Source: an uncultured Campylobacterales bacterium | Lineage (GTDB): Bacteria > Campylobacterota > Campylobacteria > Campylobacterales > QNZT01 | DNA: 52,695 nucleotides | Assembly (NCBI GenBank): GCA_964447385.1 | Contig: CAYUSV010000002.1 | Span: 1 to 52,695 of the forward strand | Direction of reading: 5' to 3' | Notes under the pieces: model-generated | The model's database searches: none | The model's input: the letters and a program-made list of their open reading frames with translations, nothing else | Told to the model about the DNA's origin: nothing | Translations under genes and position numbers: made by a program | In this document: one piece after another, positions 1-52,695 of the stretch | Layout: the number at the start of each line of letters is the position of its first letter | Numbering within the stretch: the first letter of the stretch is position 1

Positions 1-922
1 CAATATCAGAAACAACAGCACTAGCAGTAGCATCGCCACCAGCTCCAGGACCATAGTATAGAGTCTCTCCTACAAAATCACCAATAACACTAATTCCATT
101 CATAACACCATCAATTTTAGCAATCATTTGAGAATTTTTAATAAGCACAGGGTGAACTCTTAGCTCTATATTGTTGTCTGATTTTTTTGCAATTGCTAAA
201 AGTTTTATGCTATAGCCAAACTCTTTTGCAAAATCCATATCATGCTCATTTATCCCCTCAATTCCCTCGATCAAAATATCTTCAGGTTTAGCATCGATAC
301 CATAAGCGATAGAAGCTAAAATCAAAAGTTTATGAGCTGCATCAAATCCCCCAACATCAAAAGTTGGATCAGCTTCAGCATAACCTAAATCTTGTGCTTC
401 TTTAAGAATCAGATCAAAACTTACATTTTCATTCATCATCTTTGTAAGCATATAGTTACATGTACCGTTTAAAATACCTTTTATAGATAAAATTTGATTT
501 GCACTAAGTCCAACTTTTAAGGCATTGATGATAGGAATTCCCCCAGCTACACTTGCTTCATATCCAATAGGCAAGTTCTTGGCGATATCTTGAAGATCAT
601 ATCTATGATAAGCTAGAAGCGCTTTGTTTGCAGTTACTACGGCTTTACCATTTGTAAGGGCAGTTTTTACAACTTCATAAGCCCCATCAACACCACCCAT
701 CAATTCCACAATTATATCGATAGAATCATCTTTTAAAACTTCATCTATGCTGTCTGTTAAAGGTATAAGAGTATCTCTCTTTTTTGAAAGATTTTTTACA
801 ACCCCTTTGACAACATTTATCTCTTTTCCTGCTCTTGCACTTATAAGCTCTCTATTTTTTTCCAATATTTGAGCTACACTTTGCCCTACGGTGCCAACAC
901 CGATAATTGCTACATTTATCAT
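1..922 (-). CDS. hom: homoserine dehydrogenase (N-terminal ~307 codons; C-terminus runs off the window)
   Basis: Own reverse-strand translation from ATG at comp(920..922): [27 protein letters not shown]... (GxGxVG NAD fold). Later motifs: ...VTANKALLA..., ...NGTCNYMLT..., ...[20 protein letters not shown].... Open to position 1. Missing from the ORF track only because it is truncated. Confidence 0.85.
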
Positions 923-2140
923 CTATTTGTTATTCTTTAAACTTTGTAAATATTTTTTGATATTTTTTGCAGCTTGTCTAATTCTTTTTTCATTTTCAAT
1001 AAGCGCAATTCTCACATAACCATCACCCTGTTCTCCAAACCCAATTCCAGGACTTACGGCTACTTTAGCCTCAGTTAAAAGTTGTTTTGAAAACTCCAAA
1101 CTACCAAGATGTATAGCCTCTGGTGGAAGTTTTGCCCAAACAAACATTGAAGATTTTGGTTTTTCAAACGCCCATCCGGCATTATAAAAACTTTCACAAA
1201 GTACATCTCTTCGATATTTATATTTGGCGACTATTTCATCTTGACACTCTTGTGGACCATCAAGAGCAACTGTTGCAGCCACTTGAATAGGCGTAAACAT
1301 CCCATAATCAAACCAAGACTTAATCTTTTGTAAAGCTCCAATCATCTTAGGATTACCTACAAAAAAACCAACTCTCCAACCGGCCATATTGTAGCTTTTT
1401 GAAAGAGTAAAACTCTCAACAGCAACATCTTTTGCACCTTCAACTTCAAGAATAGATGGTGTTTTATAGCCATCAAAAGTAATATCTGCATAAGCAATAT
1501 CACTGATAATATAAAACCTCTCTTTTTTGGCAAGTGCTACAAGGCGGACATAAAAATTTTTTTCCACAGTAACTGTCGTAGGATTGTGTGGAAAATTTAC
1601 AACAACAAATTTAGGTCTTGGTAACGATTCACTAAATGCTTTGTGAAGATTAGAGAAAAAACTCTCCTCATCTAACTCATATGCATCATTAAATATCAAA
1701 GGCATTTTAACAACATTTCCACCTGCTATGATAAAAGCATGTGTATGTATAGGATAAGCAGGCTCTGGCACAACAGCTACATCACCATGGTTGGTAATTG
1801 CTTGAACCAAATGAACATATCCCTCTTTTGATCCCATAGTTGCTACTGCTTCACTCTCTGGATCAATATCTACATTGTATTTTCTTTTATACCAATTACA
1901 GACAGCAAGGCGAAGTTTATAGATGCCTTTACTTGCAGAGTAGCCATAGTTTTTTGGTTTTTTTGCAGTCTCTATAAGTTTATCAACTATATGTTCAGGT
2001 GTTGGACCATCAGGATTTCCCATGCTAAAATCGATGATATCTTCACCGTTTTGCCTAGCTTTTAATTTTATTGCATTGATCTCTGCAAAAACATAATTTG
2101 GCAACCTATCAATAGTATTAAATTGTATTTCGTCAAACAT
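923..2140 (-). CDS. class I/II PLP-dependent aminotransferase (aspartate/alanine-type)
   Basis: 405-aa ORF with NFPHNPT and [15 protein letters not shown] (Schiff-base Lys context) motifs. Directly abuts the hom start. Confidence 0.85.
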
Positions 2141-2156
2141 TATCTACCCATAAATT

Positions 2157-2972
2157 TTATTTCGATATATAAACGCTTAACCCTCTTTTGAGATTTTTAA
2201 GAGTATAAATATCGCTAATTTTTACATATTTTGCATTTGCTGGAATGCTAAGCCTTTCATTATAGCTTTTTATCTCTTTTGTAATGTTATCAAGGATATT
2301 TAAATCTCTATCATAAAACACAATATAAGGGTGCCAACTATTTGCTCTAGAGCTATTTATGACCAGAGTTCTAGCCCTTTGTATATCAATCCAGTAAGGG
2401 TTTAATGGTTTTTTTAGTTTTATTTTTTTGTTAAAAGTTATATTTTCAGGTACAATATCAATATTTGTGATGTTGATATTGTACCTCCAATTTGTTTTGG
2501 AGTACCGTTTTAGTTGTGTAATGTAACAATTTTGTTTTTTTAACTCTTGAGCAAAGAGTAAGGGATCAATTGCAGAAGAGGTTTTAAGTGATACTTTCCA
2601 TAAAAACCCACTATGATCTCTCATCGCCTTTTCTGTCCAAAGTGCACTATAACCTAAAGCATTTAGACTATTTTGTATCATTTTCATAAAAATAAGTGGG
2701 TTGTTTTGTTCGGTTGCAAAGCTAAGATGCAAATCTTTTGTCTTTTTAAAATCAAGTTGCAACAAATTGTTCTCTTTTATGGTTGATAAAACTTTATGAA
2801 TATCAATTTGGCTACCTACATAAAACTTTTGCTCATCTTTAAAGAGAATATTGAGAAACCTCTTTTTAGCAAAATAACTGTTTTGTCCTAAGATATTTTT
2901 TAATTCATCATTTAGCATATTTGCAAACGAGACATTTAAAAGTAGTGATAGGATTATAATAATTTTTACCAA
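2157..2972 (-). CDS. hypothetical secreted protein
   Basis: 271-aa ORF with an N-terminal signal-like segment MVKIIIILSLLLNVSFANM. Overlaps the upstream ORF by 7 nt. No recognisable motif. Confidence 0.5.
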   Translation of the reverse strand: MVKIIIILSLLLNVSFANMLNDELKNILGQNSYFAKKRFLNILFKDEQKFYVGSQIDIHKVLSTIKENNLLQLDFKKTKDLHLSFATEQNNPLIFMKMIQNSLNALGYSALWTEKAMRDHSGFLWKVSLKTSSAIDPLLFAQELKKQNCYITQLKRYSKTNWRYNINITNIDIVPENITFNKKIKLKKPLNPYWIDIQRARTLVINSSRANSWHPYIVFYDRDLNILDNITKEIKSYNERLSIPANAKYVKISDIYTLKNLKRGLSVYISK

Positions 2973-3991
2973 CCAACACCTGCGCTACTTCTTTTAAACT
3001 CTTTTTTATTAATTTCCATTAACTCTCCATCTCTATAGATAAAACGAACAAGATTTTTACTGCGAAATTTGACCGAGTATGACTTGTTATAAATGCGAAA
3101 ATGACTGTGACCAACTACAATTAACTGATCTCGCCCCGCATCTAATGGTAACTTAGTACGAATTAAAAAATCCTTTTTTGTAAAATCATCAAGATAAATT
3201 ATACCAACCCAAGCCTTTTTTGTTGGATAAATATAAAAATTACCTTTATCTATTACTTTTTTGACTGGTTTAGTCATCTCTTTTACTATAGGTTTTTGGA
3301 CTTCGTCTGTTTCAATTATTTTTGGTTTAGATAAAACAATTGGTGCTATATTATCACTTATATTGTGTTCGTCGCTAGAGTCGCTAGATATGTTTCTATC
3401 TTTCATCATTTGTAAGACTACTTTGTCAAGATCAAGATCAAAGTTTGTATTTTGCTCATCCTTTACAAGTTTTTTGTCAAGATCATTATCTACATCAAAG
3501 AGAGATTTAGTTCTATTTTCTTCAATTTTTTCTATATTCTTTTGCGCCTCTTTTATAACGCTTTTATTCTCTTCAATATGTGAAATTAGAGAGTCAACAG
3601 ACGCTGGTTTTTTATTGTCCATGGTAAAGAGATAGTATGCAAGCCCTAAAGCAACCAAAATAAGAGCTACATATTGTAAATACTTTTGCCATGCTTTACC
3701 ATCTGACATCGGAGTTTCGGTAAAAAGAGTTTCAGGTTCTTTAACCCTATTAGTACTCTCATGCTCTAAATATGCCTTTTTTAATGAAGTCAAATCAACA
3801 TCATACTCTCGCTCAAGAATTTGAATAAATCCTAAAGCTCTTGTTTTGTTTATATTTGTAAAATCTTTATTTAAAAAACTCTCTAAATCTGCATCACTGA
3901 TAAAAGTTTTTGTCGAAACTTTTTTATATCCCTGCTCAATTAGATACTCAACACCGGGTTTTTGACTCTTTTCTTCTTTCTTCTTTTGCAT
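2966..3991 (-). CDS. RodZ-like membrane protein (N-terminal HTH-like region, one TM, K/D/E-rich linker)
   Basis: 341 aa. N-terminal ~80 aa is HTH-like, followed by the TM segment YVALILVALGLAYYLF and a low-complexity periplasmic part. The architecture resembles RodZ, but the assignment is not secure. Confidence 0.45.
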   Translation of the reverse strand: MQKKKEEKSQKPGVEYLIEQGYKKVSTKTFISDADLESFLNKDFTNINKTRALGFIQILEREYDVDLTSLKKAYLEHESTNRVKEPETLFTETPMSDGKAWQKYLQYVALILVALGLAYYLFTMDNKKPASVDSLISHIEENKSVIKEAQKNIEKIEENRTKSLFDVDNDLDKKLVKDEQNTNFDLDLDKVVLQMMKDRNISSDSSDEHNISDNIAPIVLSKPKIIETDEVQKPIVKEMTKPVKKVIDKGNFYIYPTKKAWVGIIYLDDFTKKDFLIRTKLPLDAGRDQLIVVGHSHFRIYNKSYSVKFRSKNLVRFIYRDGELMEINKKEFKRSSAGVGW

Positions 3992-3993
3992 TC

Positions 3994-4671
3994 CTATCTC
4001 ATCCTATCGCATAATATCGCTGCTGCTGCACTAACATTGAGAGAATCGAATGCTTTTTGCATAACAATTTTGAGTTTTTGATCACACATATTTAAAACCT
4101 TATTTGAAATACCTTCATTTTCGCTACCTAAAAGAAGTACCTTTTTTGATCCAAAAGAGATCTCTCTCACATCATCACCACTCATATCGGCTGCATAAGT
4201 TTTAAATCCACTCTGCTTTAACTCATTAACCAATGTTGCTGTATCTTTAAAAAGTGCTATTGGCATATCAAGCGCTGCTCCGCTACTCGCTCTTACAACA
4301 CCCTCAATTGCCAATGAACCTATGCCACTTACAATCACACCATCCACGCCAAACGCATAAGCACTCCTAATGATAGCTCCAATATTGCCAACATCAGTGA
4401 TGCCAACTAAAACCAATAAAAATTCCTCTTTTTTCAAATCTTTAATATCAATAAGTTCGATATGCTTTATTTTCAAAAGAAAACCTTGATGGTTACCGCC
4501 ACGCGCCATGCTCTGTGCTTTTTTTGCATCGAGCTTAACAATCTTTTTATCAAGTTTGGCAATACGAGAAAATATCTTTTTATCAATCTCTTTTGCAAGA
4601 CAAATCTCTTCAATGAGTTCAGGATACTTCTGAGTTATATAAAAAAATATTTGTTTACCATATACTATCAT
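3994..4671 (-). CDS. TrmH/SpoU-family RNA 2'-O-methyltransferase (RlmB-like)
   Basis: SpoU methylase motifs NIGAIIRSAYAFG, LLLGSENEGIS and DSLNVSAAAAILC in the 225-aa translation. Confidence 0.8.
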   Translation of the reverse strand: MIVYGKQIFFYITQKYPELIEEICLAKEIDKKIFSRIAKLDKKIVKLDAKKAQSMARGGNHQGFLLKIKHIELIDIKDLKKEEFLLVLVGITDVGNIGAIIRSAYAFGVDGVIVSGIGSLAIEGVVRASSGAALDMPIALFKDTATLVNELKQSGFKTYAADMSGDDVREISFGSKKVLLLGSENEGISNKVLNMCDQKLKIVMQKAFDSLNVSAAAAILCDRMR

Positions 4672-4704
4672 GATTGTATTTTACTAAAAAAAATTTAACC
4701 TAAT

Positions 4705-5511
4705 CTAAAGTAGAGCATTATAACACTCTTTTGGTGACTTTTTTGTGATTTTTGCGATGATTTTTGCTGCTTGCTTCTTTGGAATGTCTAATTTTAAGAT
4801 ATCATCTACTGTTATCATGCCAAGTTCTCTTTTGTAAGCATCAAAAACTACAACCCATTCACCTTTGATATTTTGTTCTTTTAGTTGCTCCTTTATCTCT
4901 AAAGCTTTACCTTTAAAACTTTTTTGATGCAATTTTGTGGCTTCTTTGATCAAAAAAAGCTCACGATTTGGAGTTAATTGACAAATTTGCTCTATCAGTT
5001 TTAAAATTCTATGAGGAGCTTCATATATAATAGTTGTATACCCATTATATAGTGCTTCTTCTAATGCTTTTTGTCTATCACCGCCCTTATGAGGTAAAAA
5101 TCCAAAAAAGAGAAATTTTGTATCACAAAAACCACTAGAAGTATATGCTAAAAGAGCTGCATTTGCTCCCGGGAGCACATCATAGGGGATATCGTGAAGA
5201 TTGCAATAACTTACTAAAGAAGAACCAGGATCACTAACACCCGGCATACCGGCATCACTAACATAGATCACGGTATCATCAAAAAGTTTAGGGGAGAGTT
5301 CTTGCAAAAGTTTTTTTTCGTTATGTGAATGAAGTGAGATAAACTGTTCTACACAAGGAGAGATTTGGTATTTGGTTTTGAGTAAATGCAAAAGTCTTTT
5401 GATAACTCTTGTATCTTCACAAAGAATAACTTTTGCATTTTCGAGGAGTTTTAAACTCCGAAAAGATAAATCTTCCAAGTTCCCAATCGGAGTGGGTACA
5501 AAATAAAGCAA
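4705..5511 (-). CDS. rsmI: 16S rRNA (cytidine1402-2'-O)-methyltransferase
   Basis: MLYFVPTPIGNLEDLSFRSLKLL start and DAGMPGVSDPG motif, typical of RsmI tetrapyrrole-methylase-fold enzymes. Confidence 0.88.
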   Translation of the reverse strand: MLYFVPTPIGNLEDLSFRSLKLLENAKVILCEDTRVIKRLLHLLKTKYQISPCVEQFISLHSHNEKKLLQELSPKLFDDTVIYVSDAGMPGVSDPGSSLVSYCNLHDIPYDVLPGANAALLAYTSSGFCDTKFLFFGFLPHKGGDRQKALEEALYNGYTTIIYEAPHRILKLIEQICQLTPNRELFLIKEATKLHQKSFKGKALEIKEQLKEQNIKGEWVVVFDAYKRELGMITVDDILKLDIPKKQAAKIIAKITKKSPKECYNALL

Positions 5512-5519
5512 TACAGGGA

Positions 5520-5720
5520 CTATTTTAAGTTATACTTTTTCTTAAATTTTTCAACTCTACCTGCAGCATCTACAATTTTTTCACTACCTGTAAAAAATGG
5601 ATGACACTCATTGCAGATATCAATTCTCATCTCTGGTGTATTTGACATACTCTCAAAACTATTGCCACAAGCACATGATACTTGGCAAGTTACATAATCT
5701 GGATGGATTTCTTTTCTCAT
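5520..5720 (-). CDS. rpmE: 50S ribosomal protein L31 (Zn-ribbon type)
   Basis: 66 aa. MRKEIHPDY start, CxC...CxxC cysteines, ...VEKFKKKY tail. AGGAAA RBS upstream. Confidence 0.95.
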
Positions 5721-5880
5721 CGTTTTTTCCTATTTAAATTGTGTTAAGTGCGCAATTGTACCCAAAAATATTTATTTTAACCTTAAATATTAAAGTACTA
5801 TTTTAATTACATTTAACTTGATAATAGTGCTGTTCATCTGCACGCGGGCACTCCGCCGAGGAGATAAAAATAAAAAAGGT

Positions 5881-5911
5881 AAAAAACAGCAGACCCAAAA
5901 TGAGCCCACTG
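5881..5911 (-). terminator. candidate rho-independent terminator after rsmE
   Basis: Minus strand reads CAGUGGGCUC-AUUUU-GGGUCUGCUG. This is a 10-bp stem including G-U pairs, followed by UUUUUUACCUUUUUU, ~45 nt downstream of the rsmE stop. Confidence 0.5.
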
Positions 5912-5955
5912 CCATATAGGGGGAGGGGAACCGTAAGTATATCAGAAAAATTATA

Positions 5956-6618
5956 TTAAATCAAGAGTTTTGAAGCGATTGTGACTACAGCTGTCTCACT
6001 TTTTAGTATAAAATCTGTTTTAAAACCTATTTTATTGTTTTTAAGTAACTTTTTACGCTCATTTTCACTAAATCCACCTTCGCACCCGATCAAGATTGAA
6101 AATAACTCTTCACATGTCTGTTTTCCACCAAAATCCAAAACAGCAAAATCACTATATATTTTTAAAACATCATCCAAAGTTTTTAAAACTTCGATTTTCA
6201 TCAAATCACTTCTGCCACACTGTTGAGATGAATTTATCAATATCTTTTGAATTTTGGAAAGATCTAATTTGAAATTTTTCTGACTCCTATCACAATAGAC
6301 AAATGTTATCTTGCTAACTCCAATCTGGTTAAGCATAGGTAGCGTGGCATAAATTACTTTAGGCTCGATGATACACCAAATAAGATGTAGTTTTTTTACA
6401 TGAGAATTAGTTACATTGATGATATCAACAAGAGAGAGTAACGCCTCTTTTTTCCCAATCTCCTTTATCTGATATTTATATGTAAAACTATCTTCTAAGT
6501 TTTTAAAATTTACAATATCTCCAATTTTTACTCTTTTTGCTTTAAAAAGATATCTATAGTTTTCATCTCTTATCTTAAGTAGCTCTTTTGAAGCGTTTTG
6601 ATCATAAACAAATTGCAT
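5956..6618 (-). CDS. rsmE: 16S rRNA (uracil1498-N3)-methyltransferase
   Basis: 220 aa. PUA-like N-terminus, IGCEGGFSENE and FILKSETAV motifs of the RsmE family. Confidence 0.8.
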   Translation of the reverse strand: MQFVYDQNASKELLKIRDENYRYLFKAKRVKIGDIVNFKNLEDSFTYKYQIKEIGKKEALLSLVDIINVTNSHVKKLHLIWCIIEPKVIYATLPMLNQIGVSKITFVYCDRSQKNFKLDLSKIQKILINSSQQCGRSDLMKIEVLKTLDDVLKIYSDFAVLDFGGKQTCEELFSILIGCEGGFSENERKKLLKNNKIGFKTDFILKSETAVVTIASKLLI

Positions 6619-6620
6619 TT

Positions 6621-7034
6621 TTATCTCAATATAAAGCTCACACCGCCAATTATAAACATCAATACAATATCACCAATATATTTCTTTTTTATCCAAGCTC
6701 TAAGTAATTGAGTAGAGGTAGAATCATTTGTATTTGTATTTACTCTCAATATATGTTTTTTAACACTTGTGTAGATCATTATCAAAACAGCGATAATCAT
6801 AAGTATCAAAGAGGATTTAAGATCAAAATGGTTTACTGCCATGACGGTAATACCGGTAAAGATAATAGCCACAACAAGTAGAAGGTATTGAGGCTGTAGA
6901 TATTTCATCCGATTGATATAAATAACCTCATCTTTGAGATTTAAACTTACATAGATATTGTAAAGTGCAAGTAAGATAGTGGCACCTATGATGAAAAGGT
7001 GAAAATTTATTGACATAGTTATCATTTGTTCCAT
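6621..7034 (-). CDS. small integral membrane protein, unknown function
   Basis: 137 aa with four hydrophobic segments. Abuts rsmE. Confidence 0.5.
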   Translation of the reverse strand: MEQMITMSINFHLFIIGATILLALYNIYVSLNLKDEVIYINRMKYLQPQYLLLVVAIIFTGITVMAVNHFDLKSSLILMIIAVLIMIYTSVKKHILRVNTNTNDSTSTQLLRAWIKKKYIGDIVLMFIIGGVSFILR

Positions 7035-7084
7035 GGTTTCTCCGATATATAGATAGGCGACATTCTAGCAAAAGTTCTTGAAAA

Positions 7085-7100
7085 TGGCATAGAGTGTGCT
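7085..7100 (+). promoter_or_regulatory. candidate sigma-54 promoter (TGGCAT-N5-GTGCT)
   Basis: GG (7086-7087) and GC (7098-7099) are separated by exactly 10 nt, as in the -24/-12 consensus TGGCAC-N5-TTGC. Lies 42 nt upstream of the ATG at 7143. AGGAAA RBS at ~7131. Confidence 0.45.
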
Positions 7101-7142
7101 TTTAAATTAAGGACACCTTAAATAAATGTTAGGAAACTTCTT

Positions 7143-9143
7143 ATGAAAAAACACCATTTAATCAATTTTTTAATTTTGCTATACATATTTTCAGCAAATG
7201 CATATGCATGGAAAGTTGAAAAAAGCTCTGTAGTACAATTAAAACTTACAAATAACGGAGACTTAGGTATCGGCACAGAAACTCCCGCAGCTAAACTAGA
7301 AGTACAAGGAAATATCAAAATAGTTGATGGAAATCAAAGCGATGGGTATGTTTTGACTTCAGATGCAAATGGATTAGCAACTTGGAAAAGCTCATCAGGA
7401 GGTGGTGCATCATCGATTAATGATTTGAGTGATGGAAAAACAATGTCCACTTCTATGTTTTTAGGAACTAATGCTGGTGTAGATACTAATAATACTGGTA
7501 TATACAATATTGGTATCGGTACAGAGTCTTTGTATAGCAACACGGACGGAACAAATAATATTGCAGTAGGATACCGTTCGTTAAAATTTAATACAAGAGG
7601 AGAATACAATACAGCGCTAGGAGGACGAAGCTTATATAGTAATATATCTGGAATGTATAGTGTTGCGTTAGGTCATAAAGCACTTTTTTCAAATACAACA
7701 GGAAATCAAAATGTTGCTATTGGGGTTAATTCCATGGCTACTTCAACTACAGGAGGAAATAATACAGCAATTGGATATCAAGCTTTAAATAAAAATCTAA
7801 CAGGAAGTAATAATACAGCAATTGGACATAGAGCACTCTACAACAATACAGAAAGTTACAATACGGCAACTGGATTTCGTGCTTTGTATAGTAATACTAT
7901 AGGAACTCATAATGTTGCGATGGGATATTCTGCCTTATCTAAAAACACAGAAGGAAACAATGGTACAGCAGTTGGTTATCAAGCTCTTAATCGTAACACA
8001 ACTGGAAATAATAACACAGCAACTGGACTTGAATCTTTAGGATATAATACAATAGGGAGTAATAACACTGCAATGGGAAACCAAGCTCTTAGGGATAATA
8101 CAACAGGAGACAATAACACTGCAATAGGAAATCAAACTCTTAGGTCTAATACAATTGGTATTAATAATGTAGCAACAGGATATCAAACTCTTAGATCCAA
8201 TACGATAGGTAGCTATAATACAACAGGTGGGTATAGAGCTATGTATAATAATATAGATGGCAATAAAAGTACCGCTGTAGGATATCAAGCTCTATATAGC
8301 AATACAAGCGGTAACAATAATAGTGCAAATGGATATGGGGCATTACAAAATAATACAACAGGTAATGATAACACTGCTACTGGATATTATGCCTTACTCA
8401 CCAATGAAACAGGAAGCTCAAATACGGCAACTGGATATGGAGCACTGCAAAATAATACTGATAGTAGTAATACCGCAATTGGATATAAGACACTACATAA
8501 TAATACAAGTGGTGGAGATAACACAGCAATTGGTCTTAAGACACTATTTTTAAATGAAACAGGAAATTTTAATACTGCAATTGGTCACTCAGCTGGTTAC
8601 AAATCTACCGGTGATGGAAATGTGTTTATTGGTTATAGAGCCGGTTATAATGAAACAGGTTCAGATAAACTATTTATAGACAATACAGATACAGTAGATC
8701 CTCTGATATGGGGAGATTTTAGTAATAATTGGTTAAGTGTAAATGGAGATTTGACAGTAACGGGTCCTTTAAATGTAAATGACAATGTAACAATAGATGG
8801 GGATTTAACTGTAAATGGTAATATCACTGCAACTGGCACAATTACCCCTTCTGATCGTCGCTTAAAAAAAGAGATTCAGACAATTGATAAAGCAGTAGAT
8901 AAAATTAACAGACTTCGAGGTGTTAGTTTTAAATATAAAAAAGATGATCGTCCAAGTATTGGTTTGATTGCACAAGAAGTTGAAGAGGTTTTCCCTGAGC
9001 TTGTGAGTGAAAATAAGAATGGATATAAAGGAGTGCAGTACCAAAACTTAGTTGGTGTGCTTATAGAGGCAGTAAAAGAGCAAAATAGAGAACTAAAAAG
9101 TTTAAAAGCTCAAATTGTAGAGTTAAAAAATAGTATAAAATGA
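7143..9143 (+). CDS. secreted tail-fibre-like repeat protein with C-terminal intramolecular-chaperone (peptidase S74-type) autoprocessing domain
   Basis: Signal peptide (..FSANA/YA). GIGTETPAAKLEVQG N-terminal motif. 23 x 17-aa NTAIGYxALxxNTxGxx repeats. C-terminal ..SDRRLKKEI..L.GVSFKYK....IGLIAQEVEEVFPELV....GVQYQNLVGVLIEAVKEQ + coiled coil. Its stop overlaps the next start (ATGA at 9140). Confidence 0.8.
   Translation: MKKHHLINFLILLYIFSANAYAWKVEKSSVVQLKLTNNGDLGIGTETPAAKLEVQGNIKIVDGNQSDGYVLTSDANGLATWKSSSGGGASSINDLSDGKTMSTSMFLGTNAGVDTNNTGIYNIGIGTESLYSNTDGTNNIAVGYRSLKFNTRGEYNTALGGRSLYSNISGMYSVALGHKALFSNTTGNQNVAIGVNSMATSTTGGNNTAIGYQALNKNLTGSNNTAIGHRALYNNTESYNTATGFRALYSNTIGTHNVAMGYSALSKNTEGNNGTAVGYQALNRNTTGNNNTATGLESLGYNTIGSNNTAMGNQALRDNTTGDNNTAIGNQTLRSNTIGINNVATGYQTLRSNTIGSYNTTGGYRAMYNNIDGNKSTAVGYQALYSNTSGNNNSANGYGALQNNTTGNDNTATGYYALLTNETGSSNTATGYGALQNNTDSSNTAIGYKTLHNNTSGGDNTAIGLKTLFLNETGNFNTAIGHSAGYKSTGDGNVFIGYRAGYNETGSDKLFIDNTDTVDPLIWGDFSNNWLSVNGDLTVTGPLNVNDNVTIDGDLTVNGNITATGTITPSDRRLKKEIQTIDKAVDKINRLRGVSFKYKKDDRPSIGLIAQEVEEVFPELVSENKNGYKGVQYQNLVGVLIEAVKEQNRELKSLKAQIVELKNSIK
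7503..8663 (+). repeat. 23 tandem degenerate 51-nt (17-codon; four units 48 nt) coding repeats
   Basis: Counted unit by unit in the translation (residues 121-507). Neighbouring units such as 8050-8200 are visibly similar at the DNA level. Confidence 0.85.
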
Positions 9144-11029
9144 AAAAGTTTGTTTTTATTATGGCATTTTTTCCTCTTTTGCTAAGTGCTAGATGTATAA
9201 GTAGTTATAGTGAAGATTTTACTCAAATCTGTGAAGAACATGTTGTAGTAGCAGAGGCACATGAAGCTGCTTGTTGTATTCAGCTTGGTTTAAATGCAGT
9301 AAATAGAAGTGGTGGTTGTTATAACTGGGACAACAATATCACAACAAAAACGGCCAACAAAAGCTTTGATTTAACAATTTTGGCAAATGATACCCTCTCT
9401 TCTTCACCCTTAAAGGATACAAATATAACCAAACTTGAGCTTTTAAGCTTTAGTGATGCTTTATGTACGACACAATATGCAACTGAAACTATCTGGAATG
9501 ATAGTGGAAAATCAGATATACAAGGGTGTTTTGAGCCAACAACTGCTTTTACACACACAAAAGCAATAAAATGTGCAAAAATAAGAGTATATGCTACACA
9601 TGATGATAATGATTTTAATGCTACTTCATCTGATACTTTTTCCATAAAACCTGATAGATTTGAGTTTATCATTTCACAAAGTGGAAAACTAATAGCTCAA
9701 AGAAATTACACAGTAGGTGTTAAAGCACTAGAATATGCAAACAGTAATGAGGTAGAGGATTATAACATTACTATTTTACCGGCTTCTAACAAGTATTTTA
9801 GAAATGGTAGTGATGGCTTGGCGATGGCTGGGAGTTTTGTACCAAGTACTAGTTTTGCTTTTGCAAATGGAGTGGTAGCAAATACAACTCTTAGTTTTGA
9901 CAATGTTGGTATCATTGGACTAGAGTTAAATGATACAACATGGAGTGAAGTTGATAGTGATGATACGCCTTTAGTAAAAAGAAGAATTTATCTTGAAGAG
10001 AATTTATCTTTTATACCAGATAGATTTGATATAAATTTTACTTTAACTCCAACGATGAAAAATTATGACAATAAAACATTTACCTATTATGCTGATGACA
10101 CTGTTAATATGGGGGCAAATTTAAAAAACCTTACCCACACCATTACCGCACTTGGAAAAGATGGAGCTATCATGACAAATTATCAAAATCCACAAACTAC
10201 ATATTTTGCAAATGATATAGATTTTCTACTAAATTTAAATATAGATCAAAATCCAACTCTTTTACCAGATATAAATGAAAATGTAACAAAAGATTTAAAC
10301 TTTACAGGAGGAGTTGCGACATTAACATACAGTGGTGTAAAATTTAATTTTGGCAGGGAAAAAAATGTAAGTAAAAATCCGCTCTTAGTAGATGGAACAA
10401 ATAGTGACATAAACATAACAACAACGGATAGTATTGATAGTGGTGTAAAAGGAGATATTCTACAAACTTTTGAAAACAATGCAACCTTTTATTATGGCAA
10501 AATACAAACCAAAGATATAAAAACAGCGATCTCTCCAACTACTGAGAGTTTAATTACTGAAGTCTATTGGGATGGTAGTGGTAGCAGAGTCTTTCCTTCT
10601 ACATTTGTGCAAAATACGACCTCTTGGTATACAAATGTAGATGACGATACAATTTCCACTTTAATAGATGGAGATTTCACTCCAATGAATAAGAGAAAGA
10701 TCGAAACTCCTCTCTTAGGTGTAACCATCAGCGTAGATTCACCAAATCCAACCAATGGAGAGATCGGTTATACTATCACAAAATCAGATACTACTAAGAC
10801 TCAAAAAGTTTATTATCATGTAGATATACCTATTTGGTTATGGTATAGCAGATATGAGGATTATAACTTTAGTACAGATAGTACTTGTGCTTCACATCCA
10901 TGTTTTGAGTATATTTTTGAGGCAGAAGATACGACTTCTGGTATTAAAAGTGGAAATTTTAAAGGTAGTAAATTTGATAATAATTTTGACTCGAAAATAG
11001 AGAAAAAGGCGATAAAGTTGATGAGGTAA
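9140..11029 (+). CDS. large secreted Cys- and sequon-rich protein, unknown function (positional candidate for pilus-associated adhesin, MshQ/PilY1-like role)
   Basis: 629 aa. N-terminal signal-like MKKFVFIMAFFPLLLSA. 12 D/E-x-N-x-S/T sequons by manual count. Translationally coupled to the fibre gene. No motif recognised. Confidence 0.6.
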   Translation: MKKFVFIMAFFPLLLSARCISSYSEDFTQICEEHVVVAEAHEAACCIQLGLNAVNRSGGCYNWDNNITTKTANKSFDLTILANDTLSSSPLKDTNITKLELLSFSDALCTTQYATETIWNDSGKSDIQGCFEPTTAFTHTKAIKCAKIRVYATHDDNDFNATSSDTFSIKPDRFEFIISQSGKLIAQRNYTVGVKALEYANSNEVEDYNITILPASNKYFRNGSDGLAMAGSFVPSTSFAFANGVVANTTLSFDNVGIIGLELNDTTWSEVDSDDTPLVKRRIYLEENLSFIPDRFDINFTLTPTMKNYDNKTFTYYADDTVNMGANLKNLTHTITALGKDGAIMTNYQNPQTTYFANDIDFLLNLNIDQNPTLLPDINENVTKDLNFTGGVATLTYSGVKFNFGREKNVSKNPLLVDGTNSDINITTTDSIDSGVKGDILQTFENNATFYYGKIQTKDIKTAISPTTESLITEVYWDGSGSRVFPSTFVQNTTSWYTNVDDDTISTLIDGDFTPMNKRKIETPLLGVTISVDSPNPTNGEIGYTITKSDTTKTQKVYYHVDIPIWLWYSRYEDYNFSTDSTCASHPCFEYIFEAEDTTSGIKSGNFKGSKFDNNFDSKIEKKAIKLMR

Positions 11030-11070
11030 TACATCCATAAAAACGGAATACAATTTGCTATATATCCATC

Positions 11071-11712
11071 ATGAGAGCTGGATTTAACTTAATTGAACTT
11101 ATTTTTACTATTGTTATTATGGCTGGTATATTTGTGGTTATTCCAAAGATTATTTTTGCTACAAACAAAAGTGATACCTTTGCCCTAAAACAGGAGGCAT
11201 TTTTTAACGCTATCTCACTTACCAATATCGCCTCTTTTCTTGCATGGGATGAAAATAGTACTCAAACTTTGTCTATTTTAGCAACTTCTGATGATATGAT
11301 AGCTTGTGATAAGAGTACATTTTTACGCTCTGGTGGATTTTTAAGCTCATATGGCAGAAATTGTGAAGAAGACTTTAATGCCTCAACAATTGGCTCAGAT
11401 GGGGAAAGCGATTATCTACTATTTAATGATATAGATGACTTTGATGGTGAGAGTATTGATGTAAATCTTAGCACAAAAACAAAATATAAAATTTTTACAC
11501 AAGTGCGTTATTTAGATGATAATATTTTTAGTGTTAGTGGTAATAAAATGACAATTGCACTTGACAACTCTTCTCGCATAGCAACATCAAATATTAAAAA
11601 ATTTAAAGCAACTGTTAGTTATGCAGGAAAAAGAGGGGATAAAAACATCTCCTCTTTTTCCTACTATTCAACCAATATCGGGCAAATCACATTAAATAGT
11701 GAGCCATGGTAA
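11071..11712 (+). CDS. minor prepilin-like protein
   Basis: N-terminus MRAG/FNLIELIFTIVIMAGI: G/F cleavage site, Glu at +5, hydrophobic helix. 213 aa. Confidence 0.75.
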   Translation: MRAGFNLIELIFTIVIMAGIFVVIPKIIFATNKSDTFALKQEAFFNAISLTNIASFLAWDENSTQTLSILATSDDMIACDKSTFLRSGGFLSSYGRNCEEDFNASTIGSDGESDYLLFNDIDDFDGESIDVNLSTKTKYKIFTQVRYLDDNIFSVSGNKMTIALDNSSRIATSNIKKFKATVSYAGKRGDKNISSFSYYSTNIGQITLNSEPW

Positions 11713-12611
11713 TGAGAAAAGCTTTTACTATGGTAGAGCTTATCACAACGATTGTGATCATGGGGATTTTAGCAGGAGGTACATATATATCTTTGGCAAA
11801 TCTTTATACAAAAAGTGCAAAATCAAAAGCAATAAGTGAATTATCGTTTGATTCAATTCTAATTTCAAATCAAATTTCAGCACTTCTCTTTCACAGAGTT
11901 CCATCTACGGTTATCGGCTATGATGCCCAAACTGGAAATTTTGAGTCGATCTATAGCATGGGCGCTAATTACACAATTTTTGAGTGGATTGCAACGGATT
12001 TTGAAGAGTATAAAGCAAAAAAATATAGTAGTTTTGTGGATTTTGAGAAATCAGACAAAAATACAAATTTACTCTACTCGCCAGATACAAATATATCTAC
12101 TGTTAGTAGTGATGCATTGGTATTTGCAGGCTCTTTTGATGAGGGTGGTGTAGTTTATGGCAGTGATTTTAATGACTCTTTTGGTTGGCATGGAAATAGT
12201 AGTGATAAGATATATGATATCAACAGTAGTTCCAGTGATAATGAAATAAGACTAACAGATAAACCCTCAAAAATTTATGAAAAATATTATCTACTAAAAG
12301 GTGCTTTTGCTCTTGCAAGATATGCAGATATCAATCAAAGTGCAAATTGTTTAAGTGATCTAAATATCACTTTAGGAGATGATACGCTTCTTTTGTTTTA
12401 TGATTACTATCCATACAAAGGCAAAACTTTTTGTGCAGATACTAGCGGAGATATAAATGGCAGTGTTACTCTTCTTTCAAACGAAGTTCAAGGTTTTGAG
12501 TTAGATTTCGTTAATGGTAATTTACAGTTTAATTTAACTCTAAAAAGAGAGGTACGAAAAAGAGGTAAAAATTTAACTATTCAAATTTCAAAACAGAAGG
12601 TGATATTTTGA
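11712..12611 (+). CDS. minor prepilin-like protein
   Basis: MRKA/FTMVELITTIVIMGILAGG class III signal. Preferred ATG at 11712 overlaps the upstream TAA (TAATG). The track start at 11706 adds MV. Confidence 0.75.
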   Translation: MRKAFTMVELITTIVIMGILAGGTYISLANLYTKSAKSKAISELSFDSILISNQISALLFHRVPSTVIGYDAQTGNFESIYSMGANYTIFEWIATDFEEYKAKKYSSFVDFEKSDKNTNLLYSPDTNISTVSSDALVFAGSFDEGGVVYGSDFNDSFGWHGNSSDKIYDINSSSSDNEIRLTDKPSKIYEKYYLLKGAFALARYADINQSANCLSDLNITLGDDTLLLFYDYYPYKGKTFCADTSGDINGSVTLLSNEVQGFELDFVNGNLQFNLTLKREVRKRGKNLTIQISKQKVIF

Positions 12612-13021
12612 TGCGAAGTGGTTTTGGGATGATTCAGGTTATATTTTTTATGCTTATTTTATCTGGTATTTTAGCAATCTCTATGAGATATGCCTCAATC
12701 ACTACCAAGCAGACACAAGATTTATATATCAAAGAACAAGCTTCTCTTTTTATGCAAAGTGCAATTGAGTTGGCACTGCTTGGAATTAGTTCACATGATT
12801 ATAACTCTAGTGGATTTATTGAAGATATAGAGGTTATATCTGATGATAAAAGGTTTATTGCAGACATCAATATCACTACCTACTATATATATGGTGTAAA
12901 TATTGATACAGAAGTATCTAGTGGAATGATAAACTTAGATATTGTGGTTGAAACAAACAATACTCACCCCAAAAATAGTAGAAAGATTAGAATTACAAAG
13001 AGGAGTTTACAAAAATTATGA
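12611..13021 (+). CDS. minor prepilin-like protein lacking Glu+5 (GspK/PilX-like feature)
   Basis: MRSG/FGMIQVIFFMLILSGI has Gln instead of Glu at +5. ATG 12611 overlaps the upstream TGA (TGATG). The track start at 12608 is TTG. Confidence 0.7.
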   Translation: MRSGFGMIQVIFFMLILSGILAISMRYASITTKQTQDLYIKEQASLFMQSAIELALLGISSHDYNSSGFIEDIEVISDDKRFIADINITTYYIYGVNIDTEVSSGMINLDIVVETNNTHPKNSRKIRITKRSLQKL

Positions 13022-13473
13022 AAAGTGCATTTTCTATGATAGAACTTATCTTTATAATAGTTATTATAGGTATTTTGGGTGCAACGATGCAGATGAATAT
13101 GCCTGATAATAGACTCTTTAGTGATATAAACTTTATCACTCAAAAAATAAAATCAAAACAGATTTATGCACTCTCTTATGATAATTTTGATTATGAAAAT
13201 AGTCAATTTATTGATAACTCTACATGTATTACAATAAGTAGAGATTTTTTAAATGAAGATGAGAGAAACAGTTCAAAAGCAAATCCTTACCAAATTAGCT
13301 CTTATACTACTCTATCTATAAGTGATGAAAATCTCTGTTTTGATAATTTAGGAAGAGTCTATAAATTAAATAATTTACTAAAATTGCCGATAGAGTTAAA
13401 TATAACCTATAAGAATAAAACAAAAACAGTAAATATCATGCCACTAAGTGGCAGTGTTGTAGTAAAGAAGTAA
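13018..13473 (+). CDS. minor prepilin-like protein
   Basis: MKSA/FSMIELIFIIVIIGILGA class III signal. ATGA overlap with the upstream ORF. Confidence 0.75.
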   Translation: MKSAFSMIELIFIIVIIGILGATMQMNMPDNRLFSDINFITQKIKSKQIYALSYDNFDYENSQFIDNSTCITISRDFLNEDERNSSKANPYQISSYTTLSISDENLCFDNLGRVYKLNNLLKLPIELNITYKNKTKTVNIMPLSGSVVVKK

Positions 13474-13476
13474 GAG

Positions 13477-14964
13477 ATGCCAAAAATTATCAACTATATC
13501 AATTTGCAAAATAGCCAAACTTTCTCTTTTGATAAATTAGTTAATGATAAGGCAAGTTTTAAAAATAGAAAAACTCCAGTAGGGGCAAGGTTTCTTTATG
13601 GCGATATAATTTCACATAGTTTTAAAATAGCAGATAACCTCTCAAAACAAGAATTACTTGTCAAGATAGAGCTTAAAATGTATGAAGATATAGGATTGGA
13701 TCCGACAAAAACATACCAAATTTCCTATATTCAAAAAGAGGTAGCGTTAAATAGTGAAATTCTTTTGGAAGCTTTTGCAGTTGATAAAGATGCAGTTAGC
13801 AACAAGTACCAAAATTATGTTAAAAAGAGTAAATATATAGATTTTATCGCTATTCCTTTTTTAGTATTTCAAACGCTATACACAAACAAAACTTTAGAAC
13901 CTAAAAATGACATATTTATCTATATCTCATATGATGAAGCGTTTACCACCTCCTATAAAGACGGTAACTATATATCTTCTAAAAGAATTAAAACTATTGA
14001 TGATATGGTACACGATCTTGGTAGCAGAAATATCACTATCAGTAGTGAAGAGCTTTATGAAATTATCACGACAAAAGGACTTAAAAAAAGTAGTTATGAA
14101 CTTTTACAATATGAGCTATATGAGTATCTAGTAGAGACATTTGAAACTCTATTTTCAAAGATAAAAAACTTAAGTCTACACAACAGAAATGTTTATAGTT
14201 TTACCCAGATTGATAGAGTCTTTTTTACTTGTAATCAAAAAAATGTGCCACATCTGCAAGAGCAGGTACAAAGTTATGTAGAAAATGCAGAATTTAAAAC
14301 GCTAAATTTTTTACAAACAAAAACAGTTAATGTATTGGATGCAATTAGTTCATCATATATCAAAGATAAGTTATCACAAAATGATCATGATCATAATGTT
14401 ACCCTCTTTAAGCCAAAAGCACCTTTTTATAAAAGCGAAGTTGGAAAGTTTACTTTTGCAACAGTCGCTTCGGCGCTTATTTTATCAATTTATCCTATAT
14501 ATTTACAGCTTGAAATATCTTCAAAAAAACAGGAAAATGAGATACTTATAGATAAAGAATTACAGATTAGTAAAACCTCAAAAAAGTTTCAACTTAAATT
14601 AAAAAAGATTAAAACCCAAATTTCCCAGTATAATCAAAAAAAAGAGATAGATCAAAAAAAACTACAGAACCTTCAATCTATTGCGAATTCTCTTCTTTTG
14701 CTTAAATCAAAAGATACAAAATATACAGATATGATTTTAAAGATCAATAAAATTCTAGGTAGATACCATCTCAGTATCGATAAAATTACCCAAACTGATA
14801 CTCATGCACTGAATTTAGAGTTATCATCAAAAAAAGATAAACGAGATACAATAGCTCTTTTTATGAAAGATCTTTTAAACAATGGTTTTAGCTCTGCTAT
14901 ATCTTCAGAAATAACTCTAAAAGATGATGATATTTATAAAAGTATCGTTACGGTAAAGAGGTAA
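13477..14964 (+). CDS. MshI-like pilus assembly protein (PilM-like cytoplasmic part + TM + coiled coil)
   Basis: 495 aa. One TM (FTFATVASALILSIYPIYL) followed by a K/Q-rich coiled coil. First position of the I-J-K-L-M-N-E-G order. Confidence 0.5.
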   Translation: MPKIINYINLQNSQTFSFDKLVNDKASFKNRKTPVGARFLYGDIISHSFKIADNLSKQELLVKIELKMYEDIGLDPTKTYQISYIQKEVALNSEILLEAFAVDKDAVSNKYQNYVKKSKYIDFIAIPFLVFQTLYTNKTLEPKNDIFIYISYDEAFTTSYKDGNYISSKRIKTIDDMVHDLGSRNITISSEELYEIITTKGLKKSSYELLQYELYEYLVETFETLFSKIKNLSLHNRNVYSFTQIDRVFFTCNQKNVPHLQEQVQSYVENAEFKTLNFLQTKTVNVLDAISSSYIKDKLSQNDHDHNVTLFKPKAPFYKSEVGKFTFATVASALILSIYPIYLQLEISSKKQENEILIDKELQISKTSKKFQLKLKKIKTQISQYNQKKEIDQKKLQNLQSIANSLLLLKSKDTKYTDMILKINKILGRYHLSIDKITQTDTHALNLELSSKKDKRDTIALFMKDLLNNGFSSAISSEITLKDDDIYKSIVTVKR

Positions 14965-14969
14965 ATTAG

Positions 14970-15596
14970 ATGACAACAGTAGAAAAATTTGAAAATTATC
15001 TAAAAAAGGTGAAACCAGCACAAAAAATTTTAATATTTTTAATGCCTTTGATTTTTTTTGGTGGAATTTTTTTTATGATGATTTTACCTATGCAAGAAGA
15101 AGATATAGAGATGCTCAATGCCCAAAATAGCAAACTTTATGCCAACATAAAAAGAAAATCATCAAAAACAGTGAAAAAAAAGATACAAAAATCCAAAAAA
15201 GAACTTTTAGATCTTAAAGAGAAGGTTCAAAAAGATCATGATTCACTCAGCTTTTTATATGCTAAACTTACTAATCTGGAAATTTTAGAGTTTAGCCAAG
15301 CGCAGTGGGCTGCAACGCTTGATGATATTTTGAAAAAATCTTTGAGTTTAAATATCAAAATTAAATATATCAAAAATAGTGACTCAGAAACTAAAAAAGT
15401 ACAAGAGAAAATTGTACCTAAAAAGTATGTTGAAATTAGAGGAAGTGCAAAATTTAGCGATGCATTAGAGTATCTGAATTTTATAGAAAATAGACAATTT
15501 TTAGTAGATATCAAAAATATTCAGATGAATAGAAGTGAAAATTTGCAAGATATTGACTTTGTTATCAATTTTACCATTTATGGAGTAAATATATGA
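14970..15596 (+). CDS. MshJ/PilO-like bitopic assembly protein
   Basis: 208 aa. N-terminal TM (ILIFLMPLIFFGGIFFMMIL), coiled coil, C-terminal globular part. AAGAGG RBS. Confidence 0.5.
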   Translation: MTTVEKFENYLKKVKPAQKILIFLMPLIFFGGIFFMMILPMQEEDIEMLNAQNSKLYANIKRKSSKTVKKKIQKSKKELLDLKEKVQKDHDSLSFLYAKLTNLEILEFSQAQWAATLDDILKKSLSLNIKIKYIKNSDSETKKVQEKIVPKKYVEIRGSAKFSDALEYLNFIENRQFLVDIKNIQMNRSENLQDIDFVINFTIYGVNI

Positions 15597-16024
15597 AAAT
15601 TTTTATACTTTTTAGTTTAACTCTCTCTTTTCTTTTTTGTGATGCTAAACTTATTGCAAATATTGATAAAACTTTTCAAGAGGTTATAAATCAAAGCAGA
15701 GCCAAAAAAGTCAATGATATTAAGGTTGATTATGATCCATTTAATATAAAAACATCAAAACCAACAACCAAAAATGTAGCGAAACTCAACAACCAAAAAC
15801 AATCAAAACCTAAAAATAGTTCAAAAAAACCAGTTTTAAGTATGATTTTGAATAAAAAAGCTTTTATAAATGGTAAATGGTATAAAGAAGGTGGAAAATT
15901 TGCCGATTATGCGATAAGAGAAATAAATCAAGATATTGTAATTTTGGAAAAAAATAGTAAATATTCCACATTAAAACTTCCATTGACAGATACCGTCTTG
16001 ATAATACATCAGGAGATAGAGTGA
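15593..16024 (+). CDS. MshK/PilP-like small secreted protein
   Basis: 143 aa. Signal peptide, K-rich linker, C-terminal ..AFINGKWYKEGGKFADYAIREINQDIVILE.. ATGA overlap upstream, GTGA overlap downstream. Confidence 0.45.
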   Translation: MKIFILFSLTLSFLFCDAKLIANIDKTFQEVINQSRAKKVNDIKVDYDPFNIKTSKPTTKNVAKLNNQKQSKPKNSSKKPVLSMILNKKAFINGKWYKEGGKFADYAIREINQDIVILEKNSKYSTLKLPLTDTVLIIHQEIE

Positions 16025-17406
16025 AGATATTTGTAGCTATTGTTGTTCTATTTATGAGTATCAGTTTACACGCAACATGTCAAAGTAAATTTTTCTCATT
16101 TAAAGTCAATAGCACAAAAAGCGCTCCAGGGACAATCTTAAATGTCTTAGAGAGTCTCTCAAGTGAGTGTAAAATGAGTATTATATTTAAAGATGATACA
16201 GCGAGAGAGATGACAGAAAAAAAGATCAGTTATCTTAGTGTTAATGATTTTACACTTGAAGAGATTTTAGATCTGCTTTTGAGTGAAAACAATCTTTTTT
16301 ATACATTAAGCGATAGAAATGTCTTAAAGATATCATATTTACAGACTAAAACATTTTTTATAGATTATGTAAGCTTCACTGATCGAAGTAGTACTTCAAA
16401 CAGAACTATTCAAACAGGTTCAAATGATGGTGGTGATGGTTCAACCTCTTTAAACTCTACTAGCTCATTTAGACTCTGGGATGAGATAGAAAATGAGATG
16501 AAAACTATTTTAAACAGAGATGGAGACACTTATAGCTCTGAAAATACAATCATAAATCAAGATGCAGGTTTAGTCACTGTAACTGGAACCAAAAGACAAA
16601 TTGATCGTATGCAAAAGTATATTGATATTCTTATGGATAGATTGCATAAGCAGATTTTAATAGATGCGAAGGTTATCGAAGTCACATATGCGCAGGATCA
16701 GACAATAGGTATTGATTGGAGTAAATTTGAAGCTACTTTAAATGGTACAGCAGATGGATCAAAGGGGACAGGGATTATAAACACTCTTAGTGATCCGACA
16801 TATCTCTCAAAATACAATTTTACAATTGCAGGTCTTATAGATTTTTTAAAAACTCAAGGAGATGTAGATATCGTCTCAAATCCAAAAATACTCACACTAA
16901 ATAACCAACCTGCTATCATAAATGTTGGTGAAGAGAAAAATTATAAATATACAACAGGTGTTACAACAACAGCAACAACAGCAGGCACAGTACAAGTACC
17001 ACAGTTTGAAGTTGGTTCAACTTTTGTAGGAGTTACGCTCTCAATTGTACCTGAAGTCACTAAAGATGATTTCATTATTTTAAAAATAAATCCATCAATT
17101 AGTGAAATATCAAAACAACATGTAGATGAAAACGGTGTTCCAAACTTAGCTCCTGATATAAAAATCAAACAACTCTCTTCAGTAGTAAAAGTAAAAAATA
17201 ATAAAAAAATATTACTAGGAGGACTAATTCAGAGAAAAAGTCAAGAAAACATTACAAAAATCCCAGGTTTGAGTGCTATACCTATTTTGGGAAATGTTTT
17301 TAGGAGTAAAAAAACAGTTAATACTAAGAGTGAATTGATTATAGTTATAACGCCAAAACTTATTCGAGGTGATGAGAATGAACCTACCTTGGAGGATTTG
17401 GACTAA
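16021..17406 (+). CDS. mshL: secretin (MshL/PilQ/GspD family)
   Basis: Secretin C-domain motifs NNQPAIINVGEE, IPGLSAIPILGNVFRSKK, SELIIVITPKLI. Signal peptide present. GTG start. Confidence 0.85.
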   Translation: MKIFVAIVVLFMSISLHATCQSKFFSFKVNSTKSAPGTILNVLESLSSECKMSIIFKDDTAREMTEKKISYLSVNDFTLEEILDLLLSENNLFYTLSDRNVLKISYLQTKTFFIDYVSFTDRSSTSNRTIQTGSNDGGDGSTSLNSTSSFRLWDEIENEMKTILNRDGDTYSSENTIINQDAGLVTVTGTKRQIDRMQKYIDILMDRLHKQILIDAKVIEVTYAQDQTIGIDWSKFEATLNGTADGSKGTGIINTLSDPTYLSKYNFTIAGLIDFLKTQGDVDIVSNPKILTLNNQPAIINVGEEKNYKYTTGVTTTATTAGTVQVPQFEVGSTFVGVTLSIVPEVTKDDFIILKINPSISEISKQHVDENGVPNLAPDIKIKQLSSVVKVKNNKKILLGGLIQRKSQENITKIPGLSAIPILGNVFRSKKTVNTKSELIIVITPKLIRGDENEPTLEDLD

Positions 17407-17445
17407 ATAAGTAATGTTCCTATTACTTAACCTTAAAGAGGAAAC

Positions 17446-18252
17446 ATGAATCAATACGCTAGAGCAAAAGATCTATTTAACGATGATTTTGATTTAAGTG
17501 GGTATTTTGACTCTTTGACCTTCGAGTATGCAAAAAAGAGTTTAGTCGATGCTATCACTGCACATGACACACCTTTAGTGTTTGTTTTGGGTAGTCCAGG
17601 AAGTGGAAAAAGTTTTTTGTTAAATTATATCACCCAAAAAGTTAAAGATGTCAGGGTAGCGAAGTATTTTACCCATCCATACTTTGATGATAAAGAGTTT
17701 TTGGAGATTCTCTTATCTCTTGCAGGTAAAAACATCGGACGAAACGAATTTACAACCGAAGCGTTAATTTCACAACTGAGAAGAAGCTTTAGCAATCTTG
17801 AATATACGATTTTTATCGATGAAGCACAACTTTTAACAGAAGAGCAAATAGAGCTTATTAGAATTTTAAGTGACCAGAAAATCTTTCAATTTGTTTTAGC
17901 TATGCATGAAAAAGAGGGAAGATATATCTTACAAAAGGATCATTTTAAATCTCGCACAAATAGGGTAGTAAAAATCGAACAACTCCAAGATCATGAAGTA
18001 ACCAGATATATAGAACACCGCCTAATCTCAAACAATCTATCAGAACTAGCATCTGAGTTTAAAAAAAGACACATCCAATACATAAGTCAATATGCAAAAA
18101 GGAACTTTCGAACAACCAAAAAATTAGTCCGAACTCTTTTTGAAATTATGAATATCGCGCACAAAGAAAATCTCTCTAGCAAATATACAAAAGTGAGTGA
18201 AAGAACATTAACTATGGCAGCTATAGATACAGGACTTTTAGATGTTAAATAA
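17446..18252 (+). CDS. mshM: ExeA/MshM-type AAA ATPase
   Basis: Walker A GSPGSGKSF, Walker B IFIDEAQ. 268 aa. Sits directly after the secretin, as in msh operons. Confidence 0.75.
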   Translation: MNQYARAKDLFNDDFDLSGYFDSLTFEYAKKSLVDAITAHDTPLVFVLGSPGSGKSFLLNYITQKVKDVRVAKYFTHPYFDDKEFLEILLSLAGKNIGRNEFTTEALISQLRRSFSNLEYTIFIDEAQLLTEEQIELIRILSDQKIFQFVLAMHEKEGRYILQKDHFKSRTNRVVKIEQLQDHEVTRYIEHRLISNNLSELASEFKKRHIQYISQYAKRNFRTTKKLVRTLFEIMNIAHKENLSSKYTKVSERTLTMAAIDTGLLDVK

Positions 18253-18922
18253 TAATTTTAATGAACTTGTCAAAAAATATGAAAAATATAGAGGTAAAAG
18301 AAGAGATAAAATGCTTCTTAGTACATTGCTTGTTTTAGCGATATTAGCTGGTGGTTATTATTTGGTAACAAATAGCGGTTTTATCACACAAAGTTTCAAA
18401 AAAACTACACCAGAGTCACAAAAGAGTGGAACTATTGTAGATACTCAAATAGCTGATGAAACAACAGAAGATAACCCGGTACAAGAGATTAAAACACACA
18501 AAGAAGAGAAAGCTGAAAAACCACTCCAAAGAGTTAAGGTAGATACACCAAAAACTGAAGAGTTGCCAAATAAAGTCTATGATCGTACCACTAAAAAAAT
18601 AGAAAATACAAATCCATTTCAACTAAAAGTCAAGGAGAGAAAAAACCTATATAAACTCTTAACAGATGATAAAAAACAAAATAGTTATCAATCTGCTATA
18701 AGTGTGGCTCAGTTTTATTTTGAAGAAAAAAATTATGATCAGACAATTATCTGGTCTGTAAAAGCAAGTAAAAAAGATCCTAGAGAGAGTCTTCCGTGGA
18801 TTTTATATGCAAAATCAAAAGCTACACAGGGTAAAACAAAAGTTGCAAAAAAAGCACTCGCTATCTATTTAAAACATACCGACTCAAAAAAGGTACAAGA
18901 TTTGCTAGATACTTTGAAATAG
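18242..18922 (+). CDS. MshN-like bitopic protein (TM + C-terminal TPR-like helices)
   Basis: 226 aa. TM LLSTLLVLAILAGGYYLV, charged linker, C-terminal helical repeat (..AISVAQFYFEEKNYDQTIIWSVKA..). 11-nt overlap with mshM. Confidence 0.45.
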   Translation: MLNNNFNELVKKYEKYRGKRRDKMLLSTLLVLAILAGGYYLVTNSGFITQSFKKTTPESQKSGTIVDTQIADETTEDNPVQEIKTHKEEKAEKPLQRVKVDTPKTEELPNKVYDRTTKKIENTNPFQLKVKERKNLYKLLTDDKKQNSYQSAISVAQFYFEEKNYDQTIIWSVKASKKDPRESLPWILYAKSKATQGKTKVAKKALAIYLKHTDSKKVQDLLDTLK

Positions 18923-18959
18923 GATCATTTTAAACTAAATGATCCTCAAATTTTGAGGT
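18921..18959 (+). promoter_or_regulatory. two overlapping hairpins between the mshN-like ORF and mshE; the second pairs with the mshE Shine-Dalgarno
   Basis: AGGATCATTT(18921-30)/AAATGATCCT(18937-46) form a 10-bp stem. CCTCAAAATTTTGAGG (18944-59) is a perfect 16-nt palindrome. Its GAGG is the RBS 9 nt before the ATG at 18969. Confidence 0.5.
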
Positions 18960-18968
18960 AATTTAGAT

Positions 18969-20633
18969 ATGCGAAAAACGGTACGAATTGGTGATATCCT
19001 TATAGAAGAGGGAAAAATCACCCAAGAACAACTCATGCATGCTCTCAGCGTTCAAAAGGGGAGTAACTTTTCAAAAAAACTTGGTGAAATTTTTGTCGAT
19101 GAAGGGCTTATCAGTGAAAAAGAGTTTGCTCAGGTTTTAGCTAGTCAACTTGATTTTGAGTTTATTGATCTTTATGGTACCAATATTAATTTTAACACCT
19201 TAAAAAACTTTTCACTAAATATGCTTAAAAGCGCAGATGCTCTTGTGATAAAAGAGGATGAAGATTTTATCCATATAGCAATCTCTGATCCTTTGAATTA
19301 TGATCATATGGAGTTGTTGGAGCGAAATATAGTCATAAAACCTATAAGATACTATATCTCTTTAAAATCAGATATCAAACATGTATATGAGAGATTTGAG
19401 ATCATAGAGACTACACAATCATTGATGCAAAAAGTAAAAAATGAGATAAATTCTAAAGAGTTTAAATTAGACAATGAACAGAGTTCTATCATGCAGCTTA
19501 TTGAGCAGATTATCAAAAGTGCTGTAAGAAATGGTGCTAGTGATATTCATATAGAGCCAAACAACAAAGATGTCTCTGTTAGAAATAGAGTTGATGGAGT
19601 TTTAAGAGAAGTTTTTATCTTGGATATCGATATATACAATGCACTAGCTTCTCGTATCAAAATTTTGGGAAATCTTGATATTTCTGAAAAAAGAAGATCA
19701 CAAGATGGAAGATTTTCACTAGAAGTTAATGGCAATATATATGATTTTAGGCTCTCAACAGCACCTACACTTCACGGAGAGTCAATTGTACTTCGAATTT
19801 TGGATCAGCAAAAGGTTCTTTTAAAACTTGATAAATTAGGCATGAGTGAGACAAACTTAAAAAAATTTCAAGCACTACTTGATACTCCATATGGTGTTGT
19901 TTTTGTAACAGGACCCACAGGAAGTGGTAAAACAACCACACTTTATGCTGCACTAAACGAGATAAAAAGTATCGAAAATAAGATAATCACTATCGAAGAC
20001 CCTATTGAGTATCAACTGCCACTTGTGCAACAAATACAAACAAATGAGAAGATAAATTATACATTTAACCATGTTTTAAAATCAGTCCTGAGACAAGATC
20101 CAGATATAATCATGGTAGGTGAGATAAGAGACGATGAAACTCTAAATACAGCAGTTGGTGCCTCTTTAACGGGTCACTTGGTATTTTCAACTCTACACAC
20201 CAATGATGCGCCGAGTGCTATTACAAGATTGGTTCAAATGGGATTACAATCATATCTTATTGCTGATTCTCTTATTGGGATTGTAACTCAAAGATTGGTT
20301 AGAGAAATTTGTCAAAGTTGCAAAGAGTCACATAAACCTCAAAATACTCTTATTGAAAAAGTTAAAAAATATCTACCTGAGTCTTATATGTTTTATCACG
20401 GTAAAGGGTGTACAAAATGTAGTTTTAGTGGTTATCGTGGAAGAGTTATGATTTGTGAGATATTGCAGATAAACGATACGATATCTAGTCAAATCTCTGA
20501 AGAGAAAAACAGACATGAGATCTATAAAGAGGCGCTTAAAGGTGGATATGAACCTATGCTCATAGATGGTCTTAAAAAAGCACTACAATCAACAACATCT
20601 TTAGAAGAGGTGCTTAGAGTTGTTAAAATATGA
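18969..20633 (+). CDS. mshE: GspE/PilB-family assembly ATPase with MshE-type N-terminal domain
   Basis: Walker A GPTGSGKTT, Asp/His boxes, tetracysteine CQSC...CTKC. N-terminus carries two tandem RLGxxhhxxGhhxxxxLxxxLxxQ-like motifs. Confidence 0.9.
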   Translation: MRKTVRIGDILIEEGKITQEQLMHALSVQKGSNFSKKLGEIFVDEGLISEKEFAQVLASQLDFEFIDLYGTNINFNTLKNFSLNMLKSADALVIKEDEDFIHIAISDPLNYDHMELLERNIVIKPIRYYISLKSDIKHVYERFEIIETTQSLMQKVKNEINSKEFKLDNEQSSIMQLIEQIIKSAVRNGASDIHIEPNNKDVSVRNRVDGVLREVFILDIDIYNALASRIKILGNLDISEKRRSQDGRFSLEVNGNIYDFRLSTAPTLHGESIVLRILDQQKVLLKLDKLGMSETNLKKFQALLDTPYGVVFVTGPTGSGKTTTLYAALNEIKSIENKIITIEDPIEYQLPLVQQIQTNEKINYTFNHVLKSVLRQDPDIIMVGEIRDDETLNTAVGASLTGHLVFSTLHTNDAPSAITRLVQMGLQSYLIADSLIGIVTQRLVREICQSCKESHKPQNTLIEKVKKYLPESYMFYHGKGCTKCSFSGYRGRVMICEILQINDTISSQISEEKNRHEIYKEALKGGYEPMLIDGLKKALQSTTSLEEVLRVVKI

Positions 20634-21871
20634 AATATTTTGAAATAGTCTACATGATAGGAGGAGAGAAAAGCTCAACTATCATCCAATCCCTACACAA
20701 GATAGACGCTCTAAAGCAGTTTCAAAATCGCACTTTGGGCATAATGGTCTCAGTGGATGAGGTAAACGAACCTCTAATGATGCGTTTAGAAAATTTTACA
20801 AAATCAATCAAAAACAGATCGCTAAAAAAACGAGTCAAACCAGAGCCTTATATCGCTTCTCTTCGACAATTAGGTGTCATGCTTGATGCTGGAATTCCTA
20901 TAAATCAATGTTTTTTGGAAGTTGTAAATACAACCGACAACAAACAGATAAGAGAAATTTTTAGACAAATCGCTCTAAAAGTAGAATCAGGAAGTAGCAT
21001 ATCTCAGACATTTGCTGATTTCTCGTTTGAGCTTGGAAGTCTCTCTTATTCTCTTATCTCCCTTGGAGAGCAGACAGGTGCTTTGGCAGAAGCGGTGATA
21101 AAACTCTCAAATATATTGGATGAGATAGAACAAAATAGGAAAAAATTAAAAAAAGCTCTTCGTTACCCTTTTATTGTCATGCTTGCTATGGTTGGTGCTT
21201 TTATCACTGTTATAAAGATGATTGTTCCACAGTTTAAAGAGATGTTTGAAGAGTACAACAGCGATCTTCCCCTGCCTACTCAAATACTTTTAGGTATTGA
21301 GGATTTTATAAAAGAGAGTGGTTTGCTTATCTTAATCTCAATTATAGGCATTATCATAACTCATATTATACTCTATCGCCAAAAAGGTAGATACAAATAT
21401 CTAATGGATAAATATATCTTAAAAATCTATTTAGTAGGGAAAATTACCCGCTTATCTATGACAGGAAGATTTATGTATGTTTTTAACTCTCTTACAAACT
21501 CAGGAGTACCAATCATAAAAGCTCTCACTATTTCAGAAAATATAGTAGAAAATAGTTATCTTAAGGAGCGATTTGAACAGATAGAAGACTCTATCGAAGA
21601 GGGTAAGACACTAACCCAAGGATTTACAGAGAGTGAACAATTTGAAAATATGATCATACAGATGATCAAAGCCGGAGAGACAAGCGGATCTCTTAACAAA
21701 ATGCTTGAAAAAGTACATATCTACTACTCTGCCAAGTATAATGACCTAATCGACAATATCTCAACCTATATTGAACCAATCATGATAGCAGCTCTTGCTG
21801 GTTTTTTAACTCTATTTGCTCTTGGTATCTTTTTACCTATGTGGTCTATGGCTGAAGTAATTGGACAATAA
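20630..21871 (+). CDS. mshG: GspF/PilC-family inner-membrane platform protein
   Basis: 413 aa. Duplicated GspF domain (..LGVMLDAGIPI.., ..LTNSGVPIIKAL..) and three TM segments. ATGA overlap with mshE. Confidence 0.88.
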   Translation: MKYFEIVYMIGGEKSSTIIQSLHKIDALKQFQNRTLGIMVSVDEVNEPLMMRLENFTKSIKNRSLKKRVKPEPYIASLRQLGVMLDAGIPINQCFLEVVNTTDNKQIREIFRQIALKVESGSSISQTFADFSFELGSLSYSLISLGEQTGALAEAVIKLSNILDEIEQNRKKLKKALRYPFIVMLAMVGAFITVIKMIVPQFKEMFEEYNSDLPLPTQILLGIEDFIKESGLLILISIIGIIITHIILYRQKGRYKYLMDKYILKIYLVGKITRLSMTGRFMYVFNSLTNSGVPIIKALTISENIVENSYLKERFEQIEDSIEEGKTLTQGFTESEQFENMIIQMIKAGETSGSLNKMLEKVHIYYSAKYNDLIDNISTYIEPIMIAALAGFLTLFALGIFLPMWSMAEVIGQ

Positions 21872-21876
21872 TATAT

Positions 21877-22515
21877 TTATGTACATGTTATACTAAATGC
21901 CATACCAAGGTCAGAGCTAGAAAAATCAACAGAGTTGGTAGTATTAACATCAATGAGCATAAAATCACCACTTATAATTTGTCTCTTCTTGCTTAAGGAG
22001 CTTTCAACATAACATTTATTTGTAGAGTTTGTATCTACCATATAAAGCCAAAAGTCATTTTTATCAGGTTTTCCCTCTATGTCTCTTGAGTTATTTGTTG
22101 AACTAAATTTAACTCCAACAGTAGGATCAGAAGCTTTAGCTGTATAAATTCTGTAGATATTTGTACTATTATTTTCAAACTGCTTTTTAAAACCACTTTT
22201 GCCAGAAGTTTTTATCAATGCTCCTATATCGTCACCGTTTCGTGATAGATTATAAGGATAACCACTAGATGCTAAATCTGTCTCTATATCATCATCTACA
22301 CCATCATTGTTCCAATCAAAATCATCATCATTTACACTCCAAGTCCCATGAATTGACTCTAACGCTGCCGTAATAGCTGCTACGCTTGAGAGTTCTGTGG
22401 ATCTTTTTGCTTGATCTTTGATATTGGTAAATTTTGGTATAGCTACAGAAGATAGTATACCGATAATCACAATTACAAATATAAGCTCAACCATAGTAAA
22501 AGCATTTCGCTTCAT
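21877..22515 (-). CDS. type IV pilin (major-pilin candidate 1)
   Basis: MKRNA/FTMVELIFVIVIIGILSSVAIPKF class III signal. 212 aa. Two C-terminal Cys (..NKCYV.., ..SITCT) could form a D-region disulfide. AAGGAA RBS. Confidence 0.85.
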   Translation of the reverse strand: MKRNAFTMVELIFVIVIIGILSSVAIPKFTNIKDQAKRSTELSSVAAITAALESIHGTWSVNDDDFDWNNDGVDDDIETDLASSGYPYNLSRNGDDIGALIKTSGKSGFKKQFENNSTNIYRIYTAKASDPTVGVKFSSTNNSRDIEGKPDKNDFWLYMVDTNSTNKCYVESSLSKKRQIISGDFMLIDVNTTNSVDFSSSDLGMAFSITCT

Positions 22516-22547
22516 AAAGTTTCCTTGGATAGTATTTATATACTATT

Positions 22548-22574
22548 ATATCGACAAGGTAAACTAAATATATA
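22548..22574 (-). promoter_or_regulatory. candidate sigma-28 (FliA-type) promoter TATA-N15-GTCGATAT
   Basis: Minus strand reads TATA-TATTTAGTTTACCTT-GTCGATAT, ending 32 nt before the pilin ATG. The -10 octamer is identical to those at 27629 and 31492. The -35 has one mismatch to TAAA. Confidence 0.5.
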
Positions 22575-22639
22575 CTTATACTGAAAAAATAGATTAATTT
22601 TTTTTGTTTATGTAAAAAATTGTTACATTATATACACAA

Positions 22640-23350
22640 TTAAGTATGACACTCCAAAGGTGTTCTCTCTGGCTGGTTTAAAAACTTGTATCCATTGTAT
22701 ATTGTAAATATCCCATAAAGAATTACAGCAATAGAAGCTAGTTTTATCATCGTATTTCTAAAGCTTGTTTGCTTAAATACTCCTACAAAAAATCCCAATG
22801 AAAACAGAGCAGGGATAGTGCTAAGTCCAAATATCCCCATGACAATTGCACCCCAAAGCGGACTAGTTGTGCTGGCTGCTATGATGGCAAATGAGTAGAC
22901 CAGTCCACATGGCAAAAGTCCATTTAACATGCCTAATAGGAAAAAACTATAAAACGATTGTTTGCCCAAAAGAGTTTTAAAAGCATTTTGATACCAACTA
23001 TTTTTTGAGATAGAGTGCTCGATAAGGGTTAAAAACTTTATCTTTCCCGTTAGTGACAATCCAGCCAATATCATAGCAACTCCGGCTACGATGAGTAGTG
23101 TACCGTTTGCAGTGTTATTGATAGTAGTAACACCCCCGATAAAACCAAACACTCCACCCAAAATCATGTAGGTAAATATACGCCCAAAAGAGTAGGTAAG
23201 ATGAGCTATTGACTGTTTTGCTTTGCTCCATTTGTCATCTACTTTTGTACTAGTGTATGCGATGACAATTCCTCCACACATGCCGATACAGTGTCCAAAA
23301 GAGCCTAAAAAAGCGATAGCAATGATACTTAGTAAATTTACTGCTTCCAT
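22640..23350 (-). CDS. DsbD_2/TauE-like polytopic membrane protein (HCxxMCGG motif)
   Basis: 236 aa, ~6 TM. N-terminal GSFGHCIGMCGG and a second ..LLPCGL.. motif. 1-nt gap from the upstream NosL-like ORF. Confidence 0.6.
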   Translation of the reverse strand: MEAVNLLSIIAIAFLGSFGHCIGMCGGIVIAYTSTKVDDKWSKAKQSIAHLTYSFGRIFTYMILGGVFGFIGGVTTINNTANGTLLIVAGVAMILAGLSLTGKIKFLTLIEHSISKNSWYQNAFKTLLGKQSFYSFFLLGMLNGLLPCGLVYSFAIIAASTTSPLWGAIVMGIFGLSTIPALFSLGFFVGVFKQTSFRNTMIKLASIAVILYGIFTIYNGYKFLNQPERTPLECHT

Positions 23351-23351
23351 A

Positions 23352-23855
23352 TCACAGACCCAATACCTGTTTTTTGACTCTTGGGTCGGTTAGGTTTTCG
23401 CCTCGGAGCATTTTTAGACGCATTTTATCAAAATCCATCGCATCTTTTTCCTTTTTTTCTCTTGCACCAAATCCATATTTCATAGGAGTAGAAGCACCTA
23501 AAACATACCAAGCTTTTCTTGCATCTATCCACCCTCCACTATCTTCAGCATGTGTCCATATAGTAGCTTTTTCTTTGAACTCTTTATCTTCTAGCCATTT
23601 TATGAGACACCCTATATCATCAAAAAACCAAGTAGTTCCACTAGGGGATATGACTTGGGCAGCGTAGTTTTCACTTTTTATAGTCATAGCACATTGAGTA
23701 TCTTGAAAGTGATTTGGAATAATTTTTATAGGGAGCTTTTTTGTGTTATTTTCTTTTACTGTAACCATCTGTTTTTTATTAGAGAGCGCTACTATCACTA
23801 TTATAATAATTGAAGCGATAATCAAAGTTGTTAGAATTGGTACTAATTTTTTCAT
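23352..23855 (-). CDS. NosL-like protein A (membrane-anchored)
   Basis: Preferred ATG at comp(23853..23855) overlaps the upstream TGA (ATGA). TM anchor. ..QCAMTI..WFFDDIGCLIKW.. and ..AWYVLGASTPMKYGFGA.. resemble the NosL family. Confidence 0.65.
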   Translation of the reverse strand: MKKLVPILTTLIIASIIIIVIVALSNKKQMVTVKENNTKKLPIKIIPNHFQDTQCAMTIKSENYAAQVISPSGTTWFFDDIGCLIKWLEDKEFKEKATIWTHAEDSGGWIDARKAWYVLGASTPMKYGFGAREKKEKDAMDFDKMRLKMLRGENLTDPRVKKQVLGL

Positions 23856-24814
23856 AAAAAAACTCCGTTTTTGATGTAATACACCAAAGGATATAGTGTA
23901 CATAGTATGACAAAAATTGTGTTAAAAAGCCGTGAATATCGGTATAAACTCTCTACCTCCGTGTGGATTAGAAGTTTTAACACCAAGTTTGAAACTCCAA
24001 AAAACACTCCCAAAAAAAGTGTACCCCATAAAAGATAACCGATATAAAAATACTCTTTTTGTAACATACAAAATGGGCACTTATGTGCTGGAAGTTCATA
24101 GATATAGATACCAAAAAAATGAACAACTGATTGATAAGCAATATACAAAAAAACTAAATTAGAGATAGACAATAGTAGCGAATTTTTTCCAAAGCTCAAA
24201 ATAGTATTTAAAATATAAAGAAGATAAAAAAGTACCAAAAGTGTCGTTATACTCAACCCAAAAGAAAGTCTATTGTCTCCTGCTGATCCAAAGACAACAG
24301 AGCAACATTGTGCTAAATTTTCTATCCCTATAGTAGAAAAGTAAACAATATCTAAAGTAAATTCAACACCTATAAGTACAAATATCAAGGTAAAAAACCA
24401 AAACTTAACTTTTAAATATGGATAATCTTTAGCTTGGAAATCTTTTTGGTTGATGATAAGCCAGATACCGATGAAAAAAAGTATGATAATTTTTAAAAAC
24501 AGAAGCACATTTCCAAAATCACCAGCACCTAGCACACCAGTTGCGCACATAGCACCAGGTACTAAAACAGAAAGAGAATCAATCGTATAAGCAAAATAAG
24601 GCATAAGTAAAATTTTAAATATAAGCGAAAACAAGATGATCAAAACAATCAGATAAGCTCTTTTTTCTAATGTATACTGCTTGGTCGAGGTAGCGTTAAA
24701 ATCCCAATCTTTTAAGATACTAATAGCTCCTATAAGTGCGATAGAGTTTAATATCAAAAGCACTCCTTCGCTAAATATATAGATAAAAACGCTATTAGAT
24801 AAAAATATCTGCAC
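23852..24814 (-). CDS. Cys-rich polytopic membrane protein, unknown family
   Basis: 320 aa, about 9 hydrophobic segments. Cys motifs GAMCATG, AQCCSVVFG, HKCPFCM. Abuts the ABC ATPase stop. Confidence 0.6.
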   Translation of the reverse strand: MQIFLSNSVFIYIFSEGVLLILNSIALIGAISILKDWDFNATSTKQYTLEKRAYLIVLIILFSLIFKILLMPYFAYTIDSLSVLVPGAMCATGVLGAGDFGNVLLFLKIIILFFIGIWLIINQKDFQAKDYPYLKVKFWFFTLIFVLIGVEFTLDIVYFSTIGIENLAQCCSVVFGSAGDNRLSFGLSITTLLVLFYLLYILNTILSFGKNSLLLSISNLVFLYIAYQSVVHFFGIYIYELPAHKCPFCMLQKEYFYIGYLLWGTLFLGVFFGVSNLVLKLLIHTEVESLYRYSRLFNTIFVILCTLYPLVYYIKNGVFL

Positions 24815-25483
24815 CTATATAATCTCACCATCTTTTATATTTATAACTCTGTCTTCAAAATTAACTTCATCAAAAATAGGATCATGAGTTGCTATGACGA
24901 TCGTGATACCTAGTTTTTTAAGTGTTTTTAAAACCTCTATAAAGTTTAAAGAGTTTGCCAAGTCTAAATTTGCTGTCGGCTCATCACATAAAATTATCTT
25001 TGGGTCATTGACCAAAGCTCTTGCTATGGCACATCTTTGTTTTTCACCACCTGAGAGGTTATTAACGCATTGATGAGCTTTGTGTGTTATATTTGCTAAA
25101 TTCATAGCTTTTTGAACTTTTTCCCTGATTTGTGATGGTGCAAAACCTAGTGGAATAAGAGGCAAAGAAATGTTTTCACTTACACTTAGTATCTCAAAAA
25201 GATTAAAAGGTTGGAAGATAAAACCGATATTTTGCACTCTAAACTTTGATGCATGATGCTCAGGTAGTTTTGCGATACGCTCACCATCTATGATAATCTC
25301 TCCACTTGTGGGCTTGATAAGAGCAGATATAAGTGATAGAAGCGTAGATTTACCACTACCACTTACCCCTTTTAAGATGACAAGCTCTCTCTCTTTTATA
25401 GAGAGATTTATATTTTTTAAAGCACAAAACTCTCTGTTTGAGTTTGGATTAAAAGTCATATAGAGTGATTTTATCTCTATCAT
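24815..25483 (-). CDS. ABC transporter ATP-binding protein (MacB/LolD/FtsE-like)
   Basis: Walker A GVSGSGKST, signature LSGGEKQR, Walker B ILCDEPT. 4-nt overlap with the permease. Confidence 0.9.
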   Translation of the reverse strand: MIEIKSLYMTFNPNSNREFCALKNINLSIKERELVILKGVSGSGKSTLLSLISALIKPTSGEIIIDGERIAKLPEHHASKFRVQNIGFIFQPFNLFEILSVSENISLPLIPLGFAPSQIREKVQKAMNLANITHKAHQCVNNLSGGEKQRCAIARALVNDPKIILCDEPTANLDLANSLNFIEVLKTLKKLGITIVIATHDPIFDEVNFEDRVINIKDGEII

Positions 25484-26664
25484 TTCATCGCCTCTATCGG
25501 GTCAATGATAGATATCTTCCATACAGGTATGAGAACTGAAGCTATAAAAGGGGTTATGAAAAATAAAAAGAGTGAAAAAAGAAATCCAAAATCAATAACA
25601 GGGATAAAAGTTGTACTATTTTGCAAGTTATTAAAGCCTAAAAATATATCTCTTAACAGTGGTGCATTAAAAATATAGACATACATGTATGCAATGATAG
25701 CACCTATGATAAAAGCTGTGACACCAATCACTAAAGTCTCTAAAACTTTTAGTTTAATTAGATCTTTTATGCTCCAGCCCAAAGCCCTAAGTATGCCTAT
25801 CTCTTTTTTATCTACTGAGTTTACCATAGAGTATCGCTGATAGAGAATCATCATAAATGTCAAAAGTGTGATAACAAAAAGAAGCAAAAACAGTCCACCT
25901 TTATAATTAAATAGTTTTTCATACGAGTTTTGTATATCATCTTTTGAAATGACTCTAGTATCATAATGTTTTAATAATAGCTTGAACTTGACATTATCTC
26001 GTTCTGCATCATTTGGTACATTTAAGATGATGTCGGTTGCTTTATCGTCATCGATACCTAAAATATCTCTTGCTAAGTCTATGTTTACCATTATTATATC
26101 ATTGCCTATTAAACTAGTGTCTTTTGGTAATGTTTCGTATATATGAACTTTTTTAACACCCTTTTGTGGTGTTTTGAAAAGAAAGTTTTTTGTATAGTGA
26201 TTTTTCGCCATAAAGTTTTTGACACCTTCGCCAACGACCATGTTGTCTTTTTCAAGAAATTTTTTGATATCAAAGTCGCTAAATAGTTTTTTAAACTCCT
26301 CATCTAAAAAAGGATCAAAAAAATCAACTCCCACAACCGTAAAATACTCACTTTGAGCTCTCATAAAATATCTGCCAAATACCCTAGCTTGTACATCACT
26401 AACACCTTTGATAGAGCTATATAAATCAATAACATCAGTATCGATGTCAACACTCCTTCCGCCTCTAATCTTTTGCACAACAAAGTCTGGTTGTGCATCA
26501 AGAGTAGTTAAGACTTCATATCTAATCGAAGAGCTTATAAAAAGTACCGAACACAAAAGAGCAATCATAAATACAGAGATAAAAAAAACTACACTATGTT
26601 TTGTTCTATGTTTATAGATGAGTAAAAACAAAAAGTTAAAAAAAGTACTATTATTCATATACAA
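25480..26664 (-). CDS. FtsX/MacB-type ABC permease
   Basis: 394 aa. N-terminal TM, ~220-aa extracytoplasmic domain, three C-terminal TMs (FtsX-like topology). Confidence 0.8.
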   Translation of the reverse strand: MYMNNSTFFNFLFLLIYKHRTKHSVVFFISVFMIALLCSVLFISSSIRYEVLTTLDAQPDFVVQKIRGGRSVDIDTDVIDLYSSIKGVSDVQARVFGRYFMRAQSEYFTVVGVDFFDPFLDEEFKKLFSDFDIKKFLEKDNMVVGEGVKNFMAKNHYTKNFLFKTPQKGVKKVHIYETLPKDTSLIGNDIIMVNIDLARDILGIDDDKATDIILNVPNDAERDNVKFKLLLKHYDTRVISKDDIQNSYEKLFNYKGGLFLLLFVITLLTFMMILYQRYSMVNSVDKKEIGILRALGWSIKDLIKLKVLETLVIGVTAFIIGAIIAYMYVYIFNAPLLRDIFLGFNNLQNSTTFIPVIDFGFLFSLFLFFITPFIASVLIPVWKISIIDPIEAMK

Positions 26665-26848
26665 AACCCATAAAATCGATAGGCTTCATCTTTGGATATA
26701 ATCGTAACTCTTCATCATATACTCTAAACCTTGGCTCTAAATAAGAAGTTGATAACGAAAGAGAGGGAAGATGTGTAAAAGTTGCTACAGTTTGGGTACT
26801 CTTTTTATTATGCACAAAGGCATGCCACAAAATGAAGGTTATAATCAT
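26651..26848 (-). CDS. possible small membrane protein (uncertain start)
   Basis: 65-aa ORF overlapping the permease start by 14 nt. No SD before its ATG. The in-frame upstream codons continue a hydrophobic helix back to an AGGAG at comp(26902..26906). Confidence 0.25.
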   Translation of the reverse strand: MIITFILWHAFVHNKKSTQTVATFTHLPSLSLSTSYLEPRFRVYDEELRLYPKMKPIDFMGFVYE

Positions 26849-26909
26849 AAAAAGAGCTAGAAAAAAAGAGAAAAAAACCTTAGTAAGAGTTGTGATGATA
26901 TCTCCTGTA

Positions 26910-27551
26910 TCAGTCTAAATCATAGACTAGTTTTTCATCTATATCACTAAATTTTACTATTTTTTTCCCATGATGTTCATATGAAAAACTTTTGGCATCT
27001 TTTTGGGTTTTAAAAGCGATAAATTCATCTCCCATAGGACCATAGACAGTGGAGCCTGTAACATACCAAGCTGTTTTGGCATCTATAGGTTCTAGTGTAT
27101 AGTAATCATTTACGATAATCTGTGCAATATCTATCTTTTTGTGTTTATCAAGATAGTACTTTAGCATATCTTTAACACCATCAAAATAGTAAGTTTTATC
27201 TTCTATTTGTAATGATGTTATCCATTTTGGAAATTTTACTACAAACATACCACAAACTGGACACTTTGCATCTTTAGGAGGATTGACTTTTTGTAAAATT
27301 TTAGTCTTAGGCTCTCTTTTGGTTAAGTATATTACCACTGCATATAATTTTTTATTATCTATGTTGGAGCAATAATTTTTATCTTTTATCTGAAGTTTTA
27401 GCTCATTTGGTGTGTTGTATCTGATAGTTTCAATGGCTTTTTTATCACACATGATATCATATAGTTTTTCGCCTCTTTTGAGTAGTTTTGTCTCATCAGC
27501 CAAGGCTATGGTAAAGATAAAAGAGAACAAAAACAGAGTTTTTATAAACAT
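26910..27551 (-). CDS. NosL-like periplasmic protein B (CPVCGM motif)
   Basis: Signal peptide (..IALA/DE). KCPVCGMFVVKF.. then ..AWYVTGSTVYGPMGDEFIAFKTQKDAKSF..HGKKIVKFSDI, typical of the NosL family. AAGGA RBS, TATAAT at comp(27581..27586). Confidence 0.7.
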   Translation of the reverse strand: MFIKTLFLFSFIFTIALADETKLLKRGEKLYDIMCDKKAIETIRYNTPNELKLQIKDKNYCSNIDNKKLYAVVIYLTKREPKTKILQKVNPPKDAKCPVCGMFVVKFPKWITSLQIEDKTYYFDGVKDMLKYYLDKHKKIDIAQIIVNDYYTLEPIDAKTAWYVTGSTVYGPMGDEFIAFKTQKDAKSFSYEHHGKKIVKFSDIDEKLVYDLD

Positions 27552-27609
27552 TAAAATCCTTGATAAAATTAAGATACAAGATTATACAGATGCTTTATTA
27601 AGTGTTTGT

Positions 27610-27636
27610 TAAAGGGCTTCTATTTTTAGTCGATAT
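27610..27636 (+). promoter_or_regulatory. candidate sigma-28 promoter TAAA-N15-GTCGATAT
   Basis: TAAA 27610-13, a 15-nt spacer, GTCGATAT 27629-36. The AGGAG RBS follows at 27644-48 and the ATG at 27656. Confidence 0.55.
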
Positions 27637-27655
27637 TGGCTATAGGAGATTTATT

Positions 27656-28714
27656 ATGGATTTTAAATTAGTACAAGAGTATACAAAAGACCTAAGTATA
27701 CTTTATGTTGAAGACAATGATGCAATTAGAGCAAGTACGACTTCCGTTTTTGAAAATTTTTTCAAAAACGTTGATGTTGAGACTAATGGACTTAGCGCTT
27801 TAGAGAAGTATGTAAACTACTATAGCTCACATGGTGTTGATTATGATTTGGTAATCACTGATATAAATATGCCGGTTCTTAACGGTATTGACATGGCTAA
27901 AAAAATTCTTGAACAAACCCCAACTCAACCCATAATTTTTGTAACCGCCCACGATGAAAGTTCCTATATGCTTGAAGCTATCAGAATGGGCGCATCAAGC
28001 TTTTTAATTAAGCCTCTGAAAATTGATGATCTCGCTTCTGTTTTACATAAAGTATCTCAAGCAATTTGTGATAGGCAACAAGTACAACAACACTACACTC
28101 AAATAGAAGAGTTTAGTGCAAAACTGCAAGAACGGAACAGTGAGCTTGAAAAATCCCTGAGAGTTTTGAATACAATGGTTTATAAAGATCATCATACAAA
28201 CATAGATAAAACTGACAAAAAAAAATCAACCCCTAAAGAGAGTGAATTATATAGAGCACAAGAGCAAATTGCTTTTCTTGTAAAAGATGATCTACCTGAA
28301 TTAAAAGAGTTACATTTAGAGATTGATTCACTGCTAATTGCGATTATTGTTAATGATGTTGATGAAAATATTATATATGAAAACTTACCAAAGATGACAA
28401 TACTCTTTTCTAACTATGCAGCTATCTTGCAACTATACTCTTTTTACAATGAGCTCAGTAAAGCAATGTTAGAATTTACAAAAATCATTCAAACAGTTGA
28501 TCTCCCAGAGGAAAAAGAGAGTAGATTAAATATATTTTTATTTCTTGAGAGTTTCATACATGTACTCGGTAAATGGCAAAATGATCTACATCTTCTTGAA
28601 TATGACAAATTAAACTATTTAGATGCATCAATAATCAGTGATATGAGTACAATTTCGATTATGTGGAAACAAGAAGAAGTATCAATCGAGTCAAGTGAAT
28701 TAGAGTTTTTTTAG
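27656..28714 (+). CDS. response regulator: REC domain + ~230-aa helical C-terminal domain of unknown type
   Basis: LYVEDND..DLVITDINMP..FVTAH..K REC motifs. No HTH, AAA+, GGDEF or HD motif seen after it. ATG 27656 with an AGGAG RBS is preferred over the track GTG at 27602. Confidence 0.8.
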   Translation: MDFKLVQEYTKDLSILYVEDNDAIRASTTSVFENFFKNVDVETNGLSALEKYVNYYSSHGVDYDLVITDINMPVLNGIDMAKKILEQTPTQPIIFVTAHDESSYMLEAIRMGASSFLIKPLKIDDLASVLHKVSQAICDRQQVQQHYTQIEEFSAKLQERNSELEKSLRVLNTMVYKDHHTNIDKTDKKKSTPKESELYRAQEQIAFLVKDDLPELKELHLEIDSLLIAIIVNDVDENIIYENLPKMTILFSNYAAILQLYSFYNELSKAMLEFTKIIQTVDLPEEKESRLNIFLFLESFIHVLGKWQNDLHLLEYDKLNYLDASIISDMSTISIMWKQEEVSIESSELEFF

Positions 28715-28727
28715 GATAAGTATAAAT

Positions 28728-30191
28728 ATGAAAAATAAATCATTTATACAAACATTAAAAACTACAGAGTATCATCCAGAACTTGTCAAAATGTTTCTGG
28801 ATACCGTCTCAAAGGGAATCATATCTGCGAATATTATGATTCCACTCTTTTATGCTACTATCTTTATAAAGTTTGTTCCTGTATATATCTTAGCCATATG
28901 GTTATCTGCTCATGCTATAACCATCTACTTTAGACTAAAGATTAAAACTTCAATATTAAAATTCCAAGATAATAATAATCCAAAAATTAAAAAATATGTT
29001 CAATTAAATATTTATGTCATTGCACTAAGCGGTCTGCTCTGGGGAGTAGCAAGTATCATCTCAGTCATATATGCACCTGAATTTTACATGTTTTTAACTA
29101 TGGGGCTTATTATGGGTTTAAGTGCAGGTGCTGCATTTACACTTACGCCTATATTACATGCTTTTTTGAGTTTTGTATTTTCATCTATTGTACCTTTTAT
29201 TTGTGCACTATTTATTTTTAATTCCAATGAATATTTTATAATAATTCTAATGCTACTTTTCTTTATGACTTTTGTTGTCCTTAATGGATATGGTTTTTAT
29301 AAAAAACTTTTACAAAATATCGAACTTAAACACAAGTTTATCAAACTTAATAATAATTTAGAGAAAGAGGTTGCCAATCGAACGGTACAGTTATGTGAAT
29401 TAAATAATTCTCTTGAAAAAAGAATCAGGCAAGAGGCAAAAGCCAACAGAGATAAAGATAGTCAACTTCTTCAACAATCTCGTTTAGCTCAAATGGGTGA
29501 AATGATTAGCATGATTGCACACCAATGGAGACAACCACTGTCTGCTATCTCATCAACAAGTATTAACATGAAAATGAAATTTTTCTTTGATGAGTTTAAT
29601 TTAAATGATAAAGAGCAACAACAACTGTGTAAAAAATACTTTGAGCAACAACTAGATAATATAGAAAGCTATGTCCAAAACCTTACAACTACAATCGATG
29701 ACTTTAGAAATTTTTACAAACCAAACAGAGGTACAAAAAGGGTCAATGTAAATGAACCTATTCAAAAGGCACTTAGTATCATCAAAGACTCTATCAATTC
29801 ATCAGGCGTTAAAGTGATCGAAACTTTTAAAGCAAATATAGAATTAGATCTATTTGAAAGTGAATTGATGCAAGTGTTTTTAAATATTTTGAAAAATGCG
29901 CAAGATAATTTTAAAGAAAAAGATATTGAAAACCCCTATATAAAAATTATCACTGCAAATGCAAATGGTGGTGTTAGGATAGTTTTTAGAGATAATGGTG
30001 GTGGAATTGATAAAAATATACTTGTAAAGATATTTGATCCTTATTTCTCAACAAAAGATGAAAAAAATGGTACAGGATTGGGGCTATATATGAGTAAAAT
30101 AATCGTAGAAGAGCATCATAACGGTAAACTTTATGTAGAAAATATTGATGATGGTGTACAATTTGTTGTAGAGTTTAGAGATAAGATATAA
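28728..30191 (+). CDS. sensor histidine kinase with polytopic N-terminal domain
   Basis: ~6 TM segments, coiled coil, H-box MIAHQWRQPLSAI, N/G boxes (..NILKNAQDN.., ..DNGGGI.., ..GTGLGLYMS..). Confidence 0.85.
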   Translation: MKNKSFIQTLKTTEYHPELVKMFLDTVSKGIISANIMIPLFYATIFIKFVPVYILAIWLSAHAITIYFRLKIKTSILKFQDNNNPKIKKYVQLNIYVIALSGLLWGVASIISVIYAPEFYMFLTMGLIMGLSAGAAFTLTPILHAFLSFVFSSIVPFICALFIFNSNEYFIIILMLLFFMTFVVLNGYGFYKKLLQNIELKHKFIKLNNNLEKEVANRTVQLCELNNSLEKRIRQEAKANRDKDSQLLQQSRLAQMGEMISMIAHQWRQPLSAISSTSINMKMKFFFDEFNLNDKEQQQLCKKYFEQQLDNIESYVQNLTTTIDDFRNFYKPNRGTKRVNVNEPIQKALSIIKDSINSSGVKVIETFKANIELDLFESELMQVFLNILKNAQDNFKEKDIENPYIKIITANANGGVRIVFRDNGGGIDKNILVKIFDPYFSTKDEKNGTGLGLYMSKIIVEEHHNGKLYVENIDDGVQFVVEFRDKI

Positions 30192-30219
30192 TTTTGTAAG
30201 AAATCTATCTTATAATATT

Positions 30220-30235
30220 TGGCACAATAATTGCT
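30220..30235 (+). promoter_or_regulatory. candidate sigma-54 promoter TGGCAC-N5-TTGCT
   Basis: Exact match to the -24/-12 consensus (TGGCAC 30220-25, AATAA, TTGCT 30231-35), 35 nt before the ATG at 30270. A TATAAT at 30211-16 is an alternative sigma-70 -10. Confidence 0.5.
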
Positions 30236-30269
30236 AAAACTAAAATATATTAATTTTTTAGGAGCTATT

Positions 30270-30752
30270 ATGTTAAGTACTTTATCTTTTGAATATCAAA
30301 ATCCAAAAATTACCTCTTCATTGAAACAGACAACAAAATTTATGCGTATAGATGAGATCGATCAAGAGCTAAATACCATTTTTCAAATCCCACAAACACT
30401 ATCAAGGACAAAACAGAGAGAGCTTTATCACATAATGTCAAAAATGGATAAAATCCATATAAAAAACTTTGCTGATGAAGTAGAAGATATCTACAACCAA
30501 ATTGACTCAATTTATACTAATGATGAGATAACACCAACTCAAAAACAGACTCTTTCAACCTTAGAAAAACAGTTAAATCGTCTATTTAAATATGATTTAA
30601 ACAACCCTATTACAATAGAAGATGAAGAGAAGTTAGATCAACTAAATAGAGAAATTGATGCTCTATATGAGGTAAAAGAGCCAACGATACAAGAACTTAC
30701 AAGAGCGGGAGTTTTGTTTTGTGAGAAGAAGATGCTATCCGCATCTTCTTAA
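30270..30752 (+). CDS. hypothetical cytoplasmic acidic helical protein (160 aa)
   Basis: ATG 30270 has a GGAG RBS 5 nt upstream. The TTG start at 30231 in the track coincides with the -12 element. No signal peptide or TM. Repeated ..EID..IY.. helical motifs. Confidence 0.6.
   Translation: MLSTLSFEYQNPKITSSLKQTTKFMRIDEIDQELNTIFQIPQTLSRTKQRELYHIMSKMDKIHIKNFADEVEDIYNQIDSIYTNDEITPTQKQTLSTLEKQLNRLFKYDLNNPITIEDEEKLDQLNREIDALYEVKEPTIQELTRAGVLFCEKKMLSASS
30726..30750. terminator. 10-bp hairpin between convergent genes (no clear U-tract)
   Basis: AAGAAGATGC-TATCC-GCATCTTCTT spans the last codons of the 160-aa ORF, 17 nt from the pilin-2 stop. Confidence 0.35.
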
Positions 30753-30766
30753 AATTAATATTCACC

Positions 30767-31456
30767 CTATAAAGAGTCTATTATAGCTACATTAGCTGTT
30801 GAAGTTCCATTCACATCACATGATACTGCTATTTCACCAGCGGCGTCGGCAGCAGCAACTGTATCTACAAATGTATTTGCTGTCGTTAAAGCAGTCGTTA
30901 AATCTATCAATTTTATCTCTCCACTAACTAATTTTACATTAGTTGATGATGCACCATATGTAACATTTGCATCATATGCTGAAGCATTAAAGACCCAAAC
31001 ATCATTTTTATCAGGTTTACCATTTGTATCAGATGTTCCTTGTCTAACTCCTGAAGAAGCATTTGAAGCTTTTCCTTTGATAAAATAGATATCATCATAA
31101 ATACCATCACCACCTGGTGTACCTGCATCTGCATAAGCAATAATTCTTAATCCGTCACCTTTTTTTATAATTTTACTAAGTACTTTATCATTACTATTTG
31201 CAGCAGCATATGTAGTTGCTAAGTTAGTATTCCAAGAAGTATCATGCCAATCTACATTTACATTATCATTATCTTCTAGTTGAAACTCCATTGCTGCTAC
31301 AATAGCTCCATCCAATCCAGTTAAACTTGAATACTCAGCATTTACCTTAGCTCTATCTTTAATATCTCCAAATTTTGGAACGGCAGCGACTGCTAATATA
31401 CCTATGATTATGATCACAAAAATTAACTCTACCATTGTAAAACCACTTCTTCTCAT
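30767..31456 (-). CDS. type IV pilin (major-pilin candidate 2, paralogue of 21877..22515)
   Basis: MRRSG/FTMVELIFVIIIIGILAVAAVPKF class III signal. Shares ..GKPDKNDVW.. with pilin 1 (..GKPDKNDFW..). 229 aa, single Cys. Confidence 0.85.
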   Translation of the reverse strand: MRRSGFTMVELIFVIIIIGILAVAAVPKFGDIKDRAKVNAEYSSLTGLDGAIVAAMEFQLEDNDNVNVDWHDTSWNTNLATTYAAANSNDKVLSKIIKKGDGLRIIAYADAGTPGGDGIYDDIYFIKGKASNASSGVRQGTSDTNGKPDKNDVWVFNASAYDANVTYGASSTNVKLVSGEIKLIDLTTALTTANTFVDTVAAADAAGEIAVSCDVNGTSTANVAIIDSL

Positions 31457-31491
31457 CGAAAAATCCTTTAAAATTTAATTTCCTACAAACT

Positions 31492-31518
31492 ATATCGACC
31501 CTTGAAAAGATTTCTTTA
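31492..31518 (-). promoter_or_regulatory. candidate sigma-28 promoter TAAA-N15-GTCGATAT
   Basis: Minus strand reads TAAA-GAAATCTTTTCAAGG-GTCGATAT, ending 35 nt before the pilin-2 ATG. AAGGA RBS. Confidence 0.55.
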
Positions 31519-31523
31519 CTTTT

Positions 31524-31532
31524 TGATATAAT
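31524..31532 (+). promoter_or_regulatory. extended -10 element TGaTATAAT for moeA
   Basis: TGATATAAT lies 18 nt before the ATG at 31550, with AAGGA in between. Confidence 0.45.
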
Positions 31533-31549
31533 GACAAAAAAGGATCTCT

Positions 31550-32758
31550 ATGGCAATTTCTATTTATGAAGCTCTAGCACTTATAGAAAAAAACCTACCT
31601 ACTATTTCAAGTGAAACTATTCCCATAGAAAATGCTATCTCCCGTATAGCTTCAAAAACCGTTAAGGCAACTTTAGCTCTACCAATATTTAACAATTCTG
31701 CTATGGATGGTTATGGACTTTGTGGATCATCAGATAGTTATAAAATAATCGGCAAAATTCTTGCAGGAGATGCTCATACCTATAATTTAAAAAACACAGA
31801 GTGTATAAAAATTCTAACAGGTGCAAGAGTACCCAAAAGTGTTGATACTATCATTCCACAAGAGAATACAAAAGAGAGTGAATCTTTTATAAATATACAA
31901 AAACCAGTCAAATTTGGAGCAAATATCCGATATCGTGGTGAAGATATAAAAGAAAACGATATTGTTGTTTTAAAAGGTGATACAATAGATTCATCACATA
32001 TCGGATTGTTAGCTAGTCAAGGCATAACCCATATAGAAATATATCGTAAAATTCGTGTAGCTATTTTTGCTAGTGGAAGCGAGCTAAAACTCCACCACGA
32101 GCCGTTAGAAGGTTCACAAATTTATAATTCAAACACACCTTATTTACTCTCAAGATCTGAGGAACTTGGATGTCAAACACGATTTGTAGGTAAGAGCAAA
32201 GATGATATAGAATCACTAAAAGAACTCATAAAGACATCATTAGATTGTGATATCATTATCACTAGCGGTGGTGTTAGTGTGGGAGAAGCTGACTATACAA
32301 AAGAGGCATTTAAAGATCTATCTATGGAAACTTTTTTTGATAAAATTCAGATAAAACCAGGCAAACCAACTACTTTTGGAAAAATTAATGATAAAATCAT
32401 ATTAAATCTTCCTGGCAATCCTTTGGCAAGTGCACTGAATTTTGAGATATTTGGTAAATTTATGATAGCAAAATTAAGTGGCAAAAAAAACCATCACTTA
32501 AATACAATTAAAACAACAATAAGCACAAATATACCCTCACCTCGTCCAGTGGCAAATGTTATACCAGGTTTTTATAATGGTTCATCTTTTACTCCAACAA
32601 AAAAATTCGCACCGGGAATGGTAAATGTTTTAAACCACTGCAATGGATTGATTGTCATAGATGAGATGACAAATGAGTTAAAAACAGGAGATACTGTAAA
32701 GTTTTTACCATTAAAATGGGACTTTATGAGGGAAGATTTTGTGAAATTTACTTCATAA
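31550..32758 (+). CDS. moeA: molybdopterin molybdotransferase (copy 1)
   Basis: 402 aa. ..NSAMDGY.., ..IITSGGVSVGEADY.., ..KPGKPTTFG.., ..LPGNPLAS.. MoeA motifs. Confidence 0.88.
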   Translation: MAISIYEALALIEKNLPTISSETIPIENAISRIASKTVKATLALPIFNNSAMDGYGLCGSSDSYKIIGKILAGDAHTYNLKNTECIKILTGARVPKSVDTIIPQENTKESESFINIQKPVKFGANIRYRGEDIKENDIVVLKGDTIDSSHIGLLASQGITHIEIYRKIRVAIFASGSELKLHHEPLEGSQIYNSNTPYLLSRSEELGCQTRFVGKSKDDIESLKELIKTSLDCDIIITSGGVSVGEADYTKEAFKDLSMETFFDKIQIKPGKPTTFGKINDKIILNLPGNPLASALNFEIFGKFMIAKLSGKKNHHLNTIKTTISTNIPSPRPVANVIPGFYNGSSFTPTKKFAPGMVNVLNHCNGLIVIDEMTNELKTGDTVKFLPLKWDFMREDFVKFTS

Positions 32759-32778
32759 AGAGACAAACGCCTCTTTAT
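32755..32778. terminator. AT-rich 8-bp hairpin between convergent moeA and the cytochrome gene
   Basis: ATAAAGAG-ACAAACGC-CTCTTTAT includes the moeA stop codon. The stem is weak. Confidence 0.3.
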
Positions 32779-32788
32779 GAAATATAGA

Positions 32789-33556
32789 CTATTTTAAAGT
32801 ACTGATATATGCTGAAACATTTGCGATATCAGCGTCACTCATCCTTGTAACTTGACCTTTCATAACACCTTTCATGCTACCACCATAAGAACCATCTTTG
32901 TAGCCCTTTAATGCAGCTTCAGTTTTAGATGCATCCCAGCCAGAAATAACAGCACTCGCACTCAACGCCTTTTTCTCACCATTTGCCCCATGACAACCTA
33001 TACATTTTGAGTATAATGTTTTACCAGCTGCTGCATCACCGGCAGATGTAACAGTTTTACTTACTTTTTCAGTAGCTGATGCTACCGCACCAGTTGTTGC
33101 TGCTACTGCACCTACAGCTGTTTGCGCTACAGCCGAAGTTGTGCTACTCGCTTTATCTACAACCGCAGACCCTGCATCTTTTGCAGCCTCTACTGCACTA
33201 CTCCCAGCATCTTTTACTTTATCTACCGCACCACCCGCTGCATCTTTAGCACCATCAACAACAGCTCCGGCAGCGTCTTTTGTAGCTTCAACTGCACCAT
33301 TTGCAGTATCTACTACCGCATCTTTTGCAGCAGTTGCTATATCTTTCCCCTCTTTTACAGCTTCTACTGCACCAGCTGCTGCATCTTTAGCTACCTCTTT
33401 TGTAGCTTCAACTGCCTCTCCTGCAACTTCACCTGCTTTATCAGCAACCTTACTTGCTGCATCTTTTACGCCATCAGCGATACTGCCACCCTCTTTATCA
33501 CCACATCCTACTAAAAATGCTACTACTACCAACGAATAAATGAATGTTTTTTTCAT
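32789..33556 (-). CDS. lipoprotein monohaem cytochrome c (c553-like domain tethered by an Ala/Lys/Asp-rich repeat linker)
   Basis: Lipobox LVGC. ~150 aa of degenerate (A/V)xKDAAxGAVxx repeats. C-terminal ..CIGCHG..GYKDGSYGGSMKGVMKGQ..ISTLK class I cytochrome c domain. Confidence 0.8.
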   Translation of the reverse strand: MKKTFIYSLVVVAFLVGCGDKEGGSIADGVKDAASKVADKAGEVAGEAVEATKEVAKDAAAGAVEAVKEGKDIATAAKDAVVDTANGAVEATKDAAGAVVDGAKDAAGGAVDKVKDAGSSAVEAAKDAGSAVVDKASSTTSAVAQTAVGAVAATTGAVASATEKVSKTVTSAGDAAAGKTLYSKCIGCHGANGEKKALSASAVISGWDASKTEAALKGYKDGSYGGSMKGVMKGQVTRMSDADIANVSAYISTLK

Positions 33557-33642
33557 AATTGTCCTACTCCTTTAAATTTGTATTATATAGTGTATTCTAC
33601 AGCTTAATAGTTAAAAATAAGTTGAAAGTTATTTTAATCAAT

Positions 33643-34224
33643 TTAATTTGGGCTTGGATTTATAAAAATACTATTATTTAAAAGATTATCCCACATCAAA
33701 AGATCACTCCATTCACTCTTAACCTGTTTGGAAAAAATGATATCTCTTAAATTAATCTCTCCCATAAGTTTACTATACGCATCTTCTCTAAACCCTTGTG
33801 CATATCCTGTATCTGTCTCATGAACTATTACACTATGTACTCTTACATTTTTTTCACCATTTACCATTTTTGTCTGAGAAAGTAACCTGTCTACCATCAA
33901 AAATATAATACGAGAAAACTGTTCAGCAGATGGAGAAACAGGGAGGATTACCCACCTAAGACTATGCTTTTTTATCATATCTATATACTCTTTGTCATCT
34001 TTTTCCCAAATAGCAGTAGCATGATCAAATGAATCAATCAACTCTTTTATAGATAACTTTGTCAATCCAAAATCATAGACCATCTGCCCATGATCGAGAT
34101 AATTTGACTCAAACAAAACTTCTATCTTGTATGAGTGTCCGTGTATGCTATATTTACATCTATCGCTAGTACATCCTCTAACTACATGAGCATTTTCAAA
34201 CTTAAATAATTTTCTTATTATCAC
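33643..34224 (-). CDS. queD: 6-carboxytetrahydropterin synthase
   Basis: ..FKFENAHVV.., ..HGHSYKIEV.., ..HETDT.. PTPS/QueD motifs. 4-nt overlap with queE. Confidence 0.8.
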   Translation of the reverse strand: MIIRKLFKFENAHVVRGCTSDRCKYSIHGHSYKIEVLFESNYLDHGQMVYDFGLTKLSIKELIDSFDHATAIWEKDDKEYIDMIKKHSLRWVILPVSPSAEQFSRIIFLMVDRLLSQTKMVNGEKNVRVHSVIVHETDTGYAQGFREDAYSKLMGEINLRDIIFSKQVKSEWSDLLMWDNLLNNSIFINPSPN

Positions 34225-34955
34225 CTACCCTCCTCATTATCCCATAACCTTATATGCATCCTATCTACATAATTATAACCGTTTTGAATACAAAAAAGCG
34301 CAACAGCCTTATCATTTTTACAAAGTTCACTTGCTGTACTTCCCATCGGCATACAGTAGACTTGAGTTTTGAGATATGATTTTGTTATCTCTCTTATCTC
34401 TTTAGTATCAAGATCATCTCTACTCAAAACAAATTTAAAAAATGACTCTTTTGTATTTAAGATTATCTCTTTTATCGCTTCTTTATTGATCCGCTTTGAT
34501 CTACTCTCTGCACTATTTTTAAGCTTTACGCTCATAGCAAATACTATCTCTTTATAGATTGAATATTTTTCAAAATCTATCTTTATCGTTGCATTGGTCT
34601 CAAACGTGATCTTATGACCCAACGCTCTATAATAAATAAGCGCATCTAAAAGAACTCTATTTTGATAATGCAAAAGCGGTTCCCCACCAGTAAAAACAAT
34701 ATCAGGTCTAAAATCCAAATCATGCAAATAACTATCAATTATCGGCACAAGATCATCAACCCTATCCCAAGTATCACCAAAATACTTTTCATTAACAGCC
34801 CTAATAGAGTCACAACCTACCAACTCTTCATAACGCACCCCAAATCCTGCACATCCAAGATTACACCCACCAAGTCTTATAAAAACAGAAGGTGTACCTA
34901 CAAACTTACCCTCTCCTTGAAATGAATAAAAAGATTCAACAACAAAAAGCATCAA
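34221..34955 (-). CDS. queE: 7-carboxy-7-deazaguanine synthase (radical SAM)
   Basis: ..[29 protein letters not shown].. N-terminus typical of QueE. 4-nt overlap with moaA. Confidence 0.8.
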
Positions 34956-35917
34956 CCGCCTGTCTCATAAAATGCTCTACTTGAACTCTCACCATTTTCA
35001 TTATCCCAACGATTCTCTTTTGGCTTATCTTTTAGTACAGTTTTTAAAATTTCCACCGCTTTTGGTATATCTTTGGCTTTAACAGCCTCTTTGATACTCA
35101 TCGCTTCATCAAAATACAAACACGGTATGAGATGCCCTTCAGCCGTCAACCTAATACGATTACAACTCTCACAAAAATCATGCTTATGTGGATCAATCAA
35201 TCCAAATTTATATCCATCTTCTAGAAAATAAGAAAAAGATGGGCTACTACCTTCTCGTCCCAGCTTTTTAATAATATACTTCTCTTTGATAATTTCCAAT
35301 ATCTCTTTACCAAGAAGCCCTTTAAGCTCATCTAATGCCATTGCATTTTTCATATACTCGATAAAACGAATCTCTATATCTCGCTCTTTACAAAAATCCA
35401 ATATATCAACTATCTCTCTTTCGTTAATTCCTTTTAAAGGAACCATATTGATCTTGACTTTAAGTCCAGCTTTTAAAGCTGCATCTATCCCACTTAAAAC
35501 ATCTTTTAAAATATCTTTTTGTGCAATTTTTTGTGCAACCTCAGGTTTTAAAGAGTCTAAAGAGATATTGAGTCTAATTAACCCTGCATTTTTTAGTTTT
35601 TTAGCTAATGAGGGTAAAAGATATCCATTTGTAGTAAGAGCCAAATCAATACCACTTTTATAATTTGAAATCATCCCTATAAACGAATCCAGATCATATC
35701 TCAAAAGTGGCTCACCGCCTGTAATCCTGATCTTTGTAATCCCTTCATCAATAGCTGCTTTTATAAACAAAAAAAGTTCTTCAAAACTGAGTAAATCCTC
35801 TCTTGGCACCCATGAAAAAGGTTTATCAGGCATACAATACAGACATCTAAAATTGCACCTCTCCGTCACCGAAACCCTAAGATAATCAACTTTTCTACCA
35901 CACCCATCTATCAACAT
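34952..35917 (-). CDS. moaA: GTP 3',8-cyclase
   Basis: ..[18 protein letters not shown].. radical SAM cluster, C-terminal ..[19 protein letters not shown].. second cluster, GG tail. Confidence 0.92.
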
Positions 35918-35931
35918 CTATTTCCCACCCC

Positions 35932-35958
35932 TAAAACATAATATCTTTTAACCGATAT
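35932..35958 (+). promoter_or_regulatory. candidate sigma-28 promoter TAAA-N15-ACCGATAT
   Basis: TAAA 35932-35, a 15-nt spacer, ACCGATAT 35951-58, ending 33 nt before the ATG at 35992. AAGGAG RBS. Confidence 0.55.
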
Positions 35959-35991
35959 TGTATCAAAGAGTTTAATTCAAGGAGATTAATT

Positions 35992-36501
35992 ATGAGTGCG
36001 CCTATGCCAAACAACCATGAAAAGGTTCTAGAGGATGAAGATTTTATAGTCTCAAAAACTGATACTAGCGGAAAAATCACCTACTGCAACAAAATATTTA
36101 TGAATATAACAGGGATGGATGAAAAACAACTTTTAGGAAAACCCCACAGTGTAGTTAGACATCCTGACATGCCAAAAGCTATATTTAAACTCCTTTGGGA
36201 AAAAATACAAAATAAAGAAGAGATATTTGCTTATGTTAAAAACATTACTAATGATGGTAGCTTCTATTGGGTTCTTGCCAATGTAACTCCTTCATATGAT
36301 AATAGTGGAAAAATTATCGGTTATTACTCTGTTAGAAGAAAACCTAACCCAAAAGCATTAGAAATAATAAAACCACTCTATACAAAAATGTTACAAATAC
36401 AAAATAGCAATGGTATAGACGCTTCAATGAAGTATCTAATAAATACATTAAAAGATAAAGGAGTCTCCTATGATAGGTTTATTACAAACATCCAAAACTA
36501 A
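35992..36501 (+). CDS. Aer/CetB-type PAS (FAD-type) sensor protein, stand-alone
   Basis: ..[57 protein letters not shown].. matches the Aer-PAS signature. 169 aa. Confidence 0.85.
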
Positions 36502-37777
36502 AAAAAAATCAATGCTTACTTCCCAAATAGAGTCTGTAACATACGATGCATCACAAGGAAAACTAGAATCAAGAATCACAAATATTCATAAAGATGACCC
36601 TTTAGCCCAAAGTGCATGGAATATCAATAATTTACTAGATCAGATAGAAACACTTATGAGAGAAACTGCTACATCTGTTGAACAATCTTTACCAAACAAT
36701 GACCATCGAAATATTTACTGTACAGGACTAAAAGGTGGATTTAAAACAAATGGCGACCACATTTCAAAAGGGGTTGAAGCGATCATAGAGTCCAATAAAG
36801 AGAAAATAAAAGGAGAACTTGGAACAAGGTTTGCCAATATCGGTGGAGGTGTAGAACAAGGGATTTCTACAATGAGAGATGGTGCTCTTAATACAACCAA
36901 CCATGTAAAAGAGATTAGCAATATTGCAGATACAACTGCACAAAAATCAAAGGAAAGTTTAAAAAAGACTTCAATATTGTCTGATAAAATTTACAATTTA
37001 TCAGAACTTATAGCTAACATCACACATGCTATAAACTCACTCAATGATAGAGCAGGTGAAATTACATCTATAGTGAACCTAATCAAAGATATCGCTGATC
37101 AAACTAATCTTCTTGCTCTAAATGCGGCCATAGAGGCAGCTCGTGCTGGTGAACATGGCAGAGGCTTTGCTGTAGTTGCTGATGAAGTGCGAAAATTGGC
37201 AGAAAGAACGCAAAAAGCAACTTCTGAAATATCTATCACAATCCAAACCCTACAACAAGAGACCAACCAAATGCAGACTAGTTCACAAGAGATAAATGCT
37301 ATCACTGTGGAGTCAAGTGATACTGTATTGGAGTTTCAAAACACAGTTGAAGAGTTAAATGAGATGGCACAAGCAACAGCACAATTAGCATATTCACTTG
37401 AGTTATCAAACTTTGTATCACTTGTAAAAGCTGATCATATCTCCTATAAGTCAAATGCCTATAGAGAGATTTTTAATGATAATCCAGAGATAATAGAGGG
37501 AGACCACAATAGTTGTAGACTTGGAAAATGGTACAACACAAAAGGTGAAGAGACATTTGGATCTTTACAACAATTTAAAAATATCAATGAACCGCATAAA
37601 ATTGTACACCACTATGCAAACAAAAATATTCAAGAGGTAATTGATAATGGTCTTACAGCCAAAACAATGGATATGCTAGTTGACAACTTTACAAAAATGG
37701 AAAAAGCTAGTACAACACTTTTTGAACTACTAGATGCTATAGTAGATGTAAAAACTAAATCAAAAGTAGTCTCATAG
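36470..37777 (+). CDS. soluble methyl-accepting chemotaxis protein with C-terminal CZB (zinc-binding) domain, TlpD-like
   Basis: No TM. Signalling hairpin ..[38 protein letters not shown]... CZB pattern HISY..(x)..CRLGKW..(x)..HKIVH. AAGGAG RBS before the ATG at 36470, which overlaps the PAS ORF by 32 nt. Confidence 0.88.
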
Positions 37778-38468
37778 GTTTAAAAAGCTTATGAGCATCA
37801 CTATCGGTAATAAAACTAATATTGTAAGGATGGGGCATTGTATGTTTTTTAAAGCTTTTAGCCTCATCTACTTTCTCTAAAACTTCTGCCATTTTTCCAA
37901 ATAAAATCAACTCTATCTCTTGATCTTTTAACTCACCAAGCAATCTTTTTACAAATTTACTCCAAGCCTTAACATGTTTTTTTGAGTCCTCTTTTGTTGT
38001 AAAAACCAAAGCCATATTTAAAAGCAACACTCCATTTTGTTCAAAATTATCTTTGAGTTGGTAGATAGTATTGATATAAAGTGTTTTATCTATTTTGGAA
38101 ACAGCATCTTTAGAAAAATCTTCTTTTAACTCTCCCTCACACAAAAGTGTCATCTTGATAAAATTTCTAAGACTTGTGGCACGATTAACCTCTTTTGAAA
38201 GTCCATTTTCACCAAATACCGACTCAACCTTCCCATCAATAAAAGCGTAACCAATAGCACTCTGCTCTCTTGGATATGGATCTTGTCCAAAAAGAATATA
38301 TTTTGTTTTATCCAATGGAAGTGTTTTAAAAGCATTTAGAAAATTATCTCTATCTGGAAAATATGAGTTATCAGTTTTCAAAAACTCCAAATACTCTTGC
38401 TCTAGCACTCCCAAAGAGTTCTCTAAAACAATTTGCCATGATGGGTGTATATTATCTAAGATTTGCAA
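37755..38468 (-). CDS. uracil-DNA glycosylase-like protein with divergent motifs
   Basis: ..FGQDPYP.. (UNG has GQDPYH), ..[10 protein letters not shown].., ..MPHPYNISF.. (UNG has HPSPLS). 237 aa. Confidence 0.6.
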
Positions 38469-38970
38469 TCCTTAAAATTAATTCTACTTCACCGATAGGC
38501 GTTCGCTCTCTTTTGGCAATCTCTTCAGCACTATATCCTGCTTTGTAAAGATCAACAATCGCTTTTTCGTTGATAAGTTTTGCATTATTTGACATTGTAG
38601 ATAATTTTGTATTCTCTTCAAGCCTATTGATTCTCTCATTTACATCATTGTTAATTCTTTTGATCTCAATTTCCATATCTTTAAGAGCTCTTATGGTTTT
38701 TAAAAGTGGATCACTTAGATCATCAAGCCTATCATTTAAGCCCTCTTCAATTTTACTAAGTGTCTGCTCAAAATTTGCAATATTTTCCAAACCAAAGTTT
38801 TGTGGGTCATCTTTTTGTTCAACTTTATGAAGCCTAGCGCTTAAATCATCAATCGCTACTTCATATGACTCTAACTGCTTTATAATCCCTCTATCTTTAT
38901 AATAAAAATAACTAATAAGCAACATCAAAACAATTGCAAAAGCAATAAAAGTAAGCATCTCTAAGATCAT
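38452..38970 (-). CDS. bitopic coiled-coil protein with C-terminal HTH-like segment
   Basis: 172 aa. N-terminal TM, long coiled coil, C-terminal ..[28 protein letters not shown]... Confidence 0.45.
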   Translation of the reverse strand: MILEMLTFIAFAIVLMLLISYFYYKDRGIIKQLESYEVAIDDLSARLHKVEQKDDPQNFGLENIANFEQTLSKIEEGLNDRLDDLSDPLLKTIRALKDMEIEIKRINNDVNERINRLEENTKLSTMSNNAKLINEKAIVDLYKAGYSAEEIAKRERTPIGEVELILRIANLR

Positions 38971-39488
38971 TTTTGTACCTTCATCTCTCTTATCATGATA
39001 CGCTCTCTAGCCGTAACATATGCATTCCAATCCTTTTGATCTTTCTCATGCATCAAAACAATCTGTGCTATATTTTTATCAACTGCTTTGACAAATATAG
39101 GCATCTCTCTCTTTGGAAAAACAGGCATTTCTATACGACAATAGTACTCTTCCTCTGCCTTAAGAAAATCATCTTCAATCTTAATATGATCAAATCCAAT
39201 TTCACAAATCTTTGCACCTTGTTTTAAGCTCAAAAGTTCTCTCTCTTCATTTTTTATCAATGCCGTCAAAAGGTCAACTTTTTTATGGAGCTCCACCAAA
39301 AGCGTCAATAAAACATCATCACTATCACTTGTCTCGCCTCTAGCTTTAGCAAGTTTGAGCCACTGTCCTACTGCGTCTTCCTCAAAATCAGACAATACAC
39401 GATACTCTTTTTTAAAAGCCTCATCACACACTCCATGCATAGATTCCAAGTGTATGTTTAAAACGCTTTTAACAAGTCTGATATCCAT
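38967..39488 (-). CDS. hypothetical protein, possibly a degenerate PilZ-like domain
   Basis: 173 aa. The C-terminal half looks like a beta-barrel, but canonical RxxxR and DxSxxG motifs are not both present. 4-nt overlap downstream. Confidence 0.35.
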   Translation of the reverse strand: MDIRLVKSVLNIHLESMHGVCDEAFKKEYRVLSDFEEDAVGQWLKLAKARGETSDSDDVLLTLLVELHKKVDLLTALIKNEERELLSLKQGAKICEIGFDHIKIEDDFLKAEEEYYCRIEMPVFPKREMPIFVKAVDKNIAQIVLMHEKDQKDWNAYVTARERIMIREMKVQK

Positions 39489-40346
39489 TTAAATAGCCTT
39501 ATCAATTATCACAAAAATCAAAAACATTATACCTAGATAACCATTAAGAGTAAAAAAAACTTTATTAATCTTGGTAAAATCTCTATTTACTATCACATGT
39601 TCAAAATACAAAATTACAGCCGAAGCAACTACTGCTAAAAAAACAAAAAAACCACTCATTGAGAAATAAGCAAAAAAGAGCCAAAACAAAACAGCAAGCA
39701 TATGAAAAATTTTTGATAAAAAAAGTGTACATTTTGAACCATAAATAGAGGGAATTGAGTGAAGTTTTACCTCTTTATCATACTCAATATCCTGCAAAGA
39801 GTACAAAAGATCAAATCCAGCTACCCAAAACATCACACCAATAGAGAGAAAAATCGACCAAAGCGTTATCTGCCCTTCTACTGCAACTACACCAGCAATT
39901 GGTGCAAGCCCCAAAGAGAGCCCAAGAATAAGATGAGCAAAAGAGGAAAATCTTTTAAAAAGAGAATAACCACCCAAAATCACAAGTATAGGAAATGAGA
40001 GCCAAAATGCCAGAGTGTTTATAAAATAAGCAACAACAACAAATATAAAAGCGTTTAAACATGTAAAAAATAAAATTGTATTTTTATTTAACCTGCCATC
40101 AACACTTGGTCTATTTGCTGTTCTTGGATTATCTTTATCGATATCAATATCAACATAACGGTTAAACCCCATCGCAAAATTTCGTGCACTAACAGCTGCT
40201 AAAACACCTAAAACAAAAAGTTTCCAACCAAACCAGCCATCAGCAGAGACAATCATAGCAATAAAGATAAAAGGGAGTGAAAAAATAGAGTGTTTAAACA
40301 TAACTAATTCATTTAAATCACCTAATATCTTTAAAATTTTTTGCAC
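39489..40346 (-). CDS. UbiA-family aromatic prenyltransferase (menaquinone/futalosine-route candidate)
   Basis: 285 aa, ~8 TM. ..NRYVDIDIDKDNPRTANRP.. Asp-rich motif. Confidence 0.8.
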   Translation of the reverse strand: MQKILKILGDLNELVMFKHSIFSLPFIFIAMIVSADGWFGWKLFVLGVLAAVSARNFAMGFNRYVDIDIDKDNPRTANRPSVDGRLNKNTILFFTCLNAFIFVVVAYFINTLAFWLSFPILVILGGYSLFKRFSSFAHLILGLSLGLAPIAGVVAVEGQITLWSIFLSIGVMFWVAGFDLLYSLQDIEYDKEVKLHSIPSIYGSKCTLFLSKIFHMLAVLFWLFFAYFSMSGFFVFLAVVASAVILYFEHVIVNRDFTKINKVFFTLNGYLGIMFLIFVIIDKAI

Positions 40347-40493
40347 TTTTTATCACCTTTATATAAAAATAGTTTCATATGCTACTAAAATTTAACAAAA
40401 TAATACAAGTTTTAAATAAATCTTATAAATTTTAATATAGTTAAAAAATAAGTCCACATGAGGTATCATCACTTATCTTAAAAAATTATCAAT

Positions 40494-41336
40494 TTGGAGT
40501 GTAGTATAATTATTAAACAATTTATATATAAATTTGAAGTAATGAGCGCTCCTGCTGAGCTTATTCTCTTTACCGATGTAAAATCAAAAGCCGATAATAT
40601 TGCCGAATCGGTTCTTCGTGAAGCTAAAAGATTGGAGAACAAATATAACTATTATGATCCAAATTCTCTTCTATCAAAAATAAATCAACGAACTGGAAAT
40701 AGGCTAGATGCTGAAAGTAAATCCCTCTTGCAAAGAGCAAAGCAGTATTATAAACTCACTGACAAAATTTTTGATATCACCATTGCTACGGTAAAAGACC
40801 TATATATCTCTCAAAAATCAACTTCCTCTTTATTTAAAGAAAAAGCAACACTTATAAATTTTGTAGGCTGTGAACATTTTGAGATCAAAAAAGATAAAAT
40901 CATATTTGACAATGAATATACCAAAATCGATCTTGGTGGTTTTGTTAAAGAATATGCAGTTGACAGAGCTGTAAATATAATTATAAAAAACAAAATAAAA
41001 TCAGCACTTATCAATTTTGGTGGTGATATTTATGCTATTGGGAGAAAACCAAACGGTACAAAATTCAAAGTCGGAATCAAAAACCCAAAAGATAAAACAA
41101 AACATATAAAATTTATTGAGATAGAAAATCAAGCGTTAACTACCTCAGCATCGTATGAAAGAAACTATAAGATTGAAAATCAAGACTATTCACACATCAT
41201 TTCAAAAAACTTACCAGTTAACAATCATACATCTGCAACAGTAATTTCAAAAAACTGTGTAGAGAGTGGTGTTTTCTCAACCTCTTTGATAATAAATCCT
41301 AATTTAAAAACCAAAAATAAAATATTTCTTTTTTAA
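40494..41336 (+). CDS. apbE: FAD:protein FMN transferase (ApbE family)
   Basis: ..FEVMSAPAELILF.., ..DLGGFVKEYAVDRA.., ..INFGGDIYAIG.., ..TSASYER..HII.. ApbE motifs. The start is uncertain: TTG 40494 versus ATG 40542. No signal peptide seen. Confidence 0.75.
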   Translation: MECSIIIKQFIYKFEVMSAPAELILFTDVKSKADNIAESVLREAKRLENKYNYYDPNSLLSKINQRTGNRLDAESKSLLQRAKQYYKLTDKIFDITIATVKDLYISQKSTSSLFKEKATLINFVGCEHFEIKKDKIIFDNEYTKIDLGGFVKEYAVDRAVNIIIKNKIKSALINFGGDIYAIGRKPNGTKFKVGIKNPKDKTKHIKFIEIENQALTTSASYERNYKIENQDYSHIISKNLPVNNHTSATVISKNCVESGVFSTSLIINPNLKTKNKIFLF

Positions 41337-41405
41337 TCCTGTTAACATTTTATTAACAAGAATTGTGATATAATTGTGGAAATCGGTATGTAGAGGATAA
41401 AAATT

Positions 41406-42041
41406 ATGAGTAGAGTATTATTATTAGAGGATGATAAAGTTTTAGCAAAAACAATGCAGATTGGCTTACAAGATGAAGGATTTGATGTGATTGTTATAAA
41501 AGAACCAAAAGAGGCATTTAGAAGAGCATCAACTGAACAATTTGATCTCTATTTGTTAGATATCAACACTCCTTTTATTGAAAGCTTTGATCTTTTAACA
41601 GAGCTAAGAGAAACCGGAGATAGAACTCCTGCATTTTTTGTTACAGCACTTAAAGATCTTGGATCACTTTCAAAAAACTACGATACAGGTATAGATGACT
41701 ATATCAAAAAACCTTTTCAAATAGATGATCTTTTAGTTCGCATAAAAGCAAGTATCAGTAAAAAGTTTGACTTTTTAGACTATGGGGCTCTTAAATACGA
41801 CCCACTAAACAAACGAGTTATATCTAACAACAAAGAGATTCATATGACACATGTTGAGCGGAATATTTTTGATCTTTTGATTAGAAACTTAGAGCAAAAT
41901 ATCACTAAAGAGCAGTTTTTTGAAGTTATGGAGAGACCTTCCGAAATGGCCCTAAGAGTACATATTAATAAATTAAAACACAAATTAAATATCGCTATCA
42001 AAAACGCAAGAGGTATAGGATATAGGCTTGAAAAGTTGTAG
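41406..42041 (+). CDS. OmpR-family response regulator (no cognate kinase adjacent)
   Basis: REC (..LLLEDD..DLYLLDINTP..K) plus a winged-helix C-terminus (..VHINKLKHKL..RGIGYRL). TGaTATAAT upstream at ~41372-41380. Confidence 0.85.
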   Translation: MSRVLLLEDDKVLAKTMQIGLQDEGFDVIVIKEPKEAFRRASTEQFDLYLLDINTPFIESFDLLTELRETGDRTPAFFVTALKDLGSLSKNYDTGIDDYIKKPFQIDDLLVRIKASISKKFDFLDYGALKYDPLNKRVISNNKEIHMTHVERNIFDLLIRNLEQNITKEQFFEVMERPSEMALRVHINKLKHKLNIAIKNARGIGYRLEKL

Positions 42042-42045
42042 TAAT

Positions 42046-42576
42046 ATGAGAGGTTTTTACAGAAATAATCTTATCTTAGTTGTCATCTTCGCAATCATAT
42101 TTTTTATAGGTTGCGCTGGTGGTACAGCTACGAACCAAATAAACATTAAAAAAACACGATTTCAAAGTGCTTCAATAGAAAAAGTAATACTTTTACAAAC
42201 AACTAAAGATAAAACATCATGTGCCATTTGCGGTATGAGCTTACCAACATTTTATAAAACAAATCATGTGGCAGATACTAAAATGGGCATAAAACAGTAC
42301 TGCTCTATCCATTGTGTAATGCATGACAACGAACTAAACAAGACAAACCTCAAAAACCTCCGAGTTGTAGATACAAATAGCCTAGAATTTATCCCCGCAC
42401 TAAAAGCTTATTATGTAGTAGGCAGCTCAAAACCAGCAACCATGAGTCGTGTAAGTAAATATGCATTTAGCAAAAAATCAGAAGCTACAACATTTGCCAA
42501 AAAATTTGGTGGCAAAATCGTCAAGTTTTACAAAGCTTATGATGAAGCAACCAAAGACTTTACCAAAAAGCACTAG
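42046..42576 (+). CDS. NosL-like lipoprotein C (CAICGM motif)
   Basis: Lipobox FIGC. ..CAICGMSL.. then ..AYYVVGSSKPATMSRVSKYAFSKKSEATTFAKKFGGKIVKF... ATG 42046 lies 4 nt after the regulator stop. The alternative TTG at 42028 overlaps it. Confidence 0.65.
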   Translation: MRGFYRNNLILVVIFAIIFFIGCAGGTATNQINIKKTRFQSASIEKVILLQTTKDKTSCAICGMSLPTFYKTNHVADTKMGIKQYCSIHCVMHDNELNKTNLKNLRVVDTNSLEFIPALKAYYVVGSSKPATMSRVSKYAFSKKSEATTFAKKFGGKIVKFYKAYDEATKDFTKKH

Positions 42577-43598
42577 TGCCAAACACCTTCAAGGGTATAG
42601 CCACAATATGGGCAAAGTCCATTTTCATCAAGTTCATTGCTAACTTGCTCTCCAATATATCCTATCCTGTCAATCACTCTTTTACTACATTTTGGACAAT
42701 AAGTTGACTCATGATCTTCATCATCAATATTTCCAACATAAAGATATTTTAACCCCTCCTCTTTGCCTATTTTATAAGCTTTTAGTAGTGTCGAAGCTGG
42801 TGTACGAGGTACATCAAGCATTTTGTATGTCGGATGAAATGCAGAGATATGCCATGGTATAGATGAACCTACACTTGCAATAAATTTAGCGATACTTCTT
42901 ATCTCTTCATCGGAATCATTACGACCGGGGATTAAGAGTGTCGTTATCTCTATCCAAATCCCTTTTTTATGAGCATATTTGACACACTCAAGTACCGGTT
43001 TTAGTCTTGCGCCACAAATCTCTTTATAAAATTCATCACTAAAAGATTTGATATCTATGTTCATCCCATCAATATAAGGATAGAGTAGATCAAGAGCTTT
43101 ATGTGTCTCAAATCCACTAGTAACATAAATATTTTTCAACCCTTTTTGATGTGCTAATTTTGCCGTATCATATGTATACTCAAAAAAGACAATTGGCTCA
43201 TTGTAGGTGTAGGCGATTGACTCACACCCTTGCTCTATGGCAAGTTCAACGATACGCAAAGGCGGAAGCTCTTGTCCTACAATTTGAAGATTATGTTCTT
43301 TTGGATATTGAGAGATATCATGATTTTGACAAAACTTACATGAGAAATTGCATCCAACAGTTCCTATGGAAAACGCCCTACTCTGTGGCAAAAAATGAAA
43401 CATCGGCTTCTTCTCTACCGGATCAACATTTACAGCAGCGGAGAGTCCATACACAAGCAGTTTAAGCTCACCACCTTCAACTTTCCTAACACCGCAAATA
43501 CCATACTCACCCTCATCTAACCTGCAAGCTTGAGCACAAGCTTCACACAATATCTTTCCACTATTTAGTTTTTTACTAAGCCATGCTGTTTTTGACAT
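42573..43598 (-). CDS. AmmeMemoRadiSam-type radical SAM enzyme
   Basis: N-terminal Cys cluster (CEACAQAC..C), ..DPVEKKPMFHFLP.., ..GCNFSCKFCQNHDIS.. and a C-terminal CPKC..CPYC Zn-ribbon. Confidence 0.7.
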   Translation of the reverse strand: MSKTAWLSKKLNSGKILCEACAQACRLDEGEYGICGVRKVEGGELKLLVYGLSAAVNVDPVEKKPMFHFLPQSRAFSIGTVGCNFSCKFCQNHDISQYPKEHNLQIVGQELPPLRIVELAIEQGCESIAYTYNEPIVFFEYTYDTAKLAHQKGLKNIYVTSGFETHKALDLLYPYIDGMNIDIKSFSDEFYKEICGARLKPVLECVKYAHKKGIWIEITTLLIPGRNDSDEEIRSIAKFIASVGSSIPWHISAFHPTYKMLDVPRTPASTLLKAYKIGKEEGLKYLYVGNIDDEDHESTYCPKCSKRVIDRIGYIGEQVSNELDENGLCPYCGYTLEGVWH

Positions 43599-43747
43599 GC
43601 TATCCTCCTCACGTAATTTTTCTCTAAATTATACTCCAAATTAATTTTACATACCCTAGTAAGTAATAGAACACAACTATTACTTATAAACAATTACTAC
43701 ATATTCTATCGATACAATTTTATATATCATTAAACAGGAGAAGTATT

Positions 43748-44185
43748 ATGTGGAAAAACTTTTATGTAAAGGGGGCACGACTTTTTGACTATTTGGGTTC
43801 TTTTGCTCTGCTTGGGGCTAGACTTACGGTTGCATATGGATTTTTCAAACCAGCTATGATGAAATTTGCCGATATCGGTGCTACAGCTAAATGGTTTGGT
43901 AGTATGGGCATACCTTTTCCTACCCTAAACGCTTACATGGCAGCAACCACGGAGATGTTAGGTGTAATTCTTTTGACTCTTGGACTTTTTACAAGAATTA
44001 TCTCCCTACCTTTGATAGTGATTATGATTGTAGCGATCACTACTGTACACCTAGGAAATGGCTTTGATGCTGGTGATAATGGTTTTGAGATACCTCTTTA
44101 TTATATACTTTTTCTATTAATTTTTCTTTCACATGGTGGTGGAAAATTTAGCATAGATCATCTTTTATTTAAAAATGACAAATAA
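43748..44185 (+). CDS. DoxX-family membrane protein
   Basis: 145 aa, four TM. ..LLGARLTVAYGFF..G..K.. DoxX-like N-terminus. CAGGAG RBS. Confidence 0.7.
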   Translation: MWKNFYVKGARLFDYLGSFALLGARLTVAYGFFKPAMMKFADIGATAKWFGSMGIPFPTLNAYMAATTEMLGVILLTLGLFTRIISLPLIVIMIVAITTVHLGNGFDAGDNGFEIPLYYILFLLIFLSHGGGKFSIDHLLFKNDK

Positions 44186-44224
44186 TCCGGGTTAAATATA
44201 TTATCATGTATACTACCACTCATC

Positions 44225-45115
44225 ATGAAAGAGATCGCCATACTAGGTGCAACTGCATCTGGGAAAACAGCACTTGCTATAGAAATTGCAAAAGAGATAG
44301 ATGCAAATATACTCTCACTTGACTCTTTAAGCATATATAAAGAGGTTGATATCGTCTCGGCCAAACCTACTATCAAAGAGAGAGAGGAGATAAAGCATTA
44401 TGGAATTGATGAGCTTTGCATAAACGAATATTTTAGTGCCGTTACCTTTTTCAATCTATATAAAAGAGCAAAAGAAGACTCTCTAAAAAATAACAAACAC
44501 CTCATCATAGTAGGAGGTACAAGCTTTTATCTAAAATCGATGATAGATGGACTCTCCGTCAAACTTACTGTATCAAGCAAGACAAAAGAGAAAATTGCAA
44601 AACAACTTTTAGATCCTTCATCTGCCTTTTTAACGATAAAAAAGTTAGATCCTATATATGCAACAAAAATTTCTCTCAACGATCGTTATAGAATAGAAAA
44701 ATGGTATGAAATCTATTATGAAAGCAAAGAGATAGCAACAGATTATTTTACTAAAAATCAAAAAAAAGCAATTATCAATGATATCTCTATTTTTGATATA
44801 TCAATAGATAGAGAAAAATCAAGAGAAAAAATCAACCAAAGAACACTACAAATGATAAAAAATGGACTCATAGAGGAAGTTTTTTACCTAGAGAAAAAAT
44901 ATACCCGCACTCCAACAGCTATGAATGCAATAGGAATTAAAGAAACCTTGGCATTTCTTGATGGTAAAATTGATAAAAAAGAGCTTATAGCGCTTATAAC
45001 TATCCACACTTCGCAATTAGCAAAAAGGCAAGAGACCTTTAACAAATCGCAGTTTCCTAACAGAATTAAACTACTTAAAGATGACTTAAGTAAAAAAATA
45101 AAGTCAATCTTTTAA
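44225..45115 (+). CDS. miaA: tRNA dimethylallyltransferase
   Basis: ..ILGATASGKTALAIEIA.. P-loop, ..SLDSLSIYKEVDIVSAKP.., ..IIVGGTSFYLKS... Confidence 0.9.
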   Translation: MKEIAILGATASGKTALAIEIAKEIDANILSLDSLSIYKEVDIVSAKPTIKEREEIKHYGIDELCINEYFSAVTFFNLYKRAKEDSLKNNKHLIIVGGTSFYLKSMIDGLSVKLTVSSKTKEKIAKQLLDPSSAFLTIKKLDPIYATKISLNDRYRIEKWYEIYYESKEIATDYFTKNQKKAIINDISIFDISIDREKSREKINQRTLQMIKNGLIEEVFYLEKKYTRTPTAMNAIGIKETLAFLDGKIDKKELIALITIHTSQLAKRQETFNKSQFPNRIKLLKDDLSKKIKSIF

Positions 45116-45235
45116 TTAAAATATTATATTAAGTAAAATAAAGTTTTAATTATTTACACAAAATAATGTTTTTTTAACATTTATACTGTAAAATGGCATC
45201 ATCTAACGATAATCACAATATTAAAAGGATTGCGG

Positions 45236-46429
45236 ATGAAAAAAATATTACTATGTTCAGTACTAGCTTCTTCCTTGCTCATAGGAGCTGAAAAAGCCTA
45301 TGAACTTGGAGTCAATGCAGGTATGACATCCATCAAAAATGATAAAAATATAAAGTTGGAAAATGCAACTTTTGGTTTTACTCTTCAAAAAAATAGACCA
45401 GGACTAAAACCTAGACTTGATTTTGAATATGTCAGAATTCAAGAAAACAACATAACAGTAAGTTCACTCATAAAAGGTTCTGTAAATGCTGTTTATGAGT
45501 TTATGCCGGAATCTAGTTTTTTTCCATATCTTATAGCTGGTATCGGTTATGAAAATGTTTCGGATCCAAGAAAAAAGAAAAATTTTGAATTTGAGAGCCA
45601 TGCATTTATGCAAGGTGGTGGTGGGGTTGGCTATAGAATCGGAGATAATGACCTTGTTCTTCGAGCAGAAGCAAGGGTATTTCAAGTTATCGGAGGAGAC
45701 AAAGATGAAGAGAATGAAGTCATAACTACCATAGGTCTTAGTATTCCATTTGGTGCAATTCCTCTCCCACCTGAACCAAAACTACAAATTGTAGATACAG
45801 ATGGTGATGGTGTTATGGATGAACTTGACAAATGTCCTGATACTCCACAAGGTGTTGCTGTAGATGGTGCGGGATGCCCACTTCCTGTGCCAAAGCCTCA
45901 AATTATCAAAGAGATCAGAGAGACTATTCCTGTAGGATTTGACAACAACGAGTGCCCAGTCAAGATAGATGAACCAGATCGCGACCGTGATGGTGTTGAA
46001 GATAGCATAGACCAGTGTCCAAATACGCCATGCGATTTTTCAGTGGACACAAAAGGTTGTCCAGTCAAAGCAAATCTTAGAATCCACTTTGAAACAGACA
46101 AAGCAAGAATTACCGAATATTCAAGACCTTTGGTAGAAAAATTTGCAGACTTTCTTGTAACCAACAAAGGTAGTCTAGTACATATCATCGGGCATACAGA
46201 CTGGAGAGCTTCAGATAACTACAACATGATTTTATCTAAAAAAAGAGCAAAAAGTGTTAGAGATGCGTTAATAGAGCTTGGAGTAAGCGCATCAAGGCTC
46301 TCTACAGAAGGAAAAGGCGAAAGTGAGCCAATGGCAACAAATAAAACACAAGAGGGTATGGCTCTAAATAGAAGAATAGAGGTTCAACTAACTTATCCTC
46401 AAGAGATAAATCCAGGAGGAGAAATATAA
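45236..46429 (+). CDS. OmpA-family outer-membrane protein with thrombospondin type-3 (Ca-binding) repeats
   Basis: Signal peptide and a beta-barrel-like N-domain. DTDGDGVMDELDKCPDTP / DRDRDGVEDSIDQCPNTP repeats. OmpA_C motif ..GHTD..SDNYNMILSKKRAKSV..NRRIEV. ATG 45236 (AAGGA RBS) is preferred over TTG 45230. Confidence 0.85.
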   Translation: MKKILLCSVLASSLLIGAEKAYELGVNAGMTSIKNDKNIKLENATFGFTLQKNRPGLKPRLDFEYVRIQENNITVSSLIKGSVNAVYEFMPESSFFPYLIAGIGYENVSDPRKKKNFEFESHAFMQGGGGVGYRIGDNDLVLRAEARVFQVIGGDKDEENEVITTIGLSIPFGAIPLPPEPKLQIVDTDGDGVMDELDKCPDTPQGVAVDGAGCPLPVPKPQIIKEIRETIPVGFDNNECPVKIDEPDRDRDGVEDSIDQCPNTPCDFSVDTKGCPVKANLRIHFETDKARITEYSRPLVEKFADFLVTNKGSLVHIIGHTDWRASDNYNMILSKKRAKSVRDALIELGVSASRLSTEGKGESEPMATNKTQEGMALNRRIEVQLTYPQEINPGGEI

Positions 46430-47829
46430 TGAAAACTATACTCAAAACAACGATAGTATCTATTACAGTAAGTGCGTATATATTGACATTTACAGGGTGC
46501 ATCGAAGATAGGACTAATTTTAGTGATTTAGAAACAAAAAGTGTCGTTGTCATCGATCCAGATGGTGATCCAGACAATGATGGACTCACAAATCAAGAAG
46601 AGGTAGATTTAGGAACTGACCCTGATGATGCTGATAGTGACGATGATGGACTTGATGATGGATTGGAAGTTAAAATCACAGGTACTTCTCCTTTGGCAAG
46701 TGATAGTGATGGTGATGGCGTTACAGATGGAATTGAAGTACTTGGTACTGACATTGACAACATCAATTCTAGTGGAAAAGTAATAACTGCAGGAGAAAAT
46801 AAAACACCTCTAAAAGAGGGTAAAAATGGGTTAAAGGTTTTGGATATAAATAAACCTATTTCTATTGAAGATTGGGGAGATAAAGCAACTGCAAATACCA
46901 ATACGAATCCATTTACAGACCCTCAAGATAAAATTGATGCACTTGACCCTATGAACGATAGCGATTATGATAAAAGACAAAATGAAAATGAAAAAATGAA
47001 AAGTACAAATCCCCTAGACAAGGAAAGCTACTACCCATGGATATACGAAACTCCTGTTGGAAAGATCATGGAAAATGCTGGTTTTGTCTATATCCCAGGA
47101 GGTTTTGATCTTGATGGTGGTGGCGATGAAAGTGGCTTTTGGATGGCAAAATATGAAGCTAGAGGAGACTCTCCTACAAACATACAAGGTGGTAATTTAC
47201 AAAATATAATTAATAGATATTTTGATCCAGATACAATCCACTATACACAAGACCCTGCCCCAACATCAGGAGAAAAGCTTTTTATTCCGATCTATGATAA
47301 TAAAGATGGTGATTCACTATCTGGAATGCGTCCTTATGAAATGGCAGAATTGGTATCTACAAATCAAATTATTGATAGTACTGACACTAATACTACTCTT
47401 GGTGAGCCAATTATGCTTCCAACAAATAAACAATACGCACATGTATTAAAATTAATTAGTAAATACAAAACAGATCAAATCAAAAATAGTATCCTTGCTT
47501 ATGATGAGAATGTTGAAGAAGATTATAGAAGAGATATAAAAGAGATTAACTCTGGGAAAAGAGAAGTTACTAGAGACTTAGTTAGACTTGTAGATCTAAA
47601 AAATTATCCTTCTTGGTGGGATGTTGATGGTATTCAAAGAAGTGACAAGAACAAAGCTGCTGCCGGCCAAAATGTTTTTGCCTCGCAAAATAATGGTGAA
47701 GGTATGGAGCAAGACGACTATGCAGTAATTATTAGAGATGGCAAAAAACTTGACCTGCGATATGGACCATCATATGCTGAAAAATCATATAATGGCTTTA
47801 GAGCTGCAAGTGATTATCTAGCAAAATAA
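46429..47829 (+). CDS. lipoprotein with acidic TSP3-like repeats and a C-terminal FGE-sulfatase-like region
   Basis: Lipobox FTGC. DPDGDPDNDGLTNQEE../DSDDDGLDDGLE../DSDGDGVTDGIE repeats. ..GFVYIPGGFDL....FWMAKYEAR.. resembles the formylglycine-generating-enzyme fold. TAATG overlap with the OmpA gene. Confidence 0.65.
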   Translation: MKTILKTTIVSITVSAYILTFTGCIEDRTNFSDLETKSVVVIDPDGDPDNDGLTNQEEVDLGTDPDDADSDDDGLDDGLEVKITGTSPLASDSDGDGVTDGIEVLGTDIDNINSSGKVITAGENKTPLKEGKNGLKVLDINKPISIEDWGDKATANTNTNPFTDPQDKIDALDPMNDSDYDKRQNENEKMKSTNPLDKESYYPWIYETPVGKIMENAGFVYIPGGFDLDGGGDESGFWMAKYEARGDSPTNIQGGNLQNIINRYFDPDTIHYTQDPAPTSGEKLFIPIYDNKDGDSLSGMRPYEMAELVSTNQIIDSTDTNTTLGEPIMLPTNKQYAHVLKLISKYKTDQIKNSILAYDENVEEDYRRDIKEINSGKREVTRDLVRLVDLKNYPSWWDVDGIQRSDKNKAAAGQNVFASQNNGEGMEQDDYAVIIRDGKKLDLRYGPSYAEKSYNGFRAASDYLAK

Positions 47830-47837
47830 TATATATC

Positions 47838-47863
47838 TAGAGTTTGGAACTTTCCAAACTCTA
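47838..47863. terminator. 12-bp perfect inverted repeat between convergent genes
   Basis: TAGAGTTTGGAA-ct-TTCCAAACTCTA. The right arm covers the stop codon of the minus-strand gene. There is no strong U-tract on either side. Confidence 0.45.
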
Positions 47864-48766
47864 ACAGCCATCTTTTCTATTTTCCGTAGCTTTGAGGTAT
47901 ATGGACAAACCAATTAAGAGTATACCAACTCCACCAAGAATATATACTGCATTTATAATCTTTTCAGGCTCAGTTAGGGCAAATTTAAACACGAGCATCA
48001 ATGATTCTATTGAAAGTGCAATGATGATAGAGCCTAAAAATTTCACCATTGTATGATGTATATCTTTTGATTTATGGTCATGATGACCTAAAACTTCTTC
48101 TTGAAATATCGTCTTTACAAGATCAAATATAGCAAGCGCTAAAGTGAGCAAAATAGTTACTTTAAACATCTCATTTATTTCGATTGTGCCAATATTAAAA
48201 CCATGTGAAAAGATTTTTTGAGAGGCTTGAAAAAAGAGTATAAAAGCAACAACCAATAGTGCAGCTGAAAATAGAGCATAACTAGTTTTTCCTATAACAG
48301 CAAAAATATTTTCATAATTTGTTGGCTGAGCAAATTTTAAAAGATCAGATAGCGCTATATCCATACAGACAATAAACTTTAAGTTCTTTTTATCATCATA
48401 AACAGGATATGAAGCCGTAACAGTAAGAGTATTTGTCAGTGTTGAGGGATAAGGGCTAGTAATAACACATTTTTTCTCTCTAACAGCCCGATAATAATAA
48501 GCTCTTGCACTATGATTTCCCGGCTTTACTTCTTTAAACTTTGGGTTATCTGATATGTTTTTTGTAACTTGTTCCCCTTTTGGATTTAGCACATAGAGCG
48601 CTTCTACCTTGATTTGCTCTTTTTTTAATATTTTTATACCACTTATAATAACATTCAAATCAGGGCTTGGTAGATAATTTGGTATACTTCTGTTTAAAAG
48701 TAGACACAAATAGGCTCTCGCTTGTACTCTAACCTTTTCAAACTGGGCAATCTCTTGTGGCATCAT
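47861..48766 (-). CDS. membrane protein: N-terminal Cache/PDC-like domain + PsiE-like 4-TM domain
   Basis: ..ALYVLNPKGEQV..RAYYYRAV..VITSPYPSTLTNTLTVTASYPVYD..FIVCMDI.. resembles a Cache fold with no preceding TM. The C-terminal TM bundle has ..GHHDHKSKDIHHTMVKFLG... Confidence 0.45.
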   Translation of the reverse strand: MMPQEIAQFEKVRVQARAYLCLLLNRSIPNYLPSPDLNVIISGIKILKKEQIKVEALYVLNPKGEQVTKNISDNPKFKEVKPGNHSARAYYYRAVREKKCVITSPYPSTLTNTLTVTASYPVYDDKKNLKFIVCMDIALSDLLKFAQPTNYENIFAVIGKTSYALFSAALLVVAFILFFQASQKIFSHGFNIGTIEINEMFKVTILLTLALAIFDLVKTIFQEEVLGHHDHKSKDIHHTMVKFLGSIIIALSIESLMLVFKFALTEPEKIINAVYILGGVGILLIGLSIYLKATENRKDGC

Positions 48767-48767
48767 T

Positions 48768-49415
48768 TTATATTTCCTTTAAAAAAAGTTTTAAACTTTT
48801 TGCTGATTTTTGGTCTATATTATAATTAATAAGCTTTAAATATTCTACAACATCACTACATGATATATCTGCTTTTTTTGCATATCTTTTTAAAATATAT
48901 TGTGGTATTTTTCTCTTGGTTTTTAAAAAACTGTTCACTAGCTTGTTATAAAATTTATAATTTCTAACTACACAAAAGCGTGCAAATACAAATGGTAACT
49001 TATACTTATCATACCAAAGCTCTGCCAAATCAACATAATTTTTTGGATTTTTAAGGTAGAGCTTTAATGCTTTGTCCCCGATAATAACCTCTCCATCAAT
49101 TTTAAGTATTTTTGCCAAAGCGTTGGATGTAGCGGAGTGAGAATCTTCTATATATTTTCCTTTCTTTACAAGTACACTTCTTACCTCTTTTTTAGAAACT
49201 ATACCAGCATCAAATTTATGAAAATTACCCCTTTTACTCTCAATACTTGAGATAAAAGCAGCATCAATTTGGCGTCTTTTAAATTTACGATTTAAATCTG
49301 AGGGAAAACTCTTTTTATATTCGATAGATTGCTTAAATTGTGAGTTTCTAATATAAGCTTTTAAAAAAACATGAAATGGAGCTAAATTTATATAGTCAAT
49401 TTTTCCAAATAACAA
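48768..49415 (-). CDS. mqnA: chorismate dehydratase (futalosine pathway)
   Basis: MLFGKIDYINLAPFHVFLK.. N-terminus and ..PFVFARF.. typical of MqnA. 215 aa. Confidence 0.75.
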   Translation of the reverse strand: MLFGKIDYINLAPFHVFLKAYIRNSQFKQSIEYKKSFPSDLNRKFKRRQIDAAFISSIESKRGNFHKFDAGIVSKKEVRSVLVKKGKYIEDSHSATSNALAKILKIDGEVIIGDKALKLYLKNPKNYVDLAELWYDKYKLPFVFARFCVVRNYKFYNKLVNSFLKTKRKIPQYILKRYAKKADISCSDVVEYLKLINYNIDQKSAKSLKLFLKEI

Positions 49416-49462
49416 CTAAACACCCTTTTGTATGCGATTATATTGAAAAATTGTTTTGATGT

Positions 49463-49471
49463 TGGTATAAT
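49463..49471 (+). promoter_or_regulatory. extended -10 element TGgTATAAT for moaDE-moeA
   Basis: TGGTATAAT lies 22 nt before the ATG at 49494. CAGGAG RBS at 49481. Confidence 0.45.
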
Positions 49472-49493
49472 ACTAAGAAACAGGAGAGTACAC

Positions 49494-49715
49494 ATGGCAA
49501 CGGTTGAATTTTTGGGACCAATAGATAGAGAGACTATGGAGTTAGATATCGCAAACTTAGGTGAACTTAAAGAGATATTCAAAAATGACACAGAGCTTGA
49601 AAAATGGCTTGAACACTGTGCAATCGCCGTCAATGATACGATGGTATCGCACTTAAACATTCCTCTTCTCTCACAAGACAAAGTATCACTCCTGCCACCA
49701 GTTTGCGGAGGTTAA
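49494..49715 (+). CDS. moaD: molybdopterin synthase sulfur-carrier subunit
   Basis: 73 aa from MATVEFLGPI.. to the C-terminal ..PPVCGG. The ATG at 49428 in the track lies upstream of the promoter and RBS and adds 22 unlikely residues. Confidence 0.85.
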   Translation: MATVEFLGPIDRETMELDIANLGELKEIFKNDTELEKWLEHCAIAVNDTMVSHLNIPLLSQDKVSLLPPVCGG

Positions 49716-50156
49716 ATGTTAGAGCTTTATGAAGGTGCTTTAAATGTTGATAACACACTAAATCGTTGGTATAACTCACTACACAGCCAAAACTATGGTG
49801 CTTTTATAAGCTTTGTTGGCACAGTGAGAAAAGAGGGAGGCATACAGGGGCTAAGTTTTGATATATATGAGCCTATTCTTACAAATTGGTTTAACCAGTG
49901 GCAAGAAGAGGCAAAAAAACAAAATGCTATTGTTTTGATGGCTCACTCCAAAGGTGATGTTTTGGTGCACCAATGCTCATACATATCTGCTGTTTGTTCA
50001 CCCAAAAGAAGAGTTGCCCTAGAGATGATTGATGCATTTGTTGAAGACTTTAAAGCAAAAGCTCCTATTTGGAAATATGACATCATCAAAGGCAAGCGAA
50101 TTTACGCAAAAAATAGAAGTACAGCTCTTCCACATAGCGGATTGTTAGGAGAATAG
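49716..50156 (+). CDS. moaE: molybdopterin synthase catalytic subunit
   Basis: 146 aa. ..GAFISFVGTVR.., ..HSKGDV.., ..APIWK.. MoaE motifs. Abuts moaD and moeA. Confidence 0.85.
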   Translation: MLELYEGALNVDNTLNRWYNSLHSQNYGAFISFVGTVRKEGGIQGLSFDIYEPILTNWFNQWQEEAKKQNAIVLMAHSKGDVLVHQCSYISAVCSPKRRVALEMIDAFVEDFKAKAPIWKYDIIKGKRIYAKNRSTALPHSGLLGE

Positions 50157-51368
50157 ATGTCATTTATATCTTATGAAGAGTCAATCAAAAACTTACAGCA
50201 AACTTTCACGCCCCCAACTCTAAAAGAGAAAGTTTTTTTAAGCCAGGCACTTGGTCGAATCAATGCAAATGACATCATAGCAGATCATAACTCACCGGAG
50301 TTTCCAACATCTGCGATGGATGGTTATGCCATAAAATTTGACGACCAAATGCTAGGTCAGATTAAAATAAACGGTGATCTCCCTGCCGGAGAGTTTAATG
50401 AGCGTGAAGTTATTGGTGGCGAGTGCATAAAAACTTTTACAGGCTCACTTATAAGCAGAGGATGTGATACTCTTATACCTATTGAAAATGTTGAAGTTAT
50501 AAATAATCACATTATAATCAAAAAAGAAGTTCCCAAAGGTTTTAGTGTCAGACCAATTGGAGAAAATTACAAAAAAGATGAGATACTTATCAGAAAATCA
50601 ACTAAAATAGATTTTGCCGAAATTGGCGTATTAGCAAGTCTAAATATCTCACAAGTTGAAGTTTATAAACAACCAAAAATCTCCATCATTTGTACAGGCA
50701 GTGAGATACTTGATGTTGGTGAAAAACAGACCAACCCTTCACAGATAAGAAGTTCAAACCAATTTACTCTCCAAGCACTTGCTAAAAAAGCAGGAGCCTA
50801 TACACTAAGAGTACCGCTTATAAAAGATGATAAAAATCTTATAAAATCAACCATAACAGAAGCTTTGGAAAATTGTGATATCGTTGTCACAACAGGTGGT
50901 GTGAGTGTTGGGGATTATGATTTTGTCAAAGATATTATTGCAGATTTTAACCCTGAGTATATCACAAAAGGTGTTTTAATAAAACCAGGACAACATATAA
51001 AAATTGTAAAAATTGGCAAAAAATATATCTTTGCACTTGCAGGGTTTCCATATAGTGCAACCGTAACATTTATACTCTATGTGATACCACTTATCTATCA
51101 GATGCAGGGATTAAAAAAAGATTTACCCACTATCAAAGCAAAACTAAAAGATTCTTACAAGAAAAAATCTAACAAAACAGAGTTTGTCGTAGCAAACTTA
51201 AACTACAGTGAGGGTAGCTATCATGTAGATTTTGATGGCAAAAAAAGTGGCTCTAGCGCTATTCTTACTAACATGTTGGGAGATGTAGGATTGATACATA
51301 TAAAAGAGGACTCAAACGACCTTTGCGCTGGCGACATCGTAGATGTAATCAACTTAAAAGAGATCTAA
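50157..51368 (+). CDS. moeA: molybdopterin molybdotransferase (copy 2)
   Basis: 403 aa. ..TSAMDGYA.., ..VVTTGGVSVGDYDF.., ..KPGQH.. MoeA motifs. Paralogue of 31550..32758. Confidence 0.85.
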   Translation: MSFISYEESIKNLQQTFTPPTLKEKVFLSQALGRINANDIIADHNSPEFPTSAMDGYAIKFDDQMLGQIKINGDLPAGEFNEREVIGGECIKTFTGSLISRGCDTLIPIENVEVINNHIIIKKEVPKGFSVRPIGENYKKDEILIRKSTKIDFAEIGVLASLNISQVEVYKQPKISIICTGSEILDVGEKQTNPSQIRSSNQFTLQALAKKAGAYTLRVPLIKDDKNLIKSTITEALENCDIVVTTGGVSVGDYDFVKDIIADFNPEYITKGVLIKPGQHIKIVKIGKKYIFALAGFPYSATVTFILYVIPLIYQMQGLKKDLPTIKAKLKDSYKKKSNKTEFVVANLNYSEGSYHVDFDGKKSGSSAILTNMLGDVGLIHIKEDSNDLCAGDIVDVINLKEI

Positions 51369-51369
51369 T

Positions 51370-51927
51370 TTGATCAAAAAACTCATCCATATAGCTCTTA
51401 GCTTTATAATATTTACCTATATCATTTTTGAAGAGGTTATATGGGAGAATATTGCAAAGCCAATCTATAACTATCTTCATTCATTAAAAATTATTCAAAA
51501 AGTTGAACTTTTCATCCACAAACAACATCGCTTAATGCTTTTAATATTTTTTGTGATACTTTTTATCATTGTTGAGCTTTTAGGATTTATTGCTGTGGCA
51601 TTTTTAGCAAAAGGAGACATTTATAGTGGGGTGCTACTCTATATTTGTAAAATCCCCGTTGGTATTATTACATTTTGGCTTTTTCGTATCTCTAAAGATA
51701 AATTGATAACATATCAGTGGTTTAGCACAACTTATGATTTTATCATAAAAGTTATAGACAAAATCAAAAAGAGCCAAATCTATCAAAACATTAAATCCAA
51801 AACCTATCACATGAAAGTATATTTAAAAGGAAGAATCAAGATATTTAAAACCAAATACCTACAAAACAATGGCAATATCAAGATAAAAATTAAAAAAATT
51901 TATCAAAGTATTAAAGAGCGTTTTTAG
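51370..51927 (+). CDS. integral membrane protein, unknown function
   Basis: 185 aa, TTG start. Three or four hydrophobic segments and a K-rich tail. Its 3' end overlaps the convergent MNT gene by 17 nt. Confidence 0.45.
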   Translation: MIKKLIHIALSFIIFTYIIFEEVIWENIAKPIYNYLHSLKIIQKVELFIHKQHRLMLLIFFVILFIIVELLGFIAVAFLAKGDIYSGVLLYICKIPVGIITFWLFRISKDKLITYQWFSTTYDFIIKVIDKIKKSQIYQNIKSKTYHMKVYLKGRIKIFKTKYLQNNGNIKIKIKKIYQSIKERF

Positions 51928-52222
51928 GATATATAGTAACACCAAATTGATCAATATGCTCTTTTAATGCCTTATTTTTCACTCTATCATAATGTATAAT
52001 ATCAAACATAAAAGGGAGAGTTCCTTTTTCATTTAAATTATATAATAGACTCCAAATACTAGAGATATCAACCTCTTTACCTTTAACAGCTATATCTACA
52101 TCTGAGCCATTTTTATATGTACCAAGTGCACGAGAACCAAACAGTATAGCTTCACTTATCTGTGGTAATTTTTTTATCTCATCTACTATTTTTTTTGTAG
52201 TATCTTCATCCAAACCTGTCAT
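51911..52222 (-). CDS. minimal nucleotidyltransferase (MNT-type antitoxin)
   Basis: ..FGSRALGTYKNGSDVDIAV.. GSx10-ish SDxD NTase motif. 103 aa. 4-nt overlap with the HEPN gene. Confidence 0.8.
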   Translation of the reverse strand: MTGLDEDTTKKIVDEIKKLPQISEAILFGSRALGTYKNGSDVDIAVKGKEVDISSIWSLLYNLNEKGTLPFMFDIIHYDRVKNKALKEHIDQFGVTIYPKNAL

Positions 52223-52617
52223 AATTCTCTACTTAATTTCTCATAAAGAGCATACATTTGAGGAAAATATTCATCACAGATCAACACCCAAAACTCATCT
52301 AAAATCGTTTCATCATAAGTATGAGATGCCAAATTTCTCTTTTGTAATGCATCTAGCCAAATTTCACCATGTGTAATAATATCATTTTGATAAGCAAGTT
52401 TTATAGCTTCTCTTGGACTTTTTACAATAAATCCGTCTGATTCAAGATAATCTTTTAACACTTTCCACGCAAGTTCAAAACTTACTTCAAAAAATTGAAT
52501 CAATCCAGCCTGTTCTATTTTACTAGGCTTTTTTATCTCTTTTGCAACTTGTAAATTTTTAATTGCTTTTGTATAATTCTCAAACCTCTGCTTCCATCGT
52601 ATAGACTTTTGATTCAT
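52219..52617 (-). CDS. HEPN-domain protein (HI0074-type nucleotidyltransferase substrate-binding protein, toxin candidate)
   Basis: 132 aa. C-terminal RNLASH (Rx4H) HEPN motif. GGGAGA RBS. Confidence 0.8.
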   Translation of the reverse strand: MNQKSIRWKQRFENYTKAIKNLQVAKEIKKPSKIEQAGLIQFFEVSFELAWKVLKDYLESDGFIVKSPREAIKLAYQNDIITHGEIWLDALQKRNLASHTYDETILDEFWVLICDEYFPQMYALYEKLSREL

Positions 52618-52695
52618 AAAATTTCTCCCAATTTTGTTGTATACTCAATCCATATAAGTATCAACTCTTTTAAACCATCCTTTGAGCCATTTTTT

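Follow-up and report, generated by a model that had tools for sequence, protein, structure and literature searches.

The seven-gene, minus-strand string at positions 22640-27551 of the window (the whole 52,695-nucleotide stretch of DNA that was analysed) encodes a conserved membrane machine, of which no published interpretation was found in the literature. Its core, as shown by strict co-occurrence, consists of a small protein, a presumably homodimeric permease of the MacB/LolC fold, an ABC ATPase and an eight-helix membrane protein with conserved cysteines, hereafter the Cys protein. Homology and neighbourhood suggest copper as the metal of this module, and we give an even chance to its being an ATP-driven Cu(I) relay that works at the periplasmic face of the inner membrane and feeds extracytoplasmic copper enzymes. 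Candidate clients are N2O reductase in those bacteria that have it and, probably, haem-copper oxidases or other enzymes. On this reading the module is not an efflux pump.

The original prediction described a single minus-strand operon with overlapping junctions, and all seven ORFs lie where it placed them, as do the motifs CPVCGM, CPFC/CC/C and HCxxMCGG in their translations. The genes are tightly packed, with junctions that overlap or abut: 14 nt of overlap between the small ORF and the permease gene, 4 nt between permease and ATPase, a zero gap between ATPase and Cys protein, an ATGA overlap between Cys protein and NosL-A, and 1 nt between NosL-A and the DsbD_2 gene. In the profile search that had been proposed, Pfam places NosL-B, FtsX, ABC_tran and DsbD_2, with NosL-A sub-threshold. 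The view that these genes form one functional module is borne out by the same gene order among 80 species-level genome loci, a constancy that puts the arrangement far above chance. The Cys protein occurs in 78 of these, FtsX in 74, ABC in 73, a NosL-A type in 56, a NosL-B/C type, upstream of the permease, in 49 and DsbD_2 in 40. The ATPase gene is immediately followed by the Cys gene at 73 of 78 loci, the remainder being cut by contig ends, and in nearly all loci examined the same permease and ATPase genes directly precede the Cys gene. The neighbourhood analysis, likewise proposed beforehand, thus finds the FtsX-ABC-Cys core and the NosL/DsbD_2 string recurring across phyla; the core linkage is seen in Campylobacterota, Krumholzibacteriota, Rhodocyclaceae, Gammaproteobacteria and unclassified metagenome lineages, and a distant subgroup in other phyla also carries it.

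The Cys protein (320 aa, 23852..24814) belongs to an unnamed family of 963 clusters at 50% identity. It has no Pfam or NCBIfam match, its sequence profile finds no counterpart in the PDB, and its AF2 model (pLDDT 84, pTM 0.82) is likewise unmatched there by fold (best E 0.5, TM <0.3). Family alignments show G87-A-M-C90, C170-C171 and (H244)-x-C246-P-F-(C249) to be invariant, and the last motif reads HPHHHCPFC in the beta/gamma subgroup. All three motifs (GAMC, CC and H-x-CPFC) lie in loops on the K/R-poor side of the model, predicted to be the periplasmic face (mean K+R count of 2.9, against 8.4 on the other side).

The permease (392 aa, 25480..26658; Pfam FtsX, E 7e-12), whose start is set by gene callers two codons downstream of the listed ORF (25480-26664), is of the FtsX type (type VII ABC), with four membrane helices, the first two of which are separated by a ~200-aa periplasmic domain. 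As the sole permease gene in the operon, it presumably yields a homodimer. The AF2 model (pLDDT 82) matches LolCDE, MacB, Spr0694-5, HrtB, YbbP and BceB in Foldseek (E 9e-15 to 1e-7, TM ≤0.62), which upholds the proposed mechanotransmission-type ABC of the MacB/LolC/FtsX kind (E 1e-14 to 1e-7 against LolCDE, MacB, HrtB, YbbP and BceB). Neither Cys nor His is conserved in the periplasmic domain, which is therefore probably not a metal-binding site in its own right, and this counts against a copper relay. The ATPase (24815..25483; Pfam ABC_tran, E 7e-36) belongs to the FtsE/LolD/MacB clade and has complete motifs (Walker A GSGKST, signature LSGGEKQR, Walker B ILCDEPT and the H-loop); its top NCBIfam likenesses, FtsE, LolD, DevA and MacB, each stay under the equivalog cut-off. 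Upstream, the 'possible small membrane ORF' of the original prediction (26651..26848, 65 aa, stop overlapping the permease start) is a real conserved gene, but its N-terminal membrane helix is mostly lost in the window's clade. It has no Pfam match; an alignment of 34 homologues, elsewhere 66-110 aa long, gives the motif LPxxxLSxxYxEPRxRxY...YPxM.PI..MDFVY. The gene was detected in 33 of the 80 genome loci, and is annotated as a gene in relatives (e.g. locus L081); in the beta/gamma subgroup, too, a small gene occupies the equivalent position.

The module thus shares its permease fold and ATPase clade with the type VII mechanotransmitters MacB, LolCDE, FtsEX, HrtBA, BceAB and YbbAP, but it fails every equivalog cut-off and lacks MacA/TolC partners, a LolA-type acceptor, an EnvC-type hydrolase activator and a BceS kinase; its invariable partner is instead the new polytopic Cys protein. 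With LolCDE as the nearest permease fold, and with the permease annotated at source as 'lipoprotein release system permease', one could imagine an envelope function unrelated to metal, i.e. handling of lipoproteins, lipids or peptides as by LolCDE, YbbAP or BceAB, in which the NosL-like domains are generic binding modules. Arcobacteraceae-type loci (e.g. Poseidonibacter parvus), which carry the core without adjacent NosL or DsbD_2, would fit this as well. We consider it very improbable, however, since the permease reaches only 27 bits against the LolCE equivalog cut-off of 362, the NosL metal ligands are retained, and genes related to copper recur nearby in three or more phyla. The Arcobacteraceae-type loci indicate that NosL is not obligatory in cis, and as such they count against the copper relay.

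Three NosL-like proteins are encoded in the window. NosL-B (26910..27551; Pfam NosL, E 1e-31) is secreted, with a cleavable signal peptide (ALA-DE) and a single hydrophobic N-terminal segment (residues 1-19); a two-Cys N-terminal domain of ~60 aa precedes the NosL domain, which bears C96-P-V-C99-G-M101 and G-P-M. It matches the NosL structures 7og7 and 7osf (E ~1e-10), and the residues that bind Cu/Zn in Shewanella NosL (C59, C62, M64 and M145) align with its CxxCGM and GxMG (PMC8457098). NosL-A (23352..23855) combines one N-terminal membrane helix with a divergent NosL domain bearing Q-C-A-M, F-F-D-D-I-G-C and T-P-M. Its start is most likely the ATG at 23855, giving 167 aa and the ATGA overlap, because homologues are also 167 aa long. 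As the ORF 23352-23903, it scores 23.1 bits for Pfam NosL, just short of the 24-bit cut-off, and phmmer finds no match in the PDB; judged by profile-profile comparison with the NosL-B family (probability 98.2%, E 5e-14; C-x-M, D/C and P-M positions aligned), it is a member of the NosL family. Its swapped Cys/Asp pair agrees with clade II NosL as described in PMC8457098. The third NosL gene, predicted at 42046, is indeed present on the plus strand (42028/42046-42576) and encodes NosL-C, a lipoprotein (lipobox FIGC) with CAICGM, YCSIHC and PATM (42028..42576; Pfam NosL, E 2e-13; PDB NosL, E 4e-6). It probably belongs to the module as a satellite, and in Sulfurovum-type loci a NosL-C type gene lies immediately 5' of the NosL-B type gene. 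The conserved Cu(I) ligands of solved NosL (PMC8457098) are consistent with the soft-metal-binding chaperones originally proposed. NosL-family proteins of Haloferax and Sulfurospirillum multivorans respond to non-copper conditions, iron starvation (PMC11349517) and fermentation (PMC6242987), respectively, which counts against a copper relay.

A proposed functional parallel is NosDFY-NosL of Pseudomonas stutzeri (PDB 7osf-7osj, 7znq), which likewise pairs a Cu(I) chaperone of the NosL family with an ABC permease and ATPase, and in which the ATP cycle acts on the periplasm, the ABC motor gating copper transfer from NosL, rather than transporting solute through the membrane. NosL metal ligands are kept, and several lineages have the module in physical linkage with nos genes. 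In contrast to NosDFY-NosL, where NosY is an ABC-2 permease, the module uses a type VII permease (FtsX, four helices, MacB/LolC fold), lacks the NosD beta-helix protein and has the Cys protein and the small protein as obligatory partners. It has two or three NosL paralogues, none within a nos cluster in the window, and its own NosLs are one helix-anchored and one soluble, as opposed to lipoproteins.

Pfam scans of nearly all window ORFs of at least 100 aa, together with tblastn using NosZ, NosY, NosG and NosH, place no nosZ, nosR, nosD, nosY, nosG or nosH in the window. The original statement that nosZ, nosR, nosD and nosY are missing is therefore correct, and 'no nos context' holds for the window, but not for the family: clade II nos genes adjoin the module in 7 of 80 Campylobacterota loci, and in the gammaproteobacterial MAG L089 the core is divergent from nosZ and SCO1. 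In Sulfurovum sp. CS9, nosG-C1-C2-H-F-Y-L is followed directly by the module. Between nosL and nosY of S. cavolei, in a clade II nos cluster from the same bacterial order, stand five unexplained genes (hypothetical, permease, ATPase, hypothetical, hypothetical) that a figure legend mentions without interpretation (PMC4794192); from matching gene order and annotations we infer that they are the window's module. Direct nos adjacency is nevertheless a minority pattern (none of 80 metagenome loci), which counts against the copper relay. Five of 11 Sulfurospirillum genomes have a nos cluster, S. arcachonense not among them (PMC4794192), yet that species carries the module (L054), which is accordingly more than a pure nos accessory.

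Other neighbours in relatives, namely SCO1, TlpA-like redoxin and TonB-dependent receptors, would, with nosZ, narrow the proposed soft-metal role specifically to copper, and HMA-DsbD_2 proteins are members of the copper-responsive CsoR regulon (PMC4938975). Azonexus and many metagenome contigs share the order SCO1-small protein-FtsX-ABC-Cys protein-TlpA-like redoxin-DsbD_2-NosL-NosL, often with TonB-dependent receptors nearby; the Azonexus operon opens with SCO1 and is accompanied by NosL, a TonB-dependent receptor, FecR and an ECF sigma factor. Of the metagenome loci with sufficient flank, 21 of 30 have a redoxin gene after the Cys gene and 14 of 30 a NosL gene, and 6 of 25 have SCO1 before it.

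Such receptors also invite the idea of copper uptake over the inner membrane, with periplasmic NosL-like collectors downstream of TonB-dependent receptors and the Cys protein and/or DsbD_2 forming a thiol-lined channel gated or energised by the ABC unit, much as MerP-MerT provides a thiol-lined passage of Hg(II) into the cytoplasm. L088 and L089 resemble uptake loci in that the core is accompanied by TonB-dependent receptors (two of them in L089), TonB, ExbBD, a Fer4_5 reductase-like protein (CcoG/NapH-type in L089) and DsbD_2, and a FecIR-type surface-signalling receptor adjoins NosL in Azonexus. The vicinal CC and CxxC of the Cys protein presumably resemble those of MerT and MerC, and DsbD_2 is, we take it from the InterPro family name, akin to UreH-type metal permeases. 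We regard uptake as rather unlikely, because the conserved Cys motifs are all predicted on a single face and not as a trans-membrane relay, because SCO1, redoxin and NosL typify periplasmic assembly and not cytoplasmic supply, and because we know of no characterised type VII ABC transporter that imports its substrate.

Extrusion had been suggested originally, and the MacB- and HrtBA-type relatives are exporters or extractors. Chaperones might accordingly pass excess Cu, Ag or Cd to the ABC system for expulsion or sequestration. Cys-rich membrane partners and DsbD_2 are found in copper-stress regulons (PMC4938975). Two-component systems stand beside several loci. In the window, a receiver-only response regulator and a membrane histidine kinase (27602..30191, plus strand; Pfam) are divergent from the operon; their tie to it is uncertain, as similar genes flank the module in L024, L052, L056, L068 and L069, but not in the closest relatives. 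An OmpR-type response regulator (41406..42041, plus strand; Pfam Response_reg and Trans_reg_C), downstream of an ApbE gene (40494-41336) and overlapping the start of NosL-C, possibly regulates the module, and L075 and L080 have homologous regulators plus a kinase directly 3' of DsbD_2. Detoxification is nonetheless unlikely and the extrusion pump finds no support: membrane-fusion protein, outer-membrane factor, P-type ATPase, multicopper oxidase and CusF-like genes are absent from the annotated loci, whose neighbours serve assembly and uptake (SCO1, nosZ, TonB-dependent receptors) rather than resistance, and many carriers come from sulfidic habitats, where sulfide chemistry would leave free copper scarce.

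The thiol-rich membrane partners foreseen originally are the Cys protein and the DsbD_2 (CcdA/UreH-like) membrane protein (22640..23350; Pfam DsbD_2, E 1e-49), both conserved. Across 41 sequences, the latter has invariant H20-C21-x-G-M24-C25-G-G (helix 1), H50, P147-C148 and C234; in the L083 and P0401 contexts a TlpA-like redoxin is followed by DsbD_2 of the window's subtype. The CcdA-type Cys arrangement of DsbD_2, the five invariant, predicted periplasm-facing cysteines of the Cys protein and the redoxin, commonest accessory gene of the second subgroup, could equally serve thiol-redox or sulfur trafficking, in which reducing equivalents or persulfide/sulfide are sent to the periplasm and the NosL-like proteins are clients, not cargo carriers. 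This compatibility of redoxin and DsbD_2 with a pure thiol-redox function counts against the copper relay. Sulfur-cycling bacteria make up the bulk of carriers, and the CuZ cluster sulfide would be a possible use, its donor to our knowledge not being identified so far. We still find this role improbable: the Campylobacterota version lacks redoxin, His and Met beside the Cys motifs (GAMC, HHHCPFC) are more typical of Cu(I) sites, SCO1 and TonB-dependent receptors indicate a metal, and no sulfurtransferase or cysteine desulfurase gene lies nearby. The beta/gamma core operon, encoding SCO1, a TlpA-like redoxin and a CcdA/DsbD-type protein, recalls the TlpA-ScoI/SenC-CcdA pathway of CuA and cbb3 oxidase assembly and ScsABCD copper tolerance, but those have no ABC transporter, NosL or Cys protein, and the Campylobacterota operon, including that of the window, has DsbD_2 without SCO1 or redoxin.

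For the Cu(I) relay, we thus propose that the periplasm-facing motifs of the Cys protein would hold Cu(I) very tightly. Cytoplasmic ATP hydrolysis would move the large periplasmic domain of the permease, and this motion would drive the transfer of Cu(I) between the Cys protein and the two NosL-like chaperones, the membrane-anchored and the soluble one, which may then deliver copper to client enzymes. DsbD_2 would keep the metal-binding thiols reduced in a CcdA-like manner, with a TlpA-like redoxin as partner in other phyla; alternatively, it may be a route for metal. All characterised type VII ABC systems known to us (MacB, LolCDE, FtsEX, HrtBA, BceAB) act on the periplasmic side. Cytochrome c maturation system I (CcmABCDE, CcmG, DsbD) offers a likeness by analogy only, neither sequence nor fold similarity having been found: it, too, may be viewed as an ABC motor with a polytopic, periplasmic-face cofactor holder, a small protein with one helix, a periplasmic chaperone anchored in the membrane and a reducing branch of the thioredoxin/DsbD type, but its ABC class differs and the module's presumed cofactor is copper, not haem.

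Altogether, the neighbours of the module, among them nitrous-oxide reductase, SCO1, thioredoxins and copper-type outer-membrane receptors, suggest an undescribed energy-driven system for the hand-over of copper.

The seven-ORF operon described in the original prediction is borne out by ORF positions and by Pfam and NCBIfam profile searches, with two small corrections. All seven ORFs lie on the minus strand at 22640-27551, with overlapping or abutting junctions. They encode NosL-B (26910-27551, 213 aa; Pfam NosL, E 1e-31), a small protein conserved in relatives (26651-26848, 65 aa), an FtsX-type permease (25480-26658/26664, 392/394 aa; Pfam FtsX, E 7e-12), an ABC ATPase (24815-25483, 222 aa; ABC_tran, E 7e-36), a cysteine-rich membrane protein, here called the Cys protein (23852-24814, 320 aa; without a Pfam or NCBIfam match), NosL-A (23352-23855/23903, 167/183 aa; 23.1 bits against the NosL profile) and a DsbD_2 protein (22640-23350, 236 aa; Pfam DsbD_2, E 1e-49). 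The set of ORFs stands, while the start of NosL-A is likelier at 23855, where it shares an ATGA with the stop of the Cys-protein gene. The small gene, earlier only a possible membrane ORF, is a genuine conserved gene that is called or aligned in relatives. An Rfam scan of the whole window detected no riboswitch and no other RNA family. A promoter and terminator scan of 21800-27900 gave counts not above those of shuffled controls, and we therefore drew no operon boundary from it.

More than 558 genomes, in a scan of one genome per species, match the Cys-protein family. The neighbourhood check proposed at the outset (NosL-like, FtsX and DsbD_2 genes together) was run and recovered the string in the same order in 80 genome loci, mostly of Campylobacterota and with four of Krumholzibacteriota. 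The Cys protein is present in 78/80 of these loci, FtsX in 74/80, the ABC ATPase in 73/80, a NosL-A type in 56/80, a NosL-B/C type in 49/80, DsbD_2 in 40/80 and the small gene in 33/80; gene order is constant throughout, and absent genes are mostly due to contig ends. The module genes form a co-inherited unit. Arcobacteraceae-type loci, including that of the complete Poseidonibacter parvus genome, carry only FtsX, ABC ATPase and Cys protein, plus the small gene in some. We therefore take the small gene, FtsX, ABC ATPase and Cys protein as the core of the module, with NosL and DsbD_2 as accessories.

The original assignment of the permease to the FtsX-type, mechanotransmission class is upheld by its Pfam match, its AF2 fold and its Foldseek matches. 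In the AF2 model (pLDDT 82), helix 1 (residues 18-53) is followed by a mixed alpha/beta domain (59-238) and three C-terminal helices. While a sequence comparison with the PDB gave no match and the fold search alone succeeded, Foldseek returned LolCDE/LolE, MacB, Spr0694-5, HrtB, YbbP and BceB (E 9e-15 to 1e-7, TM up to 0.62). By these matches it is a type VII mechanotransmission ABC permease. The ATPase retains intact Walker A, signature, Walker B and H-loop motifs and groups in the FtsE/LolD/MacB clade, passing no equivalog cut-off. The ABC system thus falls in the class that performs its mechanical work at the periplasmic side; the periplasmic domain of the permease itself is devoid of conserved Cys or His. 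In the small protein, the N-terminal membrane helix has largely been lost here and in the closest relative, and is kept in full in other lineages; the conserved C-terminal motif could therefore face either side of the membrane.

By fold, the module belongs to the type VII ABC superfamily, and several of its known members were considered. It fails the equivalog models of the LolCDE lipoprotein release system (TIGR02212, 27.4 bits against a cut-off of 362; TIGR02211, 177 bits against 308) and is without the defining partners of MacAB-TolC, FtsEX-EnvC and BceAB-S. For a tripartite pump of the MacAB-TolC type, no HlyD/MFP or OEP gene was found in the operon, in its flanks or in ten annotated relatives. 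Soft-metal detoxification or extrusion, the latter an option of the original prediction, is weakened by the lack of membrane-fusion, outer-membrane and resistance genes in every annotated locus, and we hold it to be distinctly unlikely. Membership of NosDFY was also rejected: the permease is FtsX-type, tblastn with Sulfurovum NosY found nothing in the window, and the ORFs scanned gave no NosD Pfam match. As in the original prediction, Pfam scans of nearly all ORFs of at least 100 aa and tblastn with NosZ, NosY, NosG and NosH found no nos genes in the 52.7 kb.

The AF2 model of the Cys protein has eight membrane helices (pLDDT 84, pTM 0.82). A 25-sequence profile found nothing among PDB sequences at E up to 10, and Foldseek against the PDB gave a best E of 0.5 with TM < 0.3. 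The CPFCxxQ motif had prompted a DsbB/VKOR identity, which we rejected because the protein has no Pfam, NCBIfam, PDB profile or fold match; the best Foldseek match was neither DsbB nor VKOR. An exhaustive profile search placed the family at 963 clusters at 50% identity, with all members annotated as hypothetical and no Pfam domain in any. Among 150 representatives there is no domain fusion, lengths are about 310-345 aa, and a single 403-aa member has merely a non-conserved tail. The Cys protein is a family without a name, a Pfam model or a structural relative in the PDB. Its two subgroups, the second of which comprises proteins of about 333 aa from Rhodocyclaceae, Azonexus, Gammaproteobacteria and other lineages, share 23-56% identity and keep three motifs, G-A-M-C, C-C and P-x-(H)-x-C-P-F-(C), the last reading HPHHHCPFC in beta- and gammaproteobacteria. 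All three lie in loops on the side poor in Lys/Arg (2.9 versus 8.4 per protein), which is predicted to face the periplasm. This new membrane protein thus shows Cys/His/Met motifs on its predicted periplasmic face. The small proteins that accompany the two subgroups gave no significant hhalign match (probability 0.5%), and we treat them as positional equivalents only, claiming no homology.

The DsbD_2 protein scores 169.7 bits against PF13386 (cut-off 24.9). Across 41 sequences its invariant residues are H-C-x-G-M-C-G-G (C21, C25) in helix 1, H50, P147-C148 and C234; by profile and by its cysteines, conserved in membrane helices 1 and 4, it can be assigned to the DsbD_2/CcdA-like thiol-disulfide family, and it may carry either electrons or metal. 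HMA-DsbD_2 proteins are members of the copper-responsive CsoR regulon in gut Firmicutes (PMC4938975). A function of the module in thiol-redox or sulfur trafficking, possibly for the sulfide of CuZ, we consider very unlikely.

NosL-B scores 110.5 bits against the NosL profile (PF05573, cut-off 24) and aligns at E ~1e-10 to the solved NosL proteins of Shewanella denitrificans (7og7) and Pseudomonas stutzeri (7osf, 7znq). Its C96-x-x-C99-G-M101 and G-P-M motifs are in line with the Zn/Cu-site ligands C59, C62, M64 and M145 of Shewanella NosL; in particular, C99, M101 and the M of GPMG align to Cys62, Met64 and Met145, the strictly conserved Cu(I) ligands (PMC8457098). The third NosL-like gene of the original prediction was located at 42028-42576 (+) and encodes a lipoprotein NosL, NosL-C, with 51 bits against the profile, a PDB NosL match at E 4e-6, and CAICGM and PATM at the ligand positions. 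NosL-A, at 23.1 bits, is under the profile cut-off of 24, and its sequence is too divergent for a phmmer match in the PDB. Aligned together, however, 58 NosL-A-type proteins do match the NosL-B family by hhalign (probability 98.2%, E 5e-14) with C-x-M, the D/C pair and P-M in register; NosL-A has QCAM and TPM, and its D/C pair is swapped as described for clade II NosL (PMC8457098). Judging from these alignments, all three chaperone-like proteins are NosL family members that keep the Cu(I) ligand positions. They differ in their attachment. The signal peptide of NosL-B is cleavable and lacks a lipobox (…TIALA-DE), and NosL-A has a single uncleaved anchoring membrane helix; a lipobox (FIGC) is found only in NosL-C, at 42028, and neither operon protein has a lipoprotein anchor.

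Many NosL-B homologues are tandem double-NosL proteins. N-terminal to its NosL domain, NosL-B carries a conserved two-Cys domain of ~60 aa (residues ~27-88; 27288-27473, minus strand) with the consensus KGEKIxxxxC ... C..L....L.A.A.YL. In Sulfurovum NosL-C types the domain is C-terminal (L036:6246-6983, L042:6417-7112), and the N- and C-terminal copies are homologous (hhalign probability 97.7%, E 1.6e-12). Its reading as a haem-less cytochrome c is unsupported, as a Pfam search extended to E 10 gave no match.

The genomic context in relatives connects the module to N2O reduction. In Sulfurovum sp. CS9 (L042) it lies immediately 3' of clade II nos genes: nosG, nosC1, nosC2, nosH, nosF, a NosL-A-like gene, nosY, nosL and a PAS gene are followed by a NosL-C type, a NosL-B type, the small gene, FtsX, ABC ATPase, Cys protein and a NosL-A type. 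The gene between nosF and nosY (L042:3887-4459) encodes a 190-aa protein that resembles NosL-A by phmmer and is without a Pfam match. The genes further downstream (fabF, accA, VTT and DEAD helicase) are housekeeping genes, which we judged to be unrelated. Adjacency to nos genes was seen in 7/80 genome loci, from the Sulfurovum and Sulfurimonadaceae group. A setting next to nos genes, absent from the 52.7-kb window, thus occurs in Sulfurovum sp. CS9 and six other loci, and also in a gammaproteobacterial MAG (L089).

In that MAG, which has the second Cys-protein subgroup, nosZ and SCO1 are divergent from a string of SCO1, small gene, FtsX, ABC ATPase and Cys protein, after which come ExbBD, TonB, DsbD_2, a Fer4_5 (CcoG/NapH-type) protein and two TonB-dependent receptors. 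The set of TonB-dependent receptor, Fer4_5 and DsbD_2 recurs in a Rhodocyclaceae MAG. In Azonexus sp. IMCC34842, SCO1, small gene, FtsX, ABC ATPase, Cys protein and a TlpA-like redoxin are accompanied by a unit of NosL, TonB-dependent receptor, FecR and ECF sigma factor and two more NosL genes. Other lineages of this subgroup show the order FtsX, ABC ATPase, Cys protein, redoxin, DsbD_2, NosL, NosL or, alternatively, redoxin, NosL, NosL, small gene, permease, ABC ATPase, Cys protein, and on one contig a partial nosZ lies a few kb from the ABC and Cys-protein genes. We also observed, in beta/gamma-type loci (L087:11589-16113; L106:15697-17940; L094, L104, L120), an insert of 4-8 kb between the redoxin and DsbD_2-NosL-NosL. 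The Azonexus insert, with its NosL, TonB-dependent receptor with STN domain, FecR and ECF sigma factor, is a cell-surface-signalling uptake unit.

Metagenomes were counted over second-subgroup loci, out of 80, with at least 4 kb of flank. The small gene and FtsX each stand upstream in 23/25 loci, the ABC ATPase in 21/25 and SCO1 in 6/25; downstream, within 5 kb, a redoxin is found in 21/30, NosL in 14/30 and DsbD_2 in 10/30. In three or more phyla, the neighbours of the module are genes of copper-enzyme assembly and copper uptake. Beside such neighbours, an envelope function unrelated to metals, which the permease class by itself would accommodate, appears highly improbable. Copper import across the inner membrane would agree with the uptake genes; for an ABC system of a class that works on the periplasmic side, we regard it as quite unlikely.

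In full-text searches of the literature we found no paper that interprets a module of NosL and FtsX, the sole trace being a figure legend in PMC4794192. It notes a five-gene insertion in Sulfurospirillum cavolei, genes OA34_10350-10370, annotated as hypothetical, ABC permease, ABC ATPase and two more hypotheticals. From gene order and annotations, we infer that these correspond to small gene, FtsX, ABC ATPase, Cys protein and NosL-A. Of eleven Sulfurospirillum genomes in the same paper, only five have a nos cluster, and that of S. arcachonense is not one of them (PMC4794192). S. arcachonense carries the module (L054), which therefore extends beyond N2O reducers.

The window, a single 52.7-kb contig with a G+C content of ~32% and uncultured Campylobacterales as its closest relatives, places the operon between genes that are unrelated or loosely related to it: an MSHA/T2SS-like pilus cluster on one flank, and a divergent response regulator and histidine kinase on the other. 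The type IV pilus cluster (11071-22515) encodes several prepilin-type N-methylation proteins, a secretin, an AAA protein, an MshE-type ATPase with MshEN domain and a T2SSF platform protein. Two more pilin genes lie at 21877-22515, on the strand of the module, and at 30767-31456. Just upstream of the cluster, at 7143-11029 (+), a 666-aa protein with a Peptidase_S74 (endosialidase intramolecular chaperone) domain, a domain typical of phage tail spikes, is followed by a 629-aa protein without a family match. Molybdenum-cofactor genes (two MoeA paralogues, MoaA and MoaE) are dispersed at 31550-32758, 34952-35917 and 49716-51368, a cytochrome c gene is at 32789-33556 and a PTPS/radical-SAM pair at 33643-34955. 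At 35992-37777 (+), the gene of a stand-alone 169-aa PAS protein runs into the start of a chemoreceptor gene whose product has a CZB zinc-binding domain at its C-terminus; a comparable PAS gene is the one that separates nosL from the module in Sulfurovum sp. CS9 (L042:5806-6345). NosL-C belongs to a second small locus (40494-42576, +) with an ApbE flavin transferase and an OmpR-type response regulator, to which a radical SAM gene (42573-43598, -) is convergent. Homologues of this regulator, with a kinase, stand directly 3' of DsbD_2 in two relatives (L075, L080), and the regulator next to NosL-C may therefore control the main module.

We thus propose, at about even chances, that the module supplies copper at the periplasmic face to copper enzymes, as an ATP-driven periplasmic cofactor/chaperone relay with NosDFY-NosL and cytochrome c maturation system I as precedents. 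The Cys protein would bind Cu(I), and the ATP cycle of permease and ATPase would power the hand-over of this copper between that protein and the NosL-like chaperones. The thiols would be kept reduced by DsbD_2, joined in other phyla by a TlpA-like redoxin, and the chaperones would then serve clients such as N2O reductase. The specificity for copper, a physical complex and the direction of transfer are what we infer for such a relay. In NosDFY-NosL, copper transfer from NosL is gated by ATP-driven conformational changes (PDB 7osf-7osj; summarized in PMC13068155). The module would work alike, yet it is not a member of that system, having an FtsX-type permease, no NosD and two extra obligatory partners. 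By analogy, it mirrors one for one the parts list of cytochrome c maturation system I. On a more far-reaching reading, the core of small protein, type VII ABC motor and eight-helix Cys protein would be an unrecognised, phylum-spanning copper maturation system, the copper counterpart of system I and a general ATP-dependent entry that loads Cu(I) onto periplasmic NosL and SCO1. Clade II N2O reducers and sulfur-oxidising Campylobacterota would then need it to assemble N2O reductase and haem-copper oxidases, and in the boldest version it would also deliver the CuZ sulfide. We deem this reading unlikely.

Copper supply limits N2O reductase, the sole biological sink known for the greenhouse gas N2O. 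We know of no account of how N2O reducers in sulfidic, copper-poor habitats acquire twelve copper ions for each N2O reductase dimer, nor of a resolved route of copper to NosL and SCO1-type chaperones in the periplasm. For this step, the module is a concrete, testable candidate that ties a mechanotransmission ABC motor and a new cysteine-rich family to NosL, SCO1, TlpA-like redoxins, TonB-dependent receptors and nosZ. Its interest lies in how widely it occurs, in its connection with N2O reductase biogenesis, in the new family of membrane proteins and in its cultivated, potentially tractable carriers, which include Azonexus, Sulfurovum sp. CS9, Sulfurospirillum and Poseidonibacter. If true, copper supply would be a new kind of job for the type VII ABC superfamily.
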